Of a stretch of DNA of 64,000 nucleotides, positions 1 through 64,000 are shown one piece after another. Below the pieces are notes generated by a model. That model did no database searches. It was given only the letters and a program-made list of their open reading frames with translations, and was not told the DNA's origin. How positions within the stretch are numbered: the first letter of the stretch is position 1; each line of letters starts with the position of its first letter. The position numbers were made by a program, and so were the translations under genes. Source of the DNA: an uncultured Burkholderiales bacterium (lineage in GTDB: Bacteria; Pseudomonadota; Gammaproteobacteria; Burkholderiales; Burkholderiaceae_C); NCBI GenBank assembly GCA_903830725.1, contig CAIKVH010000101.1:2043-66042 (forward strand), read 5' to 3'.

Positions 1-760
1 TGAGGTCAACAAAGACCCCCTGCTTGTCGCCGCTACGCTCTCGTAAATGTAGTGTCCCCAAGTTAGCCGCCCCAGTGAGTTGTTTAAGCTTTGGGGAACG
101 ACTCACGACTGTATTTTGTAGGTCTGTTTCAAAAATAATGCTCTCAAGATTCACTGCAGCAGAGATTTCCAGTACGGCTAAGCTCGCACCCTTAAGTGCT
201 AGGGATCGCAAGTTGGTGATGTAAGGCAACAACATTACTTGAATAGGGTCGGGGAGTGACAAGTTCAATGATTGCAAACACGAGGTTTGATCTTCCAACA
301 AAACACATAAGTTAGCCTGGGGTTTATCCTTTAGCGAGGTATATGTATTTACGGGTCCAATCCAGGCCCCATTTAGCTTGGATAATGTCTGAGTCTCATA
401 CTTAAAGGTCCTCAACTCATCATTTCTAGTCCAACACGCATCCAAAGATGCGACGATCCCCTCGCAAATCAATTGGGGGGGGACGTCCCCCGAATCGATA
501 TGTATATATGCATTGCATCCTGGTGGTAAGACAATTTTGCGTAAATCTGGGCATCCCAGAATACATATGTGTACATCAACAGCAGCACAGTCTAAATAGA
601 TTTCTTTTAGGCCTTTGCATTTGTATAAATCCAAAGCTTTAAGATCTGCGCATCCGGCACGGATTACAGATAAGTCTTGGCTTGTTAGGGTGATGCCCCC
701 GCTTACACTAAGATGACTGCTAAACTCATGTGCGGTTGGATTTGAAGATAAATAAAGCAT
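1..760 (-). CDS. Leucine-rich-repeat-like protein, 5' part only (runs off the left edge)
   Basis: Hand translation of the minus strand from ATG at 760 stays open for 253 codons to base 1. It contains LxxLxLxx-type segments (LKALDLYKCKGLKEIYL, LRKIVLP, LQSLNLSLP, ITNLRSLALKGASLAVLEIS). Not in the ORF track because its stop lies outside the window. Confidence 0.7.
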   Translation of the reverse strand, partial: MLYLSSNPTAHEFSSHLSVSGGITLTSQDLSVIRAGCADLKALDLYKCKGLKEIYLDCAAVDVHICILGCPDLRKIVLPPGCNAYIHIDSGDVPPQLICEGIVASLDACWTRNDELRTFKYETQTLSKLNGAWIGPVNTYTSLKDKPQANLCVLLEDQTSCLQSLNLSLPDPIQVMLLPYITNLRSLALKGASLAVLEISAAVNLESIIFETDLQNTVVSRSPKLKQLTGAANLGTLHLRERSGDKQGVFVDL

Positions 761-1016
761 ATTTCGTCAGAGGCTGTTAGAGTGAAATTTATTACACCAT
801 CTCCCTTAGACATTTGGTGACTATCCCATGTAAGCATTCAGCAAGCTAATTAAAAGCCAACGGCAGTAGTACTAAAGTTGCCTCTCTTGAATCAAATCTC
901 CTTCAACGCGGATAGATATACAAAATATGTCGATCTATAGGTGCATACTTTAAAGAACTTACTGAGACGAAGCTCAGTTAAAAAATCTTTATAAGTCTCG
1001 CTTAGGAATTGAATCA

Positions 1017-3179
1017 ATGAGTCAAGTTAATTGTTTAACTGTAAACGATAACCCCCCCAAGAAAATGGAGGATGAATACGGCATTGAAATACGGGACACA
1101 GGTGTACCTGCAGTTTTTGATGCTTGTTGTAAAAAATGGGCGATTAAGGCATTGGTAGAAATGGGAGGCCACACTAATATCCTTCGTCTACAAAACTGTG
1201 CAGAGCCAGAATTACTTCGTTATTTGGGAATCCATGCGAATCTAGAAGAGTCGTATGAGCAAACTCTTGTCCTCAATGCAGTCAAAGAGAAATACAAAGA
1301 ATTGGTTAACCCAAACCAGCTTATCCCAGTCAATACTACGCTGAATAAAAATATTGATTGGCTTGGGAAGCAATTAGGATTATCTGAAAATGATCAAAAA
1401 ATATTGCTACTTTGTGTTTTAGAGAAACACAATATCTTTCTCAAACAATCTCTTGCCGCAATTGGTGAGATGAAAGAATCTAAATTGATGAGCGTTGTCT
1501 CTATCTTATTGGATATTCCACTGCGCTGCGTTTATGATGCATTTGCAGAACACGGTCTACTTACAAGAACGGGGTTGCTCACCACCATTACGTATTTAGA
1601 TTCTCTTGACTTTGGAAGTAAAGTGGATTTAATCAGTGGGTTGGCTGAACGATTGATGGAGGAACAAACTGATTTTTTTGATATCTTCAAGCACAATTTT
1701 GTTGCAGCTCCAAAACCATCTCTCAAGATTGAGGACTATGCACACGTCTCAAATAAAGTTGAAAATGCTGTGCATTTACTGAAAACCGCTATAAAAGAAA
1801 AGCGTATCGGTACCAACATCTTGTTGTTCTCAAAACCCGGCACAGGCAAGAGCGAATTGGCCAGAGTGATTGCTGAGGAAGTCGGTGCTGATGCATTTGA
1901 GGTCAGCGTGGGCGGTCGACCCGGTGAGCGCTATAGCAATGTGAACCGACTCTCAGCTTATATGCTGTCTCAGACCATCCTTGCCAAATCACCCAATAAG
2001 CTCATCATCTTTGACGAGTGTGAGGATATATCCACTAAACGCGACGATGAAGATCAGTTTATGAAACCACGACGCTCATCCGGCAAAGGGATGAAAGGGG
2101 CGATGAACCAATTGCTTGAGACCAACAATGTGCCATGCATCTTTATCACCAATGATCTGGGCTGTTTTCAGGACCCTGCATTTCTAAGACGCATTGATAT
2201 ATGCATTCAACTTGAGATTCCCCCATTAAGTGTTCGAGTCGATATGCTCAAAACATTCACAACTGGTATGCAAGTTTCTGAGGAGTGGTGTAAGCAAACG
2301 GCCTCAAATGAATCAATTTCTCCTGCAATGATGAGCAAAGCGGTCAATGTCGCGAACGCTATTCAGGCATCAAGCAAGAATTCATTGGCCGAGCAAGTTC
2401 TAAGCGAACTGCTTGACTCCTCCCTTAAAGCCCAATCTATTCAAGTAAAGCCCAAAAAATCTCAATCCAACGCCCTAAACTACAACCTTGACTACGTCAA
2501 CACTGATGTAAATTTAAAAGAGATCACAGAATCATTAAAAACCCACGCCTGCGCTCGAATATTGCTTTACGGAGTTAGTGGCTCGGGCAAATCCGCTTAC
2601 GCTTTGCACCTTGCTGAATCAATTGGTAAACGCGCCATTATTAAACAAGCCTCCGATATATTTTCAAAGTACCTTGGGGATACAGAAAAATGCATTGCTC
2701 AAATGTTCTCGGAGGCAAAAGAAGAAAGTGCAGTGCTCATACTTGACGAAGCGGACAGTTACTTAAGAGACAGAACCCAGGGTCTCAAGAGCTTTGAGAT
2801 AACCATTGTTAATGAGATGCTCACACAAATGGAAGCGTTTGAAGGTATCTTCATTGCCACAACCAATTTGATTGATTTTATTTGTCCCAGCGCCATGCGT
2901 CGATTTGATTTAAAGGCAAAGTTTGATTATTTAAAACCCAACGATGCAATCACAGTCTTTAATGAAACTTGTAAACTCTTAAATGTAGAACCGTATCTAG
3001 CCGATGACATAAGTGCTAGACAACTCACTCAACTAAGCCCGGGTGATTTTTCTGTGGTTTTCCGTCAAGCGAAATTCAAAAAAATAACGACTTACCAACA
3101 AGTTTTAAAAATACTTGAACAAGAAAAATCAATAAAAAATCTTACTCTAAATTCTAAAATGGGATTTTTAACGAACTAA
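1017..3179 (+). CDS. Tandem AAA+ ATPase (two AAA modules, long N-terminal domain)
   Basis: Walker A SKPGTGKS with Walker B LIIFDECE and arginine-finger region FLRRID; second module GVSGSGKS, LILDEAD, AMRRFD. Confidence 0.9.
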   Translation: MSQVNCLTVNDNPPKKMEDEYGIEIRDTGVPAVFDACCKKWAIKALVEMGGHTNILRLQNCAEPELLRYLGIHANLEESYEQTLVLNAVKEKYKELVNPNQLIPVNTTLNKNIDWLGKQLGLSENDQKILLLCVLEKHNIFLKQSLAAIGEMKESKLMSVVSILLDIPLRCVYDAFAEHGLLTRTGLLTTITYLDSLDFGSKVDLISGLAERLMEEQTDFFDIFKHNFVAAPKPSLKIEDYAHVSNKVENAVHLLKTAIKEKRIGTNILLFSKPGTGKSELARVIAEEVGADAFEVSVGGRPGERYSNVNRLSAYMLSQTILAKSPNKLIIFDECEDISTKRDDEDQFMKPRRSSGKGMKGAMNQLLETNNVPCIFITNDLGCFQDPAFLRRIDICIQLEIPPLSVRVDMLKTFTTGMQVSEEWCKQTASNESISPAMMSKAVNVANAIQASSKNSLAEQVLSELLDSSLKAQSIQVKPKKSQSNALNYNLDYVNTDVNLKEITESLKTHACARILLYGVSGSGKSAYALHLAESIGKRAIIKQASDIFSKYLGDTEKCIAQMFSEAKEESAVLILDEADSYLRDRTQGLKSFEITIVNEMLTQMEAFEGIFIATTNLIDFICPSAMRRFDLKAKFDYLKPNDAITVFNETCKLLNVEPYLADDISARQLTQLSPGDFSVVFRQAKFKKITTYQQVLKILEQEKSIKNLTLNSKMGFLTN

Positions 3180-3201
3180 CACGAAGTGCTCTTTTAGCAG
3201 A

Positions 3202-4320
3202 TCAGTACATGTTAACTGCTGCTATCAAGTCATTTTTAACTCGGGCTTTAACAAATGCAGGAGAAATAACTTTAATATGTGTACTCATGCTGAGTATCCA
3301 GTAAATGAGTCTCTCGGTTAAAGGCACCGTTGCTTCTAAAAAGTACGCGCGCTCTGAATCTGGTAGGTCTGGGGAGGATTTTGGATCTACTTTAATGACC
3401 TGATCTTCGCTGAGCTTGGTCTCACGTATCCACTGAGTTGAGGCATCAACATGAAGTTTTAGCTCAATGGGCATACCAATTAATTCTTCATCAAAAGTGG
3501 GGTAACCTATACCCTTTCTAATATGTTTATCAATTGTAGGAATCGGAGTCGCTAGGTACTCACCTAGGGTAGTCTTTGCACTTGTGATTCGGTGCATTAA
3601 ATAATTTCTTAATTTTCCAGTTGTACCTCTTGAATTAGCCACCAAGTAACACCTAACCCCTTGTTGCAAGATCGCTTGGGGTTGAACCACCGTTGTTGAC
3701 TTGTGGTTGTACTCGATTTCTAGAAGCTCACCATTCAAAAGTGCTTCGTGAACAGTTTTCTCAATCTCGGGCAAAATTTCGGGACGGGTGAAGGCAATCG
3801 TCTCTGGCAGGTAGTAAATTCTCTCTAGCCAAGCGTCAGCAAGGGACTTTGATTTGATTTTAGAAGCCCCTTGTTCTCTTGCTATGGCTGCAGCCTCCGT
3901 TCCAGCGGCTTTGAAAAAGCCAGACAAAGCATTCCAACGGTTCTTGGGAAGTAAATCGATACCCTGTTTTTGTAGGACACCAAAAGCAATCATTTCGTCT
4001 GTAGTCAATCCACTGATCTTAAGAGGTGGAGCATCTTTTCTCCAATAGGCAGAGAACTCTTTGACGTCATTGAAAGGAGTTTTAACTGCTTTTCTTTTCT
4101 TGGCACTTGGTCTTTTTGCCTTTGGAGAGACAAGCACCAAATCTTCCCCTACAACATCCGCTAGTTTTATAAGATTGCGCTGTAGTTTTCGCGTGAATGA
4201 GGCGTCAGAGATATCCTCCTGGAATTCTGTTGCCAATGCCTTGAAAAAGTCAGATGTCTTTATTGGCCCCCTGTCTTGGCTTGGAATACGCTTTAACATT
4301 TCCCATTGCAATTTATCCAT
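3202..4320 (-). CDS. WYL-domain transcriptional regulator (HTH-WYL-WCX, BrxR-like)
   Basis: N-terminal HTH (RKLQRNLIKL); WYL core LEIEY...VVQPQAIL...YLVA...RNYLMHRITSA; WCX-like tail ETKLSEDQVI...LIYWILSMSTHIKVISP. Confidence 0.85.
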   Translation of the reverse strand: MDKLQWEMLKRIPSQDRGPIKTSDFFKALATEFQEDISDASFTRKLQRNLIKLADVVGEDLVLVSPKAKRPSAKKRKAVKTPFNDVKEFSAYWRKDAPPLKISGLTTDEMIAFGVLQKQGIDLLPKNRWNALSGFFKAAGTEAAAIAREQGASKIKSKSLADAWLERIYYLPETIAFTRPEILPEIEKTVHEALLNGELLEIEYNHKSTTVVQPQAILQQGVRCYLVANSRGTTGKLRNYLMHRITSAKTTLGEYLATPIPTIDKHIRKGIGYPTFDEELIGMPIELKLHVDASTQWIRETKLSEDQVIKVDPKSSPDLPDSERAYFLEATVPLTERLIYWILSMSTHIKVISPAFVKARVKNDLIAAVNMY

Positions 4321-4357
4321 CGGGGCACCTCCAAAATTTTTGAAATTATATCATTAT

Positions 4358-4372
4358 AGACATATTATGTCT
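4358..4372. promoter_or_regulatory. Palindrome AGACATA-T-TATGTCT, candidate WYL-regulator operator
   Basis: Perfect 7-1-7 inverted repeat in the 98-bp gap between the divergent WYL gene and the 4419 gene. Confidence 0.45.
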
Positions 4373-4418
4373 TTTAAGAATCATAGGATCTAGCAATCTA
4401 TGTAACAGACCCCCAAAT

Positions 4419-4976
4419 ATGAATTTCACAAACATAAAAGACACTAAGCAATGTGACATTCTTGCTTGTACCCTTTGGACAACCACTGAGCTTGAACTAT
4501 TTGAATATATATGGGATATTTGCAATCATTCGACCTCTCTCGACAGCACACTTTCTGTTTATGATTTACGAACTATTTTTGATACACAAATATTCCAAAC
4601 CTGTAGCGACCAAGAGCTTATTTATAGATTCAAAAGATTGAATAAATTCTTGATTGATCACCAATTGGTTAGAGAAGAGATTTTTATCTTCAGTATATTT
4701 ATTCCCTCAAATAGATTTTTCATTCAATTTAGGAAAACCAGTGATTGGCAGCAAATATCCAAAAATGTAAGAAAACAAATTAATGAATCATTAAAGATCG
4801 CCCTTAAGAGAAGAAAAATAGAAAGCAATACGGCAAAGCAGTCTGTTGCGGAATACTTTTTTTCATTCAAATCTTTACTTATTGATGATGTTTATAAATA
4901 TAAAAATATAGTCTACGAAAGGGTTGGGGAGGGAATTAATGTAGAAGAGGCATTTAAATGTTTCAAACTGATTTAA
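4419..4976 (+). CDS. Hypothetical protein (185 aa)
   Basis: Long ORF filling the gap between the WYL and nuclease-helicase genes; no motif recognised. Confidence 0.65.
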   Translation: MNFTNIKDTKQCDILACTLWTTTELELFEYIWDICNHSTSLDSTLSVYDLRTIFDTQIFQTCSDQELIYRFKRLNKFLIDHQLVREEIFIFSIFIPSNRFFIQFRKTSDWQQISKNVRKQINESLKIALKRRKIESNTAKQSVAEYFFSFKSLLIDDVYKYKNIVYERVGEGINVEEAFKCFKLI

Positions 4977-5045
4977 TCAGATTAAAATTGGTTCTCAAGA
5001 TAATCATTATTCACTATTACGCCCAGTTTTAATCAAGTCCATAAA

Positions 5046-8000
5046 ATGCAAAACAAACCTAACTATGGTCGTCTCTATTCTGCCTCTGACTTGGTCGCTT
5101 ATTTAGGATGTCACCACAGGACTGAGCTCGATCTAAAACGTCTGAATGGTTGGGACAAAAAACCCAAGGACGCTGATGATGCAACCCAACTCATTCAAAA
5201 CTACGGCGATAGGCATGAACGTGAATATCTACACGAGTTGATTGAGAGAGGCCTGAACGTTGTCCAGATTGACAAGGAAACGCCCCTAGAAATACAACTA
5301 CAACAAACGAATGCAGCCATTCGAGGCGGAGCAGATGTTATTTTTCAGGCAACATTGATTCAACCACCATTTATTGGATACGCTGATTTCTTTATCAAAG
5401 TCCCCGGTCAATCCAAATTAGGAGACTACCACTACGAAGTAATTGATACCAAACTTGCAAAAAGTAGTCGCGGCAAGTTTGTCATGCAACTTTGCTTATA
5501 CGCGGAAATGTTAGCCGAGATTCAAGGAGTAATGCCTAAACAATTGCACATAGTTTTAGGAAAACTTGATCCCGAGGAGGCCAGACTGAAGGGCCTAGAT
5601 CCTCATCGCTCCAACACCACAGTGCTTCAAACCCGTGATTATTACGATTACTTTAAAGTTACAAAAGAGCACTTTCTAAGCTATATAACTAAGCTCGAGC
5701 AGCAACCTCCAGTCGTTGCGACCCTCCCCGAACCCGTTAAAGCTTGTGATCTTTGCGGATGGACTGATCATTGCACTTCGTATTGGAGTGAAACAGATCA
5801 CCTGTCCCAAGTTGCTGGAATTAGAAAAGATCAAATTATTAAACTCCAATCTCAGGGCGTTCAGACGATGAAATCCTTGAGTGAATTAAATATCTCTATT
5901 CCTGGCATCTCTAATACCGTCCTTCATAGGATTAAAAAACAGGCTGAACTGCAACTTAACCCTAAAATTGCTCCTAAAACAGGTAAGGATGACCCACTTC
6001 GGTATGAATATTTACAGCCTAGTCCAACGAAGGCAACAGGCTTCGCCTTATTACCAGAACCCAACGACGGAGATCTTTATTTTGATATGGAGGGGTTTCC
6101 ATATGAGGTAGGTGGCCTTGAGTACTTGTTTGGGCTTGGATGGAGAGATCCTGCCAACCCCAAACACAAAGACGATCCTATTCAAGTCTCATTTACCCCT
6201 TTTTGGGCTCATAACCGTAAGGACGAGAAAAAAGCTTTTGAGGCCTTTATGGACCACGTCCAAGCGCATCTTAAAAAATATCCAAACGCTCATATCTACC
6301 ATTACGCACCCTACGAAAAAACAGCTATTCAACGCTTATCAAGTATTCACAATACCAGGACTGAGTTTAGAGATCAACTTCTACGTGAAGGACGTCTGGT
6401 TGACCTTTACAGAGTCGTAGCCAGTGGGCTTCAATTGGCGCTGCCTAGTTATTCCATCAAATATGTTGAGACCTACTATAGAAAGCCCCGTGAGGGTGAT
6501 GTGGTCAATGCGGGTGCAAGTATTGTTGAATACGAAAAGTTTCGCAACAGCGATAGTCAGGAGCTTCGAGACCAAATTCTCAAAGGCATCCAACAATACA
6601 ACGAGGATGATGTCGACTCAACTTGGCGACTTCATGTCTGGCTGGAGCACATTCGCCAAAACGATACACCTTACTTTGTCAAAGAAGTCGAACCCGTTCA
6701 GGAGGAAACCCAGGACGCACCTCACCTTGTAAGCGAACAACAGGTTGATGCCTGGCTCTTTGCACAGCCTGAGTCTTTAAAGATAAAGGCCACGGCTGTT
6801 GCAGAGCTTTTAAAGCTAATACTGAGTTTTTACTGGCGGGCTAAACTCCCATCCGTATGGCGTATGTTTCAAAAGCAAGAACTTGATGAAATTGAATTGA
6901 TTGAAGATAGAGAGTGCCTCGCATTGTTGGAGTACACGGGTAATTCGGAGAAAGTGGCAAATAGTGTTCGCTATTACTATACAGTTCCGGAGCAGGAATC
7001 AAAGTTATCAAATGGATCTAATGTTAAATGTCTCACAGATAATCTAGCTGCCAGTAACTTTGAATTCAATGAGGAGAAAGGAATTTGCTCATTTACTAGA
7101 TCAAATAGAAGTCCAGCTCCGCCTGCAATAGTCTCTCTCGCAATCAATGATGATGTCCCAACTAAGTCTAAACAGGACTCCATCGTTCGCTTTATTGCCT
7201 CTTTAGCTGCAAACCCTCTCCTTTCAAATCCTCGACTTGACATATTAATGCAGAACCTTCCCAGATTGTTGAATAAGAGCGAGGGGAGTTCGGTGGTTGA
7301 TGTTGCCAACACCGAGGAGCTAACCGCAGCCATCGAGAATCTTATGGACAGTTATCTCGTGATCCAGGGTCCTCCCGGAACCGGTAAGACCTTCAATGCA
7401 TCTAAAGCGATTACGCACTTACTCAAAATAGGGAAAAAAGTTGCCGTCACATCTAATAGCCACGCCGCAATCAACAATTTATTGAAAGCAACTTACGAAG
7501 AATTAAACGCTGTTGGTCTTAATAAGGTAATAGTTGCAACGAGAGAGGATAAGACTTTGCCAGAGGGTATTCAGGTTTGTTCCAGTCGACAGTTAGATTC
7601 CAGCATACATGATTTAAGCGGTGGGACAGCTTGGGCTTATTGCGTTGAAGAACAAACCGAGCAATGGGATTATTTATTTATTGATGAGGCAAGCCAAGTC
7701 TCTTTGGCAGACCTATTGGCCGCAGGATCTTGCGCCAAAAACATCATATTACTCGGCGATCAAATGCAATTGTCTCAACCCGTTCAGGGCACCCACCCTG
7801 GCAAAAGTGGATTGTCTTCATTGGATTATTTGATGAATGATCATCCAACTGTACCTAGTGATCGCGGAATATTCTTAGAGCACACTTACAGAATGCATCC
7901 GGAAATTTGCAAGCCTATATCTAGGGGTGTGTATGAGGACCGCTTGGGATCGAACCCTAACTGCGCAGTACAAAAAATAATACTAAACGAGCATGCTCAC

Positions 8001-8495
8001 TCTGCATTAAAGCCCTTTGGTATTTCCTATGTGCCGGTTGCGCACCAAGGAAGAAGTCAGGCCTCGAGCGAGGAAGCCAAGACAATTAAGGCAATTTACG
8101 AAAGTCTTTTAAAACAAAAATGGATGAATAAAGACGGAGAAACTCAACCGATCACTGAAAAAGACATTTTGATTGTTGCTCCCTATAATGCTCAACGAAT
8201 AGAGCTGAGAAAAGAATTAGGTGAGCTAGCCCGTATCGGCACCGTTGATAAATTTCAAGGCCAAGAGGCTGCGGTTGCAATTTTCTCCATGACCTCCTCA
8301 GATAGAGAAAATATTCCAAGGGGACTCGACTTTTTGTTCAGTAAAAATAGGCTCAATGTTGCCCTATCTAGAGCCAAGTGTTTAGCTCTTATGGTAGCTT
8401 CGCCAGAGTTAGAACAAATTGAATGCGATAAGGTTGATGATATGAAACTACTCAATTTTTACACTCAAATCATCAATGCATCTACTCATACTTAA
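5046..8495 (+). CDS. TM0106-family RecB/Cas4-like nuclease fused to RNase H-like domain and UPF1/DNA2-like SF1 helicase
   Basis: PD-(D/E)xK motif GYADFFIK...VIDTKLA; Cys pattern C20...CDLCGWTDHC; HhH-like DHLSQVAGI; RNase H-like YFDMEG/YHYAPYE/VDLY/YNEDDV; helicase motifs QGPPGTGKT, DEASQ, LGDQMQL, YRMHPEI, APYNAQ, TVDKFQGQE, RLNVALSRAK. Confidence 0.92.
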   Translation: MQNKPNYGRLYSASDLVAYLGCHHRTELDLKRLNGWDKKPKDADDATQLIQNYGDRHEREYLHELIERGLNVVQIDKETPLEIQLQQTNAAIRGGADVIFQATLIQPPFIGYADFFIKVPGQSKLGDYHYEVIDTKLAKSSRGKFVMQLCLYAEMLAEIQGVMPKQLHIVLGKLDPEEARLKGLDPHRSNTTVLQTRDYYDYFKVTKEHFLSYITKLEQQPPVVATLPEPVKACDLCGWTDHCTSYWSETDHLSQVAGIRKDQIIKLQSQGVQTMKSLSELNISIPGISNTVLHRIKKQAELQLNPKIAPKTGKDDPLRYEYLQPSPTKATGFALLPEPNDGDLYFDMEGFPYEVGGLEYLFGLGWRDPANPKHKDDPIQVSFTPFWAHNRKDEKKAFEAFMDHVQAHLKKYPNAHIYHYAPYEKTAIQRLSSIHNTRTEFRDQLLREGRLVDLYRVVASGLQLALPSYSIKYVETYYRKPREGDVVNAGASIVEYEKFRNSDSQELRDQILKGIQQYNEDDVDSTWRLHVWLEHIRQNDTPYFVKEVEPVQEETQDAPHLVSEQQVDAWLFAQPESLKIKATAVAELLKLILSFYWRAKLPSVWRMFQKQELDEIELIEDRECLALLEYTGNSEKVANSVRYYYTVPEQESKLSNGSNVKCLTDNLAASNFEFNEEKGICSFTRSNRSPAPPAIVSLAINDDVPTKSKQDSIVRFIASLAANPLLSNPRLDILMQNLPRLLNKSEGSSVVDVANTEELTAAIENLMDSYLVIQGPPGTGKTFNASKAITHLLKIGKKVAVTSNSHAAINNLLKATYEELNAVGLNKVIVATREDKTLPEGIQVCSSRQLDSSIHDLSGGTAWAYCVEEQTEQWDYLFIDEASQVSLADLLAAGSCAKNIILLGDQMQLSQPVQGTHPGKSGLSSLDYLMNDHPTVPSDRGIFLEHTYRMHPEICKPISRGVYEDRLGSNPNCAVQKIILNEHAHSALKPFGISYVPVAHQGRSQASSEEAKTIKAIYESLLKQKWMNKDGETQPITEKDILIVAPYNAQRIELRKELGELARIGTVDKFQGQEAAVAIFSMTSSDRENIPRGLDFLFSKNRLNVALSRAKCLALMVASPELEQIECDKVDDMKLLNFYTQIINASTHT

Positions 8496-8500
8496 AAATA

Positions 8501-9157
8501 ATGCTCAATACCACCTACTTTAAGAGCTGTCTTATTGGCATTATTTTGCTTATCACCAACTTAGCTCCCTGCTACTCAGCAAGTTTCAAGTGTGATTCCC
8601 ATCTTTCTGAGGCAGAGACACTGGTTTGCACGGACCGAGAACTGTCCGAAAAAGATTCCAATATGGCAGTTGTCTACAAAAAGCTCTTGAAAAGAGGTTT
8701 TTATGGGGAGTCCAAAAATGCGTTCAAGACGGAGCAACTTGCTTGGATTAAAACCAGAAACGCCTGTAAATCCAGCGTTTGTTTAAACGATATCTATGAT
8801 GAAAGAATTCAAATATTGGCTGAATACATGAAGCAGCCCTACGAAGTTAAGGTCTTACCCCCTGTTTGCAGTAAAACCTTTATCAGTGAAATTAGCGCTC
8901 GCCTGCCCTCTGAAGATCCCCAAACGAGAGGAACACGAATTAGCTACGCAAACGGATTGGGCGGGGTTTCCTATGACTATGTTGCTTCCATCTGGGATCG
9001 TTCGAGAATCAAAGATCCGGTACGGGTATGTCTTATCGCAAAGTATCTAAACTGTCCCAAAGGGGATGATCGTGGCAAAACCTTTGAAGGTACGAATTTA
9101 AGAACAGGTGAAAAATGGAAACTGAGTGATTCACAACACATTTGTAGTGGTGCTTAA
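8501..9157 (+). CDS. Secreted LprI (DUF1311)-like protein with Cys-rich C-terminal domain
   Basis: Signal peptide, then ASFKC...ETLVCTDRELSEKD...QLAWIKTRNAC...CLNDIYDERI (LprI pattern); C-terminus CPKGDDRG...NLRTG...HICSGA. Confidence 0.75.
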   Translation: MLNTTYFKSCLIGIILLITNLAPCYSASFKCDSHLSEAETLVCTDRELSEKDSNMAVVYKKLLKRGFYGESKNAFKTEQLAWIKTRNACKSSVCLNDIYDERIQILAEYMKQPYEVKVLPPVCSKTFISEISARLPSEDPQTRGTRISYANGLGGVSYDYVASIWDRSRIKDPVRVCLIAKYLNCPKGDDRGKTFEGTNLRTGEKWKLSDSQHICSGA

Positions 9158-9209
9158 CCCTCCCTGATACTTAATCTCTAAAAAAATCTATCAATTCAAC
9201 CCCATTTAT

Positions 9210-10136
9210 ATGTTCGCTAAATTATTTTATACACTTTTAATTTTTATTTCTGCATTTCAGTGTGTAAGCGCTGAAAACATTAAAAATGCCCGCGATCTAG
9301 ATCAATCATTTGAATTCACAAAACACCTAAACAACAAAAAAATATTCCTACAACAAATGGCTGGAGGTGACGTAGCGGATTGGAAAAATGACGGTCAAAT
9401 TGACAAAGGCAATGTTCATTTCAAGACCGTTTGGAAGACACTTCAAGACGTTGATAGAAAGGAGCAGCCTGCGGACACAGTTCATGTAGGATTAAAACGA
9501 ATTTCAGAGAAATCCAACGAGTACCTTGGATGGATCTACTGGGATCGTTACTACCCGTTTCAAAAAGCGGTACTTGAACCAAAGATTTCACTAGCCGTAT
9601 TTACTTTAAATCCGTTGGAGCAGACCTTTGAGCTGAACTCCAAAGTAATGCCACTGAACACATTGGTTTTGGGTCAAACTGAGAATTTTCTGGATTTTGA
9701 TTGGGCACCCTTTCGACTTGGCCCTTTGGGGCGAGCAATTGGAATAAGAACCTACAGGGTAGGTTGCGGTGCAGGCGGGAGTTTATGCTCCAATGAACTT
9801 ATTCGATTATTTGCCATTCAAGAGCCCAATATAAGAGAGGTTTTTATATCAACAGTAGGCTATTACGGAGATTACGGCGGGGAATGGAATAAGGACCAAA
9901 CCAGACAGCATTGGGTTGAGGAGCTCAATGGAATACTAAACATCAAAGTAGCCGATAAAAATCAAATGCCTGTGCTAGTTCTTCGGGCAAAATTAAGGAA
10001 GAAGTGGCTGACCAGGAAATTCATCTGGGACAGGAGACCCGACGGGTCATTTCACTTTGAAACCAATGACTCAGAAATATTCCCACAAGTTCATAAGTTC
10101 GAATCTCTAGACGATCCCCGTTGGTCAAAGAATTAG
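9210..10136 (+). CDS. Secreted hypothetical protein (PA3715/immunity-like resemblance)
   Basis: N-terminal signal peptide; segment DFDWAPFRLGPLGRAIGIRT resembles PA3715-type proteins (recalled from memory, not searched). Confidence 0.6.
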   Translation: MFAKLFYTLLIFISAFQCVSAENIKNARDLDQSFEFTKHLNNKKIFLQQMAGGDVADWKNDGQIDKGNVHFKTVWKTLQDVDRKEQPADTVHVGLKRISEKSNEYLGWIYWDRYYPFQKAVLEPKISLAVFTLNPLEQTFELNSKVMPLNTLVLGQTENFLDFDWAPFRLGPLGRAIGIRTYRVGCGAGGSLCSNELIRLFAIQEPNIREVFISTVGYYGDYGGEWNKDQTRQHWVEELNGILNIKVADKNQMPVLVLRAKLRKKWLTRKFIWDRRPDGSFHFETNDSEIFPQVHKFESLDDPRWSKN

Positions 10137-10165
10137 CATTCCTAATTTTTTCAAATCAAATATTA

Positions 10166-10765
10166 ATGCACCACAGTCTCATTTCTGCAGTTCTACTCCT
10201 TCTAATTGTCTTAGATCCCTTTGGTTCACTGCCTATTTATATTGCGTCTATGAGCGCAGTACCCAACAGTAGAAAATTATTCGTAGCCCTGCGTGAGAGT
10301 GCGATTGCATTTTCTATGTTGTTGCTTTTTATGCTGGGTGGTGAGAAATTCTTGACCGTGATGCATCTAACAGAGCGATCCCTGGCGGTTTCTGGGGGTG
10401 TCATCCTATTTATTATTGCTATTCGCATGATTTTTGGAGAACCAGGAGGAGGACTTGCCGCATCAGACCCTACTCAAGAGCCGTTCATTGTGCCTTTAGC
10501 TATTCCCATGTTGGCGGGTCCCTCTGCAATGGCAACTGTATTATTGATGGCCTCAACGGAGTCGGACAATGTACTCGTTTGGATTGTTGCTCTAGGTATA
10601 ACTATCGCAATTTCAGCCTTGGTTTTGGTCTGCGCTGAGCGAATACGACAGATTGTTGGCTCTGCCGTAGTCGAGGCTAGTCAAAAGTTAATGGGCCTGG
10701 TTTTGGCTGCAATTGCAACTGAGATGATTCTGTCAGGGCTCAGGCAATATTTCCAAGCTGAGTGA
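10166..10765 (+). CDS. MarC family inner-membrane protein
   Basis: LDPFGSLP, GGVILFIIAIRMIF, IVPLAIPMLAGPSAMATVLL, KLMGLVLAAIA motifs; likely start at ATG 10166. Confidence 0.92.
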   Translation: MHHSLISAVLLLLIVLDPFGSLPIYIASMSAVPNSRKLFVALRESAIAFSMLLLFMLGGEKFLTVMHLTERSLAVSGGVILFIIAIRMIFGEPGGGLAASDPTQEPFIVPLAIPMLAGPSAMATVLLMASTESDNVLVWIVALGITIAISALVLVCAERIRQIVGSAVVEASQKLMGLVLAAIATEMILSGLRQYFQAE

Positions 10766-10783
10766 AGAGCGCAAGCCGTCTAA

Positions 10784-11503
10784 TTAGACAGCCAACTTGT
10801 CTGGAAGCAGGCGATCGTATTCGGTCTTTACGACTTGGTAACACTCGCAGGTCCGTCGCTCTAAGCCTGGACGGTCCAAGATTTTAATATGCCCACGGGC
10901 ATAAGAGATAAGTCCAGCCTTTTGTACTTTGAGAGCAGCCTCTGTGACCCCTTCTCGCCTTACCCCAAGCATATTTGCGATCAGCTCCTGCGTCATCACC
11001 AAATCGTTAGACGTGAGTCTATCTAAACTCAGTAACAACCATCTACAAAACTGCTGATCAAGGGTGTGATGGCGGTTGCAAACAGCTGTTTGCGACATTT
11101 GAGTAATTAATGCCTGTGTATAACGTAGAAACAAATGCATTACGGGGCCGGCTTTACCGAATTCTTCCATAATAACACTGGAATTAATTCTGTAACTCTT
11201 CCCAGCGCTTTGAACAACAGCGCTGCTGAGAGTACTTTGTCCGCCCATAAAAAGCGAGATACCAACACAACCTTCATTGCCGACAACTGCAATCTCAGCG
11301 GAGGCCCCGTTCTCAAGACCGTAAAGTAGGGAAACAATTGCAGTAGTGGGGAAGTAAACGTGAGCCAACTTATCACCGGATTCAGATAAAACCAACCCAA
11401 GAGGCATATCAAAGGGCTGGATGAAAGGCAATAGCCTTTCCCACTCAGGCGACGGAAGGGATTTGAAAAGCCAGTTTTGCTCTTTTAACGGACGTTTATC
11501 CAA
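10784..11503 (-). CDS. Crp/Fnr family transcriptional regulator
   Basis: cNMP-binding-like domain (VYFPTTAIVSL, VGNEGCVG) and HTH MTQELIANMLGVRREGVTEAA. Confidence 0.95.
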   Translation of the reverse strand: MDKRPLKEQNWLFKSLPSPEWERLLPFIQPFDMPLGLVLSESGDKLAHVYFPTTAIVSLLYGLENGASAEIAVVGNEGCVGISLFMGGQSTLSSAVVQSAGKSYRINSSVIMEEFGKAGPVMHLFLRYTQALITQMSQTAVCNRHHTLDQQFCRWLLLSLDRLTSNDLVMTQELIANMLGVRREGVTEAALKVQKAGLISYARGHIKILDRPGLERRTCECYQVVKTEYDRLLPDKLAV

Positions 11504-11565
11504 TTTGGTTCCTAAAGATTAATATTTAATTGATATGCTAAATATATTATTTAAAATGCTTTGCG

Positions 11566-11585
11566 TATGTGCGCTATCGAACATA
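11566..11585. promoter_or_regulatory. Imperfect palindrome TATGTGCG-CTAT-CGAACATA, candidate Crp/Fnr-family operator
   Basis: 8-4-8 inverted repeat with one mismatch in the divergent intergenic region next to the Crp/Fnr gene. Confidence 0.4.
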
Positions 11586-11684
11586 TGATAGATTTGGAGA
11601 ATGTTGTTTCAAAAAGCAGCAACTCCAAATCAAAACAACGAGATCTGGGCCAAAAATAGTTAGTAGGTTTTTAAAGGATAAACA

Positions 11685-13544
11685 ATGGCAAACTGGGTAA
11701 CAAACGAATTAAAAGTCACTGGCGACGTTACTGATCTAAACATCTTTGCCAACGACATCGGCAACCCCCAAAACCCATTTAATTTCAAAAAACTAAGAGA
11801 GTTGTTCGGAGCGTCATGGGACAGTCGAGATGAGGGACGCATCCCCAAACTGTCAATCGATAAAAAGAAACAAATACTGACCTATACAGTGGACTCTGTA
11901 TACGAGCCCTTGAAAGAATTGTTTTCAGCAATTGCTCAAAAATATCCTAAATTAAATTTTGAACTCTTCTATATAGAGGAGGGGCCAGCATTTGCTGGAT
12001 TGATTATTTATGAAAACGGGGAAGAGTCTGCAAGTGCAGTAACTGATCAATTTGAATATAACAGAAATGATGAGGTAAAACTGAAGAAACTAAAAGAAAC
12101 GTTGCGCACTTGTTTAAGACCTCTGGCCTCTGAGTCAATTGATCCTGATAATGAGGATCCTTTTGTTAATTTAAAGCAATTATTAGATCAAAAATCGATG
12201 GATTTTCTTTTGCCAATTTTTACAAGTGCTGCTGATCCTAATGCTTCAATTGAAGAAACAAGGAATTTGATTAAAGATACGGCTACAAGTATTTTATGGA
12301 AAGTTTTTCCGCTAATTCCTGAGCACTGCTTAGACGAGAACCTCGCAACACATCTTTGCAACATTAGTCAAAGTTTCCTGGCCTCATTACCTCCATCATA
12401 CAAAAACAAAAGCTTTTACGAAAAGTTCGTACAGCAAAGCAATTCCGGCGGAGGCGAACTCTATTACATTCCAGAAGAATTTCTTACAAAAGCAATGATT
12501 GATTTCACCTTAAATAGAACAATCAAATCATTTCGATTTTTAAGAAGAAAATTTTTAACTCAAGAAATATGTCTACAAGCGTATAAAAATGATTTCGAAT
12601 CCATCCAATACATGGATAGTATTTATATAACCAAGGAGATGGCCTTAGATGTTATTGAAAAACATATTGACCTTACCTGTTATTTGCCGGAGCAATATTT
12701 ATCTGAGGAAGCTATCACAAAATATATTACGACCTATACAGGCTTCAATCCAACAAAAATAATGAAAGGAAATGCTGATAATGACTTTAGTATCGCCTAT
12801 TTGGACTGGATTCCTAATAAATACTTTACTAAAAATGTACTGCATGCTATCGCCACTTATCACCCCATGTCGCTTAGGGACGTCCCAATTGAATACGTAT
12901 CGGAAGAAATTCTATTGAAAGGCGTTCAAGGTAAAAATGTTAATGCTAATTTTTTATTCAAATACGGCGCTGACGATAAACGCGTTCTCTGGCCACCCAA
13001 AACTCTTTTGACCAAGAAGTTGTTAGAAGAAGCTGTGTTTCACCTTCCACACACATTGGAAAATCTCTCAGACAAGGTGAAGGAAGATATTTTTTCCGAT
13101 CATTCTTTTTTGCTAAGATTTCAAGAAAACTATTTGATAAATTCTTCCAAATTTACCAGAAACAAATTTAGCTTTTGCTTCACCTACCTACCCCATAATG
13201 CATTAGACGAAAAATTTGTTTCGGAATTAATTACCTCTACCTTCTTAGAATCACGACATGAATTTAACGAAGATGCTGCGCGTCAAATACCAAATCACAT
13301 CCTCTCTACTTCATTTATTTCAAAGTGTATTGATTTGATAGCTACTAAATTAGACAAGGACAGGCATATCTCCGACTTTATTCTCTACCCCTGTTATAAG
13401 GGTAATAAATTTTGCTACGACACGTGGATTCCAAAACAATTTCTTACAAATGACCTGCTAGAAAAAATCACTCTGCTTGATCCCCATGCTCTAAAAAAAC
13501 TTCCCAAATCGTTGGTCAAAAAAGTAAATAAAAAAAATATTTGA
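11685..13544 (+). CDS. Hypothetical protein: N-terminal YubB/DUF1281-like ferredoxin-fold domain plus C-terminal DUF4116-like helical repeats
   Basis: Start MANWVTNELKVTG...FELFYIEEGPAFAG resembles the YubB-like family; about 10 repeats of type xP-x-x-(F/Y)-(L/I)-T-x-E (IPEEFLTKAM, RRKFLTQEIC, LPEQYLSEEA, IPNKYFTKNV, VPIEYVSEEI, IPKQFLTNDL). Confidence 0.65.
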   Translation: MANWVTNELKVTGDVTDLNIFANDIGNPQNPFNFKKLRELFGASWDSRDEGRIPKLSIDKKKQILTYTVDSVYEPLKELFSAIAQKYPKLNFELFYIEEGPAFAGLIIYENGEESASAVTDQFEYNRNDEVKLKKLKETLRTCLRPLASESIDPDNEDPFVNLKQLLDQKSMDFLLPIFTSAADPNASIEETRNLIKDTATSILWKVFPLIPEHCLDENLATHLCNISQSFLASLPPSYKNKSFYEKFVQQSNSGGGELYYIPEEFLTKAMIDFTLNRTIKSFRFLRRKFLTQEICLQAYKNDFESIQYMDSIYITKEMALDVIEKHIDLTCYLPEQYLSEEAITKYITTYTGFNPTKIMKGNADNDFSIAYLDWIPNKYFTKNVLHAIATYHPMSLRDVPIEYVSEEILLKGVQGKNVNANFLFKYGADDKRVLWPPKTLLTKKLLEEAVFHLPHTLENLSDKVKEDIFSDHSFLLRFQENYLINSSKFTRNKFSFCFTYLPHNALDEKFVSELITSTFLESRHEFNEDAARQIPNHILSTSFISKCIDLIATKLDKDRHISDFILYPCYKGNKFCYDTWIPKQFLTNDLLEKITLLDPHALKKLPKSLVKKVNKKNI

Positions 13545-13607
13545 TGAAGAGTTAATTTCGAAGTACCCTCGAAATGGGAAAATACCATCTATTATTAAAA
13601 CTATTTC

Positions 13608-13671
13608 TAATCTCCTTATCTCCTTATCTCCTTATCTCCTTATCTCCTAATCTCCTAATCTCCTAATCTCC
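13608..13671. repeat. 8-bp tandem repeat, 8 copies (T[T/A]ATCTCC)
   Basis: Read directly: TAATCTCC, TTATCTCC x4, TAATCTCC x3. Confidence 0.95.
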
Positions 13672-13887
13672 TGCACCCCTCAACCTAAAGCTCTCAATAG
13701 CAGGGCTTGATCCGCTGACATTGTGGTATTGAAATAAATACGCTAGCTTCTTAAAACCACTGTAAATACTTACATTATTGTTGTTATTTTTATATATTTA
13801 CTAGCTAATTTTTTGAGCTTTTGAACCACTAGCTCATTCTATGATCTTGTGGGAGCCGATCATCACTTCAACAACAAATAACTGGAG

Positions 13888-14577
13888 TTGAAGGTGGCAG
13901 TTTTAAAGTATCCATTTTATATCGCAGGTATCGTCTTCGCTGTACTGAGTATTTACTCGGTCAGCACTGAGAAGCCGCGCCAGTACAAAGCTAAACCCAT
14001 AGCGGAAGAACCTGTCAAAACTGTAGATGTACCGTCCCCTACTGAGTCGCCCACCAATTCGCTTGCTAAGGTTACCCCTTCATCTGAAGCCCTGAAGGGC
14101 TCTACTCCATCTCCCACCGGAGCGAGCCCGACTGCTCCAGTAAAGCAAGCTAATGAGCCAAGCCCCCCGCCTCAGAATGCTCCCAATGCTGGCGCAACAA
14201 ATGTTGTTATTGGCTACTCAAATAATGACGTTGGAGGCAAGATGGTTTTAACACTTAATAAATGTGAGAAATCTACTGGGAGTGTTGCCTATACCACCGC
14301 CCCTGACGGAAAGGTTGACTATGGGTGCTGGAACTTTGATGAGCTATTCATCGTCATTAAATGGGAAAAAGCGGGAATCAATAACTATACCTACGACAAG
14401 TTTGTTGATTACACGACAAACGAGCGCCTGACCCCAAAGCAATTGTTCGCAGCCACTCAAAAGCCACTCCCCACAACATCAGCTATACAGACTACCCCAT
14501 CAGTTCCTGCTACATCTGCTGCTTCTATTTCGGCTACATCTAACGCAACAAGAAACGCAAATGGAGTTAAAAAATGA
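13888..14577 (+). CDS. Membrane-anchored hypothetical protein with Pro/Thr/Ser-rich linkers
   Basis: TTG start, N-terminal hydrophobic helix, PST-rich linkers flanking a compact two-Cys domain (GGKMVLTLNKC...YGCW). Confidence 0.7.
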   Translation: MKVAVLKYPFYIAGIVFAVLSIYSVSTEKPRQYKAKPIAEEPVKTVDVPSPTESPTNSLAKVTPSSEALKGSTPSPTGASPTAPVKQANEPSPPPQNAPNAGATNVVIGYSNNDVGGKMVLTLNKCEKSTGSVAYTTAPDGKVDYGCWNFDELFIVIKWEKAGINNYTYDKFVDYTTNERLTPKQLFAATQKPLPTTSAIQTTPSVPATSAASISATSNATRNANGVKK

Positions 14578-14616
14578 AAAATTCTCTAAATCTATATTAT
14601 TCGAGTGAGGTGAGTT

Positions 14617-15861
14617 ATGGATGCTAATGCTGTAAGAAATTTTCAACGAATGATCAATCCTGATGAGTCTGAGCTCATTCGTCATGCCAGAACCGGAGAA
14701 GTAGACGGGACCAAGGAATACCCGCCACTTAAAACGCAAGGCTTGTCGGATCATGAGAAACAAATAATTTATGAGGGCAAGAATGAGTGGATGAAATACT
14801 CATCACTGATGGAACAGCACAGGCATGAGCTGGCTGACAGAATTCATAATTTACAAAATCAACATGAGAGTGCAAACCATACAGTAGCAACCACCTTTGC
14901 TGAGTCACTTACAAAGGAGATCGAAATTCTTGACCATGAGTTAGGAACTTTCTCAGCAGAGTTTCGCCATCACGAGGATGCATCTCTTCAAGCAAAAGAG
15001 GAAAAAAATAAAATTGAAGAAGTGCTTGGTCGCCCCCTTCAAATAGACCATACTGATTTCTATATTCCAGCACTAGTTGTGCTTGCGATTGCGGAGGTCC
15101 CAATCAATAGGCTGGCGTTTGAACTCTTTTTTGAATCAATGCCGCTGGTCTCACTTTTAATATCCGCAGCCATTGGAGGATTACTTATTTTCTTTGCCCA
15201 TACCATTGGTCTCCTTATAAAGCGACTCCAGTGCAAGGAAATTGAGATCAACGTAGATCATGTTTATTTAACAATTACGTTGCTCTCCATTCTGACCATG
15301 ATGCTTATGTATTTTCTGGGTCTTATGCGAGAGAAATGGGTGGATGTAAATGATCCTGGAGCAATAAATCTGGAATCTTTCATCAACTCAGCCACAAATA
15401 CAGATAAGGGAATTGCGGAATCATTTCTGATTGGCTCAAGAGGTTTTACGCTTTTACTTCTCAACCTCGCCATTTTTACGGTTGGAATGATGCTGGCCTT
15501 CTTAAGACATGATCCCCACCCTTTTTATGAAAAGGCTGTCAATTTATACAACAAAGCTGAACAGAAGTTTTTGATCTACAAGCGTAAGTATGAAGCCAGA
15601 AAAAATGAGCTGATGAAGGCCCACAACAAGCGACTCAACGAGAAACGAGCAGAAATAAAAATTATTGAAGAACAAATTAAAAACCATATCCGCGAGCTAG
15701 ACGGTATTGATAAGAAGGTCACAACAGACCGTAGAAATCTAATTTCCGCTTTGGCCAGAAAGGTAATGGCGTACCAGCACAGTAATCAAAAGATACGTAA
15801 AACTCCACCTCCTGATTACTTTAAATCCGATTTGATTCAAATGATTGAGGAGCTCATCTAA
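14617..15861 (+). CDS. Membrane protein with N- and C-terminal coiled coils and about 4 TM helices
   Basis: Heptad-rich N-terminus, four hydrophobic segments, long K/E-rich coiled-coil C-terminus. Confidence 0.8.
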   Translation: MDANAVRNFQRMINPDESELIRHARTGEVDGTKEYPPLKTQGLSDHEKQIIYEGKNEWMKYSSLMEQHRHELADRIHNLQNQHESANHTVATTFAESLTKEIEILDHELGTFSAEFRHHEDASLQAKEEKNKIEEVLGRPLQIDHTDFYIPALVVLAIAEVPINRLAFELFFESMPLVSLLISAAIGGLLIFFAHTIGLLIKRLQCKEIEINVDHVYLTITLLSILTMMLMYFLGLMREKWVDVNDPGAINLESFINSATNTDKGIAESFLIGSRGFTLLLLNLAIFTVGMMLAFLRHDPHPFYEKAVNLYNKAEQKFLIYKRKYEARKNELMKAHNKRLNEKRAEIKIIEEQIKNHIRELDGIDKKVTTDRRNLISALARKVMAYQHSNQKIRKTPPPDYFKSDLIQMIEELI

Positions 15862-16593
15862 ATGAAAAATCATAACCTCAACACACGCAATTTAATCACT
15901 CAACTCTACTTTGGTCTTATTTTTCTATGCCTGACTTTCCTCACTTTCTCCTCCTTTGCAGGAGATAAATACTGTCAAAAGAGCGGAACGGCAAAGACGT
16001 TTGATATTCATATTTACGGTAATACCTATAAAGATCCCAACGCCAAGAGACAGATGGCACAAGGTCTTACTGATCTTTACCGCGGAGTTGCTGTCGGTGA
16101 CCGCATAAAGGTCTATAACCACAACGCAACGGGTTATAACTTGAGTATGGATCAATGTGTTCCCGGATGTCCAGAGGTATCGTTCGTTGAAAGCTTGGTC
16201 GGAACATCGTGCTCCACAGAAGTGGCTAAACGTGACCGTAAAGCTTTCAACCAGCGCTTTGCTGAAGCGACTATGTCCGAAATTAACCGGGATAACTCAA
16301 GTTACGACATCTTTAAGGCAATTCAAGATTTGAATGATGTCTACAAAGGTGAGCACACGAACAATATCGTTGCCGTCGCAATATCAATGATTCCAGACGG
16401 AATCAATCCAACAGATCCCAATGCTTTTAATAAGTTCTACGTAACAAACGTTCCAAATTTGAATTTAGCCCTTGAATTCCCCCCCGTATGTACGGTCGGC
16501 ACTTCACCTAACTCTGAGGTTCTTAAATTTTGGAAGGAGGTCTTCACCTTAAAGCATGTGAAATTTGATTTCAAACCATGCAACAAAGATTAA
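15862..16593 (+). CDS. Secreted hypothetical protein, possibly degenerate vWA-like fold
   Basis: Signal peptide; paired Cys; SYDIFKAIQDL, VAVAISMI and FWKEVF segments recall vWA-like partners of membrane coiled-coil proteins (inference). ATG directly abuts the upstream TAA. Confidence 0.65.
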   Translation: MKNHNLNTRNLITQLYFGLIFLCLTFLTFSSFAGDKYCQKSGTAKTFDIHIYGNTYKDPNAKRQMAQGLTDLYRGVAVGDRIKVYNHNATGYNLSMDQCVPGCPEVSFVESLVGTSCSTEVAKRDRKAFNQRFAEATMSEINRDNSSYDIFKAIQDLNDVYKGEHTNNIVAVAISMIPDGINPTDPNAFNKFYVTNVPNLNLALEFPPVCTVGTSPNSEVLKFWKEVFTLKHVKFDFKPCNKD

Positions 16594-16605
16594 TAAGGAT
16601 TATTT

Positions 16606-18012
16606 ATGAAAAAATTTCTTTACGCAACTACCCTACTCGTTTCAATGAGCCTTATATTTTGTGCAAATACTTTTGCCCAAGAAAAACCTAATGCTGACGC
16701 GCAGTTTAGAGAACTTTACCCCAAGGCCCTCTCAGGCGAGCCGGGGGCAATGTTTGCGCTTGGAAAGATCTATCTTGACGGTACGTCCTCAGCAGGAAAA
16801 GATATGGGTAAGGGAATGGACTACATTTACCGCGCCTCCAACGCTGGAAACACAGCAGCAACAAAATATATGATCGATTTGTATGAGCGCAGTGGCTCTG
16901 ACAGAGCGCTAGAGCTTTGTCAAAAATTGCAAAAAGCCGGCGATAAATACTGTGATAAAAAAATGGAGGCCTTGGTCGAGCGCAGTATTCCTAAGAACAT
17001 CTCACCCAATAACTGCAAAAAGCTATCTGATCTCTACAGCAGCGGTAACCAAGGTCCTGTCGTTAAGGCAGAAGTCACGAATTGTGTTCTGCAAGGTTTA
17101 TCCACAGTTATACCTATGGATCAGGCTATGAGCAACCTGAGAGGTCAGGCGACTACGGATCCAAAAGCTTTTACAAAGTTGATGAGCTATATGCTCAAAG
17201 CAGGTACACCCGATTGGGATCCTTTGTTTGTTGAAGAAAACCTTTCGAAAGCTGGACTCAGCTTTAAGGACAAGGAGGTACGTGAGATGTTTGCCAAAAA
17301 CGATATTACCTTTGATGGTTGCAGAAAAATGGACCGATTAAAGCGCGAGAACCTTCGGCAACGTCCCTCAGTATGCAGAATGGCTGCAAGAAGCGGAGAT
17401 GAGGATGCAGCTCTTTATGTTGGAGATGCTTACCTAGGCGGTAAAGACTATTTTCCGGAAGACGCAGCTGAAGCATCAGTTTATGTGAAAGAAGCATCAC
17501 AGTCAAAAAATCCCCTTGTGTCGACTGATGCTTTTGGCTTGCTGATGGACATCTACCGTAAGCAAGGCAAATTCTATGAACATTTTGCAACAATCAAACA
17601 AGAGATTAAATCCAACTCCATCAACAAACGTGCGGCATTGGCGAGCTTTAACTATGAGGCTGATTACTTTGCAAAGAATCACAATAACATGAGTCTTGAA
17701 GATATTCTTGATCTGATAGCGCTTTCGGATTCAAGCGAGATTAGTCAAGATGCAAAAAGTCGAATTGGGAAAACAATTGATGAGGTGATCAAAGATCGTG
17801 CCCGTTTAATTCGCCCGATCGAGAAAGATTCAATGCTCATGTACAAAGAACGCTTACTCAGTCAAAAGGAGAAAGAGGAACTTGAGGCCATAAGGCTAGC
17901 AGCAACTCCTCTAATTAAGCAAAGCGATTCCTATACCTCAGCAAGCTCACCCAAGTCCAGCGATAAAGATGATGGATTGACAGACAAACCTTCAACCAGG
18001 AGTTCAAAATGA
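16606..18012 (+). CDS. Secreted Sel1/TPR-repeat protein
   Basis: Signal peptide; Sel1 repeats GEPGAMFALGKIYLDG...RASNAGNTAA and GDEDAALYVGDAYLGG...KEA; RBS-like AAGGA upstream. Confidence 0.8.
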   Translation: MKKFLYATTLLVSMSLIFCANTFAQEKPNADAQFRELYPKALSGEPGAMFALGKIYLDGTSSAGKDMGKGMDYIYRASNAGNTAATKYMIDLYERSGSDRALELCQKLQKAGDKYCDKKMEALVERSIPKNISPNNCKKLSDLYSSGNQGPVVKAEVTNCVLQGLSTVIPMDQAMSNLRGQATTDPKAFTKLMSYMLKAGTPDWDPLFVEENLSKAGLSFKDKEVREMFAKNDITFDGCRKMDRLKRENLRQRPSVCRMAARSGDEDAALYVGDAYLGGKDYFPEDAAEASVYVKEASQSKNPLVSTDAFGLLMDIYRKQGKFYEHFATIKQEIKSNSINKRAALASFNYEADYFAKNHNNMSLEDILDLIALSDSSEISQDAKSRIGKTIDEVIKDRARLIRPIEKDSMLMYKERLLSQKEKEELEAIRLAATPLIKQSDSYTSASSPKSSDKDDGLTDKPSTRSSK

Positions 18013-18488
18013 ACGATCGTATTTCTCATACCAATAATCGAAGTGCCCTGACTCAACTTATACAGTTGATGGCTATTAAGTTTTCTACATTTGTCGCAGT
18101 CGCTGTTGCTTTAACAGCGTTCACCGGTTGCGGAACTCAGTCTCCCCCCCCTCCTACTGAAAAACAACTCATGACAATCCGCATGGGTGATACAAACGCA
18201 GTAGAGGTCCTGGACATGCGCAGTGTTATGCGAAACAACTTGCTAACAGCCCAAGTCACAGTCAAGAACTGGGGTCCTACACCTGACCCAAAAACAGGTG
18301 AACAACGTGCCGATACGAAGCTTTATGGATACCGTTTTAAATGGCTATCCGACAGTGGAATGGTTGTATTTACAGATGAGACTTGGAAGCCCCTCACCTT
18401 GACGAGAGACCAAACAGCGGATTTAGTCGGCATTGCCCCTACCCCTGATGCTTCGGCATTCAGATTTGAAATTAATCAATACAAGTGA
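18009..18488 (+). CDS. ycfL: YcfL (DUF1425)-family lipoprotein
   Basis: Lipobox AFTGC; YGYRFKWLSDSG...WKPLTL...GIAPTPDASAFRFEI pattern. ATGA overlap with the upstream gene; alternative start 18069. Confidence 0.8.
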   Translation: MNDRISHTNNRSALTQLIQLMAIKFSTFVAVAVALTAFTGCGTQSPPPPTEKQLMTIRMGDTNAVEVLDMRSVMRNNLLTAQVTVKNWGPTPDPKTGEQRADTKLYGYRFKWLSDSGMVVFTDETWKPLTLTRDQTADLVGIAPTPDASAFRFEINQYK

Positions 18489-18492
18489 GCAC

Positions 18493-19134
18493 ATGATGAA
18501 GAAATTTACTCAACTATCCTTTATCGCTACTGTCCTCTTGGCCTCAGGTTGTGCGTCACCCCCACCGCCCCAGGCCACACAGGTCTATGTCCCGCCCCCC
18601 ACTGTTGTGAAGTACGGAGATTCGCAAAGTATTGAGACGGTAACTGCAGATTTCGGTTCAACGGACTTACAAACGATCACTGAAACTATGGTTCGCTCCA
18701 TGCTTCAAAGCAAAACCATTCAAAACAGCAAGTCCGCACCAACGGTTACCCTTGCAGAGGTTAAGAACCAAACGCGGGAGCCTATAAATACCCGAATGAT
18801 CACTGAGAAGGTTCGAACCCAGTTATTAAAGAGTGGGCAAGTCAGATTTGCAATCAGCTCCAATGAGATGCAATCTCAAGTGGATGAGCTTAAACGGCAA
18901 AACCAAACCGGAATGTATAGAAACGACGGTATATCCAAAACCGCCATGATGGAAGGAGCCAAGTACCGAATTACAGGTACTGTTTCAACCATTGTTAAAC
19001 AAAATAAAGACATGAAGGATATTTTCTATAACTTCACACTAAATTTGGTGAACAACGAGACGGGACTCATTGAGTGGGCCGAGGAAAAAGAAATCCGTAA
19101 AACCGTAACGCACCAAATAGGGGAATACAAATGA
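18493..19134 (+). CDS. lpoB: Penicillin-binding protein activator LpoB-family lipoprotein
   Basis: Lipobox LASGC, Pro-rich linker, FGSTDLQ...MVRSML...VKNQTREPINT..ITEK...GAKYRITG...IEWAEEKEIRK. Confidence 0.85.
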   Translation: MMKKFTQLSFIATVLLASGCASPPPPQATQVYVPPPTVVKYGDSQSIETVTADFGSTDLQTITETMVRSMLQSKTIQNSKSAPTVTLAEVKNQTREPINTRMITEKVRTQLLKSGQVRFAISSNEMQSQVDELKRQNQTGMYRNDGISKTAMMEGAKYRITGTVSTIVKQNKDMKDIFYNFTLNLVNNETGLIEWAEEKEIRKTVTHQIGEYK

Positions 19135-20336
19135 AGAAACAAGTAAAACCATACGCCCTTATTAGCCTGCTTTTGGGGACTGTGCTGCTAGTGTCAGGTT
19201 GCCACACCACTCCCTCCATTGACCTTAAAGCAAAAAGTAGTGGGTACGATCCCCTGAAGTACGGTCAATCCAAACAGCCTACAACTTTTGAGAATGATTC
19301 GAGCATACAGACGGCTAAGCCTAAGACGATAGCAGTAACGGATATTAGCTATTCAGCTGAGTTTAGAGATGCCTTTTATTTCGAAGAAAATAAAATAAAG
19401 AAATCTGACAACTCAAGTGATATCAACTCTGAATCCTCTGTCCCTCAGGTCATCGTCCCAAGTACATCTAGCCTGCCCGACAAACAGGAACTGGAATCAC
19501 CCACTTTAGAGAAACCCACTTCGACTCAGAAACAAAACCGTAGGTTTGACGACAAAAGGGTTGACATGCACACTGTCAACTTCATGACCGTTCAGGCCAA
19601 TGCACAGCAATTGCTGAGTGAACCTACCGCGCCACCTCCCCCGGCGGTCCCACCCGCAGATTTGAGTAAATTCCAAGCCCAACAAGATAAGATACCTGGG
19701 AGCATCAATAAAACTGAAACCACCAAAAGCTCTAATCTAGATCAGTCCTATACTAAGAAATACGGTACCGAGCGGAAAATAAATTACGGGGAAATCAGAG
19801 GGTTATCTGGACCCATCAAAGGGATGCTGCTTAAGTCTGGATACCGCGTCGTACAGGGACGGCCTAACATAGAGCGGCCTGATCAGAACGATGATTACTT
19901 TGACATCACCCGAAGAATTAGAGCGGGGGACTTTGAGGGTGCGGATTATGTACTTTACGGCGTCCTAGCTGGGATATCTAAATCTGAGAATTCTGCACCC
20001 ATCACAGGTACAGAGAACGCAATGACCATAAACGGACTGGATATCTCTGTTGACTTTAGTCTCATTGATACCAAAACCCTCCAAGTTGTGGCCTCTTTTA
20101 ATGCAAACGGCACTGGTAGCGATAACAGAATAGACGGACAGTCCGAGGGTTACAAACCTAATTTTGCCAAAATAATGCGCGGCGTATCTTCAACGCTTTC
20201 TGAGAATGTAGCTTATCAACTGGGTGCTCAACAGTTTGTCAAAAACGAGTTTGGAGATGTACAAAGTGGCCCACGTGTTATCCCTGGTACTGATAAATAC
20301 AGGAATGATGACACCAACCTCAGGGTTTATAAATAA
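19131..20336 (+). CDS. CsgG/LpoB-like lipoprotein with low-complexity insertion
   Basis: Lipobox VSGC; TIAVTDISY...IKGMLLKSGYRVVQG...IRAGDFEGADYVLYG...VDFSLIDTKTLQVVASFNANG; S/T/P/Q-rich insert. ATGA overlap with lpoB. Confidence 0.7.
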   Translation: MKKQVKPYALISLLLGTVLLVSGCHTTPSIDLKAKSSGYDPLKYGQSKQPTTFENDSSIQTAKPKTIAVTDISYSAEFRDAFYFEENKIKKSDNSSDINSESSVPQVIVPSTSSLPDKQELESPTLEKPTSTQKQNRRFDDKRVDMHTVNFMTVQANAQQLLSEPTAPPPPAVPPADLSKFQAQQDKIPGSINKTETTKSSNLDQSYTKKYGTERKINYGEIRGLSGPIKGMLLKSGYRVVQGRPNIERPDQNDDYFDITRRIRAGDFEGADYVLYGVLAGISKSENSAPITGTENAMTINGLDISVDFSLIDTKTLQVVASFNANGTGSDNRIDGQSEGYKPNFAKIMRGVSSTLSENVAYQLGAQQFVKNEFGDVQSGPRVIPGTDKYRNDDTNLRVYK

Positions 20337-21415
20337 TGGCGAAAAACCCGTCCTTGGACTCCACTGGCTCAAAATTTGACCCTGACCATAAATCAACCAA
20401 AGAATACTCTACACTTGGGGAATCGTTTGTCTGGGTCGCACCAAAAATGAGTAGTTTAGAGCGCTTACACCGAATCAAGTACATGATCCAGTCTCGTGGT
20501 TGTGTGCCGTTGCAAGATTTCCTGGAACAACTGGAAATCTCTCAGGCCACATTCAAGCGAGACTTGGAATATTTGCGCAATAGACTTAATGCAGACATCA
20601 AGTACGACCGCTTTATGGGCGGATATTGCTTTGACAAACCCAAACAAGATAAGAAAGTTGAGTTGCCGGGTCTGTGGTTCACAGAGAAGGAGGCAACTGC
20701 CCTCGTCCTCATGCAACACCTATTGTCTCAAATGGACAAGGGAAGCCTAATTGGTCCTCACATTGCACCGCTCACATCGATAATAGACGGCATACTCGGG
20801 CAGGAGGAGACACCAGCCAAAGAGCTCCGTAAACGCCTCAAGGTGTTTGGAGCCTCGGCGAGAAAGACTGCGATAGAGAGCTTTGAGGAAATTGGTGGGG
20901 CACTTTTAAAGCGTCACCGACTACAAATCTCTCATTACTCTAGATCGAATGATACATTAACAGATCGAGAGATATCACCACAGAGGCTGATTTTTTACAA
21001 AGGCAACTGGTACTTAGATGCTTACTGTCATTTGAGGAATGATCTGCGCAGTTTCTCAGTTGACGGCATTCGCAGCGCATCTGTTGTCTTTAAAAAATGC
21101 AATGAAATAAGTGATAAACAGTTAAATGAATATTTCTCTGAGAGTTACGGCATTTTTTCAGGTAAAGCAACGCAACACGTTAAATTGAAATTTACAGCTG
21201 AGCGCGCAAGATGGGTATCCGCAGAGGAATGGCACCCAAACCAAGTTTCAAGCTTTGATAGCGAAGGCAATTATCATTTGGAGTTTGATTACAGTCACGA
21301 CCCGGAATTAATTATGGATATCTTGAAACACGGTTCTGGGGTTGAAGTTTTATCACCTGCAAGTCTCAAGACGAAAATTAAAAACGAAATATCAAAGATG
21401 CTTAAGAAATATTAA
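20336..21415 (+). CDS. YafY/PafC-like HTH-WYL-WCX transcriptional regulator
   Basis: HTH LEQLEISQATFKRDLEYLR; WYL motif ISPQRLIFYKGNWYLDAYCHLRNDLRSFSVDGI; WCX EEWHPNQ...DILKHGSGVEVLSP. Alternative start ATG 20447. Confidence 0.92.
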   Translation: MAKNPSLDSTGSKFDPDHKSTKEYSTLGESFVWVAPKMSSLERLHRIKYMIQSRGCVPLQDFLEQLEISQATFKRDLEYLRNRLNADIKYDRFMGGYCFDKPKQDKKVELPGLWFTEKEATALVLMQHLLSQMDKGSLIGPHIAPLTSIIDGILGQEETPAKELRKRLKVFGASARKTAIESFEEIGGALLKRHRLQISHYSRSNDTLTDREISPQRLIFYKGNWYLDAYCHLRNDLRSFSVDGIRSASVVFKKCNEISDKQLNEYFSESYGIFSGKATQHVKLKFTAERARWVSAEEWHPNQVSSFDSEGNYHLEFDYSHDPELIMDILKHGSGVEVLSPASLKTKIKNEISKMLKKY

Positions 21416-21562
21416 CAAAAATATTTTTGACGATTTGAAGTGCGTTTCCCACAGGAGAATTCAAACCTTCTCCTAGGGAAAACACCCCTCAACTGTATTT
21501 AGTTTAAAAGGAATAATACCAAGCTCCATCAATTACATAAAACGGCATCATTTAAACTATTT

Positions 21563-22657
21563 TTGAATGAAATACTCATGAAACGTTTTAATAAAATACC
21601 GAATAAACTTCACAACAAGAGTGCAAATAAGACATTTTTTAGTATTATTTATCGGTTGCGAATACCCAATTTACGCGGTTTGTTAACTTCACTTGCTCTG
21701 AGTGTTGCTGCAATTACATCATTTGCTCAAACAGTCCCATCTGCCAATCCCGCAGATACCTATCCAAGCAAGCCCATTCGAATAGTAGTCCCTGTTGCTG
21801 CGGGTGGAACGGTGGATATTGTGGCTAGAGCAGTAGCCCTTGAACTATCTAAGTCACTCGGACAACCTGTCCTAGTAGAAAATCGCCCTAGTGCTGCTTC
21901 TTTGGTTGGTACGTTAAGTGTTGCTCACGCAGCGCCCGATGGATACACCCTTTTAGCCAGTTCTGGAACCTTCTTGTCAGCCGCTGTCATTCTTCCCAAT
22001 GCGGGGTATGACCCTATAAAAGACTTTGCACCTGTTTCCTTAACGTGCAAAGTTCCCATGCTAATGATTACGAGTCCTGATACGCCAGCAAAAAATATCG
22101 GCGAACTCGTTAAATACGCTAAGTTGCACCCGAGTGAAATATCTGCCGCAAGCTCAGGGAACGGCTCTACAGGGCACATTGCAAGCGAAGTCTTTGCGAG
22201 TCGGGCGGGGGTTAAATTTCTGAATGTTTTTTACAAAGGGAACTCTCAAGCCATGGTGGACGTCATGGGCGGACAAGCCAACCTGATGTTCGACCAAATC
22301 AGCACAGCAGGCGTTCAGTACAAGACCGGCAAACTAAAGGCGCTGGCAATCACTAGTTTAAAGAGGTCCCCTCTTTTCCCCGAAATACCAACCATTTCAG
22401 AGTCTGGTTATCAAGGTTATGAGGACGTTACGTTAAATTTTATTTTGGCCCCCGCAGGCACCCCTAAAGAAATAACCACTAAACTTAATTTTGAAATACA
22501 AAAGATTTTTAAGAACAAAGAGTTGATCTCTAGATTTGCAGAAAAAGGCATTGATTTAACAGCCAGTCCGTCGACCGACGATTTCAAAGCGATGATCAAA
22601 AGTGAGGTTGATAGACTTACTTTACTGGTCTCTACAGCAGGCATTAAGCCTGAATAA
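21563..22657 (+). CDS. Bug/TctC tripartite tricarboxylate transporter substrate-binding protein
   Basis: YPSKPIRIVVPVAAGGTVDIVAR, VLVENRP, APDGYTLL, YDPIKDFAPV motifs; true start probably slightly downstream. Confidence 0.95.
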   Translation: MNEILMKRFNKIPNKLHNKSANKTFFSIIYRLRIPNLRGLLTSLALSVAAITSFAQTVPSANPADTYPSKPIRIVVPVAAGGTVDIVARAVALELSKSLGQPVLVENRPSAASLVGTLSVAHAAPDGYTLLASSGTFLSAAVILPNAGYDPIKDFAPVSLTCKVPMLMITSPDTPAKNIGELVKYAKLHPSEISAASSGNGSTGHIASEVFASRAGVKFLNVFYKGNSQAMVDVMGGQANLMFDQISTAGVQYKTGKLKALAITSLKRSPLFPEIPTISESGYQGYEDVTLNFILAPAGTPKEITTKLNFEIQKIFKNKELISRFAEKGIDLTASPSTDDFKAMIKSEVDRLTLLVSTAGIKPE

Positions 22658-22670
22658 AACCAACAACTTA

Positions 22671-23468
22671 ATGACGAAGATGAAATACGACACCCATTTT
22701 GAATGCGTTAAAAACACTGTTTCCGAGCAGGAATGGAACACCCGTGTTGAACTCGCCGCCTGTTATAGATTGGTTGATCTATACGGTATGACCGATTTAA
22801 TCTATAACCACATCACAGCCCGTATCCCCGGAACAGATCATTTGTTGATCAACCTCTACGGCCTGCTTTACAAAGAAATTACTGCATCGAGTCTAGTCAA
22901 AATTGATGTTGAGGGAAATATCATTTCTAAACCCGATACGGATTACGGTATCAATAAATCTGGATACGTTATTCACGGCGCCATTCACAAGGCCAGAGAG
23001 GATGTGAGTTGTGTTTTGCACACTCACAGCCGAGCCGGTATTGCAGTCTCCGCAATGAAATGCGGCCTTCTGCCCATGTCTCAAACCTCGATTAGATTTT
23101 TGAACCATATCGGATACCACGTCTACGAGGGACCCGCAATTGATCTAGAGGAGCGCAATAGACTTGTGGCCGATCTTGGCCAACATGACGCCATGATTCT
23201 AAAAAATCATGGCCTCTTGACTTGCGGTGCAACCGTTCAGCAAGCATTTAACACCATGTATCAATTAGAGATGGCTTGCCAAGCACAGGTTGATGCAATG
23301 GCAAGTAAAGCCGAGTTGGACATACCTAGCAGCCAAGTTCTTGAGCGAACTGCCCACCTCTATCAACCTACAACCAGAAGACCTTACGGGGTTTTAGAGT
23401 GGCCAGCGATGATTAGATACCTTGAGGCGAGTAGTAATAAATTAGACTATCCAAGATACGATACATAA
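22671..23468 (+). CDS. Class II aldolase/adducin family protein
   Basis: RVELAACYRL, NHITAR, IHGAIH, HTHS and ILKNHGLLT metal-binding His motifs. Confidence 0.93.
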   Translation: MTKMKYDTHFECVKNTVSEQEWNTRVELAACYRLVDLYGMTDLIYNHITARIPGTDHLLINLYGLLYKEITASSLVKIDVEGNIISKPDTDYGINKSGYVIHGAIHKAREDVSCVLHTHSRAGIAVSAMKCGLLPMSQTSIRFLNHIGYHVYEGPAIDLEERNRLVADLGQHDAMILKNHGLLTCGATVQQAFNTMYQLEMACQAQVDAMASKAELDIPSSQVLERTAHLYQPTTRRPYGVLEWPAMIRYLEASSNKLDYPRYDT

Positions 23469-23504
23469 GTAGTTACTTTGCGCAATCAAAGAACTGCGCG
23501 CTAA

Positions 23505-25448
23505 TTAAAGTGAATGCAGTGCATGGAGTCCCCCACTCCTAGAGAGTCGAGTTCTAATCGCCTCAAACAACACGGACTCTTTAGGGGCGATCCAGGTCAC
23601 CTTTTTCTTTGCTCGAGTCAATCCCGTATATATTAACTCCTTGGTCAACACTGCACTTCTCTCTTCAGGGATGATTAGGCATACCTGATCAAACTCTGAG
23701 CCTTGGGATTTATGAACGGTCATCGCAAAAACACTCTCCACAGAGTCGAGTCGAGAGGGGAGAATCCAACGAACAGCGTCCTCTGAGTGAGACGAATCAG
23801 CAGGAAATGCGACTCGCAGTTTCCCGTCCTTCTCCAGACAAATACCTACATCCCCATTTCGAAGATCTAAATGAGGATCATTTCGAGTCACCATTACGGG
23901 TCGCCCCGCGTACCAACCCTCCTCTGCGAAACCCAAGAGTCTAGGAATGACTTTATTAATGTAATTCACGCCCCAGGGGCCTTCTCTCACAGCGCATAAT
24001 ATTTGAAATCTGCCAAAAGCATCAAGAATTTCTTTGGCTCTTACGTGTTGCTGGGATTCATCTAGCGGCGGATTTGAGCGCGCTTGCTCCATAAGGTTTA
24101 AATAATGACTCCAAGAGTTTTTTAGAAACTCTTTTGTTTTGATTTCATTGAATTTTTTTATATCAAGACGTTCAATAGGATCTGGATCGGGTTGCTCCAT
24201 CATATCAATCAAGTCCAATTGAACTTTATTGGATTGACCTATTGAAGTCCAAACTTTCAGTTCACCCCACCGCTTTTTCAGCGCATCAATCTCCTTTGGT
24301 CCCCCAGCATTGATCATTTGAGCCCATTGACTTATCACTCCCCCGCCCTCGGATCTATGACTCTTTCGAAGCATAACAGTCTGTTGCGCAAGCGCGGAGC
24401 CCTCCCCAGCCCACCCACTCAAGTCATGCGTTGACAGCGCGCTCAGAGCACTTAAAGTATCGGATGAATAATTTCCCTTTGCAGCGTTTAGACACAACTG
24501 CCCAAGCACCGCTCCAGCCTCTACGGAGGCCAGTTGGTCTTGATCGCCAAGGAAAATAAGTCTCGTCCCTAACGCAGCACCGCCAAGTAAGCTATCCATC
24601 AAACTGAGGCTCACCATAGAGGCCTCATCAATCACAATTACGTCATAGGAGAGGTGATGGATGTCTTTACCTGCGTTTAATGAATTGATCTCCAAAAGTT
24701 TGTGTAACGTTACTGGTTTTTGTTTGATTTCGTACTGAAAATGCTGGGGTAATTTCCTAACCGCTGCGTTAATTGAAGCCCCCAGCCTTGCAGCAGCCTT
24801 GCCCGTTGGCGCGGCAAGCGCTATTCGAATTTCTTTTGACGCATCTTGCTTTCTCGCGTTCGTTATAAGTAGCGCTAATAATTTAGCCACCGTTGTCGTT
24901 TTGCCCGTCCCAGGACCGCCTGTGATGATCGTAAATAATTTTTGCGTTGCTACAGCGCAGGCTAGTTTTTGCCAATCCGCCTGATCGTGCTTTTCATCTG
25001 ACCCAAAGAGTTGCTCCAAATCTTCTTTTAAGTCCGAGAATTCAGGGCAAATCAAACTGAGTCTAGAACGTATCGATTGAATAATTCGCTGTTCAGCTTC
25101 CCAGTTTTTTCTCAAATACAGCAGTTCTTTATCCAGCACCAGTGGGCTGGTATGGCTGCCCTGTGCGCCCCCTTCCTTTGCCCAAGGCAAAGTCTTAGCG
25201 GACTGCGCCAAGTCCTTAGGAAGGGATTTAAATGCAAGCTCCTCAAGGGCTAAGGCCTTCCAATTACCGGACGCAAGCAGATTCAAATCCAAGCAGGTGT
25301 GCCCATTCATATACAAATGGCTAACAAGCGAGGCAAGTACTTTATGATTGGGCTCGTCGCTGGGCTCTTGTTCTTGCAAGAACTGGGCAAAAGCCAAGTC
25401 AAAGCGAGAGAATAAGGGTTTAGACTCCTTTTTGTTAAGCATTTTCAT
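23505..25448 (-). CDS. recD: Exodeoxyribonuclease V alpha subunit RecD
   Basis: TGGPGTGKTTT, DEASMV, GDQDQLASVEAGAVL, FAMTVHKSQGSEF, YTGLTRAK. Confidence 0.96.
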   Translation of the reverse strand: MKMLNKKESKPLFSRFDLAFAQFLQEQEPSDEPNHKVLASLVSHLYMNGHTCLDLNLLASGNWKALALEELAFKSLPKDLAQSAKTLPWAKEGGAQGSHTSPLVLDKELLYLRKNWEAEQRIIQSIRSRLSLICPEFSDLKEDLEQLFGSDEKHDQADWQKLACAVATQKLFTIITGGPGTGKTTTVAKLLALLITNARKQDASKEIRIALAAPTGKAAARLGASINAAVRKLPQHFQYEIKQKPVTLHKLLEINSLNAGKDIHHLSYDVIVIDEASMVSLSLMDSLLGGAALGTRLIFLGDQDQLASVEAGAVLGQLCLNAAKGNYSSDTLSALSALSTHDLSGWAGEGSALAQQTVMLRKSHRSEGGGVISQWAQMINAGGPKEIDALKKRWGELKVWTSIGQSNKVQLDLIDMMEQPDPDPIERLDIKKFNEIKTKEFLKNSWSHYLNLMEQARSNPPLDESQQHVRAKEILDAFGRFQILCAVREGPWGVNYINKVIPRLLGFAEEGWYAGRPVMVTRNDPHLDLRNGDVGICLEKDGKLRVAFPADSSHSEDAVRWILPSRLDSVESVFAMTVHKSQGSEFDQVCLIIPEERSAVLTKELIYTGLTRAKKKVTWIAPKESVLFEAIRTRLSRSGGLHALHSL

Positions 25449-28400
25449 CCAACACCTTTAAATGCTTCGTCAATTGACAAAATAAGTTCTTTGGGCGGGC
25501 GGTCTACAAATATACCCTGCGACTCAGAGTCCACCCCTCTTAGGTATAAATAAATTGCGCCCCCAATGTGCTCATCGTAATCGTAGCCTTGTAAACGCGA
25601 CTTAAGCAACCTGTGCAAAGCAAGCAGATAAAGTGTGTATTGAACGTCATAGCGGTGACTGAGTATTGATTCCTCTAAATCTATACCTGCGTAACCCGTC
25701 TTCAACAAATTTGACTTGTAATCGAGTACATAGTAGCGGCCCTCGGCCTCAAATACCAAATCCATAAATCCTGTCAGCATGCCTGACATTACTTTAGGTT
25801 GTAGCGCAGGCCTATCCCTTTTCGCAAGAACGTGGGCTGTAATGTGTGCATCTAAGCTCGCCACATTCATAGAGCCAATTGGTAAGGTAAAGCTCATCTC
25901 CGCCCAAGCGTTCTGCGAATTCAAATCGCTTAACAACAATGAACTCAAGGAGAAATTTTTGTCCCGATGTAAATGAGGCAGATTAGACAACTCAAGGACA
26001 TATTCAGTGTTAACTATATTGCCAATCCAATTCAGCAAAAGCTTTTGCTGCGTATCACTGAGTCCTATTTTGAGAGATTTGCTCTCAAACAAAGACATCC
26101 AATCAGTCGGGGTCGATGAATTAGGCGAGTTTGAGGAGAGTGGCCAATTTTGATTAAACTGCCATTCCAGTAAATCATGAAGCAAAACCCCGAATGCACT
26201 GCTTGACTTCAAAGCGTCGTACGGGGATTCATACGCTTGGGCATCGCCTATATCCTGCCCCTCCTTTAAAGTGTTAGGTTGTAGGGGATATTGTTGCGAT
26301 TCATCTTCGGGGAAGGAGCCAGGTGAGTTTGCAGAGCTGTCGACCTGCGCATCCGCAAACCTGTCGTAACTGGTACTCGACTCTGCATAAGCTCCCTCCT
26401 CAGACTTCGCTGCTCCTTTTGTAATATTACTAAAGCTAGCAATCCACCAATTCGTTGTGATTGTCTGGATGGGATCTCTTGCAGGTTTGTAGTTCACCGC
26501 GGTAAGCACAGGTACGTACTGCTCCTCAACAGGAATCGGCGCAGGCAAAACGGATATCTCACCGCATTTACTCCAAAGCGATAAACTCTGCACCAAATCC
26601 CCCGCGTCCTGTCGTTGTAACAAAACCGATACCGCACTTCGGGGGGTCTTGGATGTTTTAATGAAATCATCTTTGACTGGAGCCAAGCCCATCCAAAGCG
26701 CCTTTTGAGCCCGAGTAACAGCTACATAAAAAAGTCGAATGTCCTCCTCAATTCGGCTTTTATCATCGCGACCGGAATCTTTGTTCTCCGTCCTAAAATT
26801 GGATATGAACGGCAAAAACACAAGAGGAAACTCGAGACCCTTTGATTTATGAATGGTCAACACTCTCACCAAATTAGCCTCACTCTCAAGCCTCACCACA
26901 GAGGCATCCCCGGAGGACCTGGGATTGTTTAGTTGCTGCTCTAAGTAGCGAATAAGGGCTGCCTCTCCGTGCAACCCTAAGCTCACCGACTGCAATAAAT
27001 CCCCGAGATGGAGTAAATTGGTTAATACCCTTTCGCCGTTATAGAACTCAGCACTGTTTGAGTTCAAGAGCTTTTGTGCAATTGAGTTATCGTGAATCAG
27101 TCGGTACAACATCGGCAAAAGACCTTGCTTTTGCCAAATCGTCTGATATCTGTGAAATTCTTCGATCAGCAAGTCCCATTGCCCCTCACTATGAATGAGT
27201 TGCTCTAGCTGACTAAAGTTAAGTCCCCAAATTCTTGTGGACACCGCAGCTCGCAGGTTTTTAGTAGACTTTGGATTCGCTGCAGCAAGAAGAATCAACC
27301 TAAGCTCAAAAGCCTCCTCTGTTGCGTAAACACTCTCCTTATCGGACAGATACACACTTCTAACGCCCAAGCGGGCTAGGGCCTGGCGTATAGCAGTCGC
27401 CTCCTTAACATCTCGAACAAGTACTGCCATCTCATTGGGCTCGGCTGCTCGGGAATTGAGCAAGGCCACCATTTCAGCCGCAAATACCGCAGACATTTCC
27501 TTTTTGTAATTGGTATTGTTCAAAGGCTTATTCGCCGCAGAGTGCCACACAGTCACCGCAGGTTGCTCTTTAAGCTTCGCACCACCCCCCTTATCTTTAA
27601 CCAAAAGGGGTGCAATTTCTTTACCCGGATCAACCTCTAAGAATTCAACATCCTTAAATGGATTTTGCGCATTCAGAAAAATATGATTGACCGCTGAAAT
27701 CAACTGGCTCGTTGATCTGTAATTTTTAGGAAGCGTATAAATATTACCTATTTCATGGTTCCTTGCCTTCAAATACGTCTCAAGGTCTGCACCTCTAAAA
27801 CCGTAGATCGCTTGCTTAGGATCGCCGATAATAATTAAAGCTGAATCCTTTTGTGGCGCGTCTACGTAAATTTTCTTCAAAGTACCGTATTGCCATGGGT
27901 CAGTGTCTTGGAATTCATCCACAAGGGCTACAGGATATTGGGCCCTAATCGTGGTGGCAAGCGCGGAGCCTTCTGCGTTGACTGCGTGATAAAGATTTTG
28001 CAGTAAATCAGAAAAGTCGAATTGCCCTGTTATTGATTTAGTCCTGTCATAAATACTTTGTATTTCGTTTGTAACGTGATTTAAGATGGAATCAAAAAGG
28101 GGTTTTTGGGTCAAACATTGCACCAGTTCATCTAAATGCCTTAACTCTGAATACTCATCAGCATTGATCACCCCGTTCCGCTTTAGCTCAGAGGCAGAGA
28201 ACTGCTTCAGAACTACCAAATCCTCCCCCATACCTTCAAGACACTTCATTACCTTTTTAAGACGAGGTGTCACTTTACCCGCTGTATATTCCTCACTCAT
28301 TGTTGGGTTGGAGTTCTTAACGTCTTTAATTATTTTCTTTAATTTTTCAACAAACTCCTCGTTCCACTGCAACTTAGTGGCTTCTCTCTTCTTGTTAAAC

Positions 28401-29098
28401 TCCTCACTCCATTCGATAATCTTCACGGAATACTCGAGGGGGGATATGCCAACTTCTAAATTAGAATCTGGGGACTTTTCTTTTTTAGAAAAATAAGGCT
28501 TTAATTTTTGTAGCATATCCTTGGGAGAAGAACCCAGGCTTTTGTTCTCACTGATCTGAGCCAACTGCTCAGCGCTCAAGGGATAAATATATTTACGCCA
28601 ATACGTCTCAGCCGCCGACAGCTTTAATTTATAGGGATCGTCTGTAAGAGATTGATCAAAGAGACTTTTACTATCAAATGCGTGCTCCTTCAGCATGCGG
28701 GCACTCCAAGCGTGGATGGTAAATATGGCCGCCTCATCCATCCACTGCGCCGCAAGTTCTAGTGTTTTGGCGCATTGCCCCCACTGCGAGGGATCAAAGG
28801 CCCCTTTCAACTCTTTTTGAAAATCATCAATCTGCGGCGCATCAATTTCACCCATCTGAAAATACTGACCAACCTCAAAGAGCTGCTTTCTGATTCGACC
28901 TCGCAACTCTGCTGTTGCCATCTCCGTAAAAGTCATCACCAATATCTCTGGCGGCAGTAGCGGGCGAGAGATGCCGTGACCTAGTACTAAGCGGACGTAT
29001 AGCGCGCAAAGTGTCCAGGTTTTGCCGGTACCTGCTGACGCCTCGATGACTTGTAGGTGACTTAGAGGTAACCTAAGAGTTTCTAATCTTGCGGTCAT
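25445..29098 (-). CDS. recB: Exodeoxyribonuclease V beta subunit RecB
   Basis: EASAGTGKT, LVDEFQDTDP, IGDPKQAIYGFRGAD, TIHKSKGLEFP, nuclease GFMDLVF...LDYKSN. Confidence 0.96.
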   Translation of the reverse strand: MTARLETLRLPLSHLQVIEASAGTGKTWTLCALYVRLVLGHGISRPLLPPEILVMTFTEMATAELRGRIRKQLFEVGQYFQMGEIDAPQIDDFQKELKGAFDPSQWGQCAKTLELAAQWMDEAAIFTIHAWSARMLKEHAFDSKSLFDQSLTDDPYKLKLSAAETYWRKYIYPLSAEQLAQISENKSLGSSPKDMLQKLKPYFSKKEKSPDSNLEVGISPLEYSVKIIEWSEEFNKKREATKLQWNEEFVEKLKKIIKDVKNSNPTMSEEYTAGKVTPRLKKVMKCLEGMGEDLVVLKQFSASELKRNGVINADEYSELRHLDELVQCLTQKPLFDSILNHVTNEIQSIYDRTKSITGQFDFSDLLQNLYHAVNAEGSALATTIRAQYPVALVDEFQDTDPWQYGTLKKIYVDAPQKDSALIIIGDPKQAIYGFRGADLETYLKARNHEIGNIYTLPKNYRSTSQLISAVNHIFLNAQNPFKDVEFLEVDPGKEIAPLLVKDKGGGAKLKEQPAVTVWHSAANKPLNNTNYKKEMSAVFAAEMVALLNSRAAEPNEMAVLVRDVKEATAIRQALARLGVRSVYLSDKESVYATEEAFELRLILLAAANPKSTKNLRAAVSTRIWGLNFSQLEQLIHSEGQWDLLIEEFHRYQTIWQKQGLLPMLYRLIHDNSIAQKLLNSNSAEFYNGERVLTNLLHLGDLLQSVSLGLHGEAALIRYLEQQLNNPRSSGDASVVRLESEANLVRVLTIHKSKGLEFPLVFLPFISNFRTENKDSGRDDKSRIEEDIRLFYVAVTRAQKALWMGLAPVKDDFIKTSKTPRSAVSVLLQRQDAGDLVQSLSLWSKCGEISVLPAPIPVEEQYVPVLTAVNYKPARDPIQTITTNWWIASFSNITKGAAKSEEGAYAESSTSYDRFADAQVDSSANSPGSFPEDESQQYPLQPNTLKEGQDIGDAQAYESPYDALKSSSAFGVLLHDLLEWQFNQNWPLSSNSPNSSTPTDWMSLFESKSLKIGLSDTQQKLLLNWIGNIVNTEYVLELSNLPHLHRDKNFSLSSLLLSDLNSQNAWAEMSFTLPIGSMNVASLDAHITAHVLAKRDRPALQPKVMSGMLTGFMDLVFEAEGRYYVLDYKSNLLKTGYAGIDLEESILSHRYDVQYTLYLLALHRLLKSRLQGYDYDEHIGGAIYLYLRGVDSESQGIFVDRPPKELILSIDEAFKGVG

Positions 29099-32000
29099 GC
29101 AGCCTCCTCTGCGTGGCTTTTGACCAGGGCAAATTCAAGCATTTCAGAGTAGAGTCTTTGGCTGTAGTGGGGCAGTTCGTCCCTTAATTCGACGTAATCC
29201 AAAAAGGCTCTCATGAGATAGGGTGAGTCTTTACGCTCCCCAATGGGTCCGTTCCAACGAGGATTGGGAGGATCAAACTCTTCTTCGGCTAATTCATGAG
29301 GATCTTCAAGCTCCTGACCCTCTCCTTCTCCTTCTCCTCCTCCTTCTCCCTCTCCCTCTGCCTTACCATAGGCTTGAGCTTGAGCTTGAGCTTGAGCCTT
29401 GGCTGCCTCATTAAAAGACTGGCCAACCAACCAAGCCCACCCAGTCTTACAAGCAACGGGAATGGGGCGTAGCCAGGCCTCCTTGTAAACACTCACCAAC
29501 TTATTGAGAATTTGTATCGCTTGCTCAGCCCCCAAGGGGCTCATAACAATTTGGGCATCAGAGCCGATTTGAACACTTGTAATTGAGTAACCACTGGCAC
29601 ATAGGAATAAATGCTTCACCCATAACCGAGTGATAACGTTTGCCTTAGCGACTTGTATTTTTTTCTTGGTGTCGCATACCGCCCCAACACGACTCTCTAA
29701 CTGTAGGTAATGAACTTCGCTGTTATCAGCGCTGGGCTTAGATCTTAAATTGGTGAGGACTCCCTCCAAAGTCGTCCTCCCCAAATCCACAGATAAACTG
29801 ATGGGCAAGCACACACCGGGAAATTGATCGAACCACGCTTGCCTATGGGCAACAATGTCTTGGGACTTTGAGAGTAGGTCTTGTGAAATATTTTTCCCGC
29901 TCTCCTGCAGTGGAAGTTTTCCAGACAGTTTTAAGTTTTTTAAACCCATCTCCAAATCGCCAACATTGAGTAATTCGCTGGTGATGGAGTACTCCTCCAG
30001 TGCGTTCAACGCAAAGGGCTCAGAGTCGGCAGCCTCCTCCTCGAGTTTTGGCATGTAAATATTTAACCGCGATCTAAAAAACACCTCCACCGGATACCTG
30101 AGCAGACGTTGCAACTCAGAGAGGTTAAGTTTTTCAAGCTCAGGTTCTTCCCCTCGAAGATTTTGCTTCGAATTTTCAGCCACCTGCGCTTGCCTTTGGA
30201 TCTGCCAGTCTTTATCGTACGTAAAGAAATCACTTCCAAGTTCGAAGTATTGATTAGAAAAGGGCTGTAAGGGATAGTTAACAGGAACAACTTTGTTTGC
30301 AAACACTGAATTTAAGTAATCCATGAACTGAGCAACCACAACAGAGGGGGGCTTCTCTGAGTTATCTCGTACATCATGACCTTCCCAACTTATGTACAGT
30401 TTTTCTCTGGCGCAGATCAAGGCCTCTAAAAACAAATACCGATCATCCTCTCGCCTTGACCGGTCGCCTGTTCGCCAATGTTTCGCCATTAAGTCAAAAT
30501 CTCTGGACGAAGTTTGTCGCGGGAAGTCGCCGTCATTCATGCCCAACAAGCAAATGACTTTAAAGGGAATGGAGCGCATCGGCATAAGCGTTCCAAACTG
30601 CACGCCGCCACCAAAAAAGCGCTTTTGAAGACCAACATCACCGAGTTGACTTAACCAATAATCACGAACCACGTGCAAGGCAATGGCGCTGTCCAATCCG
30701 CAGCCCTTACAAATTAGCTCCCAATGTTCGAGGGGTTCAAATATTCTCTCCAATAGTCGTTCTTGAGCATCATCGCCACTTGCGTCAAAGAAGCTTTCTT
30801 TGACGCTCCTGAGGATCTTCACCCAATCACTCGGGGAGTGATCTTCGCGCAAAGAGGTATTGAGTGTTTCGACTGCATCAACCCAGGCGAGTAATTTACT
30901 CATGAGTGGTCCATCTAGTCCCCTGACTCCCCTAAATGCAAGCGTATTTGCCCAGACTTGGTTTTGTCCCAACGCATATCCTAGTAAGAGTCTACGAATG
31001 CCAAAGGCCCAAGTGTTTTGCTCTAAATCACTTAGCCCCGCGTCCATTGCGTGTTGAACCCTGTGCTTGCCGTCAAGTCCCCAGCGAATACCAGCGCCTT
31101 GGCACCAATCTTTCAGTTGAATGACTTCGTCACTGGACAACTCAAATTTCTTGCAAACCGCGTCCACTTCAAAAAGACTTAACCAATCGACCAAACTAAT
31201 TTTTAGGTTCGGTAGCGACAGCAGTTGAGTCAAGGCCTGAACAATAGGCGTTTCTTTGGGGGTGGTATCCGCAATCGAATACGGAATGTATCTTTTATCT
31301 CCTAACTTGAATCTCCCAAAGACAGCTCTAATGCGGGGCAAAAAGGCCTCCATATCGGGCACCATGACCATCACGTCTTGAGGTTTTATTCGCTGCGCAG
31401 GGCTGGTCACCGCGTTTGCATTTTGATCAAACCAGGAGTGAAGTTGATCGTGCAATATCTCAACCTCTCTTTGCGCGCTGTGTGCACTCACGAATTGAAT
31501 AGAGTCATCAAAATTGGTTTGTTCAAAATTTCCCTGTTCGTCAAAGCTCGCTGTTAGATTAAAAATGGAGGACTGAACAAGTGCGAGTTGAGTCGGTGGA
31601 ATGTCTTTGGTATCTCCTAACCCTTCTAGACCCTCCCGTGCTACTGGGTCTACAAAGACATCCACCTTCTTTAACTTATCTTTGTATGTATTGACGTTAT
31701 CAAAAATATCGAGCAAGTGAAAATAATCCCTTCCCTGCTTTCCCCATGAAGCCAACAAGGGTTGGGTGATCATATGGAGGTCGTTTGGATTTATCTTTTG
31801 TCTTCTGCGGTTCAACGCCCTAAGCATCTCGTTGCCATCTACGATATCTCCCCAATAATACTGACAGGGGTTTTGAACAAACATAAAGACTTGACAGATC
31901 TGCCCTAGCTTGGCAAACGCTTCAATCACTTGGGGTGGCAATGAGGAAATTCCAAAAATAACGACTCTATCTGGGATCCCTTTTGGTTTTTGTCCGCTCT

Positions 32001-32691
32001 TGTGATGGTGGGAAATGACGGCGTCCATCTTATTTAAAAACTGCGCGTGTACATTGGCTCTAGACGCATTTGCTAGGTCCGGGCCAATGTCCTCCCTCAA
32101 AGCTCGCCAAAGCTCGGATTGCCAAGTCTCCTCAGGCTTTAAGGGCATTGGCAACGCTGGCTTATCAAGGTAGGTATCACTGAGCAGTTGATCGTTACCT
32201 ACAGCCCAGTCCATTAACCAATCTGCTCGGTAGTTTTGATAGCCATCGAATACGTCCGCAATCTGGTTGGCCAGCTGATAAAGTCGACGGGTATCCGATA
32301 CATCTCCAATGTATCTTTTTAAGGGCTCAAATTTTTCTTTCTCAATTAGATGAGGCAAAATTTTATAGAGTCGCCAAATCAAATTCTTTTTATCAAAGGG
32401 CATCTGTACGGGAATATGCACATCCATGAGTATCGTTCTGTAGATACTCCACAAATAACTGCTCGGCAGCTCTATTCGTGTGGCAGCGCAAATACCAAAC
32501 GCCTCATCACTGGCAAGCGACATTTCTAGCCAGTGCTTCATGCCGTTGTTTTGCACCAAAATAATTTCTGGACTCAAAACACCAAGCCGGTAGGTTTTAA
32601 TTACATCGACAAGTAGTTCACGTAAATCCTCCAACCGGTTGCCATGCAAAACCATGAAACCGGGGGCAATAGGGGAAGCGTTCGAATTCAT
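29095..32691 (-). CDS. recC: Exodeoxyribonuclease V gamma subunit RecC
   Basis: HGNRLEDL, LASWGKQGRD, HSAQREVEILHD, MRSIPFKVICLLGMNDG, RSRREDDRYLFLEAL; 4-bp overlaps link recC-recB-recD. Confidence 0.96.
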   Translation of the reverse strand: MNSNASPIAPGFMVLHGNRLEDLRELLVDVIKTYRLGVLSPEIILVQNNGMKHWLEMSLASDEAFGICAATRIELPSSYLWSIYRTILMDVHIPVQMPFDKKNLIWRLYKILPHLIEKEKFEPLKRYIGDVSDTRRLYQLANQIADVFDGYQNYRADWLMDWAVGNDQLLSDTYLDKPALPMPLKPEETWQSELWRALREDIGPDLANASRANVHAQFLNKMDAVISHHHKSGQKPKGIPDRVVIFGISSLPPQVIEAFAKLGQICQVFMFVQNPCQYYWGDIVDGNEMLRALNRRRQKINPNDLHMITQPLLASWGKQGRDYFHLLDIFDNVNTYKDKLKKVDVFVDPVAREGLEGLGDTKDIPPTQLALVQSSIFNLTASFDEQGNFEQTNFDDSIQFVSAHSAQREVEILHDQLHSWFDQNANAVTSPAQRIKPQDVMVMVPDMEAFLPRIRAVFGRFKLGDKRYIPYSIADTTPKETPIVQALTQLLSLPNLKISLVDWLSLFEVDAVCKKFELSSDEVIQLKDWCQGAGIRWGLDGKHRVQHAMDAGLSDLEQNTWAFGIRRLLLGYALGQNQVWANTLAFRGVRGLDGPLMSKLLAWVDAVETLNTSLREDHSPSDWVKILRSVKESFFDASGDDAQERLLERIFEPLEHWELICKGCGLDSAIALHVVRDYWLSQLGDVGLQKRFFGGGVQFGTLMPMRSIPFKVICLLGMNDGDFPRQTSSRDFDLMAKHWRTGDRSRREDDRYLFLEALICAREKLYISWEGHDVRDNSEKPPSVVVAQFMDYLNSVFANKVVPVNYPLQPFSNQYFELGSDFFTYDKDWQIQRQAQVAENSKQNLRGEEPELEKLNLSELQRLLRYPVEVFFRSRLNIYMPKLEEEAADSEPFALNALEEYSITSELLNVGDLEMGLKNLKLSGKLPLQESGKNISQDLLSKSQDIVAHRQAWFDQFPGVCLPISLSVDLGRTTLEGVLTNLRSKPSADNSEVHYLQLESRVGAVCDTKKKIQVAKANVITRLWVKHLFLCASGYSITSVQIGSDAQIVMSPLGAEQAIQILNKLVSVYKEAWLRPIPVACKTGWAWLVGQSFNEAAKAQAQAQAQAYGKAEGEGEGGGEGEGEGQELEDPHELAEEEFDPPNPRWNGPIGERKDSPYLMRAFLDYVELRDELPHYSQRLYSEMLEFALVKSHAEEAA
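29321..29395. repeat. In-frame 6-bp tandem repeats in recC (encoding AQAQAQAQ and EGEGGGEGEGEG)
   Basis: GCTTGA x4 at 29372-29395 and TCTCC[T/C]-type hexamers at about 29321-29358. Confidence 0.9.
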
Positions 32692-32780
32692 TGAGAAGTT
32701 TTATTGAAACAGAAAAAGCTTAGTTCGATATTTGTAAATTTTTGAACATTAAGGTCTAATTCAACTGTACCCCATCTGTA

Positions 32781-32820
32781 GCTCATATCCGGCTCATATC
32801 CGGCTCATATCGAGCTCATC
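32781..32820. repeat. 11-bp tandem repeat, about 3.5 copies (GCTCATATCCG), upstream of recC
   Basis: GCTCATATCCG x2, GCTCATATCGA, GCTCATC. Confidence 0.9.
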
Positions 32821-32877
32821 TTTGGCTGATCAACTGCAGTTCACTAGCCCCCCTTCTTAGCTCCATCAAGTGGAGCA

Positions 32878-33786
32878 CTAAGAGGCTGCAAAGATACCCC
32901 CAACAATTAACACGAATGCTACGCCGTGGAAGATCTCTGGCCCCTCCCCCAAAAGCACACTCGACATGACTGCAGCAAAGAGGGGGGACAAGTTAGCAAA
33001 GAATCCCGCCACATTCGTGCCAGCTCGTTGAATACCCAAACCCCAACACCTGTAGGCAACAATTGATGGCCCAAGCGACACAAAAAGTAGCGCGGCCAAT
33101 AACCCCCAATTGAACTCAATATGTGCAGGCGTCAGACTCCACTCGCCGATTGTGAACATGGAACTCCACCCTAATCCCATTACCATTTGCGCCATTAAAA
33201 AGAGTTTCCAATCTCCTCGAATTTCGGGGGGATCCGCATGGGACCCCGATAAAAGCCAGCTATACCAAGACCAGGCACTGATTGCAATTAAGACATATAT
33301 ATCGCCTATGACCCAATGCAGTTTAAGGACTTGGCTGACATCTCCTCTACAAAGCACAAGCAAAACACCAGCGATAGACATGACCGCACCTAAACACTGA
33401 CGAAGCCTTAGTTTTTGTCCAAAAAACAGCACCCCAAGGGTCAGCATAACCACGGGGCCTATTGATCCCACCAAAGTCACGTTGATGGGCGATGAGGTAT
33501 GAAGTGCTAGGTACTGAAGACTATTGAAACTTCCTACCCCTAGAAGACCCAGTAATGCGTAACGTCTCCAGTACACCCACAGTAGACTACTGGGCAAAAG
33601 TAATTTATACGTAAATGGGAGTAGGAAGACAAATGCAAAAATCCATCTTAACGCGTTTAATGTGAGGGGCGGCACCCATTCACTCACGAGACGACCAACT
33701 ACAGCGTTACCCGCCCACAGCAGGGGCGGGAGAGTTAAAAGAGCAGCTGTATTGAGACTTATAGGGGGTTTAGGAGATGAATTCAA
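32878..33786 (-). CDS. DMT/EamA family transporter
   Basis: About 10 TM helices in two EamA repeats; LWAGNAVVGR, FANLSPLFAAV. Confidence 0.93.
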   Translation of the reverse strand: MNSSPKPPISLNTAALLTLPPLLWAGNAVVGRLVSEWVPPLTLNALRWIFAFVFLLPFTYKLLLPSSLLWVYWRRYALLGLLGVGSFNSLQYLALHTSSPINVTLVGSIGPVVMLTLGVLFFGQKLRLRQCLGAVMSIAGVLLVLCRGDVSQVLKLHWVIGDIYVLIAISAWSWYSWLLSGSHADPPEIRGDWKLFLMAQMVMGLGWSSMFTIGEWSLTPAHIEFNWGLLAALLFVSLGPSIVAYRCWGLGIQRAGTNVAGFFANLSPLFAAVMSSVLLGEGPEIFHGVAFVLIVGGIFAAS

Positions 33787-34047
33787 TGGCTTAGATGGGT
33801 TCTAGGGCTTAAAAACTGAGTAGGCTGCATGGGTAAAAAAGAACTACTTCCCCTGTGCACCTTAATTTGCGCATACACTGCACGGCTAAACTAGGATGCC
33901 ATCGAAATAAAGTTTATCTCCCCTTATTTCAAGTATAGACGTGAAAGCCTATAGGAGCCTTTAAATTGAGACAAAACACCTAGCGTAAATATTGAACAAA
34001 GAGCAATCGTAGCGAATTAAAAATCATTTTTAAACCAAGGAGTATTC

Positions 34048-35031
34048 ATGTCAAAAGCAGTCATTATCGAGAAAAACGGCGGTCCCGAGGAACTTAAAGT
34101 TGTTGACGTAACAGTGGGTGCGCCGGGCGAGGGTGAGATCAAAATCGCACACAAAGCGGTTGGACTCAATTACATCGATGTATATCAACGTGTTGGACTT
34201 TACCCGCTTGCTATGCCACTTCACATGGGTATGGAAGCATCGGGCATCGTCACCGCGGTTGGCGCCGGTGTGTCGCATTTGAAAGTCGGTGACCGCGCTG
34301 CTTATGCCAGTAACCCCCCTGGCAGTTACTGCGAAGAGCGCGTCATGCCTGCAAAGTGTGTCGTCAAATTACCCGACGCAATCTCTTTTGAGACCGGTGC
34401 GGCAATGATGCTGAAAGGCCTGACAGCTGAATACCTCCTCAAGCGTACTCTTCCTCAAGGTGGTTTGCACAAGGGCGACTTTATCCTCTTCCACGCTGCA
34501 GCGGGTGGTGTTGGTTTAATCGCCTCCCAGTGGGCTCGCGCGCTTGGGTATCAACTCATTGGAACAGCAGGAAGCGATGAGAAATGCGCACTTGCAAAAG
34601 CAAATGGCGCCGCATTCACGATTAATTACTCAAAAGAAGACTTCCTCGTTCGTGTTAAAGAAATCACGGGCGGCAAGGGCGTTAAAGTCGTTTATGACTC
34701 TGTGGGTAAGGACACTTGGGAGAAGTCTCTAGATTGCTTAGCGCCGCTAGGACTATTTGCAAGCTTTGGTAATGCCTCTGGACCCGTACCTAGCTTCTCT
34801 CCTGGTATCTTGGCTGGCAAAGGCTCGTTGTACATGACCCGTCAAACTCTCTTCACTCACCTTGCTACGCGTGAAAGCACGCAAGAAATGGCGGACGATT
34901 TGTTTGATGCAGTGATCACGGGTAAGGTAAAAATCCAAATCGATCAGACCTACAAGCTTGAGAATGTTAAACAAGCCCATATCGATTTAGAAGCCAGAAA
35001 GACAACAGGATGTACGATCCTAACGCTGTGA
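34048..35031 (+). CDS. qor: NADPH:quinone oxidoreductase (zeta-crystallin family)
   Basis: GGPEEL, VGLNYID, GMEASG, HAAAGGVG, YDSVGKDT, RKTTG. Confidence 0.93.
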   Translation: MSKAVIIEKNGGPEELKVVDVTVGAPGEGEIKIAHKAVGLNYIDVYQRVGLYPLAMPLHMGMEASGIVTAVGAGVSHLKVGDRAAYASNPPGSYCEERVMPAKCVVKLPDAISFETGAAMMLKGLTAEYLLKRTLPQGGLHKGDFILFHAAAGGVGLIASQWARALGYQLIGTAGSDEKCALAKANGAAFTINYSKEDFLVRVKEITGGKGVKVVYDSVGKDTWEKSLDCLAPLGLFASFGNASGPVPSFSPGILAGKGSLYMTRQTLFTHLATRESTQEMADDLFDAVITGKVKIQIDQTYKLENVKQAHIDLEARKTTGCTILTL

Positions 35032-35057
35032 TCGATTAAAACGAACCGTTTTTAGAG

Positions 35058-35088
35058 AAGGGTTTAGGTCAGTGTGGTCTAAACCCTT
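35058..35088. terminator. Probable bidirectional intrinsic terminator between convergent qor and lspA
   Basis: Perfect 10-bp stem AAGGGTTTAG / CTAAACCCTT with an 11-nt loop. Confidence 0.6.
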
Positions 35089-35108
35089 ATTTGTTAAAGT
35101 TAGTTTCT

Positions 35109-35612
35109 TTATTTCTTCGCTTGTCTGACCCGCAACAACTCATCTAGCAATAAACAAATCGCTCCAAGTGTGATTGCGCTGTCTGCCAAATTAAATGCTG
35201 GAAAATGCCAGTCGCCCGTATAAAAATCTAAAAAATCAACGACGTACCCATACATTACTCTGTCAAGTACATTCCCAAGCGCCCCGCCTAAAATAAAGGC
35301 TAGTGCAAAGCTAAAAAGTTTTTGGCTCGCATTCGACTTGATGAGTGCAGTGATGAATACGGCAGCCAACAGCCCAATCGCTGTAAATAACCACCGCTGC
35401 CAACCGTCTGCGGATGCCATAAACGAGAACGCAGCGCCCGGGTTATGCACTCTCACAATATTAAAGTAGTTCTCTAAAACCACCCGACCGTCCCCTAAGC
35501 GAAAGTAACTCAGAATCAGCGATTTTGAGATTTGGTCACACAAGAAAACGATTGCGGCGATACAGAGCCACAAAATAAATCTCCTTGAGGGTGCAGACAG
35601 GTTAAAAGCCAT
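35109..35612 (-). CDS. lspA: Signal peptidase II
   Basis: [34 protein letters not shown]. Confidence 0.97.
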
Positions 35613-35637
35613 TCAGAAAATCCATCACAGTTCTTTA

Positions 35638-38568
35638 TTACGCAAACAATCTAAGCTCGCCCTGACCAAAGAGGTTACTCACGCAACGTTTGCAAAGCGT
35701 TGCATACTTTGGCTCCGAACCCACATCTTCAGCGTAGTGCCAACAACGTGCGCATTTCTCGGCCGTCATAACACCCACCTGGATTTGCTCCTGTGTGCCC
35801 ACTTGCAGGGAGGCGATAGAGGTAATAAAAACAAACTTCAAATCAGCCCCTAATGTGCTGAGCAATTCGTAATCAGCTTGCTTGAGCGTTAAATTGAGTT
35901 TGGCTTGCAAGGAGGAGCCAACGCCACCACTGCTTCTGAGCACTTCAATTTCTTTGTTCGCCTGCTCCCGGATATCTTTAATACGCTGCCACTTGTCAAG
36001 CAACTCCGTGTTAACGGGTGGGAGCTTAGAGTAGGTCTCAGTAAAGATAGAGGTCTTGTCTTTGCCGGTCTCTAAAACACCCCAAGCCTCCTCTGCTGTG
36101 AAGGATAAGAACGGCGCCATCCACCTCAGCATCGCTTGGGTGATGTGATACAAAACGGTTTGAGCGCTGCGCCTGGCTAAGGATTTGGGTGCGCTCGTGT
36201 ACAAACGGTCTTTTAAGATGTCTAAATAAAATGCGCCCAAATCTTCAGAACAAAAAATCTGAATCTTATTAACGACGGGGTGAAACTCATAGACTCCGTA
36301 GTGCCCGCCCTCGAACACATTTTTCTCGGGATTGAAAACTCCAACTATTTGCTCTTGAAGTTGCTGCACTCGCGAGAGCGCGTATCGATCGATTTCCAAA
36401 AGATCTTTGAACTCGACAGCTTCCCCCTTGAAATCAAAGTCACTGATATTGGCCATTAAAAAGCGCAGGGTGTTTCTAATACGACGATAAGAATCCACAA
36501 CCCTTGCCAAAATTTTGTCATCAATATTTAAATCGCCTGAGTAATCCGTTGCAGCAACCCAAAGCCTAACGATCTCTGCGCCTAGTTTACCGATGACCTC
36601 TTGAGGAGCAACGGTATTACCAAGACTCTTACTCATTTTTCGACCTTGACCATCGGTTGCAAATCCGTGAGTCAACAGGCCTTTATAAGGGGCTCGGTCA
36701 TATAGGGCGCATCCCAGTAGGAGAGAGCTGTGAAACCAGCCCCTGTGTTGGTCGTGACCCTCTAAGTACAGATCCGTCTCTGGACCTTCGTCGTGAAAGG
36801 GGTTTCGGGGATAGGCATTCGCATGTGAGCCTCTCAGAACATGCTCAAACGTAGATCCCGAGTCAAACCAAACTTCTAAAATATCTGTGCTCTTTGCGTA
36901 TTCGCTGACCTGACCACCAAACACGCCCACAATTTCGTCCAGTGTTGTTCGGCTCCAGGCCTCGACACCGCCTTGCTCAACCTTTGCTGCAGCAAAATCA
37001 ATAATCTCAAGTGTTTTGGGATGAAGGGCACCTGAATCGACATGAATGAGAAAGGGAATAGGAACGCCCCAACTGCGTTGACGAGAAATACACCAGTCGG
37101 GCCGGTTGGCGATCATGTCACGCAAACGGGTGCGCCCATTTTCAGGATAGAAATGGGTTTGATCAATTGCGTGTAAAGCAGTTTCGCGCAGTGACTTGGG
37201 CGCCTTATGTTTTGTAAAAATACCCTGAGTTGACTCTGTCTCTGCGTCCATACGGATGAACCACTGCGCCGCTGCCCTGTAGATCACAGGCGTCTTGTGA
37301 CGCCAGCAATGGGGGTAGCTGTGCGTGATCGTTTTAGTAGCCATCAAACGACTTGCGTTCCTTAAGGTCTCCAAAATGATAGGCACTGCTTTCCAAATAT
37401 GTTGCCCCCCAAAGAGAGCAAAATCACTTGCATAAGTTCCCCCCCCTTGGACTGGGTTCAAGATTTCTTTGATTTGCATGCCGTGGGAAACACAAGAGTT
37501 AAAGTCGTCCACGCCGTATGCAGGCGCAGAGTGCACCAATCCTGTTCCCTCCGTTGCTGTTGCGTAGTCAGCCAGGTAAATAGGCGCACAACGATCATAA
37601 GCCGCATCGACTTTGCTTAAAGGGTGATGAAACTCGATCATGTCAAGTTTTGCACCCAATGCAGTCGCAACAGTTTTACCCTCTAGACCCCAACGCTCTA
37701 AACAAGACTCAACCAAATTCTCAGCCGCGATGTACAAACCCTGCTGTGTATCAACCAATGCATAGGTGATTTCAGGATTTAAATTGATAGCCTGGTTCGC
37801 TGGGATTGTCCAAGCCGTTGTTGTCCAAATGACTGCAAAGGCTTCTTTTGTAATTGAACTCAAACCAAAAGCTTTTGCAAGGAGTTCAGGTTGAGCGCAG
37901 AGGAAGGCGACGTCTAGTGTTTCACTTTTCTTCTCTGCGTATTCAATCTCAAACTCTGCAAGTGAGGAGGCACAGTCAAAGCACCAATAAACGGGCTTTA
38001 AACCGCGGTAAACAAATCCGCGTTCGATCACTTTTTTGAACGCCCGCAACTCTCCCGCCTCGTTCACGTAGTCCATCGTTCTATAGGGTCGTTCCCAGTC
38101 CCCTAAAACACCGAGGCGTCTGAAATCTTCTTTTTGCTGCGCAATTTGCTCGCCCGCATAGGCTCTTGCCTGCTCTTGCATTTCGTCGCGGTTTAGTTTT
38201 GTTTTACGAAGTTTCTCAATTGCATTCTCAATGGGCAGACCATGACAATCCCAACCCGGGATGTACTGAGCGTCAAAGCCTGCCAATTGGCGAGACTTGA
38301 CAATCATGTCCTTCAAAACTTTATTAAGCGCGTGTCCAATATGGATTTGACCGTTGGCATAGGGGGGGCCATCGTGCAAAACGAACAACGGAGCCCCAAC
38401 TCTTGCCACTCTGAGTCTTTGATAAAGCCCGTCATCGGTCCACTCTTTTACCCATGCCCCCTCTCGCTTGGGAAGATCGCCGCGCATTGGAAACGCAGTG
38501 TCTGGCAAATTCAGTGACTTGCGGTAATCTGTGGTGGGCTCAGTAGAGGGGTTGTTGGAGTCTGTCAT
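35638..38568 (-). CDS. ileS: Isoleucine-tRNA ligase (type 1)
   Basis: [24 protein letters not shown]-terminal Zn finger CARCW...CKRC. Confidence 0.98.
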
Positions 38569-38681
38569 AAATATCGATTGCGGCGCGCCTGCATTGTGCT
38601 TGGAATACTCGAGGCTTTTTAAGGCGTGTAAGGAGTGTTAAGGCGTTATTGGTTTTTAGTAAGAGAGTGATTTTAGTCGAG

Positions 38682-39689
38682 TTAGGATATGGATATGGAT
38701 ACGGCTCGCGCCTTAAACCATTCTCTAGCATTCTCGCAGTCACGCTCAATTCCCAGCTTTAATGCCTCAAGTCCATCGTATTTGAGTTCGTCATGAAGTT
38801 TGTGAAGTAAATTAACTTGAACTACGCGCCCGTAGCCCGAGTTTTCACCCATTTCATTGGGCCAATCGAGCACGTGTGTTTCAAGTAAAACTCGTCCCCC
38901 GTTGACATCGTTGGGGTCAAGGGTTGGCCTGACACCTAAATTTGCAACACCTTTCAGCGGACAAGGTGCTAGCCCAAGCACTTCAACCACAAAGATACCT
39001 TGAGCAGCGGAGTTAGCCCTTGACTGTGCGGAGTTCAAAAACCGAACATTAAGGGTCCTGCATCCTAGCTCGCGCCCCAAGTGCCTACCGTGCACAACAT
39101 GTCCCGAGATGCTGTAGGGGCGACCCAAAAGCTGCTCGACTTGCAGAAAATCCGCTCTCCCCAGGGCTGCTCTCACCACGGAGCTAGAAACCCGAACACC
39201 GCCAACTTCGTAACTGTTCATGCGGGCGACCTCAAATCCGTGGAGGTCCCCAGATTTCATTAAAAAAGCGTAGTCCCCTGCCCTTTTAGCCCCAAATTTA
39301 AAGTCATCTCCGACCAAAACATATCTCGCCCCGAGTCCTTTGATGAGGACGGTTTGCACAAATGCTTCAGGGGTCAGGGAGGAGAGCTTATCGTTAAATG
39401 GTAAAACCACGCATTGATCGATACCGCAGGCATCCAGTTCACTTAATTTATCGCGCAGCGTTGCAATTCGTGCTGGGGCAAGGCTTGGATCCGAGCGCAT
39501 CTTAGCGAAGTAGTCCCTCGGGTGGGGCTCAAAGGTCAACACACAACTTGGAATCCCTCTGTGGCGCGCCTCATTGCGAATAAGCGCGAGCATGGCCTGA
39601 TGCCCACGGTGGACGCCGTCAAAGTTACCAATCGTCAAAGCGCATGCTTTGGCAATGCCTGGGTGATTAAAGCCTCTAAAAGTTCGCAT
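38682..39689 (-). CDS. ribF: Bifunctional riboflavin kinase/FAD synthetase
   Basis: IGNFDGVHRGHQ, VGDDFKFG, VSSSVVR, GVANLGVRPT, ETHVLD. Confidence 0.97.
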   Translation of the reverse strand: MRTFRGFNHPGIAKACALTIGNFDGVHRGHQAMLALIRNEARHRGIPSCVLTFEPHPRDYFAKMRSDPSLAPARIATLRDKLSELDACGIDQCVVLPFNDKLSSLTPEAFVQTVLIKGLGARYVLVGDDFKFGAKRAGDYAFLMKSGDLHGFEVARMNSYEVGGVRVSSSVVRAALGRADFLQVEQLLGRPYSISGHVVHGRHLGRELGCRTLNVRFLNSAQSRANSAAQGIFVVEVLGLAPCPLKGVANLGVRPTLDPNDVNGGRVLLETHVLDWPNEMGENSGYGRVVQVNLLHKLHDELKYDGLEALKLGIERDCENAREWFKARAVSISIS

Positions 39690-39808
39690 GGATTGGTAAC
39701 GAAAAGGATGGAAAACCTAGAATTGTCATAAAAACAAGGTATATTGTCTCAGGTTAGTCATTCAGAAAACTGCTTCGTTGTTATTGTTCAATAATTGGAG
39801 GTGTTGAC

Positions 39809-40366
39809 TTGAAAGTCTTAAAGCTGTCTGCCCAGGGGTTGCCGCAATCTTGGATTTCCCTTGAACAAGCTGTTATTCATTACGCAGCTGAGGAGGTTCG
39901 TTGGGAGGCAGGCGCTCAAGTCGCCGTGTTCAGGGGCGGACACAACGCCATAACGGGCATCCAATCGACTATAGTAGTCAACAGCATTATTGGTACAAAG
40001 GGGGTTCCTAAGATCAACCCTTTTGAGCTCAAACCAGGACTCACCAACAGCAAACTCTTTGCTAGAGACCAAAATCTATGTGCTTACTGCGGTGACCAGT
40101 TTCACGAAACCGAGTTGACCCGCGAGCACATCATTCCATTTGGACAGCAAGGCTCGGACCATTGGATGAATGTGGTGACAGCTTGCAAATCTTGCAACCA
40201 CAGGAAAGGCAACCGCACACCAGAGCAGGCCAGGATGCCCCTGCTTTATGCGCCCTACAGTCCAAGTTTGTGGGAGGACTTTATCCTGCGCAACAGAAGG
40301 ATCTTGTCGGACCAAATGGATTTCTTAACTGCGCACTTACCCAGAACATCTCGCTTCTTTATTTAA
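39809..40366 (+). CDS. HNH endonuclease (McrA-like)
   Basis: RDQNLCAYCG...TREHIIP...NVVTACKSCNHRKGNRTP; TTG start. Confidence 0.9.
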   Translation: MKVLKLSAQGLPQSWISLEQAVIHYAAEEVRWEAGAQVAVFRGGHNAITGIQSTIVVNSIIGTKGVPKINPFELKPGLTNSKLFARDQNLCAYCGDQFHETELTREHIIPFGQQGSDHWMNVVTACKSCNHRKGNRTPEQARMPLLYAPYSPSLWEDFILRNRRILSDQMDFLTAHLPRTSRFFI

Positions 40367-40398
40367 AGAATGGCCCTTTGATATCTTGCGCGACGTGA

Positions 40399-41001
40399 CT
40401 ACTGTACATTCTCTAGCCCAAGCAACCTCTCAATCGCTTTGGGATAAATAATATGTTCTTGGCTTAGCACTCTTGCGGCAAGCGTTTGCGCGGTATCGCC
40501 CGCTAGCACGGGCACTATTGCTTGATCAAGGATTGGGCCGTGGTCCAACTCTGCTGTTACGCGGTGCACGGTTACGCCTGCAAATTTACAACCCATCTCA
40601 ATTGCCCGCGCGTGCGTGTGTAACCCTGTAAATGCGGGCAATAAAGAGGGATGGATGTTAATGAGTCGTCCCGCGTAATGCTCTACAAAGTGGGGAGTCA
40701 GAATTCTCATAAAGCCGGCCAATACGACTAAATAGGGAGTGTGTTGATCAATAACTTTGATCAACTCTTGGTCAAAGGCTAGCCTCGGATTTTCTTCTGA
40801 TTTGTAGTTTGTATGTGCAACTACACAGGTGTCAACGCCAAAGTCTTTTGCGATCTGGAGTCCTTTCGCGTCCTCGGTGTTGCTGATAACGCAGGTAACT
40901 TCTGCGTTAAATCTTTCACACCATCCTCGCTCCTTGGAGGATTTCAAAATAGCCTGCATGTTGGAGCCACCGCCGGAGATCAGAATTACAATTTTTTTCA
41001 T
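40399..41001 (-). CDS. purN: Phosphoribosylglycinamide formyltransferase
   Basis: ILISGGGSNMQAI, VVLAGFMRIL, INIHPSLLP, VTAELDHGPI, EHIIYP. Confidence 0.97.
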   Translation of the reverse strand: MKKIVILISGGGSNMQAILKSSKERGWCERFNAEVTCVISNTEDAKGLQIAKDFGVDTCVVAHTNYKSEENPRLAFDQELIKVIDQHTPYLVVLAGFMRILTPHFVEHYAGRLINIHPSLLPAFTGLHTHARAIEMGCKFAGVTVHRVTAELDHGPILDQAIVPVLAGDTAQTLAARVLSQEHIIYPKAIERLLGLENVQ

Positions 41002-41028
41002 TTAAAAATTTCGGGGCTCCGTATTCGG

Positions 41029-41214
41029 TTATTGATCAATTGGTAAATCTTTGATTAACTGCTGGTTGCGCCCAAACCCAACTAAGCGAGCGCTTAGGCA
41101 ACTAGGGCAGGTAGTTGGATTGACGACTGAATTCGCATAGATGTGGTAATCGTGTTCGTCATCTTCAACGCGTTCAACATTGAGCCGCGAAAGATTCAAG
41201 ATATTGGTAGGCAT
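41029..41214 (-). pseudogene. Truncated ISL3 transposase (N-terminal zinc-ribbon only)
   Basis: MPTNILNL...CPSC...GFGRNQQLIKDLPI is a zf-ISL3-type N-terminus; the frame runs into the TIR and stops after 61 codons. Confidence 0.85.
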
Positions 41215-41265
41215 GTCTAGACGACTAATGCCTCTACTTTTCTAATTGCAGCAGGTATCGGCTTT

Positions 41266-41520
41266 TCAACGCAATACCCATTCACCTTGGGACTTAATCG
41301 CTTGGTACATGGCATCAGGCGCTAGATCTAAGTCTCCAGGCCACGTAACAGCACCACCATCGACGTGCGCTTGCTGAAAAACAATGGGGTCTTTTAAGGC
41401 TGCAAATACGCCTGTCAAGTGACTTGCTTCAAACTGAACCTTACCCTCGGTGCCGTCTGCAAATTGGACTCCTAGGGCCAATGGCGCAACAGCTTTAACT
41501 TCTATAACGTCCCATTTCAT
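41266..41520 (-). CDS. DUF2442-like protein (predicted antitoxin partner)
   Basis: VIEVKAV...LGVQFADG...F.ALKDP.VF......GAVTWPGDLDLAPDAMY pattern; SD GAGGT 5 nt before ATG 41520. Confidence 0.85.
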   Translation of the reverse strand: MKWDVIEVKAVAPLALGVQFADGTEGKVQFEASHLTGVFAALKDPIVFQQAHVDGGAVTWPGDLDLAPDAMYQAIKSQGEWVLR

Positions 41521-41528
41521 ATTCGACC

Positions 41529-41796
41529 TCACTTTAAAGGAGCAATCGGTTTAGGCTGCTGTTTTTCCATGCACAGTCGCCAGTCTTCAAGCAGCTCTTG
41601 TTGATGCAATTCAGCCCAATCGAGAACAAGTTCTTGCGCTCGACGAGGAAGCTCGCCACTTGAGATAGAGAGCAATTGGATATCAACCGTGGCCTTGTAT
41701 TCTGTATTCTGCATACTGCACATGAAAGTGCGCAGGGGCATGATCGTTGAAGTACATCCGAATCAGGATGCCATAAAAAGTGCTGATGGTTGGCAT
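41529..41796 (-). pseudogene. DUF4160-like protein, frameshifted by a 7-bp duplication
   Basis: ATG 41796 gives MPTISTFYGILIRMYFNDHAPAHFHVQYAEY. The remainder, KATVDIQ...GELPRRAQELVLDWAELHQQELLEDW, is in another frame. GTATTCT is duplicated at 41697-41710; removing one copy restores an 86-aa ORF. Confidence 0.88.
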
Positions 41797-41948
41797 AAAT
41801 AAACAGTGAATTACGAAGTCATGTTACTCAAACTGGCGCCGACTGTCAACAACGAAATGCATTTTATGGATAGCAAAGCAGGCAATGCAAAAGTGCCTCA
41901 ATCAACAACCGAATACGGATACCCAAAATTTCTTTATAACCGCAAGCA

Positions 41949-41991
41949 AAAGACAACTCAAACACAACTCAAACACAACTCAAAGACACTC
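41949..41991. repeat. 11-bp tandem repeat, about 4 copies (AAA[G/C]ACAACTC)
   Basis: Read directly, just outside the IS end. Confidence 0.85.
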
Positions 41992-42306
41992 CAAATACAT
42001 GCCAAAGAACGGATCCTGAACAATGCAAACGTGTAGGTCTCGCTACGACTTACAACCCCTTACAATGGGGAGTGCAGGATCATTGTTGTCTAAAGTTTAA
42101 TGAGCTCGCAGAAGCTTAGGTAGATGACTACTGCGCACTTCTCGCTTAAGCCCAGGGGCAGGGCTTCATTTTCTAATCAAAGATACAGATTAATTTTAGC
42201 CCGCAAGTGCCTCAAAATAATCTAGCGGTCCAAAAATGGTTTCACCCATATTTTTTGAAACATCTGTCAAATTAATCCTATTTACACGTTCACCTAAATA
42301 TCTCTT

Positions 42307-43731
42307 ATGCATCCTAAAGCCCTCCTCTCTGCTAGCGCTGACTTAGTTCGCGAGATTCTTCGTTTCGAGCATCCTGCGGACTCTGTTTTATCAAAATACT
42401 TTAAAGACCACAGGAAAGACCACTCATTTGGTCATCGCGAGCGCGGCGTATTGGCGGACACAGCATACAACGTGCTTCGGTTTAAACAGTTGTACGAACA
42501 CTTTGCGCCATGGGGAAGTGGCTCCAAGGAGCGAAGACTGGCAATTCTTGGGTTTGCGCAGCATTTAAAAGATGCTGAGAAACACGCCGCAAACACGGGC
42601 ATCGCTCAAAATAAAGCGACTCCCTCTGGGAAATCCAACCCCAAGACTTTTACAAAAGGGTCAACCAATAATATGGGTAAACCGCGCAACCCAGACGACT
42701 TTGATCACTCAACGCTTGGGTTCCTTCGATCTGCTTTAACCCCCGATGAGGTGCAGTGGCTTGAGCAGTGCGAGGCCGTTAAAACCGAGGACCTTCTAGA
42801 GCGCCACCGGCACAACCTTCCCGAGTGGTTATCTCATTCCTTGAAGGAGCAACTCGGGGATTCGTTTTGGCAAGTGGTTGAGAAACTTAACACCACAGCG
42901 CCCCTGGATCTGCGTGTGAACACCTATCAAACCAAACGCGAGGACGTTTTAAAGTCTCTCCAAGCATTGGGAATAAAAGGAGTCGCTACGCCGTACTCGC
43001 CCTGGGGTATCCGGTTGGCTGACAAACCGTCTTTAACCAAGCTTGAACTGTTCACGAGTGGCGCCATTGAAGTCCAAGATGAAGGCTCTCAGTTGTTGGC
43101 CCTTTTGTTGGATGCCAAACGCTCTGAGATGGTTGCTGACTTTTGTGCAGGCGCGGGGGGCAAGACCCTTGCCATCGGCGCGTCAATGAGAAATACCGGT
43201 CGCCTTTATGCTTTTGACACCTCCGCTCACCGCCTTGACGCTTTAAAACCCAGACTCGCCAGAAGCGGCCTATCCAATGTGCACCCTGTGGCCATTGCAC
43301 ATGAGCGCGACGAACGCATTAAACGCCTCAGGGGCAAGATGGACCGTGTTTTGGTGGACGCGCCGTGCTCGGGTCTTGGAACCCTCAGAAGAAATCCAGA
43401 CCTGAAGTGGCGCCAAAACCCCAAAAGTATTGAGGAGCTTTGCACCATTCAAAGCAATATTTTGAGAAGTGCGGCAAGGCTTCTTAAGCCCGGGGGACGC
43501 TTGGTGTACGCCACTTGTAGTTTGCTCAGAGAAGAAAACGAGGCTGTTGCTGAGGCTTTTTCTGAAGAATTCAAGGACTTCTTTGTACCTTTAAAGGTCT
43601 CAAAGGTCCTGGAAGAGCTAAAAATAGCTCATTTTGAGGCCCTATGTACGCCTTCCGGTGAGTACTTACGTCTGTGGCCCCATGTTCACGAAACAGACGG
43701 ATTCTTTGCTTGTATTTGGCAAGCAAAGTAG
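42307..43731 (+). CDS. RsmB/NOL1/NOP2/Sun-family RNA m5C methyltransferase
   Basis: EVQDEGSQ, DFCAGAGGKT, VLVDAPCSGLGTLRRNPD, LVYATCS, TDGFF. Confidence 0.95.
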   Translation: MHPKALLSASADLVREILRFEHPADSVLSKYFKDHRKDHSFGHRERGVLADTAYNVLRFKQLYEHFAPWGSGSKERRLAILGFAQHLKDAEKHAANTGIAQNKATPSGKSNPKTFTKGSTNNMGKPRNPDDFDHSTLGFLRSALTPDEVQWLEQCEAVKTEDLLERHRHNLPEWLSHSLKEQLGDSFWQVVEKLNTTAPLDLRVNTYQTKREDVLKSLQALGIKGVATPYSPWGIRLADKPSLTKLELFTSGAIEVQDEGSQLLALLLDAKRSEMVADFCAGAGGKTLAIGASMRNTGRLYAFDTSAHRLDALKPRLARSGLSNVHPVAIAHERDERIKRLRGKMDRVLVDAPCSGLGTLRRNPDLKWRQNPKSIEELCTIQSNILRSAARLLKPGGRLVYATCSLLREENEAVAEAFSEEFKDFFVPLKVSKVLEELKIAHFEALCTPSGEYLRLWPHVHETDGFFACIWQAK

Positions 43732-43742
43732 AATAGTGGGGT

Positions 43743-44975
43743 TTGGGACCAAGGGGTCCTCTATTTAAAGGTTTTTCCTTGAACACATTAAATTCAATTT
43801 TGGTTTGGTTGGCATACGGCATCATTGATTTGAGCGCCTGGCAAGTTGTTGTACTGACGCTGGTCATGACGCATGTCACGATCGCCTCTGTTACCATTTA
43901 TTTACACCGCCACCAAGCGCATCGCTCTTTGGATTTGCACCCCGCAGTGGCGCATTTCTTCAGGCTTTGGCTTTGGTTGTCTACTGGGATGCAAACCAAA
44001 GAGTGGGCAGCCATTCACAGGAAACATCACGCTAAGTGCGAGACTGCTGAAGATCCGCATAGTCCACAAGTCAAAGGCATTAAGACTGTCTTTTGGAGAG
44101 GTGCAGAGCTGTACCGTTTAGAGTCTAAGAACAACGAGACCATGCAAAAGTATGGTCACGGCACACCGGATGACTGGCTTGAGCATAACGTTTACACACG
44201 TTTTCCTTGGCAAGGCGTGGCGGTCATGTTGATCATTAACCTAACCCTCTTTGGAGCCGTTGGGCTCAGTATCTGGGCTGTTCAAATGTTGTGGATTCCG
44301 GTTACTGCTGCCGGAGTTATCAACGGCATTGGTCACTACTGGGGTTACAGGAACTTTGAAGCGGTGGACGCCAGTACAAACATCTCTCCATGGGGTATTT
44401 TGATTGGTGGTGAGGAGTTGCACAACAACCATCACACCTACCCAACATCTGCAAAGCTCTCTGTTAAGCCTTATGAATTCGATATTGGATGGCTCTATAT
44501 CCGGGTTCTTGAGACATTCAAGCTTGCAACGGTCAAGAAAACCCCACCCAAGCTTGCCTTTGGTGAGGTTCGCCCTGTGGCTGATGAGAAGACGCTTGAA
44601 GCGCTCATCATGAACCGCTACGAAGTGATGGCTGGATTTGCCAAGCAGCTAAGGAGCGCACTTGAGGTTGAGATTTCAAACCTAAACCTCTCCCCCTCTC
44701 CCAGCGTTTTGAGCGCCGCTAAGCGTTGGATGCATAGAGATTTGGAGAAGGTCCCAAGTTCTGCAGTTCCTCAATTGGCCCAGGCTCGCGCGATTTTGCC
44801 AACAGTAGACAAAATGATTTGTATGCGTGAGGAGCTTCGTCAAATATGGCTAAGCACCAACCGTTCACGCGAGCAACTGGCTATGGATCTACAGACTTGG
44901 TGCCGTAACGCTGAGTCAAGTGGAATTCAAGCTTTAAAAGAATTCTCCGTAACTTTGAGAGCAGTTCGGGTATAA
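43743..44975 (+). CDS. desA: DesA-family acyl-CoA/fatty acid desaturase
   Basis: His boxes HRHQAH, HRKHH, HNNHH; DPHSP; probable start TTG 43779. Confidence 0.93.
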   Translation: MGPRGPLFKGFSLNTLNSILVWLAYGIIDLSAWQVVVLTLVMTHVTIASVTIYLHRHQAHRSLDLHPAVAHFFRLWLWLSTGMQTKEWAAIHRKHHAKCETAEDPHSPQVKGIKTVFWRGAELYRLESKNNETMQKYGHGTPDDWLEHNVYTRFPWQGVAVMLIINLTLFGAVGLSIWAVQMLWIPVTAAGVINGIGHYWGYRNFEAVDASTNISPWGILIGGEELHNNHHTYPTSAKLSVKPYEFDIGWLYIRVLETFKLATVKKTPPKLAFGEVRPVADEKTLEALIMNRYEVMAGFAKQLRSALEVEISNLNLSPSPSVLSAAKRWMHRDLEKVPSSAVPQLAQARAILPTVDKMICMREELRQIWLSTNRSREQLAMDLQTWCRNAESSGIQALKEFSVTLRAVRV

Positions 44976-45071
44976 ATATATTTGGGTATCCCTTTGATGG
45001 CCTAGCAGGTTGGTGGGCAAAATCGAATTTGATACGCCAAGAACATTCAAACGAATTGCTTTCCGTGTATT

Positions 45072-45260
45072 TTGGTCGAGTCAAGAAGCTCATGCCGGGA
45101 CTACAAAAGAGAAGCAAAAGGCAATCATAGAAAGACTTTATCTAGCGACCTCGAAGCTGTTCTCAAATTATTAATTGCTGACGAAAAGCCACCTGCAAAA
45201 TACTTCGACCCGAGGAGACGACTGGTTTAACGATTAGCAGAAAATATTCGCACTCAAAAG
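45072..45260 (+). pseudogene. Decayed YafQ-like (RelE family) toxin remnant
   Basis: Translation ...RDYKREAKGNHRKTLSSDLEAVLKLLIADEKPPAKYFD matches the YafQ N-terminal pattern. No start codon, premature stop at 45230, and out-of-frame traces of the C-terminal RLA...SHS motif. Confidence 0.65.
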
Positions 45261-45262
45261 AA

Positions 45263-45284
45263 AAGGCTCGCCGAAGCGAGCCTT
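45263..45284 (-). terminator. Rho-independent terminator of rpmB-rpmG
   Basis: Stem AAGGCTCGC-CGAA-GCGAGCCTT followed on the minus strand by TTTTCTTTT. Confidence 0.85.
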
Positions 45285-45311
45285 AAGGTAGAGTACAACT
45301 AAAAGTAAGAT

Positions 45312-45482
45312 TTACTTCAGCTTGGTCTCTTTGTATTCAACGTGCTTACGAGCTTTAGGATCAAATTTCATGATCGTCATTTTCTCGGGCATTGTTTTCT
45401 TGTTTTTGCTTGTGGTGTAGAAATGTCCTGTACCAGCAGTTGATTCAAGCTTGATTTTTTCGCGTGAGCCTTTTGAAGCCAT
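45312..45482 (-). CDS. rpmG: 50S ribosomal protein L33 (Zn-free type)
   Basis: Hand translation [56 protein letters not shown] (56 aa, below the track cutoff). Confidence 0.97.
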
Positions 45483-45515
45483 TTTGAAATCCTATCTATT
45501 AAATGGTTGAACGAA

Positions 45516-45749
45516 TTAAGCTTGACCGCGAGCGCGCAGATCAGCCAACACAGACTCGATGCCGTTTTTGTCAATCAAACGCAGGGCTGCACTTGAAACA
45601 CGCAAACGAACCCAACGGTTCTCGCTTTCAACCCAAAAACGACGGTACTGCAGGTTAGGCATGAAACGACGCTTGGTTTTGTTATTGGCATGGGAAACAT
45701 TGTTTCCTACCATAGGGCCTTTGCCCGTTACTTGACATACACGTGCCAT
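45516..45749 (-). CDS. rpmB: 50S ribosomal protein L28
   Basis: [34 protein letters not shown]. Confidence 0.98.
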
Positions 45750-45993
45750 TTGGACACTCCTATCGATATTCACGGTCTAAAGCGCCCTTTTGACAGTCAC
45801 TTTAAACCTCACCTCGCCAAATAAGGGGGCGGTATCCCTTGGCAGATTAAGAATTGAGATAAATCTCAAAAGTCTCAAAAAGCCTAAAACGAGCGTTTTT
45901 CTTCAAATTCCGTCCAAATTGCCTGGATTAGGTTTTATTTCAGGAAAGCCTTAAATTATAACGCTTTTTAGGCAAATTTAGCCAAAAACAGCA

Positions 45994-47013
<1,020 letters not shown>

Positions 47014-47152
47014 TCATGGCCTCAAGGGTGTTATTGTAAGAAATCGCGGAGTGGGTCACAAAAGCAACCCCTATAAAACCACATTCAAAGTAATTTCTAA
47101 TATTTTGATCTATTAAAGCACACAGACACAAAGCATAGCCTATTCTTTTTTT

Positions 47153-49498
47153 ATGACTTATTCGTTAAATACTTTGACCTCTGATCGCGCGGCGCAAACA
47201 CCCCCTACTGGCTTTAGACGCTTTACTCAGGAAATTGCACTCACCCTTGGCTTTACGTTTCTAACGTTTTGGATGCTCTCGATTCTCACGCATTCGCCCC
47301 AAGATCCTGCTTGGACGACCTCAGGAAATGTACAACCCATCAGCAACTGGGGAGGTCGACTCGGCGCATGGCTTGGAGATATGAGTTTTTTCCTCGCTGG
47401 GTACTCAGTGCTTTGGACCTACGCGGCGGCGCTCATGACTTGGTTAACCGCACTTGCCACCCGACTTAGAGGGGAGAGCGAAGACCCAGAGCACTCACTC
47501 GATGGATGGGTTCATACGCGCTGGGCTTTTTGGAGTGGCAACGTACTTTTGCTCCTGTCCAGCACGGGTCTTGAGTGGACGCGCCTCTACAGATTTGAAG
47601 GCAGCCTGCCCGGCCATCACGCAGGCGGCGTTATCGGCTACTTGATTGGTCAATTTGGTATGAATTGGTTTGGCTTTAACGGCTCGTGCTTAATATTTAT
47701 CGCCTTCATGATGGTCTCACTCTCTTGGGTGTTTCGTTTCTCATGGATTCACTTAGCCGAGAATATTGGCTCTTTTGTTGACCACTTCATTGAAGTCAGG
47801 CGTGAGAAAAAGGCCAGAGATGAGGACATCGCAATGGGCCTTGCAGCGGCCAAAGAGCGAGACGAGGTGATGCACGGCGTCAAAACTGAGGCCGAGACCG
47901 AATACCATCCGCCGCACATCAACATCAGGGTCCAAAAAGAGCCCGAGCCCGTTGTTGCCCCCAAAAGCGAGCGCCTCGCAAGAGAGCGGCAAAAGCCCCT
48001 ATTTAACGATCTCCCTGACTCTCGGCTTCCCCAGGTTGATTTACTAGACGCCAGTAAATCTAAGGTTGACACCGTCTCAACCGAGACGTTAGAGGTAACG
48101 AGTCGCTTGATTGAGAAAAAACTAAAAGACTTCGGCGTAGAAGTACACGTCGTTGAAGCGTCCCCAGGTCCTGTGATTACTCGCTACGAGATTGAGCCTG
48201 CAACGGGTGTTAAGGGCTCGCAGATCGTGAACTTGGCTAAGGACCTTGCACGCTCTTTAAGTCTGGTATCCATTCGGGTTGTAGAGACCATTCCCGGCAA
48301 AAACTACATGGCGCTTGAGTTGCCTAACGCCAAGCGCCAAACGATTCAACTCAGTGAAATACTGGGCTCAGAGGTTTACAACGAAGGTAAGTCTTTACTA
48401 ACACTTGGCCTGGGTAAGGATATTGTTGGAAACTCCGTTGTTGCTGATCTTGCAAAAATGCCTCACGTATTGGTTGCTGGTACTACTGGTTCTGGTAAGT
48501 CAGTTGGTATCAACGCGATGATTTTGAGCTTGCTGTACAAAGCTGAGGCACGGGATGTTCGTTTGCTGATGATAGACCCAAAGATGCTTGAGATGTCGGT
48601 TTATGAAGGTATTCCCCATCTCTTAGCGCCCGTCGTCACTGACATGCGTCAAGCGGCAAATGGACTGAACTGGTGTGTGTTTGAGATGGAGCGGCGCTAC
48701 AAGTTGATGAGCAAACTCGGCGTTCGCAATCTTGCCGGTTACAACCAAAAGATAGACCAAGCGAAGGACCGCTCCGAGTTCATCCCCAATCCCTTCAGTC
48801 TCACACCCGATGAGCCCGAGCCCCTTGACCGCTTGCCCTTCATTGTTGTTGTGATCGATGAGTTGGCTGACTTGATGATGGTGGTGGGCAAGAAGATTGA
48901 AGAACTCATCGCGCGCCTGGCCCAAAAGGCCCGCGCTGCAGGTATTCACTTAATACTTGCCACTCAGCGCCCAAGTGTTGACGTCATCACGGGTCTAATT
49001 AAGGCCAACATTCCTACGCGGATGGCATTTCAAGTATCCAGCAAAATCGACAGTCGCACGATCCTTGACCAAATGGGCGCGGAGTCTTTGCTTGGATCGG
49101 GCGATATGCTCTATTTGCCCAGTGGCAGCGGTATGCCAATCCGCGTGCACGGTGCATTTGTGAGTGACGAGGAAGTTCACAGAGTGGTGAGCTATCTCAA
49201 ATCCCAAGGCCCTGCCAACTACATTGAAGGCGTGCTCGAGGGCGGAACGATTGACGGAGAGTCAGACGGTCCCGATCTCTTTGGTAACTCTGGGGGCGAG
49301 AAAGACCCCTTGTACGATCAGGCAGTAGAGATTGTTTTAAAGAACCGCAAGGCCAGTATCTCGTTGGTTCAAAGACATTTGAAGATCGGCTACAACAGAG
49401 CGGCGCGTTTGGTTGAGGACATGGAACACTCTGGTCTCGTCTCCTCAATGGGGACAAACGGACAACGTGAAATACTAGTGCCAACGCGTGATGAATAA
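47153..49498 (+). CDS. ftsK: DNA translocase FtsK
   Basis: N-terminal TM domain, [31 protein letters not shown], gamma domain [15 protein letters not shown]-type segment. Confidence 0.97.
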
Positions 49499-50231
49499 TC
49501 AAAAAAATCGATATATCCATCGTTCAACCGCTTTTAAGGGCCTGGGATGGGTTGTTTTAAGCTTCAATTCTCTCTTTACGTTTTTAACCGTTTTAACGCT
49601 CTCAGCGTGCTTCACCTTCTGTGCTCACGCGAACGCTTTAGACGCACTTAGTCAATTCATGAAGTCCACACAAAGTGGACGCGCCCATTTCACCCAAGTC
49701 GTGACCTCGCCGAGTAAAGAGGGCAAGAAAGGTCGGGTGAAAAACTCTGAGGGTACTTTTACGTTCCTCAGACCCCAAAGATTTCGATTTGAATACGAGA
49801 AACCGTTTCCCCAATCGATAGTCGCTGATGGACAAACGCTTTGGCTCTTTGATCCTGATATCGCTCAAGTCACTGCCCGCTCGCAGGAGAAGGCTATGGG
49901 ATCCACGCCCGCTAGTTTGATTGCCTTGGCGCCGGATCTCTCGGCTTTAGAAAAAGACTTCACCCTCTCAGCCCTTAACAGCGAGTCTGCCTCGGACCCA
50001 CTGCAGTGGGTACAGGCGACCCCTCGTGCACAGGACTCACAACTACAAATGGTGCGCATTGGACTGAGCTCAAGTGCTCAACAAGTGCAACTTAGTAAGC
50101 TTGAGATTTTGGACGCCTTTGGACAAAAATCAGTCATTACCTTTGATAGATTTGAAGTCAATCCTCAATCGGTCACAGTATCTAGTTTCAAGTTCACACC
50201 CCCTCCTGGTGTGGAAACGATCAGGCCTTAA
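49488..50231 (+). CDS. lolA: Outer-membrane lipoprotein chaperone LolA
   Basis: Signal peptide, [38 protein letters not shown]; follows ftsK. Confidence 0.93.
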
Positions 50232-50243
50232 ACGAGGGAAATC

Positions 50244-51581
50244 GTGCGCCCCTCAGAACAACCCCTTGCTGAACGACTAAGACCACAGTCGCTTGCTCAG
50301 GTCATTGGGCAATCCCATTTACTTAGCGAGGGAATGCCGCTTCGAGTGGCGTTTGAGTCAAGGACCCCGCACAGTTGTATTTTATGGGGCCCCCCCGGGG
50401 TCGGTAAAACCACACTCGCACGTCTAATGGCAAACGCCTTTGACGCAAACTTCATCAGCATCAGCGCTGTGTTAGGCGGCGTAAAAGAAATCAGAGAGGC
50501 TGTGGATATGGCTGAGAGGTATGCAAACACCCCCGGGCACAGTGCTCGCACATTGGTCTTTGTCGATGAGGTGCACCGCTTTAACAAGACCCAACAAGAC
50601 GCATTTCTCCCACATGTCGAATCTGGGCTGTTCACTTTTATCGGCGCAACCACTGAGAACCCCTCATTTGAGGTGAACTCTGCGCTGCTCTCGCGCGCAA
50701 CCGTCTATGTGCTTGAGCCACTGAACAATGTGGATTTAAATAACATCACCGAGCGCGCTCTAGAACTGATCGGCTCCGTCAAGTTGAGTGAAGATTCAAA
50801 GGAGACGCTGATCGCCTTTGCTGATGGCGACGCAAGACGTCTCTTGAACGCGCTTGAGACGCTTTGCATGATGGCGCAACATGAAAAAATATCCACCGTG
50901 ACAGTCGAGTGGCTTACCAAAGTCATGGGGCAACGGCTTAGACGTTTTGACAAGGGAGGAGAAAATTTTTACGACACGATTAGTGCGCTACACAAATCCG
51001 TCAGGGGCTCAGACCCAGACGCCGCACTTTACTGGCTCGTCAGAATGCTAGAGGGCGGAGCGGACGCCAAGTACCTCAGCCGAAGACTGATTCGAATGGC
51101 AAGCGAAGATATTGGACTCGCTGACCCCCGGGCACTGAGCGTAGCCGTAGACTGTGCTCAGGTTTACGAAAGACTAGGCTCTCCCGAGGGTGAGCTCGCT
51201 TTGGCTGAGTGCGTTGTGTATTTAAGCGTTGCTGCGAAATCAAATGCTGTGTACACCGCATTCAACCAAACGAAGGCATTAATTAAATCTCAGGGCACGC
51301 TGCCCGTGCCGCTTCACCTGCGCAACGCCCCAACGAAACTGATGAAGGATTTGTCCTACGGCGCACAGTACCGTTACGCACACTCCGAAGAAAACGCTTT
51401 CGCTGCGGGCGAGAACTATTGGCCAACGGGTATGACACCCTCAGAGTTTTACAAACCAGTCGAGCGGGGGTTGGAGATCAAAATTGCTGAGAAGATGCGC
51501 TGGTTAAAAGAACAAAATGAGAAGGCAAGTGAAAAAGCCAAAGAGGCTAGCTCTGCCAAGAACTCTGCCCAAAAAGCTTAG
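50244..51581 (+). CDS. rarA: Replication-associated recombination protein A (MgsA)
   Basis: PLAERLRP, WGPPGVGKTT, DEVHRFNK, SALHKSVRGSDPDAA, ASEDIGLADP. Confidence 0.97.
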   Translation: MRPSEQPLAERLRPQSLAQVIGQSHLLSEGMPLRVAFESRTPHSCILWGPPGVGKTTLARLMANAFDANFISISAVLGGVKEIREAVDMAERYANTPGHSARTLVFVDEVHRFNKTQQDAFLPHVESGLFTFIGATTENPSFEVNSALLSRATVYVLEPLNNVDLNNITERALELIGSVKLSEDSKETLIAFADGDARRLLNALETLCMMAQHEKISTVTVEWLTKVMGQRLRRFDKGGENFYDTISALHKSVRGSDPDAALYWLVRMLEGGADAKYLSRRLIRMASEDIGLADPRALSVAVDCAQVYERLGSPEGELALAECVVYLSVAAKSNAVYTAFNQTKALIKSQGTLPVPLHLRNAPTKLMKDLSYGAQYRYAHSEENAFAAGENYWPTGMTPSEFYKPVERGLEIKIAEKMRWLKEQNEKASEKAKEASSAKNSAQKA

Positions 51582-51599
51582 ATCGTTTAACATCGACTC

Positions 51600-52529
51600 A
51601 TGGATACCCTGATTCAACAAATCATCAACGGCCTCGTGCTGGGGAGCATGTACGCGCTCGTGGCACTAGGCTACACCATGGTATACGGGATCATCAACTT
51701 AATTAATTTCGCACACGGTGAGATTTTGATGATTGGAGCCATGACGAGTTGGACCATCATAGGCTTGGCGCAAGAGGCAATGCCCCATGCTCCGGGGTGG
51801 TCGATTTTGTTAATTTCACTCCTATGTTCTTGTGTAGTTTGCGCAGCGCTCAACTTTGCAGTGGAGAAAATTGCATACCGTCCGCTAAGGGGTGCCCCTA
51901 AACTCGCACCCCTGATAACAGCTATTGGTGTTTCCATCTTGCTGCAAAGTTTAGCGATGATTATTTGGAAACCCAACTACAAACCTTACCCGACATTTTT
52001 ATCAAGCACGCCCCTTTCGATTGGAGCAGCAGTTATTACGCAGACTCAAATTATGATTTTGATTGTGACCGTACTTTGTCTCATTGCGCTCATGTACTTG
52101 GTGCACCGAACGTCTCTAGGGCGTGCAATGAGAGCCACAGCAGAAAACCCACGCGTAGCGGCTTTAATGGGTGTTAGACCTGATTTGGTGATCTCAGCAA
52201 CCTTCATCATTGGGGCAGTCCTCGCTGCTATTGCAGGGGTAATGTGGGCCTCCAACTACGGTACGATCCAGCACACGATGGGATTTTTACCGGGCTTGAA
52301 AGCCTTTACCGCAGCAGTCTTTGGAGGCATAGGAAACCTAGAGGGGGCAGTCGTTGGCGGCATATTGCTGGGTCTCATAGAGTCGATTGGTTCGGGCTAC
52401 ATAGGGGAGCTTACTGGGGGAGTGTTAGGTAGTCAGTACTCAGATATCTTTGCTTTTATTGTTTTAATTGGTGTACTCACACTTAGACCCTCTGGCTTGC
52501 TCGGCGAGCAAACCGCAGAGCGAGCTTGA
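51600..52529 (+). CDS. livH: Branched-chain amino acid ABC transporter permease
   Basis: QQIINGLVLGSMYALVALGYTMVYGII...NFAHGE, KAFTAAVFGGIG. Confidence 0.93.
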   Translation: MDTLIQQIINGLVLGSMYALVALGYTMVYGIINLINFAHGEILMIGAMTSWTIIGLAQEAMPHAPGWSILLISLLCSCVVCAALNFAVEKIAYRPLRGAPKLAPLITAIGVSILLQSLAMIIWKPNYKPYPTFLSSTPLSIGAAVITQTQIMILIVTVLCLIALMYLVHRTSLGRAMRATAENPRVAALMGVRPDLVISATFIIGAVLAAIAGVMWASNYGTIQHTMGFLPGLKAFTAAVFGGIGNLEGAVVGGILLGLIESIGSGYIGELTGGVLGSQYSDIFAFIVLIGVLTLRPSGLLGEQTAERA

Positions 52530-52578
52530 TCAAGTTGAGTAAGAAGAAATTAAGCAAAAAGAAAATGAGTAACAAGAT

Positions 52579-52614
52579 ATGGAGCGTGAGATGGAGCATG
52601 AGTTGGAGCATGAG
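52579..52614. repeat. 12-bp tandem repeat x3 ([A/T]TGGAGC[G/A]TGAG) between livH and livM
   Basis: ATGGAGCGTGAG ATGGAGCATGAG TTGGAGCATGAG. Confidence 0.88.
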
Positions 52615-52624
52615 GCAATGCTAA

Positions 52625-53792
52625 ATGAAAATATCAAATAACAAACCCAAACACTTCTCTATACAAAACCCCTCACTCCCAGCGCAGGTGTTGTTCTTTG
52701 CTGCGATCCTGCTTTTACCCTTGCTCCTTCAGTTGTTCGGCAATGCTTGGGTGCGAATTGCTGACTTTGCGCTGCTCTACGTTTTATTAGCGCTCGGTCT
52801 AAACATCGTTGTGGGCTACGCGGGCTTACTCGATCTAGGCTACGTTGCGTTCTTTGCTGTGGGTGCTTATATGTACGCACTACTCTCATCGCCTCAACTC
52901 ACAAACGCTTTCCCGTGGATTGCGGCGATGTTTCCAGACGGCCTGCATACGCCCCTCTACATCGCTATTCCGCTGAGTGCTCTCTTGGCTGGGTTGTTTG
53001 GGCTGCTACTTGGCGCGCCTACCCTCAAACTCAGAGGGGACTATCTAGCCATTGTGACTTTGGGGTTTGGAGAAATTATTCGCGTATTTCTCAACAACCT
53101 TGACAGACCCATCAACATCACCAATGGACCCAAAGGAATTGGCGGAATCGATCCCTTCACAGTTATGGGGGCACCCTTATCTCGCAAACTCGATCTCGGG
53201 TTCATAGAGCTCTCGTCGGTGACCCTTTATTACTATTTATTTATTCTGTTGGTTGGTTTTAGTATCGTCATATGCTCAAGGCTTGAGCGTTCGCGAATTG
53301 GTCGGGCTTGGATGGCCATCCGAGAAGATGAGGTTGCAGCCAAAGCGATGGGTATCAATACTCGCAACTTAAAACTAACGGCGTTTGGCATGGGCGCAAC
53401 CTTTGGAGGGGTCTCGGGCGCGATGTTCGCCTCATTCCAAAGCTTTGTATCGCCTGAGTCCTTTAGCCTGATGGAGTCGGTCATGATTGTGGCTATGGTG
53501 GTGCTCGGAGGGATTGGCTATTTACCGGGCGTCGTTTTGGGTGCGCTTTTATTGGCGGCATTGCCCGAGGTGCTTCGCTTTGTCTCCGCACCCTTGCAAG
53601 AGATGACGGGGGGCCGATTAGACGCAGCAATTCTTAGACAACTCTTAATTGCGCTTGCTATGGTGAGTGTGATGCTCCTGAGACCTCGCGGCCTTTGGCC
53701 CTCGCCTGAGCACGCTACTCAAGATCAAATTTCTAAGGACGAAGAAACTACAGACATGTCTAAATCAGAGTTGGGCAGTCCAAGGAAAGTCC

Positions 53793-53800
<8 letters not shown>
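52625..53800 (+). CDS. livM: Branched-chain amino acid ABC transporter permease
   Basis: LGLNIVVGYAGLLDLGY, LRGDYLAIVTLGFGEI, GRAWMAIREDE. Confidence 0.93.
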
Positions 53801-54629
<829 letters not shown>

Positions 54630-54641
<12 letters not shown>

Positions 54642-54676
54642 CGCCAGTCGCCAATTAACGCCAGTCGCCAATTAAC
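54630..54676. repeat. 17-bp tandem repeat, about 2.8 copies (GTCGCCAATTAACGCCA), spanning the livG stop codon
   Basis: Read directly; the first copy contains the TAA of livG. Confidence 0.9.
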
Positions 54677-54681
54677 TCCTA

Positions 54682-55440
54682 ATGTCTTCCTCAACTCCTT
54701 CAGCCAAACTACTCCAATCCACTCAAGATCCAATTTTGCAGATCACGGACTTGGCTGTTAGTTACGGCGGCATACAAGCGGTTAAAGGCGTCAGCCTGCA
54801 GGTACGACGTGGTGAACTCGTAGCACTCATTGGCTCTAACGGCGCCGGAAAGACAACCACACTGAACGCTGTCTCAGGCACACTCCCTATTGTGAGTGGA
54901 TCCATTCGGTTTGAAGGTCATGAAATTAAGGGTATGGGTGCTTGGGATATTGTCCGAGCAGGCCTTGCGATGGTGCCAGAGGGCAGAGGGGTATTCACGA
55001 GAATGAGTATTCTCGAGAACCTACAGATGGGCGCGTACTTAAGAGAGGACAAGGTCGCTATTGGGGCGGATATGCAAGAGGTGTTTGACACCTTCCCAAG
55101 ACTCAAAGAAAGACTACACCAACTCGCAGGAACTTTATCAGGGGGGGAGCAACAAATGTTAGCGATGGGCCGCGCTTTGATGAGTAGACCCAAACTGGTG
55201 TTGCTAGATGAACCCTCTATGGGGTTGTCACCTTTAATGGTTGACAAGATATTTGAGGTGATTGCAGATATATCCAAGAAAGGCGTCTCAATTCTTCTCA
55301 TCGAGCAAAACGCACAACGTGCACTTCAAATTGCAGACACTGCTTTTGTTATGGAATCAGGCTCTATAGCCTACTCCGGTAGTGGGCAAGAGCTCTTAAA
55401 TGACGCCCGAATTAAGGCCTCTTATTTGGGTGAGGATTGA
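54682..55440 (+). CDS. livF: Branched-chain amino acid ABC transporter ATP-binding protein
   Basis: GSNGAGKTT, VPEGRGVF, LSGGEQQMLAMGRALM, LDEPSMGL. Confidence 0.93.
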   Translation: MSSSTPSAKLLQSTQDPILQITDLAVSYGGIQAVKGVSLQVRRGELVALIGSNGAGKTTTLNAVSGTLPIVSGSIRFEGHEIKGMGAWDIVRAGLAMVPEGRGVFTRMSILENLQMGAYLREDKVAIGADMQEVFDTFPRLKERLHQLAGTLSGGEQQMLAMGRALMSRPKLVLLDEPSMGLSPLMVDKIFEVIADISKKGVSILLIEQNAQRALQIADTAFVMESGSIAYSGSGQELLNDARIKASYLGED

Positions 55441-55459
55441 TTTACAAATACATTTATCT

Positions 55460-57085
<1,626 letters not shown>

Positions 57086-57129
57086 AAAGAGTAGTTGATT
57101 TGAGTTTTAAAATTAAAAAAATAAAAAGC

Positions 57130-58158
57130 TTAAAGCTTATCCAGTGCACTCGTAAAGGAGTCTGCGTAAAACTCATCCTCTGGTAGTCCCATTGCAGCGT
57201 AAGCGGTTTTAGCACTATCCACCACAACCGGAGCGCCACAAGCGTATACCTGGTAGTTGGATAGATTTTTAAAGTCCTCCACAACTGCTTTATGAACAAA
57301 CCCTGTCCTACCACTCCATGCGTCACTCTCTAATGCATCCGAGACCACTGGGATATACGTTAGGTTTGGCATCTCTAAGGCTTGCTCTAAAACCCATTCG
57401 TGCATGTACAGATCAACGGGCCTGCGTGCGCCCCAGTAAAAGCTAACAGACCTATTAACTGCTTTAGAGCGCATCTCCTCTATCAAAGCCTTAATAGGAG
57501 CAAAGCCCGTTCCGGAAGCAAGAAAGACCATCGGTTTTTCAGATTCTCTTAAAAAGAATGACCCCTGAGGCCCCTCAATACGCTGAATTTCTTTCTCCTT
57601 CATCGCCCCAAACACATGATCCGTGAATACACCGCCCGCCATATGGCGGATATGAAGTTCAATATGAGGCGTCTCAGGCGTTACGGTATGAGGCGCGTTT
57701 GCCATGGAGTAACTTCTGCGAGATCCGTCGCGAAGCAAGAAATCAACATACTGACCCGCCCTGTACTTCATTAAGTCCCCAGCAGGGACTTGCAGTTTGA
57801 CAATCATCACGTCACTCGTTCTTCGCTCAAGCGAGAAGATGCGAACGGGCATTTTCTTGATCGCAAACGCACCCTCCTCAACCACTTGCTTTGATTCAAG
57901 TACCAGGTCTGATTTAGCTGTCGATCGACATGTCAGAATAAGCCCTTGGGCTGCTTCTTCGGGGGTGAGCGCCTTGGCTTGATGCTCACCCATCACCACC
58001 TCACCCGAGACCACCTTGCATTTGCAAGATCCGCATGCCCCGTCCTTACAACCGTAAGGCAAGCCAATGCCTTGTCTGGTGCCTGCAGTAAGTAAGATCT
58101 CATCTGCATCGGCTTGAAAAGTACGGCCACTGGGTTCAACCGTGATCTGAAAGCTCAT
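57130..58158 (-). CDS. 2Fe-2S ferredoxin-NAD(P) reductase (CDP-6-deoxy-delta-3,4-glucoseen reductase-like)
   Basis: CKDGACGSCKC 2Fe-2S motif, RRSYSMAN, ASGTGFAP, YACG. Confidence 0.9.
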   Translation of the reverse strand: MSFQITVEPSGRTFQADADEILLTAGTRQGIGLPYGCKDGACGSCKCKVVSGEVVMGEHQAKALTPEEAAQGLILTCRSTAKSDLVLESKQVVEEGAFAIKKMPVRIFSLERRTSDVMIVKLQVPAGDLMKYRAGQYVDFLLRDGSRRSYSMANAPHTVTPETPHIELHIRHMAGGVFTDHVFGAMKEKEIQRIEGPQGSFFLRESEKPMVFLASGTGFAPIKALIEEMRSKAVNRSVSFYWGARRPVDLYMHEWVLEQALEMPNLTYIPVVSDALESDAWSGRTGFVHKAVVEDFKNLSNYQVYACGAPVVVDSAKTAYAAMGLPEDEFYADSFTSALDKL

Positions 58159-58211
58159 TTTTGTGTATCCTTAGACTAATTATTTAGTTCAACATTAGCG
58201 AACCCTCAATT

Positions 58212-59141
58212 TTGCCCTCAAATCAAACTCCTTTAGGCGCTTTGCCCTCCCGTTTTAGAAAAGAACGCCTTTTAATTGTCGGTTGTGGCGATATTGGCGT
58301 GCGTTTAGCGCGCCTTGCAAGGTCAAATACACGTCTGATCGCTTTAACGTCCAGTCCTGAGCGACTTTTAGAACTTAAGAGTCAAGGAATAACCGCAATC
58401 TCGGGCAACTTAGATGATCCTAAAACACTTACCAGGCTAAGTGGACTTGGAACACGGGTTGCACATTTGGCGCCGCCCCCGAGCAGCGGTGAAAACGGTG
58501 AATTAGATCCAAGGACACAAAACCTCGTTCGAACTCTGTTAAAGCGTACACCCGCGCTTCAATGTGTTTACGCATCTACGACTGGCGTCTACGGCGACTG
58601 TTCTGGGGCGTGGGTCCCAGAAACACGTCCCCTAAACCCGACCACTGCGCGGGCCAAGCGCAGAGTTCATGCAGAGGCTTTGATGAGATTTTTGGGAACC
58701 GTTCTTGCCGGTTCCACAGGCGTCACAACCCTAAGGGTTCCAGGCATCTACGCCCTAGACAGAGACCAAGGCACCCCACAGGCAAGGCTACAAAGAGGTA
58801 CCCCTGTACTGGAAACCAGTGCAGATGTATACACAAACCACATCCAAGCGGATGATCTAGCCAGAGCCTGTTGGCTTGCGCTTTGGAGGGGTCCAACACT
58901 GCGTGCCATTAACACTAGCGATGACACGCAAATGAAAATGGCAGACTATATGGACTGGGCAGCAGATCATTTCGGCCTCAAACGTCCACCCCGCATAAGT
59001 GCTAAGAATGCGGCAATAGAGTTATCTCCCATGCAACTCAGTTTTATGCAAGAGTCGAGAAGATTGGTCAACAAAAGACTTAAAGAGGAGTTGAGACTAA
59101 AGCTCAACTACCCAAGCATCAAAGAAGGCCTTAGCAAATAG
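58212..59141 (+). CDS. NAD-dependent epimerase/dehydratase (extended SDR)
   Basis: IVGCGDIG, YASTTGVYGD, LRVPGIY, NHIQADDLA, FMQESRR. Confidence 0.9.
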   Translation: MPSNQTPLGALPSRFRKERLLIVGCGDIGVRLARLARSNTRLIALTSSPERLLELKSQGITAISGNLDDPKTLTRLSGLGTRVAHLAPPPSSGENGELDPRTQNLVRTLLKRTPALQCVYASTTGVYGDCSGAWVPETRPLNPTTARAKRRVHAEALMRFLGTVLAGSTGVTTLRVPGIYALDRDQGTPQARLQRGTPVLETSADVYTNHIQADDLARACWLALWRGPTLRAINTSDDTQMKMADYMDWAADHFGLKRPPRISAKNAAIELSPMQLSFMQESRRLVNKRLKEELRLKLNYPSIKEGLSK

Positions 59142-59184
59142 CAAATAGCAACTCCAAGTCACCGATCGTCTTTGATTCATAAAT

Positions 59185-60315
59185 CTAGCGCATCCCCATC
59201 CCTGAGATATCAAATATGTGCTGAGCCTCCCTAGGCAAGCATCGCCAGTATTGAGACATAGCCGGTACTTTTGCATTTAACTCCGCAGCCGCCTCCCATC
59301 CCCAACGCGGCTTGTATAAGAAAGCTCTTGCAAGAGCCACCAAATCAGCCTCCCCGTTTTTAATGATGTCATCTGCTTGGTGCGGATCCGTAATCAATCC
59401 AACCGCGGTTGTGGTAAGTCCACTGCGCTCTTTAGCCAATTTTGCAAATGAGACTTGGTAGTTGGGTCCTATTGCAATTTTTTGATTCTGTGCAACACCG
59501 CCTGAGGAGATGTGGACAAAATTAGCACCTGCGTTTTTGAGTATCAAAGATAAATCCGCAGTCTCCTCAGGTGTCCAACCCCCGTCCACCCAATCCGAAG
59601 CGGATATGCGGACTCCCAAGGACCCCTTAAAGACTGCCCTCACCTCTTTAAATACTTCCATCAAGAAACGAATTCTGTTCTCATATGAACCACCGTATTG
59701 ATCGGTACGTTGATTGGCTATGGGAGATAGGAATTGATGCAGCAAATAACCATGCGCTGCATGCAACTCAACCGCCTCAATGCCCATCTTTTGTGAGTAG
59801 GCTGCGCCTTTTGTAAAGCCTTGAATTATTTTCTCCATCTGCGCGGCGTCTAAAGCATGAGGACTGCGCTCACTACTCAAGTGCGCAAGTGCGGACGGAC
59901 CCCAGGTCTCCCAACCCGCCTCCTCTCCTTGTCCAACTGGAAGTAATTGCCCACCCTTCCAAGGCACTGCACTGGAGGCCTTGCGCCCGGCATGTGCGAG
60001 CTGAATACAAACTGGCACTCGCGGTGCAAGCGCCCGGGCTCGCTCTAGATGACTCTCTATCGATGCGGCATGTGCGTCATCCCAAAGTCCTAAGCACTTG
60101 GGCGTGATACGCCCCTCTGGAGTCACTGCGGTGGCCTCAATGGTGAACATTCCCGCACCGCTGTTGAGAAGATTGGCCCAGTGCATAAGATGCCAATCAT
60201 TTGCTAAACCATCAACTGATGCGTATTGACACATGGGCGCAACAACAATCCGGTTATCCAAATGAACAGCCCCCTGAGGAGCACCAAGATCGAGGGGAGA
60301 GAATAAATGACTCAT
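59185..60315 (-). CDS. NADH:flavin oxidoreductase (old yellow enzyme family)
   Basis: NRIVVAPMCQY, QLAHAGRKAS, ELHAAHGYLLHQFLSP..NQRTDQYGGS.ENR. Confidence 0.95.
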   Translation of the reverse strand: MSHLFSPLDLGAPQGAVHLDNRIVVAPMCQYASVDGLANDWHLMHWANLLNSGAGMFTIEATAVTPEGRITPKCLGLWDDAHAASIESHLERARALAPRVPVCIQLAHAGRKASSAVPWKGGQLLPVGQGEEAGWETWGPSALAHLSSERSPHALDAAQMEKIIQGFTKGAAYSQKMGIEAVELHAAHGYLLHQFLSPIANQRTDQYGGSYENRIRFLMEVFKEVRAVFKGSLGVRISASDWVDGGWTPEETADLSLILKNAGANFVHISSGGVAQNQKIAIGPNYQVSFAKLAKERSGLTTTAVGLITDPHQADDIIKNGEADLVALARAFLYKPRWGWEAAAELNAKVPAMSQYWRCLPREAQHIFDISGMGMR

Positions 60316-60541
60316 GAATTTGTTTCGTTTTAAAGAGTAAAGAAGGAAATACAAGAAACCGAACTAAATACTGCCCAATGGTTGCAGACACTTTAAGTCA
60401 AATCCAATAGAAATGGACTCAGTTTTAAAGCGTCCCCAACTTTACCTTAAGTTGGCTAAACCTTTGTTTGCTTGCGGGCTCAAGCACTCCTATTCCCTGT
60501 CGATCTATAGGGTGCACAAAAACAAGATTTTTGTTAAATTC

Positions 60542-61975
60542 ATGCGCTTTATTAATACTTTTAAATTAACTATTCCCGTTTTAACGATCACCTGCCTCAT
60601 TTCATGTGGCGGGGGCGGGGGTGGGAGCGCGAGTTCAAACCTAAGCGGCACAACACTGGCCACAAAAACGGGCAGTTTTATTGACAGTGCCGTCAGCGGA
60701 ATTGGGTACACAACAGGAACGCAAACCGGAATAACCGACTCAAACGGCAATTATGTTTATGTGCCCGGCGAGACGGTGACGTTTAATATTGGTGCGATTA
60801 CGTTCCCACCCATCGCCGCATTGTCAACGGTCACTCCGTTGAACATGAGCACTGCCGGCTCTCTCAGCGACCCGGTTGTAACCAATGTTGCCTATTTGCT
60901 TCAGTCCCTTGACATGAACAACCACCCTGATGACGGGATTCAAATTGACAGTCGAGTAGCTGCACTCGCAAAGACCAGTATTAACTTTAATCAACCCACG
61001 AGTTCATTTGAATTGGATCCCGCTGTAGTTCAACTCATCACGGCTGTGGACAAAATCAAATCCACACCTTCCAAAATGACGACAAGTACGGCCGCCGCCA
61101 ATTTTGGAAAAACTTTGCTCGGCCTGGTTGATCAAAGTGTTATTCCATCACTGGGTTGCGACACAATCAATACGCAAACCGTTTTGTCTAGGACCAACTA
61201 CTCAACAAACTTTTGGGCGAGTGTGATTGTTAAGCCAACCAATAAAAACGGATTTGTCTACGGCGGTGGTTTCCGCAACATTGGCTCCAACCCAGCAGGC
61301 GCTTTCGCTTGGTATCAACCACTGCCAGGCTCCAACGAAATGAGCATTGCACAAAGCAGTGGTCAGTGGGATCCTGTTTACTCACCCAAATACGATGTTT
61401 GGCTTCAACACTCTCAAAACCCCAATATCGTGATGCGTGTTGCGGTCACCCCCATGTCACATGAAACGGCAACGAGTCCTAAATATGTCGGAACTGCAAT
61501 ATATCTCATGTACGTCGGACCCGTTGGGACCTATCTTGATTTCCAATTCGAAAGCGGAAGCGTACCCGTAGCCTACTTCTCTTACACGGGGACCGATCAG
61601 GCAACTTTTTTCAAAGGCACACCTGGCATGGACGGCCTAATAGGGGACGCCGACGACGGGGTATTCCCCTTGGGAATGGATCAGATATGGTTGCAACATC
61701 AACCTGGACAAGCCAACTTCCCGCCCAACATGCATACTGGCGGTACAACCCCCTACGGGAGAACAATTGGTTCATCTGAGTGTTTACTCACACCGGGGGG
61801 CTCTGTGCAACTATGGGGCTCACCCTCTACGACTGCGGACCTTTTATTCAGTCCTAACAGCAGACAAAATTTCTGGGGATCTGACGCGCCTTTGTATACG
61901 GACGCAAATGGCTACCAAGGCGCTATTGGGCTAAGAGCAGGGGTACAGTTTGTATCCGTCATCAAATCTAATTAA
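60542..61975 (+). CDS. Large secreted lipoprotein (adhesin-like N-terminal beta domain plus unknown C-terminal domain)
   Basis: Lipobox LISC followed by poly-Gly; GSFIDSAVSGIGY...TDSNGNY...GETVTFNIG module; likely start ATG 60542. Confidence 0.75.
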   Translation: MRFINTFKLTIPVLTITCLISCGGGGGGSASSNLSGTTLATKTGSFIDSAVSGIGYTTGTQTGITDSNGNYVYVPGETVTFNIGAITFPPIAALSTVTPLNMSTAGSLSDPVVTNVAYLLQSLDMNNHPDDGIQIDSRVAALAKTSINFNQPTSSFELDPAVVQLITAVDKIKSTPSKMTTSTAAANFGKTLLGLVDQSVIPSLGCDTINTQTVLSRTNYSTNFWASVIVKPTNKNGFVYGGGFRNIGSNPAGAFAWYQPLPGSNEMSIAQSSGQWDPVYSPKYDVWLQHSQNPNIVMRVAVTPMSHETATSPKYVGTAIYLMYVGPVGTYLDFQFESGSVPVAYFSYTGTDQATFFKGTPGMDGLIGDADDGVFPLGMDQIWLQHQPGQANFPPNMHTGGTTPYGRTIGSSECLLTPGGSVQLWGSPSTTADLLFSPNSRQNFWGSDAPLYTDANGYQGAIGLRAGVQFVSVIKSN

Positions 61976-62081
61976 ACAATCTAATTAAACACGTACCGTT
62001 TGGATATGAGGTAACCCAAATGAGGTAAGCTGGTAGAACTTTTTATATTTTTGTGCACCAGTGTACGGTGTAGCCGTTAAA

Positions 62082-62564
62082 TTAATCGCAAGTGCTCTCA
62101 TACCTTTTGTATTCTTTACTAAACCTAATTGCCATACAAGTATCATAATTTCCAGCACTTGCACACGTAAATCTTACTGCCTTGTAGGCAACACATTTCC
62201 CTTTTAACTTCAAATCATCTACAGTTGCATTACAAGTTTCCCTCAAAACTGGCTCCATTTTAGAGAGCGCATCCGCAACCAACTTATCTACCTCTGGCTT
62301 TGTTATCTCAGGCTTAATTCGTTTTAACAAACCAGGCATTCCATTGGTAAATTCACCTTTTGCTTTGTTGATTAATTGACAAGCGGTTATAAAGTCGCCG
62401 TTTTCAAATGCAGAGTTGGCCTTTTCAAATGAGGGCATAACCCCTTTGAGGTCTGCATCAGAGACGTCAACAGTCAATTGCGCGTGACCCGGCTTGATTG
62501 TAAAAAAGAATATAAAAATCAATAAGTATTTGAGTAGAAGATAAGCTGTTACTTTGAACGACAT
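62082..62564 (-). CDS. Secreted hypothetical protein, Cys-containing
   Basis: Signal peptide ending GHA, helical body, six Cys. Confidence 0.7.
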   Translation of the reverse strand: MSFKVTAYLLLKYLLIFIFFFTIKPGHAQLTVDVSDADLKGVMPSFEKANSAFENGDFITACQLINKAKGEFTNGMPGLLKRIKPEITKPEVDKLVADALSKMEPVLRETCNATVDDLKLKGKCVAYKAVRFTCASAGNYDTCMAIRFSKEYKRYESTCD

Positions 62565-62730
62565 ATGGTTTTGAAACTCTTATTTATATAAAAAGTATAA
62601 TTATATCAATCGCCATTTTTACAGCTCAAATTACTAAATTTAAATATAATTTTTTCTAAGCTCTGGGCTTTTAAGGTTAAAACTTATTTTGCCATGAAGA
62701 GGGTTCATATTTCCTTGGGTCAACCAAGAG

Positions 62731-62958
62731 CTAACGGACCTTCTTGTATCCAAGTAACCCTGCCTCATTTAAGCATTTGTTGTAATTGCCGTTTATGTTG
62801 GAGCTATCTTCATAAGTATCGTTTACATAATAACAATACTTAACCTCACCTCTCAGGTTGACCAGAACTGTTTCATGGGTAGCGTACCGACTGTCAGTAC
62901 TGCTAGAGCAACCCAAAAATGAAAGAATTGCCATCACAAGGAATAGTTGTTTAATCAT
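62731..62958 (-). CDS. Small lipoprotein
   Basis: MIKQLFLVMAILSFLGC lipobox; two further Cys; likely start ATG 62958. Confidence 0.65.
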   Translation of the reverse strand: MIKQLFLVMAILSFLGCSSSTDSRYATHETVLVNLRGEVKYCYYVNDTYEDSSNINGNYNKCLNEAGLLGYKKVR

Positions 62959-62980
62959 CGAATCTGCTCTAAATGTTTCC

Positions 62981-63008
62981 ACTTGTAACTTGTAACTTGT
63001 AACTTGTA
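62981..63008. repeat. 7-bp tandem repeat x4 (ACTTGTA)
   Basis: Read directly, between the response regulator and the lipoprotein start. Confidence 0.9.
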
Positions 63009-63039
63009 GCGACCATTTTAAATTCACGCCCAGGGCTAA

Positions 63040-63735
63040 TCAAACAATATTAATCGTTACAAATAACTTGTAACCCAAACGCGTAACGGCCTTTATACCG
63101 GGCTGGCCATTTAAATAGACATCCATCTTACGCCTAACTCTACTAACAACTTGCTCAATTCGAAGCTTATTGGTGCTTTCGGGCAAATCAATGTCGCCAA
63201 AAACCTCAATTAATCTGGACATATTAAGTAAGTCCCCAGACAATGCCAATTCATAGACCAAGTTTGCCTCACTGACAGTTAGTTTGATTGATTTCTCATC
63301 GGGAGAAATAAGCTCTAAGGAGGTCGTTTTTAAAGACCACGATTCCTGGGGCTCTTCTGGTGAAATTCGTCGGCACAACGTTCGTAAAACGGTTGTGAGC
63401 TCCTGAGGGTTTACAGGTTTTGTGAGATAAACATCGGCTCCAGAGTCATATCCCTCGTGCCGATCACTGCTGCGAACTCTGGCTGTCAAAATCACAATAC
63501 CTATTTTTGGGAAAGCCTGTCGCAAGCGACGCGAGATGGAAATACCTTCTTCTATTGGAAGATTCAAATCGAGGACCACAACATCTGGAATAGATACAGC
63601 AAGCTCTTGGTTCATCTCCAAACCGTCGCCCACACCTCTAACGTCAAATCCTGCTACAGCCAATTGGTCTTCCAATGCCTCACGCAAAGCAACATTGTCT
63701 TCGACTAAAAGTACGCCATTACTAATACGTTTCAT
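63040..63735 (-). CDS. OmpR-family response regulator
   Basis: LLVEDN, VVVLDLNLP (phospho-Asp), ILTAR, GADVYLTKP, C-terminal wHTH (VSRVRRK...GYK). Confidence 0.92.
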   Translation of the reverse strand: MKRISNGVLLVEDNVALREALEDQLAVAGFDVRGVGDGLEMNQELAVSIPDVVVLDLNLPIEEGISISRRLRQAFPKIGIVILTARVRSSDRHEGYDSGADVYLTKPVNPQELTTVLRTLCRRISPEEPQESWSLKTTSLELISPDEKSIKLTVSEANLVYELALSGDLLNMSRLIEVFGDIDLPESTNKLRIEQVVSRVRRKMDVYLNGQPGIKAVTRLGYKLFVTINIV

Positions 63736-63881
63736 TGGAATATAGAGGTCATTTGGTATATGGTATTGGTAATAAACCACAATTATGTAAAGAGGCGTGA
63801 TATGTCAGAATTTCTCAGTTTTTAGGAGGTATTTGGGATAAAGTACATCTGCAAAATAGAGCAAAAGCACACTACAGCTAA

Positions 63882-64000
63882 ATGAAAATTCCATCCTCCA
63901 TAAAACACAAACACATAGACCTAGTGAAGGGGTTCGTTCGTGGGTGGTTTTTAGCTATTTTAGCCATAACAGTACTACCAGCTCAAGCAGATCAAATTCT
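63882..64000 (+). CDS. N-terminus of a secreted/membrane protein, probably the cognate sensor kinase (partial)
   Basis: ATG 63882 is open to the edge: MKIPSSIKHKHIDLVKGFVRGWFLAILAITVLPAQADQI; signal peptide; divergent from the response regulator. Confidence 0.45.
   Translation, partial: MKIPSSIKHKHIDLVKGFVRGWFLAILAITVLPAQADQI

Follow-up and report, generated by a model that had tools for sequence, protein, structure and literature searches.

A candidate WYL-governed defence module with a tandem AAA+ unfoldase and a TM0106 nuclease-helicase in a lake bacterium

A lake bacterium of the order Burkholderiales carries, side by side, a WYL sensor-regulator, an unfolding ATPase and a large DNA-cutting helicase. 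Do these genes act together and, if so, against what? The window, the whole 64 kb stretch of DNA analysed here, was initially annotated as holding a candidate anti-phage module of four tightly packed genes in an AT-rich region. The four ORFs, with gaps of 22, 98 and 69 bp, lie where that annotation placed them (Table 1), the G+C content is 0.385–0.44 at 1–10 kb versus 0.46–0.50 at 24–62 kb, and the domain calls (two PF00004, WYL/WCX and TIGR03491) hold in HMM searches. The annotation was silent on strand. WYL372 is encoded on the minus strand; its gene converges with the AAA720 gene and diverges from orf185 and HelNuc1149, and the four genes thus form at least three transcription units. On balance, we lean towards the view that positions 1–8495 are part of a horizontally mobile, WYL-governed regulon for inducible defence against phage or plasmid DNA.

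Table 1. Genes, domains and candidate regulatory sites of the locus (window coordinates)
Feature	Position (nt)	Strand	Basis or remark
602-aa gene, first 253 codons	1-760	-	no known family; start of divergent operon
Degenerate WYL box TAGACATTTGGTGACT	807-822		2 mismatches; bidirectional promoter region, 602-aa gene/AAA720
Conserved 24-nt block GATATACAAAATATGTCGATCTAT	915-938		upstream of AAA720; holds half-box ATGTCG
AAA720, tandem AAA ATPase	1017-3179	+	ORF, 720 aa
WYL372 regulator	3202-4320	-	ORF, 372 aa
WCX domain of WYL372	3226-3468	-	Pfam
WYL domain of WYL372	3574-3759	-	Pfam
wHTH of WYL372	about 4126-4320	-	domain of WYL372
Promoter-like TTGAAA-17-TATTAT	4340-4368	+	consensus match
Candidate WYL372 operator TAGACATATTATGTCT	4357-4372		palindrome TAGACAT-ATT-ATGTCT, GACA-N5-TGTC, on divergent promoters
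Alternative promoter-like TAGACA-16-AATCAT	4357-4384	+	consensus match
Promoter-like AAGACA-17-TATAAT with upstream TG	4373-4345	-	consensus match
orf185	4419-4976	+	ORF, 185 aa
HelNuc1149 nuclease-helicase	5046-8495	+	ORF, 1149 aa
Cas4-like Fe-S PD-(D/E)xK nuclease of HelNuc1149	about 5079-5825	+	conserved residues
RNase-H-fold 3'-5' exonuclease-like domain of HelNuc1149	6075-6644	+	RNase_H_2
Upf1/Dna2-like SF1B helicase of HelNuc1149	7308-8441	+	AAA_11, AAA_12

By its sequence, AAA720 is a tandem AAA+ ATPase of the classic clade and of the Cdc48/VAT type, with VAT, Rix7, Cdc48 and p97 as its closest solved relatives. Its two PF00004 domains, D1 (about residues 262–430) and D2 (about residues 505–700), follow an N-terminal domain (residues 1–230) that matched no known family. 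The Walker A (G275/G277/K278 and G519/G522/G524/K525), Walker B (D333-E334 and D577-E578) and arginine finger residues (R391-R392 and R628-R629) are invariant in the family, as is the D2 pore loop K-Y-L-G (G554, E557), and judged by these motifs both rings are catalytically intact. D2 resembles IetA (E 7e-30). The scores for IteA (86.5 bits, cut-off 510) and CDC48 (83 bits, cut-off 803) stay far short of their thresholds.

HelNuc1149 is identified by sequence as a full-length TM0106/COG2251 nuclease-helicase (269.5 bits against TIGR03491, the TM0106 RecB-like nuclease family; cut-off 97.45). As in other members, a four-cysteine Cas4-like nuclease is combined with an RNase-H-fold domain (PF13482; RNase_H_2 in Pfam) and the SF1 helicase domains AAA_11 and AAA_12, a TM0106 architecture noted earlier (PMC3985635). 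Invariant across 20 relatives are the cysteines C22/C234/C237/C243, the residues D114, E131, D134, K136, Q148 and Y152, a further set of D347, E349 and D522, and the stretches GPPGTGKT (775–782) and DEASQ (880–884). The helicase resembles Upf1, IGHMBP2, Sen1 and Dna2, the last over its residues 640–807. An Fe-S PD-(D/E)xK nuclease joined to an SF1 motor recalls the end-processing nucleases Dna2, AddB, RecB and Cas4, but HelNuc1149 differs from these in its extra 3'-5' exonuclease-like domain, its Upf1-like motor and its accessory distribution in defence-island settings. As a single large protein that unites helicase and nuclease in a defence neighbourhood, it is also comparable to Nhi, MkoA/MkoC (Mokosh), Hhe and UvrD-Cas4 fusions, the last sometimes found in loci with WYL regulators (PMC5704561). 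However, the MkoA match spans residues 869–1132 only, those to Nhi and Hhe are negligible (E 0.007 and 7e-6), and HelNuc1149 lacks a PLD nuclease and has a different domain order and helicase clade.

The suggestion that the locus corresponds to no named system is borne out: none of the validated defence HMMs of PADLOC and NCBIfam reaches its cut-off for the module proteins, and IetA/IteA, Mokosh, Nhi, Hhe, ProA and PLuB match only in part or score far too low. IetAS, SIR2-HerA and DUF4297-HerA are defence systems that combine an ATPase with swappable effectors. The AAA720 family is likewise a ring ATPase with alternative effectors (here SIR2, DUF2779 and TM0106), but AAA720 is of the tandem Cdc48/VAT type, unlike the HerA/FtsK ATPases, and, unlike in IetAS, there is no IetS protease here and WYL control is regular.

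WYL372 (WYL 31 bits, cut-off 21.8; WCX 30.3 bits, cut-off 23.9) is, according to its sequence and AF2 model, a transcription factor with wHTH, helical-bundle, WYL and WCX domains. This is the domain order of DriD from Caulobacter and DdaA from Acinetobacter, ssDNA-activated WYL activators of a non-SOS damage response. The sequence alone as query matched no solved WYL protein. The family profile matched DriD (E 8e-69), and full-length DriD was the best fold match of the model (pLDDT 63; E 5.9e-10), which also matched PafBC, CapW and BrxR (Foldseek E 2.5e-7 to 1e-4 for CapW/BrxR). The initial annotation had likened the protein to BrxR and CapW, WYL repressors of CBASS, BREX and other defence islands. 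It does belong to the same wHTH-WYL-WCX superfamily and, like them, is encoded divergently from an adjoining defence-type operon with an operator that overlaps promoters. However, fold ranking and operator type bring it closer to DriD, DdaA and PafBC, the comparison with CapW/BrxR being one of fold, and the window lacks CBASS and BREX genes. WYL372 departs from DriD and DdaA in having an insert of about 40 low-confidence residues behind the wHTH, a box that covers a near-consensus -10, and an unfoldase and a nuclease-helicase as neighbours instead of cell-division inhibitors or recA. A GGAGG ribosome-binding site lies 7–8 nt ahead of its ATG.

The proposed regulation by WYL gains from a candidate operator in the promoter region of the module. 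The palindrome, which also reads as GxC-N7-GxC, is the sole exact GACA-N5-TGTC in the window and is kept in the nearest relative, L089, where its flanks have diverged. It shares its geometry, AT-rich centre and bidirectional promoter with the boxes of DriD (CGAC-N7-GTCG, PMC10853764) and DdaA (CGACAATATGTGTCG, PMC13010146). Allowing up to two mismatches, only two sites are found in the 64 kb, both in the module's two promoter regions. The one upstream of AAA720 has two mismatches, which counts against the defence reading; the orthologous region of L089 has an exact box, GACATTATTTGTC. The 24-nt block is near-identical in the window and L089, while the intergenic DNA around it has diverged. Between 600 and 9300, the best promoter score was 10/12, reached by three matches, two of them at 4340–4384; the promoters there are consensus matches and not mapped start sites. 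The operator overlaps a near-consensus -10 element, a placement that would suit repression.

The same box stands upstream of AAA and nuclease genes in other lineages. In WYL loci its density is raised 3.6-fold, with copies ahead of WYL, AAA and nuclease genes, and in eight loci it lies about 10–100 nt (mostly about 50–70 nt) upstream of AAA genes. It also precedes the nuclease-helicase genes of L021 and L027 and, in L095, a small ORF ahead of the nuclease-helicase. L089 has three boxes versus 0.22 expected, each of them in a promoter region of the cluster, and there ClpS and an M41 peptidase are encoded behind a WYL box.

The 602-aa gene opens an operon that runs past the window start, divergent from AAA720. 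On the source contig (L001) it is followed by genes for a MoxR-like AAA protein (421 aa), a DUF2201 protein of the VWA/metallopeptidase type (433 aa) and a 159-aa product. The same block adjoins the AAA gene in L089 (51–76% identity), with the exact box in the intergenic region common to both, and homologues of MoxR and DUF2201 adjoin it in L130. This operon probably belongs to the same regulon as AAA720, and the module probably reaches upstream of 1017.

The WYL-divergent transcription unit opens with orf185, which matched no protein family and has only three representatives among 1.84 billion (1.84e9) cluster representatives. It is lineage-restricted and does not belong to the conserved core of the module. 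Conserved length and 42–46% identity among the representatives show it to be a real gene; the L089 orthologue, orf186, is 42% identical. The AF2 model (pLDDT 60, topology H-E-H-H-E-E) gave no significant match in a fold search and possibly represents a winged helix followed by a long helix. In L095, the small ORF that separates WYL from the nuclease-helicase shows a weak similarity to the C-terminal 52 residues of orf185 (pairwise E 5e-6), which jackhmmer did not recover. No terminator-like or promoter-like site was found in the 69 bp between orf185 and HelNuc1149.

TM0106 nuclease-helicases had been described as occurring in defence islands, and their surroundings agree. McrB-McrC adjoins the gene in 11 of 78 genomes and lies within operon distance (≤36 nt) in L033, L048, L052 and the metagenome locus L086. 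A PADLOC scan of the 128 neighbouring ORFs within 2.5 kb matched dGTPase, Cas3-like, Wadjet JetC/D, BrxC, type I and III R-M, LmuB and PDC candidates. The family is borne by 73 plasmids; it occurs with BREX/TrlF on Vibrio tubiashii p123, with a multiubiquitin-E2-E1 operon on a Phenylobacterium plasmid and with SIR2 on a Piscirickettsia plasmid. SIR2 directly follows the AAA gene in L099, L107 and L139, and in L130 the WYL gene diverges from a Cas9-Cas1-Cas2 locus. In the searchable literature we found no account of the links of TM0106 to WYL, McrBC and AAA that are seen here.

Could the locus instead be an accessory DNA-damage-response or repair module? WYL372 would then be an activator of the DriD/DdaA type that responds to ssDNA arising from damage to the host cell itself. 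It would induce a Dna2/AddB-like end processor and a Cdc48-like unfoldase, the latter to clear proteins off damaged DNA or to reset the response. Its closest characterised relatives are indeed damage-response activators and not defence repressors, which weighs against the defence reading, and DriD and PafBC outrank CapW and BrxR in both fold and profile; ssDNA, however, is also sensed by CapW and other WYL defence repressors (PMC11662680). The operator is of the type used by DriD and DdaA, both of which turn on repair genes, recA among them (PMC9186387, PMC13010146), and DriD switches on its own divergent operon, which opens with a small gene of unknown kind (PMC13004042). In Sphingomonas L021, the WYL gene divergent from the nuclease-helicase encodes a full-length DriD homologue (E 1e-48), and the shared intergenic region has a GACA-N5-TGTC box, the DriD box core. 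A single exact box in 64 kb nevertheless speaks against a broad regulon in this stretch, and the host already encodes RecBCD (23505–32691). A parallel exists in mycobacteria, where the WYL regulator PafBC is genetically linked to AAA-unfoldase-dependent proteolysis in an ssDNA-triggered response (PMC6789036). The ClpS and M41 peptidase of L089 add to this likeness to PafBC and the Pup-proteasome, but AAA720 is of another AAA family, genes for Pup, PafA or a proteasome are absent, and the window itself lacks ClpS or a protease. Repair-type neighbours do occur: SbcCD comes after AAA in L110, umuDC lies near AAA on a Methylomonas plasmid, and dGTPase, a DdaA-regulon gene, recurs beside the nuclease-helicase. 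Against these stand the coupling at operon level to McrBC, a system without a role in repair, the company of SIR2, Cas9, BREX, ubiquitin-like operons, Wadjet and R-M, and a patchy, often plasmid-borne distribution in variable neighbourhoods. We consider a repair function unlikely, if well worth keeping in mind.

The components co-occur elsewhere, in rearranged orders and distant lineages (genes in the comparative loci were called crudely as longest ORFs). Of 78 nuclease-helicase genome loci, 19 have a WYL gene in the flank, directly adjacent in 10, and nine of the ten WYL genes at most one gene upstream are divergent from the nuclease-helicase. When the tandem-AAA family was collapsed at 60% identity, 25 of the 54 clusters had a WYL gene in the flank and 13 a Cas4-like nuclease (10 DUF2779, 5 TM0106). 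AAA proteins that share 60% identity or more adjoin either DUF2779 or TM0106 nuclease-helicases, which indicates effector swapping. Independent layouts with AAA and nuclease-helicase are those of the window and the P0002 contig, L127, L095/L096, L003 and L086/L088, and the pair is also on the Pseudomonas luteola plasmid NZ_CP044084.1. The AAA gene is absent from 77 of the 78 nuclease-helicase loci, and about 30 distant relatives of the AAA have neither a WYL gene nor a nuclease beside them. L089 (AAA 70% identical) keeps AAA, WYL and orf186 without a nuclease-helicase, which in the window falls inside an 8.7-kb indel that also carries ordinary genes, those for MarC, an LprI-like protein and a Crp-like regulator. 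Downstream of the module, the cargo varies between strains.

That the four genes are mere neighbours in a variable island, comprising AAA720 with the MoxR-VWA operon, a WYL-orf185 pair and a nuclease-helicase that landed downstream of orf185 as stand-alone cargo, would fit L089, the unrelated genes also borne by the extra block (4977–13750), the swapping of 9200–13755 in strains from other lakes, the convergence of AAA720 and WYL372 and the many nuclease-helicases found without AAA in McrBC, ubiquitin-like operon or TrlF contexts, but it is improbable given the joint occurrence of AAA with nuclease-helicase or DUF2779 in 13 of 54 clusters and at least six gene orders, the boxes ahead of both AAA and nuclease genes, the uninterrupted orf185-HelNuc1149 gap and the strains X5 and X9, which retain 1–9200 intact at about 99% identity while the downstream cargo changes.

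On the defence reading, a WYL372 dimer of the DriD/DdaA/CapW kind would bind the palindrome over the two divergent promoters and probably also the weaker site upstream of AAA720. Single-stranded DNA that arises when phages replicate, at DNA breaks or from linear foreign DNA would bind the WYL domain and switch transcription. Given that the box lies over core promoter elements, derepression is slightly favoured over the alternative, activation as by DriD. The induced products would be orf185, the nuclease-helicase and the AAA unfoldase. HelNuc1149 may load on ssDNA ends or flaps and translocate 5'-3' with its Upf1/Dna2-like motor, the DNA being degraded by the Cas4-like Fe-S nuclease and the 3'-5' exonuclease-like domain. 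The target that AAA720 might remodel or remove could be an invader protein, one that shields DNA ends, or components of the system itself, in which case the response would be reset.

In sum, the regulon is real, modular and WYL-governed, and its role is probably defensive. Since its parts are found together again in many unrelated bacteria, mostly in the company of anti-virus genes, they probably make up an inducible defence module that has yet to be named.

The locus, which originates from a lake-water metagenome contig, consists of genes for a tandem AAA+ ATPase (AAA720), a WYL regulator (WYL372), a small lineage-restricted protein (orf185) and a TM0106/COG2251 "nuclease-helicase" (HelNuc1149). 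The four tightly packed, AT-rich genes described in the initial annotation were all found, with gaps of 22, 98 and 69 bp and a G+C content of 0.385–0.44 across the first 10 kb vs. 0.46–0.50 for most of the window. That annotation did not mention that the WYL gene is read from the minus strand and therefore convergent with AAA720 and divergent from orf185 and the nuclease-helicase gene. Rfam and tRNA scans of the window gave no matches, and the locus was not found in any RNA sequencing run. The locus belongs to a known kind, the WYL-regulated nuclease/helicase islands, and is best described as a DriD-type WYL regulon that joins a Cdc48-like unfoldase to a TM0106 nuclease-helicase.

Coordinates of features in the window and in the comparative loci
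Feature	Sequence	Position	Strand	Size or content
Start of operon with 602-aa gene	Window	1-760	-	
Second-best WYL box match	Window	807-822		
Conserved block GATATACAAAATATGTCGATCTAT	Window	915-938		24 nt
AAA720	Window	1017-3179	+	720 aa
WYL372	Window	3202-4320	-	372 aa
Palindrome TAGACATATTATGTCT	Window	4357-4372		TAGACAT-ATT-ATGTCT
orf185	Window	4419-4976	+	185 aa
Block absent from L089	Window	4977-13750		
HelNuc1149	Window	5046-8495	+	1149 aa
619-aa ORF	Window	11685-13544	+	619 aa
Operon ending in second WYL gene	Window	13888-21415	+	Eight genes
Host RecBCD genes	Window	23505-32691	-	
DUF2779 gene and adjoining operon	L001	1-6525		
TPR-ClpS-M41 operon	L089	2238-4915	-	
Cluster with window layout	L130	6042-14400		
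Ubiquitin-like operon	L181 (NZ_CP101284.1)	2606-9339		

HelNuc1149 is a bona fide member of TM0106/COG2251 (TIGR03491, 269.5 bits vs. a cut-off of 97.45, aa 12–533). It combines a four-cysteine, Cas4-like PD-(D/E)xK nuclease, a PF13482 RNase-H-fold exonuclease-like domain in which D347, E349 and D522 are invariant, and an Upf1/Dna2-like SF1B helicase with GPPGTGKT and DEASQ motifs. Residues C22, C234, C237, C243, D114, E131, D134, K136, Q148 and Y152 do not vary among 20 relatives, and all three modules are apparently active. The architecture has been catalogued and left uncharacterised (PMC3985635). The family is very large, with more than 5000 sequence clusters from hundreds of species in many phyla; 73 plasmids carry a member, and no full-length relative was found in phage genomes.

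The regulator has a WYL domain (PF13280, 31.0 bits vs. a cut-off of 21.8, aa 188–249) and a WCX domain (PF25583, 30.3 bits vs. 23.9, aa 285–365); Pfam detected no HTH. An AlphaFold2 (AF2) model, with a pLDDT of 63 overall and 70–87 for aa 1–65, aligns over its full length to the damage-response activator DriD (8tp8, E = 5.9e-10), and also to PafBC, CapW and BrxR; the predicted recognition helix carries an invariant R48. By sequence, neither WYL372 alone nor a profile of its close clade reached a solved structure, and a profile of the broader family matched DriD (E = 8e-69), then PafBC, BrxR and CapW. Its placement in the wHTH-WYL-WCX family is thus due to the broader profile and the fold search only; WYL and WCX domains, a full-length fold match and a candidate palindromic operator in a divergent promoter, features that mark this family, are all found here. 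The conserved Y204, R223 and Y225 of the WYL domain are compatible with a switch in DNA binding brought about by ssDNA or another nucleic acid bound there. The BrxR/CapW-type label of the initial annotation had to be given up, since both searches place DriD and PafBC ahead of CapW and BrxR, and neither BREX, CBASS nor another recognised system is adjacent. The divergent partner of DriD itself is not a nuclease-helicase: in Caulobacter it is a small unknown gene together with a TonB-dependent transporter.

Of the promoter-like matches between positions 600 and 9300, three score best (10/12); two of these stand back-to-back in the WYL372–orf185 spacer, and inside them lies the palindrome TAGACATATTATGTCT, a candidate operator and the sole exact GACA-N5-TGTC (WYL box) in 64 kb. 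It is kept in the orthologous spacer of L089, the nearest relative of the locus, where the flanks have diverged. With its GxC-N7-GxC spacing and AT-rich centre it shares the geometry of the DriD box (PMC10853764) and of the box bound by DdaA in Acinetobacter (PMC13010146). Exact boxes in L089 number three vs. 0.22 expected, all in promoter regions of the cluster: between the WYL gene and orf186 (its orf185 orthologue), between a 608-aa gene and the AAA gene, and upstream of an operon encoding TPR, ClpS and M41 peptidase proteins. Among all fetched loci, box density is 3.6-fold higher in those with a WYL gene. Boxes lie about 10–100 nt (most about 50–70 nt) upstream of AAA genes in eight loci, and they also precede the nuclease-helicase gene in L021 and L027, a small ORF before it in L095 and a DUF2779 gene in L097. 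The window's only other match with at most two mismatches falls between AAA720 and the 602-aa gene. Upstream of AAA720 there is also the block GATATACAAAATATGTCGATCTAT, which includes one WYL half-site and is almost identical in L089, the remainder of the spacer having diverged.

From this distribution of sites, the regulon of WYL372 very probably takes in orf185 and the nuclease-helicase gene, between which no terminator-like or promoter-like site was found, and probably AAA720 as well. The palindrome overlaps a near-consensus -10 and, in the opposing promoter, the -35 (both as consensus matches) and therefore suits a CapW/BrxR-style repressor, which is released by ssDNA (PMC11662680). Activation is the mode of the nearest relatives of WYL372, which bind over the -35 position (PMC13004042), and it would agree with an alternative promoter, TAGACA-16-AATCAT.

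AAA720 contains two classic-clade AAA modules (Pfam), with VAT, Rix7, Cdc48 and p97 as its closest solved relatives. Both rings have Walker A/B motifs and arginine fingers that do not vary among 28 relatives; the D2 pore loop reads K-Y-L-G, and D1 is without a canonical aromatic pore loop. In having two modules with these motifs and a pore loop, it agrees with the type II AAA+ unfoldases. It is like Cdc48, VAT and p97 in its two intact modules but differs in subfamily score (TIGR01243, 83.1 vs. a cut-off of 802.65) and at the N-terminus, where no double-psi-barrel domain and, in aa 1–230, no N-domain family was detected. It is not IetA of the IetAS system either: the IteA equivalog model gave 86.5 bits vs. 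a cut-off of 510, on D2 only, and the adjacent IetS serine protease is absent, no protease gene being present in window positions 1–14000 or in the 5.7 kb upstream. In L089, the operon that adjoins the AAA cluster behind an exact WYL box encodes a TPR protein, ClpS and a stand-alone M41 (FtsH-type) peptidase-domain protein. ClpS is also found downstream of AAA in L086 and upstream of the nuclease-helicase in L083. These ClpS and M41 neighbours hint at versions in which a protease is supplied by the unfoldase.

The distribution of the genes elsewhere was assessed in 78 species-representative nuclease-helicase loci and in 80 metagenome loci with AAA relatives, which form 54 clusters at 60% identity. 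Genes were simple longest-ORF calls, and neighbours were clustered on non-overlapping ORFs; many loci are truncated by contig ends, and the co-occurrence counts are raw, with kinship ignored. The four genes had been proposed to form one module: its parts do recur, as a modular network, but there is no fixed four-gene operon. A WYL gene flanks the nuclease-helicase in 19 of the 78 loci, directly adjacent in 10, and of the ten WYL genes that lie at most one gene upstream, nine are divergent. AAA occurs in only one of these loci (Limnohabitans L003). Among the AAA clusters, 25 of 54 have a WYL gene in the flank and 13 a Cas4-like nuclease (10 DUF2779, 5 TM0106). DUF2779 has the Cas4 and RNase-H-like architecture of the nuclease-helicase, minus the helicase (PMC3985635). 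It often follows AAA directly, in the order AAA-DUF2779-WYL in L114, L122 and L123, and either DUF2779 or the nuclease-helicase can accompany AAA proteins that share at least 60% identity. SIR2 is next to AAA in L099, L107 and L139, GGACT in L091 and SbcCD in L110, and about 30 more distant AAA relatives without any such neighbours serve as an internal background. A 254-aa gene in L086 and a 300-aa gene in L083 were considered as cryptic WYL genes and ruled out, as they have no similarity.

AAA and the nuclease-helicase occur together in at least six different arrangements. The window and contig P0002 have AAA, a convergent WYL gene, orf185 and the nuclease-helicase, while L127 has AAA, WYL and then the nuclease-helicase. 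The order is WYL, a small ORF, nuclease-helicase and then AAA in L095 and L096; nuclease-helicase with AAA nearby in L003; and nuclease-helicase, McrBC and then the 254-aa gene, ClpS and AAA in L086 and L088. On the Pseudomonas luteola plasmid NZ_CP044084.1 the two genes are divergent. L130 has the layout of the window, with MoxR-DUF2201 upstream of AAA (+) and a convergent WYL gene (-), but a divergent type II CRISPR-Cas (Cas9-Cas1-Cas2) replaces orf185 and the nuclease-helicase.

L089 is syntenic with the window on both sides (70% identity for AAA, 67% for WYL, 42% for orf186) but lacks a block comprising the nuclease-helicase, LprI-like and PA3715-like proteins, MarC, a Crp-like regulator and a 619-aa protein. 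Strains about 99% identical to that of the window, from two other freshwater/marine metagenome runs, keep positions 1–9200 and have 9200–13755 replaced, and the right-hand breakpoint at about 13755 is common to all comparisons. The indel and the strain swap therefore identify a hotspot with exchangeable cargo. In the window's lineage, the stable core is the MoxR-VWA operon, AAA, WYL and orf185, and the nuclease-helicase is a recurrent yet dispensable effector. The 619-aa ORF lies in the window's lowest-G+C stretch (0.352); its only match was to DUF4116, below threshold, while PADLOC and NCBIfam gave none and the fetched loci contain no homologue.

The small gene orf185 is real but narrow, with three representatives in 1.84 billion. 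Its AF2 model is weak (pLDDT 60) with a winged-helix-like topology, and the only Foldseek matches, to winged-helix proteins, were not significant (E = 0.39 or worse). Pfam, PADLOC and NCBIfam gave no match, and among all fetched ORFs jackhmmer recovered the syntenic L089 orthologue alone. A 197-aa ORF preceding the nuclease-helicase in P. luteola has no similarity to it.

The window begins within another operon, divergent from AAA720, which on the longer source contig L001 encodes a 602-aa protein without a family, a MoxR-like AAA, a DUF2201 VWA/metallopeptidase and a 159-aa protein. Beyond it lies a gene for a DUF2779 Cas4-like nuclease (511 aa). L089 has the DUF2201, MoxR-like AAA and 602/608-aa genes again, and L130 has DUF2201 and MoxR together with SIR2; this recurrence beside AAA suggests a larger composite system. 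To the right, a second operon encodes products of 229, 414, 243, 468 and 159 aa (the last a DUF1425 protein in L089), a 233-aa LpoB-like protein, a 401-aa protein and a second, stronger WYL regulator of 359 aa (HTH_DeoR, WYL and WCX). All of it is kept in L089 at 54–89% identity, and most members have no family; a WYL regulator closing such a lipoprotein-rich operon is unusual.

PADLOC and NCBIfam bear out the initial claim that the combination matches no named system: IetA is matched on D2 and MkoA/MkoC on the C-terminal helicase lobe, and these matches, like those to Nhi, Hhe, ProA and PLuB, are all partial or below threshold. Mokosh was rejected, as its MkoA and MkoC models match only that lobe (aa 869–1132) and the PLD domain is absent. 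Cut-offs were missed for Nhi (E = 0.007), Hhe (24.7 vs. 2000 bits), ProA (32.6 vs. 1500) and PLuB (53.9 vs. 999). Searches of the literature on TM0106, DUF2779 and WYL with AAA, SIR2 or Cas4 turned up domain-level mentions and no description of the gene combination. The earlier interpretation thus stands as to the lack of a named system and the recurrence of the parts, not as to its regulator label.

Between defence and repair, defence is favoured, with slightly better than even confidence. McrB-McrC is beside the nuclease-helicase in 11 of 78 genomes (raw count), and begins within 1–36 nt of its stop in L033, L048, L052 and the metagenome locus L086. Among the 128 proximal ORFs, PADLOC gave matches to, for example, dGTPase, Cas3-like, Wadjet, BrxC, type I and III R-M and LmuB. 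Plasmid-borne nuclease-helicase genes lie behind BREX and a TrlF ATPase in Vibrio, close a multiubiquitin-E2-E1 operon in Phenylobacterium and have SIR2 in the vicinity in Piscirickettsia. Frequent neighbours include toxin-antitoxin genes, integrases and transposases. The host also has its own RecBCD 15 kb away (RecD, 647 aa; a RecB-like UvrD helicase and PDDEXK nuclease, 1217 aa; and a presumed RecC, 1198 aa). These contexts, together with the 73 plasmids, are the reasons for favouring defence. A role as a repair module is less likely; in its favour, the regulator and operator are of the DriD/DdaA class, the WYL gene divergent from the nuclease-helicase in Sphingomonas encodes a full-length DriD homologue, SbcCD and umuDC lie near some AAA genes, and the nuclease-helicase resembles Dna2 and AddB.

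Two of these neighbourhoods stand out in their own right. In L033, L048, L052, L086 and seven further genome loci, McrBC follows the nuclease-helicase, often with a divergent WYL gene, and WYL/nuclease-helicase/McrBC appears to be an undescribed operon type. In the Phenylobacterium locus L181, genes for a multiubiquitin-domain protein, E2/UBC, ThiF E1, DUF6527 and a hypothetical protein precede the nuclease-helicase, which looks like the effector of a bacterial ubiquitination-like system.

The locus is a member of a broader family of AAA-WYL-nuclease/SIR2 cassettes, so far undescribed and probably defensive. More tentatively, and with less than even confidence, these would be widespread ssDNA-triggered immune cassettes with a constant core of DriD-type WYL regulator and Cdc48-like tandem AAA+ unfoldase and an exchangeable effector: a DUF2779 Cas4-exonuclease, a TM0106 nuclease-helicase or SIR2. 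Unfolding would be an obligatory step in immunity, for example by stripping protective proteins off invader DNA ends or by licensing the nuclease, and the TM0106 nuclease-helicase would be a general-purpose effector, recruited also by McrBC, ubiquitin-like and BREX-adjacent operons.

The locus is of note because it offers a testable role and a regulator for a very large uncharacterised family. Either way, it is a compact, testable regulon with a defined operator, of which the P. luteola FDAARGOS_637 plasmid provides an instance in a cultured strain. If it is a repair locus, many bacteria would own a second, horizontally transferable, SOS-independent end-processing pathway. If it is defensive, TM0106/COG2251 would gain a function, and a Cdc48-type unfoldase with swappable nucleases or SIR2 would be added to the known defence architectures. 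The DriD/DdaA operator logic, so far tied to the damage response, would then also drive mobile immune modules, blurring the line between damage response and immunity.

Follow-up and report, generated by a model that had tools for sequence, protein, structure and literature searches.

A probable immobile relic of a cargo-carrying ISL3-family element directly upstream of purN

Introduction

Directly upstream of purN, in a 64-kb stretch of DNA from an uncultured Burkholderiales bacterium (the window, by which we mean this whole stretch), lies a repeat-bounded segment of 912 bp that the initial annotation read as a MITE-like ISL3 unit spreading a toxin–antitoxin (TA) module. This raises the question whether the segment is a mini-element that still moves or the remainder of a larger element that no longer does. 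ISL3 insertion sequences have terminal inverted repeats (TIRs) of ~20–40 bp that start with GG, and generate an 8-bp, usually AT-rich target-site duplication (TSD). The analysis presented here leads us to regard the segment as most probably a fixed, non-autonomous, decaying and vertically inherited relic of a cargo-carrying ISL3 element ("transporter IS").

Boundaries and architecture of the element

The element spans positions 41013–41924, in agreement with the annotated length of 912 bp, and has all of its genes on the minus strand. Its ends are formed by two 24-nt TIRs that are identical at 21 of 24 positions, namely the transposase-distal IRR (GGGGCTCCGTATTCGGTTATTGAT; 41013–41036, minus strand) and the cargo-proximal IRL (GGGTATCCGTATTCGGTTGTTGAT, the reverse complement of 41901–41924; minus strand). 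These are flanked by a perfect 8-bp duplication of AAAATTTC (left copy at 41005–41012, right copy at 41925–41932), of which the left copy lies 3 nt 5′ of the purN start codon. A degenerate TIR pattern allowing up to three mismatches matched twice in the 64 kb, at IRR and IRL (0.00 matches expected, from 100 shuffles), and no further TIR was found in the rest of the window. The TIRs and TSD are therefore real and non-random, as initially annotated.

The same octamer AAAATTTC also flanks a full-length relative (L001) at an unrelated site. That the octamer might be part of the element itself was rejected because its orientation relative to the element is opposite in the window and in L001, and because other octamers are found at other sites, so that AAAATTTC represents the target. 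The L001 flanks were not matched as an empty site within the window.

At the IRR, positions 4–5 read GC instead of TA in all purN-site copies, giving a tip of GGGGC versus GGGTA in L001 and in the 2.1-kb form described below. The A at 41031 is in turn private to the window, where it creates a TAA stop, while a G is present in every contig of runs X1–X3 and X10 that spans this position.

A candidate sigma-70-like promoter (TTGACA-17-TAACAT; 41821–41849, minus strand), predicted from its match to 10 of 12 consensus positions, lies 5′ of the first cargo gene and faces dhiT, dhiA, the transposase gene fragment and purN. Scanning from this promoter-like site to purN for terminators revealed one weak hairpin (41097–41082; 6 pairs, 3 of them G–C), located inside the transposase gene fragment. 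The flanking purN gene (phosphoribosylglycinamide formyltransferase; 40399–41001, minus strand) starts 11 nt past the IRR tip, in the same orientation as the element genes. An Rfam search of the element region and the whole window yielded no match.

The truncated transposase gene and its full-length relatives

The gene closest to IRR is a truncated tnpA (41029–41214, minus strand), consisting of the first 59 codons of an ISL3 transposase gene and running into IRR. The resulting ORF (41214 to 41029) has 61 codons and keeps the first CxxC only of the zinc ribbon. The fragment alone scored weakly against Zn_ribbon_ISL3 (20.5 bits, under the 25.5 cutoff), and an exact look-up of the 61-aa fragment found no record. 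It is identical at 58 of 59 residues to the N-terminus of the 459-aa TnpA of L001, which matches PF01610 (6.9e-63), PF14690 (1.6e-12) and PF13542 (5.2e-08), and the full-length TnpA proteins contain all three of the Zn_ribbon_ISL3, HTH_Tnp_ISL3 and DDE_Tnp_ISL3 domains. Three features of the ISL3 family are thus found, namely the transposase type (via L001 TnpA), the 24-nt TIRs and the 8-bp TSD. Judged by its sequence, the window element is an ISL3-family member as initially assigned, and more precisely a derivative since the window copy is without the catalytic domain. TIRs of the same type bound the relatives L001, L082, L095, L102 and L092, and the TSDs of the relatives read AAAATTTC, GAAAAAAA, AAAAAAAC and TGTTTTTC. 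The nearest annotated transposases in a plasmid collection were only 58–67% identical.

Full-length relatives, of the kind that the initial annotation had proposed to look for as a parent, were found in two sizes, being a 3.1-kb form with dhiT, dhiA, an AcrVA2-like gene and tnpA, and a 2.1-kb form with the same genes minus the AcrVA2-like gene. A 2.05-kb cousin element was 74% identical. The shorter form was also recovered as a 2,105-bp stand-alone unitig with intact tnpA, breaking at both TIR ends (in X6, and also in X5). Block alignment of the window element to L001 (positions 5604–6267, 7244–7463 and 8672–8697; 92–95% identity) revealed that the window copy corresponds to the full-length 3.1-kb form minus two internal blocks of ~976 and 1,208 bp.

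The 1,208-bp deletion relative to L001 removed most of tnpA, with a junction at 41038/41039 (…TTACCAAT/TGATCAA…) that displays no microhomology. It ends 2 bp from the inner edge of IRR, which was left exactly intact, so that both the annotated fusion of a transposase of ~59 codons to the TIR and the non-autonomous nature of the unit held up. This preservation of IRR can be what selection for mobility would give, or chance. In X11, X14 and X22, contig loose ends at 41039 run on into ..HGKRVGIYF.., corresponding to intact tnpA. In other strains, the tnpA-fragment ORF has 70 aa and ends in a TAA stop abutting the purN ATG, an abutment that is broken in the window by the earlier TAA. The element had been described as invisible in the ORF track, which is incorrect as an ORF list at 60 aa does show it.

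The ~976-bp difference concerns the AcrVA2-like gene, which is complete in the 3.1-kb form and of which the last 13 codons (IPAAIRKVEALVV, followed by the stop; 41217–41258, minus strand) persist in the window. The full gene product matched AcrVA2 (PDB 7CI1; E=9.6e-11) in a PDB sequence search and also has a precomputed PF26125 match, while it went undetected in the Pfam search of this analysis. Because these 13 codons were kept, and because the junction (~41254–41258) lies between imperfect direct repeats (ATGCCGATACC / ATGC(G/A)ATACC), we favour a loss in the short form over a gain in the long form. The AcrVA2-like gene is wholly absent from the diverged relative L082.

Decay of the cargo genes

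The cargo consists of a dhiT-like gene (DUF4160; 41529–41796, minus strand), encoding a putative toxin, and a dhiA-like gene (DUF2442; 41266–41520, minus strand), encoding an intact putative antitoxin of 84 aa, with the DUF4160 gene first and a gap of 8 nt between both genes on the same strand. The annotated order and domain types were borne out by matches to PF13711 (E=6.6e-22, for the read-through toxin) and PF10387 (E=2.3e-12). When compared with the NCBIfam models, the read-through toxin aligned end-to-end with toxin_DhiT (E=4.4e-23; 81.7 bits versus a cutoff of 100), and the dhiA product aligned weakly with the first 71 of 160 positions of antoxin_DhiA (19.1 bits; cutoff 200). PDB sequence searches with DhiT and DhiA yielded no match, and neither did PADLOC on the cargo proteins.

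In the window, dhiT is a pseudogene. Its reading frame is shifted by a tandemly duplicated 7-bp stretch that was missed in the initial annotation (41697–41710, with AGAATAC in two copies on the minus strand), and the cargo of the window copy is therefore not a working TA module, even though the predicted passenger pair is of TA type. The duplication is absent in every other run with a contig over that position, and may conceivably stem from an error in the assembly of the source record. In a 99.7%-identical strain, dhiT is frameshifted differently (+1), and the L001 dhiT is a nonsense allele. The gene is intact in L094, L099, L095 and L082, and the purN locus itself displays three toxin-gene alleles. 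The dhiA ORF is intact in four of four alleles, with the L081 allele carrying two non-synonymous changes. Among element lineages, dN/dS values of 0.01–0.05 for dhiT and 0.04–0.14 for dhiA indicate strong purifying selection, with which the loss of the toxin at the purN site contrasts.

Distribution of the mini form and of the insertion

The tnpA deletion junction was seen at the purN–rsmB site only (L081, L093, L094 and runs X1–X3 and X10). Five or more assemblies or runs, independent of one another, contained this purN-site mini form, and its site and junctions recurred unchanged in several lakes and studies. No second mini copy was present among the 80 loci returned from a scan of one genome per species (185,579 species), none among the three loci that the degenerate TIR pattern retrieved from JGI metagenome contigs, and none at another site in the 20 runs compared with the region. 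Because rare variants are dropped from Logan contigs, a transposed copy present at low frequency could go unnoticed in them; with 64 kb of the host genome covered, a second mini copy or a full-length helper may exist elsewhere in that genome. Full-length forms with intact tnpA, on the other hand, were located at seven to eight sites other than purN. The mini copies with different TSDs that the initial annotation anticipated were thus not encountered in these datasets, and since full-length copies alone occur elsewhere, the reading of the element as a mobile unit spreading a TA module is not supported.

The insertion is absent in relatives, in which the rsmB–purN spacer measures 349 bp (94%-identical PurN, in ERZ1426815) or 403 bp (83%-identical PurNs) versus 1,305 bp here. 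No empty site resolved to the base, with one AAAATTTC only, was recovered from the relatives with 83%-identical PurN, which are syntenic but have a spacer that is unalignable at the insertion point. Likewise, the joint skipping 920 bp that an empty-site allele would produce, which had been proposed as a check in reads, was found in none of the 20 runs. Two joints in X1 (41066>42024 and 41578>41812) were considered as deletion alleles and rejected; because their sides measure 27–30 nt and coincide with unitig ends, they were treated as de Bruijn graph artefacts.

Origin and fate of the element

These data suggest a history in which a copy of ~2.1 kb (with IRL, promoter, dhiT, dhiA, tnpA and IRR) would have inserted into the AT-rich octamer AAAATTTC, 3 nt 5′ of purN; the duplication of this octamer is directly visible, and the 2.1-kb parent is presumed. 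An internal deletion of 1,208 bp, from tnpA codon 60 to 2 bp before IRR, then cost the copy its autonomy, leaving an ORF fused across IRR and ending at the purN start codon. Since then, the truncated copy has evidently been inherited vertically. Its toxin gene is evidently being lost, with no transposition to maintain it, as indicated by the private 7-bp duplication, the +1 frameshift and the intact allele. Transcription from the element promoter might run through to purN.

The opposite reading, in which the element, as an active MITE-like unit or mini transporter, would be set in motion in trans by full-length ISL3 copies and spread its TA pair, seems very unlikely. Such trans-mobilisation would be physically possible because both TIRs are present (21/24 identical here, 22/24 in the purN-site copies of other strains); the tnpA deletion moreover stops exactly at the IRR inner edge, and full-length elements of almost the same sequence (95% identity across the 5′ end of tnpA) were found in the same lake metagenomes (X2–X4 and X21). 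Nevertheless, the mini form occupies one locus across all of the assemblies and runs in which it was found, without a second site in the species-scan loci, JGI contigs or 20 runs. Its IRR tip carries the two substitutions mentioned above, the toxin gene of its cargo is already broken in two strains, and neither its 912 bp nor its gene content is that of a MITE. The element might also have been placed at this locus by a chimeric or otherwise faulty assembly. This idea has nothing in its favour except the general risk of metagenome-derived sequence and can hardly be credited at all: the junction with purN and that with the rsmB-side flank were both reproduced in ERZ1426842, ERZ27313546 and ERZ18660809 (ENA) and in ERR4194643 (Logan), and these independent assemblies from different studies effectively refute it.

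It is also improbable, from what the sequence offers, that the relic has been domesticated, either with its promoter and fused ORF driving or coupling purN, or with DhiA protecting against incoming DhiT (anti-addiction). The position of the element, 3 nt from the purN ATG and co-oriented with it, would suit such a role, as would the strong promoter-like site with a single weak terminator-like hairpin between it and purN, and the 70-aa leftover ORF abutting the purN ATG in other strains. Furthermore, none of the four alleles has lost the antitoxin ORF, against two independent breakages of the toxin, and the same communities contain circulating full-length copies that bear the toxin. However, with the strains ~99.7% identical, chance alone would leave an ORF of 84 codons intact, and L081 has accumulated its two non-synonymous changes in dhiA. 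Moreover, the earlier TAA of the window allele breaks the abutment of ORF and purN, and purN retains its native promoter region upstream, in the same direction. A decaying relic remains our preferred reading.

Comparison with known systems

ISL3 elements with passenger genes, 24-bp inverted repeats and 8-bp direct repeats are established (PMC6305408, PMC4447125), and include ISPpu12/ISPpu12a (3,372 bp, with a CzcD module) and ISPst2 (2,985 bp, with ArsR and a permease; PMC4447125, PMC6305408). The relatives of the window copy share with these an ISL3 DDE transposase with N-terminal zinc ribbon and HTH, and passengers that lie inside the inverted repeats, upstream of and co-oriented with tnpA; TIRs of ~24 bp starting with GG and the 8-bp target duplication are likewise common to both. 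In contrast, the cargo is a DUF4160/DUF2442 pair (plus the AcrVA2-like gene in the long form) instead of metal or transport genes, and tnpA was lost in the window copy.

Tn3 transposons move by replicative cointegrates with a resolvase. ISL3 elements are thought to move via circular intermediates, in a copy-out-paste-in manner (bioRxiv 10.1101/2023.06.07.543989), so that transposon family and mechanism differ from Tn3, and no res site is involved here. Nevertheless, the ISL3 relatives resemble the TA-carrying transposons of the Tn3 family (Lima-Mendez et al. 2020, PMC7157771) in having a type II TA pair adjoining the transposase gene inside the unit, in the conservation of this pair across diverged elements under purifying selection, and in the swapping of TA families at one position (MNT/HepT in L100 and L102, AbiEii in L092).

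The cargo pair itself resembles DhiTA of Dickeya dadantii 3937, a validated type II TA system of DUF4160 and DUF2442 proteins with the toxin first (PMC8198452), and likewise forms one operon with the DUF4160 gene preceding the DUF2442 gene. Growth inhibition by the toxin and its neutralisation by the antitoxin were shown for the Dickeya pair only (PMC8198452). The pair examined here differs in scoring below the NCBIfam equivalog cut-offs (81.7 versus 100 and 19.1 versus 200), in an antitoxin of 84 aa that, next to the 160-position DhiA model, is without the extra C-terminal part, and in a toxin that is frameshifted in the window and whose toxicity is putative. With bacterial MITEs and internally deleted insertion sequences, the element shares TIRs and a TSD, the lack of a functional transposase and its derivation from a full-length insertion sequence by internal deletion; unlike these, it is confined to a single locus, measures 912 bp, still bears genes and showed no amplification.

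A possible cargo slot upstream of tnpA in the wider ISL3 clade

The parent family is apparently an undescribed ISL3 transporter IS of freshwater Burkholderiales that moves a DhiTA-like pair, accompanied in its long form by an anti-CRISPR-like gene. In a literature search, no publication was encountered that connects ISL3 to DUF4160/DUF2442 or AcrVA2. More interesting than the relic is that the wider ISL3 clade repeatedly carries TA or defence genes 5′ of tnpA. Plasmid relatives with other TA or defence modules at the same position extend the notion of TA as part of the transposition module from Tn3 to ISL3. Tentatively, one might propose that this clade (with TIRs GGGTATCCG…) keeps a slot for exchangeable cargo immediately 5′ of tnpA, often in translational coupling with it, that the slot takes up TA, restriction–modification or anti-defence modules (DhiTA, MNT/HepT, AbiE, a type ISP restriction–modification system, the AcrVA2-like gene), and that these modules could be an integral addiction or regulation part of the transposition unit, as proposed for Tn3. 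On this tentative proposal, relics might persist by host co-option of the orphan antitoxin and outward promoter, conferring immunity to incoming copies or expression of purN.

The natural series from 3.1 kb via 2.1 kb to 0.9 kb, together with the three independent toxin knock-outs, illustrates how cargo may decay after its carrier has been immobilised. The window itself would then hold one more dead copy of an insertion sequence, in which dhiT and tnpA deserve annotation as pseudogenes.

Structure of the element

The spacer between purN and rsmB holds two copies of the 8-bp sequence AAAATTTC (41005-41012 and 41925-41932), which enclose 912 bp (41013-41924) ending in 24-nt terminal inverted repeats (TIRs) that match at 21 of 24 positions. 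A degenerate TIR pattern allowing up to three mismatches was found only twice in the 64-kb window, at the two element ends (0.00 matches expected, 100 shuffles), and the G+C content of the element (46.4%) equals that of the window (45.5%). All coding content lies on the minus strand, in the order of a DUF4160 gene (41796 to 41529; Pfam E=6.6e-22, on a read-through with one 7-bp copy removed), a DUF2442 gene (41520 to 41266; Pfam E=2.3e-12) and a 61-codon ORF (41214 to 41029) representing a fragment of the transposase gene tnpA. Coordinates, repeats and Pfam thus bear out how the initial annotation described the element, i.e. as 912 bp with TIRs, an 8-bp duplication, a DUF4160/DUF2442 pair and a tnpA fragment, and the arrangement shows the insertion of an ISL3-type element that made the duplication.

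The 61-codon ORF by itself scored 20.5 bits against Zn_ribbon_ISL3, under the Pfam cutoff of 25.5. Its stop codon lies within IRR (the TIR on the purN side, 41013-41036), where an A at 41031 that is private to the window creates a TAA. In other strains the leftover tnpA ORF is 70 aa long, with its TAA stop directly abutting the purN ATG. A promoter-like TTGACA-17-TAACAT at 41849-41821 would drive the cargo and read through into purN, and the relic may be neutral or mildly useful to its host. Just outside the element, the purN-rsmB spacer contains an 11-bp microsatellite (AAAGACAACTC, 3.6 copies, 41949-41988), of which one unit is missing in three public sequencing runs (X2, X4 and X10), so that its copy number is polymorphic.

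Full-length relatives and size classes

A species scan with the DUF2442 protein as query, using one genome per bacterial species, yielded 80 loci, among which only L001 (an uncultured Burkholderiales MAG) had the same TIRs on both sides. Its 3,094-bp element (5604-8697) consists of IRL (the cargo-proximal TIR, at 41901-41924 in the window), the DUF4160 and DUF2442 genes, a 217-aa ORF, a 459-aa transposase and IRR. The transposase has three ISL3 domains (DDE_Tnp_ISL3, 6.9e-63; Zn_ribbon_ISL3, 1.6e-12; HTH_Tnp_ISL3, 5.2e-08), and since the window fragment differs from its first 59 residues only once, the ISL3 assignment of the fragment is settled. BLASTN aligned the window element to L001 5604-6267, 7244-7463 and 8672-8697 (92% and 95% identity), and the two forms therefore differ by two internal blocks, which are deletions relative to the long form. 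Deletion 1 (ca. 976 bp) lies between the imperfect direct repeats ATGCCGATACC and ATGC(G/A)ATACC and takes out the 217-aa ORF, sparing its last 13 codons (window 41217-41258). Deletion 2 (1,208 bp) runs from tnpA codon 60 to 4 bp beyond the stop, ending 2 bp inside IRR, and shows no microhomology.

Size classes were drawn from contigs of public lake and freshwater runs and from exact-protein look-ups. The 3.1-kb form was present at the L001 site in L099, X2-X4, X21 and X22, and at two further sites in a lineage with a 90%-identical TnpA (L095-L098). A 2,105-bp form, with deletion 1 present and tnpA intact, was recovered with flanks in X5 and, in X6, as a separate unitig bounded by the two TIRs, while contigs of X11, X14 and X22 continue past 41039 into …HGKRVGIYF…, i.e. 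an intact tnpA. This 2.1-kb form would be the immediate parent of the window copy. A complete 2,054-bp cousin (L082, ca. 74% nucleotide identity) has intact 86-aa, 84-aa and 448-aa genes; its flanks at 207-214 and 2269-2276 hold no matching 8-bp duplication (GTTATATA vs ATTCTTTC), pointing to an insertion that is old or to copies that have recombined. Another ISL3-type element of ca. 4.6 kb (L083 7927-7950; L084 348-4927) has a near-identical IRL, GGGTATCCGTATTCGGTTATTGAA, and a more diverged IRR; in L083 its left end is flanked by GAAATGGG, in L084 its right end.

The mini form was found only at the purN site

The initial annotation took the 0.9-kb mini form for a mobile, MITE-like unit spreading a TA module, and held that, if copies elsewhere were all full-length, a post-insertion deletion would be indicated instead. 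The latter is what we found. The deletion-2 junction was accompanied by the purN flank in every sequence containing it: ENA ERZ1426842, Logan ERR4194643 (L081), ERZ27313546 (L093, a 68-kb contig sharing 99.7% identity with the window across 7.2 kb), ERZ18660809 (L094) and runs X1-X3 and X10. No such junction occurred at another site in 20 runs, the 80 species-scan loci, JGI contigs or the rest of the window. A mobile mini-element is thus an over-interpretation, and the alleles show a single locus with vertical inheritance. Mobilisation of the mini form in trans is physically possible, if unsupported, and may be lowered further by its IRR tip, which reads GGGGC vs GGGTA in the IRRs of L001 and the 2.1-kb form. 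In the window, a cargo-carrying ISL3 element that is so far undescribed is represented by a dead copy with internal deletions at a single locus.

Relatives without the element at this site exist, as seen from the rsmB-purN spacer, which measures 1,305 bp in the window (385 bp once 920 bp are subtracted), against 349 bp where PurN is 94% identical and 403 bp where it is 83% identical. A base-exact empty site was not recovered, the spacers of the 83% relatives not aligning at the insertion point. Between purN and ribF lies an HNH endonuclease gene (185 aa, 39809-40366) that is kept in the 83% relatives, its place being taken by an unrelated 114-aa ORF in the 94% relative. Two short skip joints in X1 (41066>42024 and 41578>41812) coincide with unitig ends and are probably assembly-graph artefacts, less probably a deletion allele.

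Decay of the toxin-antitoxin-like cargo

In Dickeya dadantii, a DUF4160/DUF2442 pair constitutes DhiTA, a validated toxin-first type II system (PMC8198452). Menshen systems are another setting in which DUF4160 was noted, there as an effector domain (PMC12065111). Our read-through toxin aligned end to end with the NCBIfam DhiT model (E=4.4e-23) at a score under the equivalog cutoff, and the antitoxin aligned only to the first 71 of the 160 positions of the DhiA model, so we refer to the pair as DhiTA-like rather than DhiTA.

Pfam supports the pair itself. A working cargo in the window copy does not stand, because two perfect tandem copies of the 7-bp sequence AGAATAC (minus strand, 41697-41710) break its DUF4160 frame, a duplication that the initial annotation had missed. 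This duplication was absent from every run with a contig covering 41696. Comparison of four alleles at the purN site (window, L093, L094 and L081) revealed that the DUF4160 gene of L093, as well as that of X1, is without the duplication and has an additional T in a T5 run (L093 ca. 3260) along with a T>A substitution around codon 8. That of L094 is intact (86 aa), and the DUF2442 gene of L081 has two non-synonymous changes. At the full-length site, the L001 DUF4160 gene has a TGA nonsense codon (ca. 5869), and L099 is intact. Because the window, L093 and L001 carry different lesions, toxin-null alleles of resident copies have a minimum of three independent origins, frameshifts in the first two, against strong constraint across lineages. 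Indeed, dN/dS among intact copies amounted to 0.01-0.05 (DUF4160 gene) and 0.04-0.14 (DUF2442 gene), indicating strong purifying selection and hence that the pair is a maintained part of active elements. In the window copy, the TA pair of the family is already a pseudogene-bearing relic.

Cargo upstream of tnpA across the ISL3 clade

ISL3 elements with passenger genes, such as ISPst2 and ISPpu12a (PMC6305408, PMC4447125), and TA pairs embedded in Tn3-family transposons (PMC7157771) are known. Neither TA cargo in ISL3 elements nor an exchangeable ISL3 cargo slot was described in any paper that literature searches found. Among elements with 58-81% identical TnpA (L090-L092, L100-L104), other TA or defence modules precede tnpA, inside the TIRs where checked. 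These include MNT/HepT in L100 (321-955; TnpA 81% identical), MNT/DUF86 plus three ORFs in a 3,615-bp Rhodanobacter plasmid element with perfect 24-bp TIRs (L102, 20-3634), and an AbiEii toxin gene in the 2,695-bp element of P. putida pKF715A (L092, 1234-3928). In other plasmid relatives, type ISP restriction-modification, N6-methylase, pRiA4b-ORF3 or DUF5710 genes abut tnpA. TA/defence cargo upstream of tnpA is a general pattern in this clade, and the position looks like an exchangeable cargo slot.

The 217-aa ORF of the long form matched the C-terminal domain of the anti-CRISPR AcrVA2 (PDB 7CI1, E=9.6e-11) and carries PF26125 (AcrVA2-like) in precomputed tables. This AcrVA2-like gene (L001 6632-7285; L095 2899-3498; relic at window 41217-41258) stops 2-3 nt from the tnpA start, and in a related Aeromonas plasmid element its position is occupied by a 'pRiA4b ORF-3 family' gene. 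Such homology suggests that the cargo of an ISL3 element includes an anti-CRISPR-like gene. The locus itself is of modest significance, that of the family-level TA, defence and anti-defence cargo upstream of tnpA being moderate.

Target choice

AAAATTTC adjoins the TIR at four of eight independent sites of this IS lineage (window, L001 at 5596-5603 and 8698-8705, X5 and X9), the other octamers next to the TIR being AAAATTTG (X14), AAAAAGTT (X19), GTTTTTTA (X21) and CTAATTAG (X22). Its orientation relative to the element is opposite in the window and L001, which identifies it as target rather than element sequence. The window contains eight occurrences, two of which form the duplication, vs ca. 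3.3 expected from base composition. Duplications in relatives were GAAAAAAA (L095), AAAAAAAC (L102) and TGTTTTTC (L092). Targets are therefore AT-rich 8-bp sequences, as expected of ISL3, with one recurrent octamer that is hot but not obligatory. The flank of the X19 copy beyond window position 41928 reads AGTTCAAGGATACCCAAAG, and a second TIR-tip-like sequence, GGATACCC, 10 nt past the end may represent a nested or tandem end.
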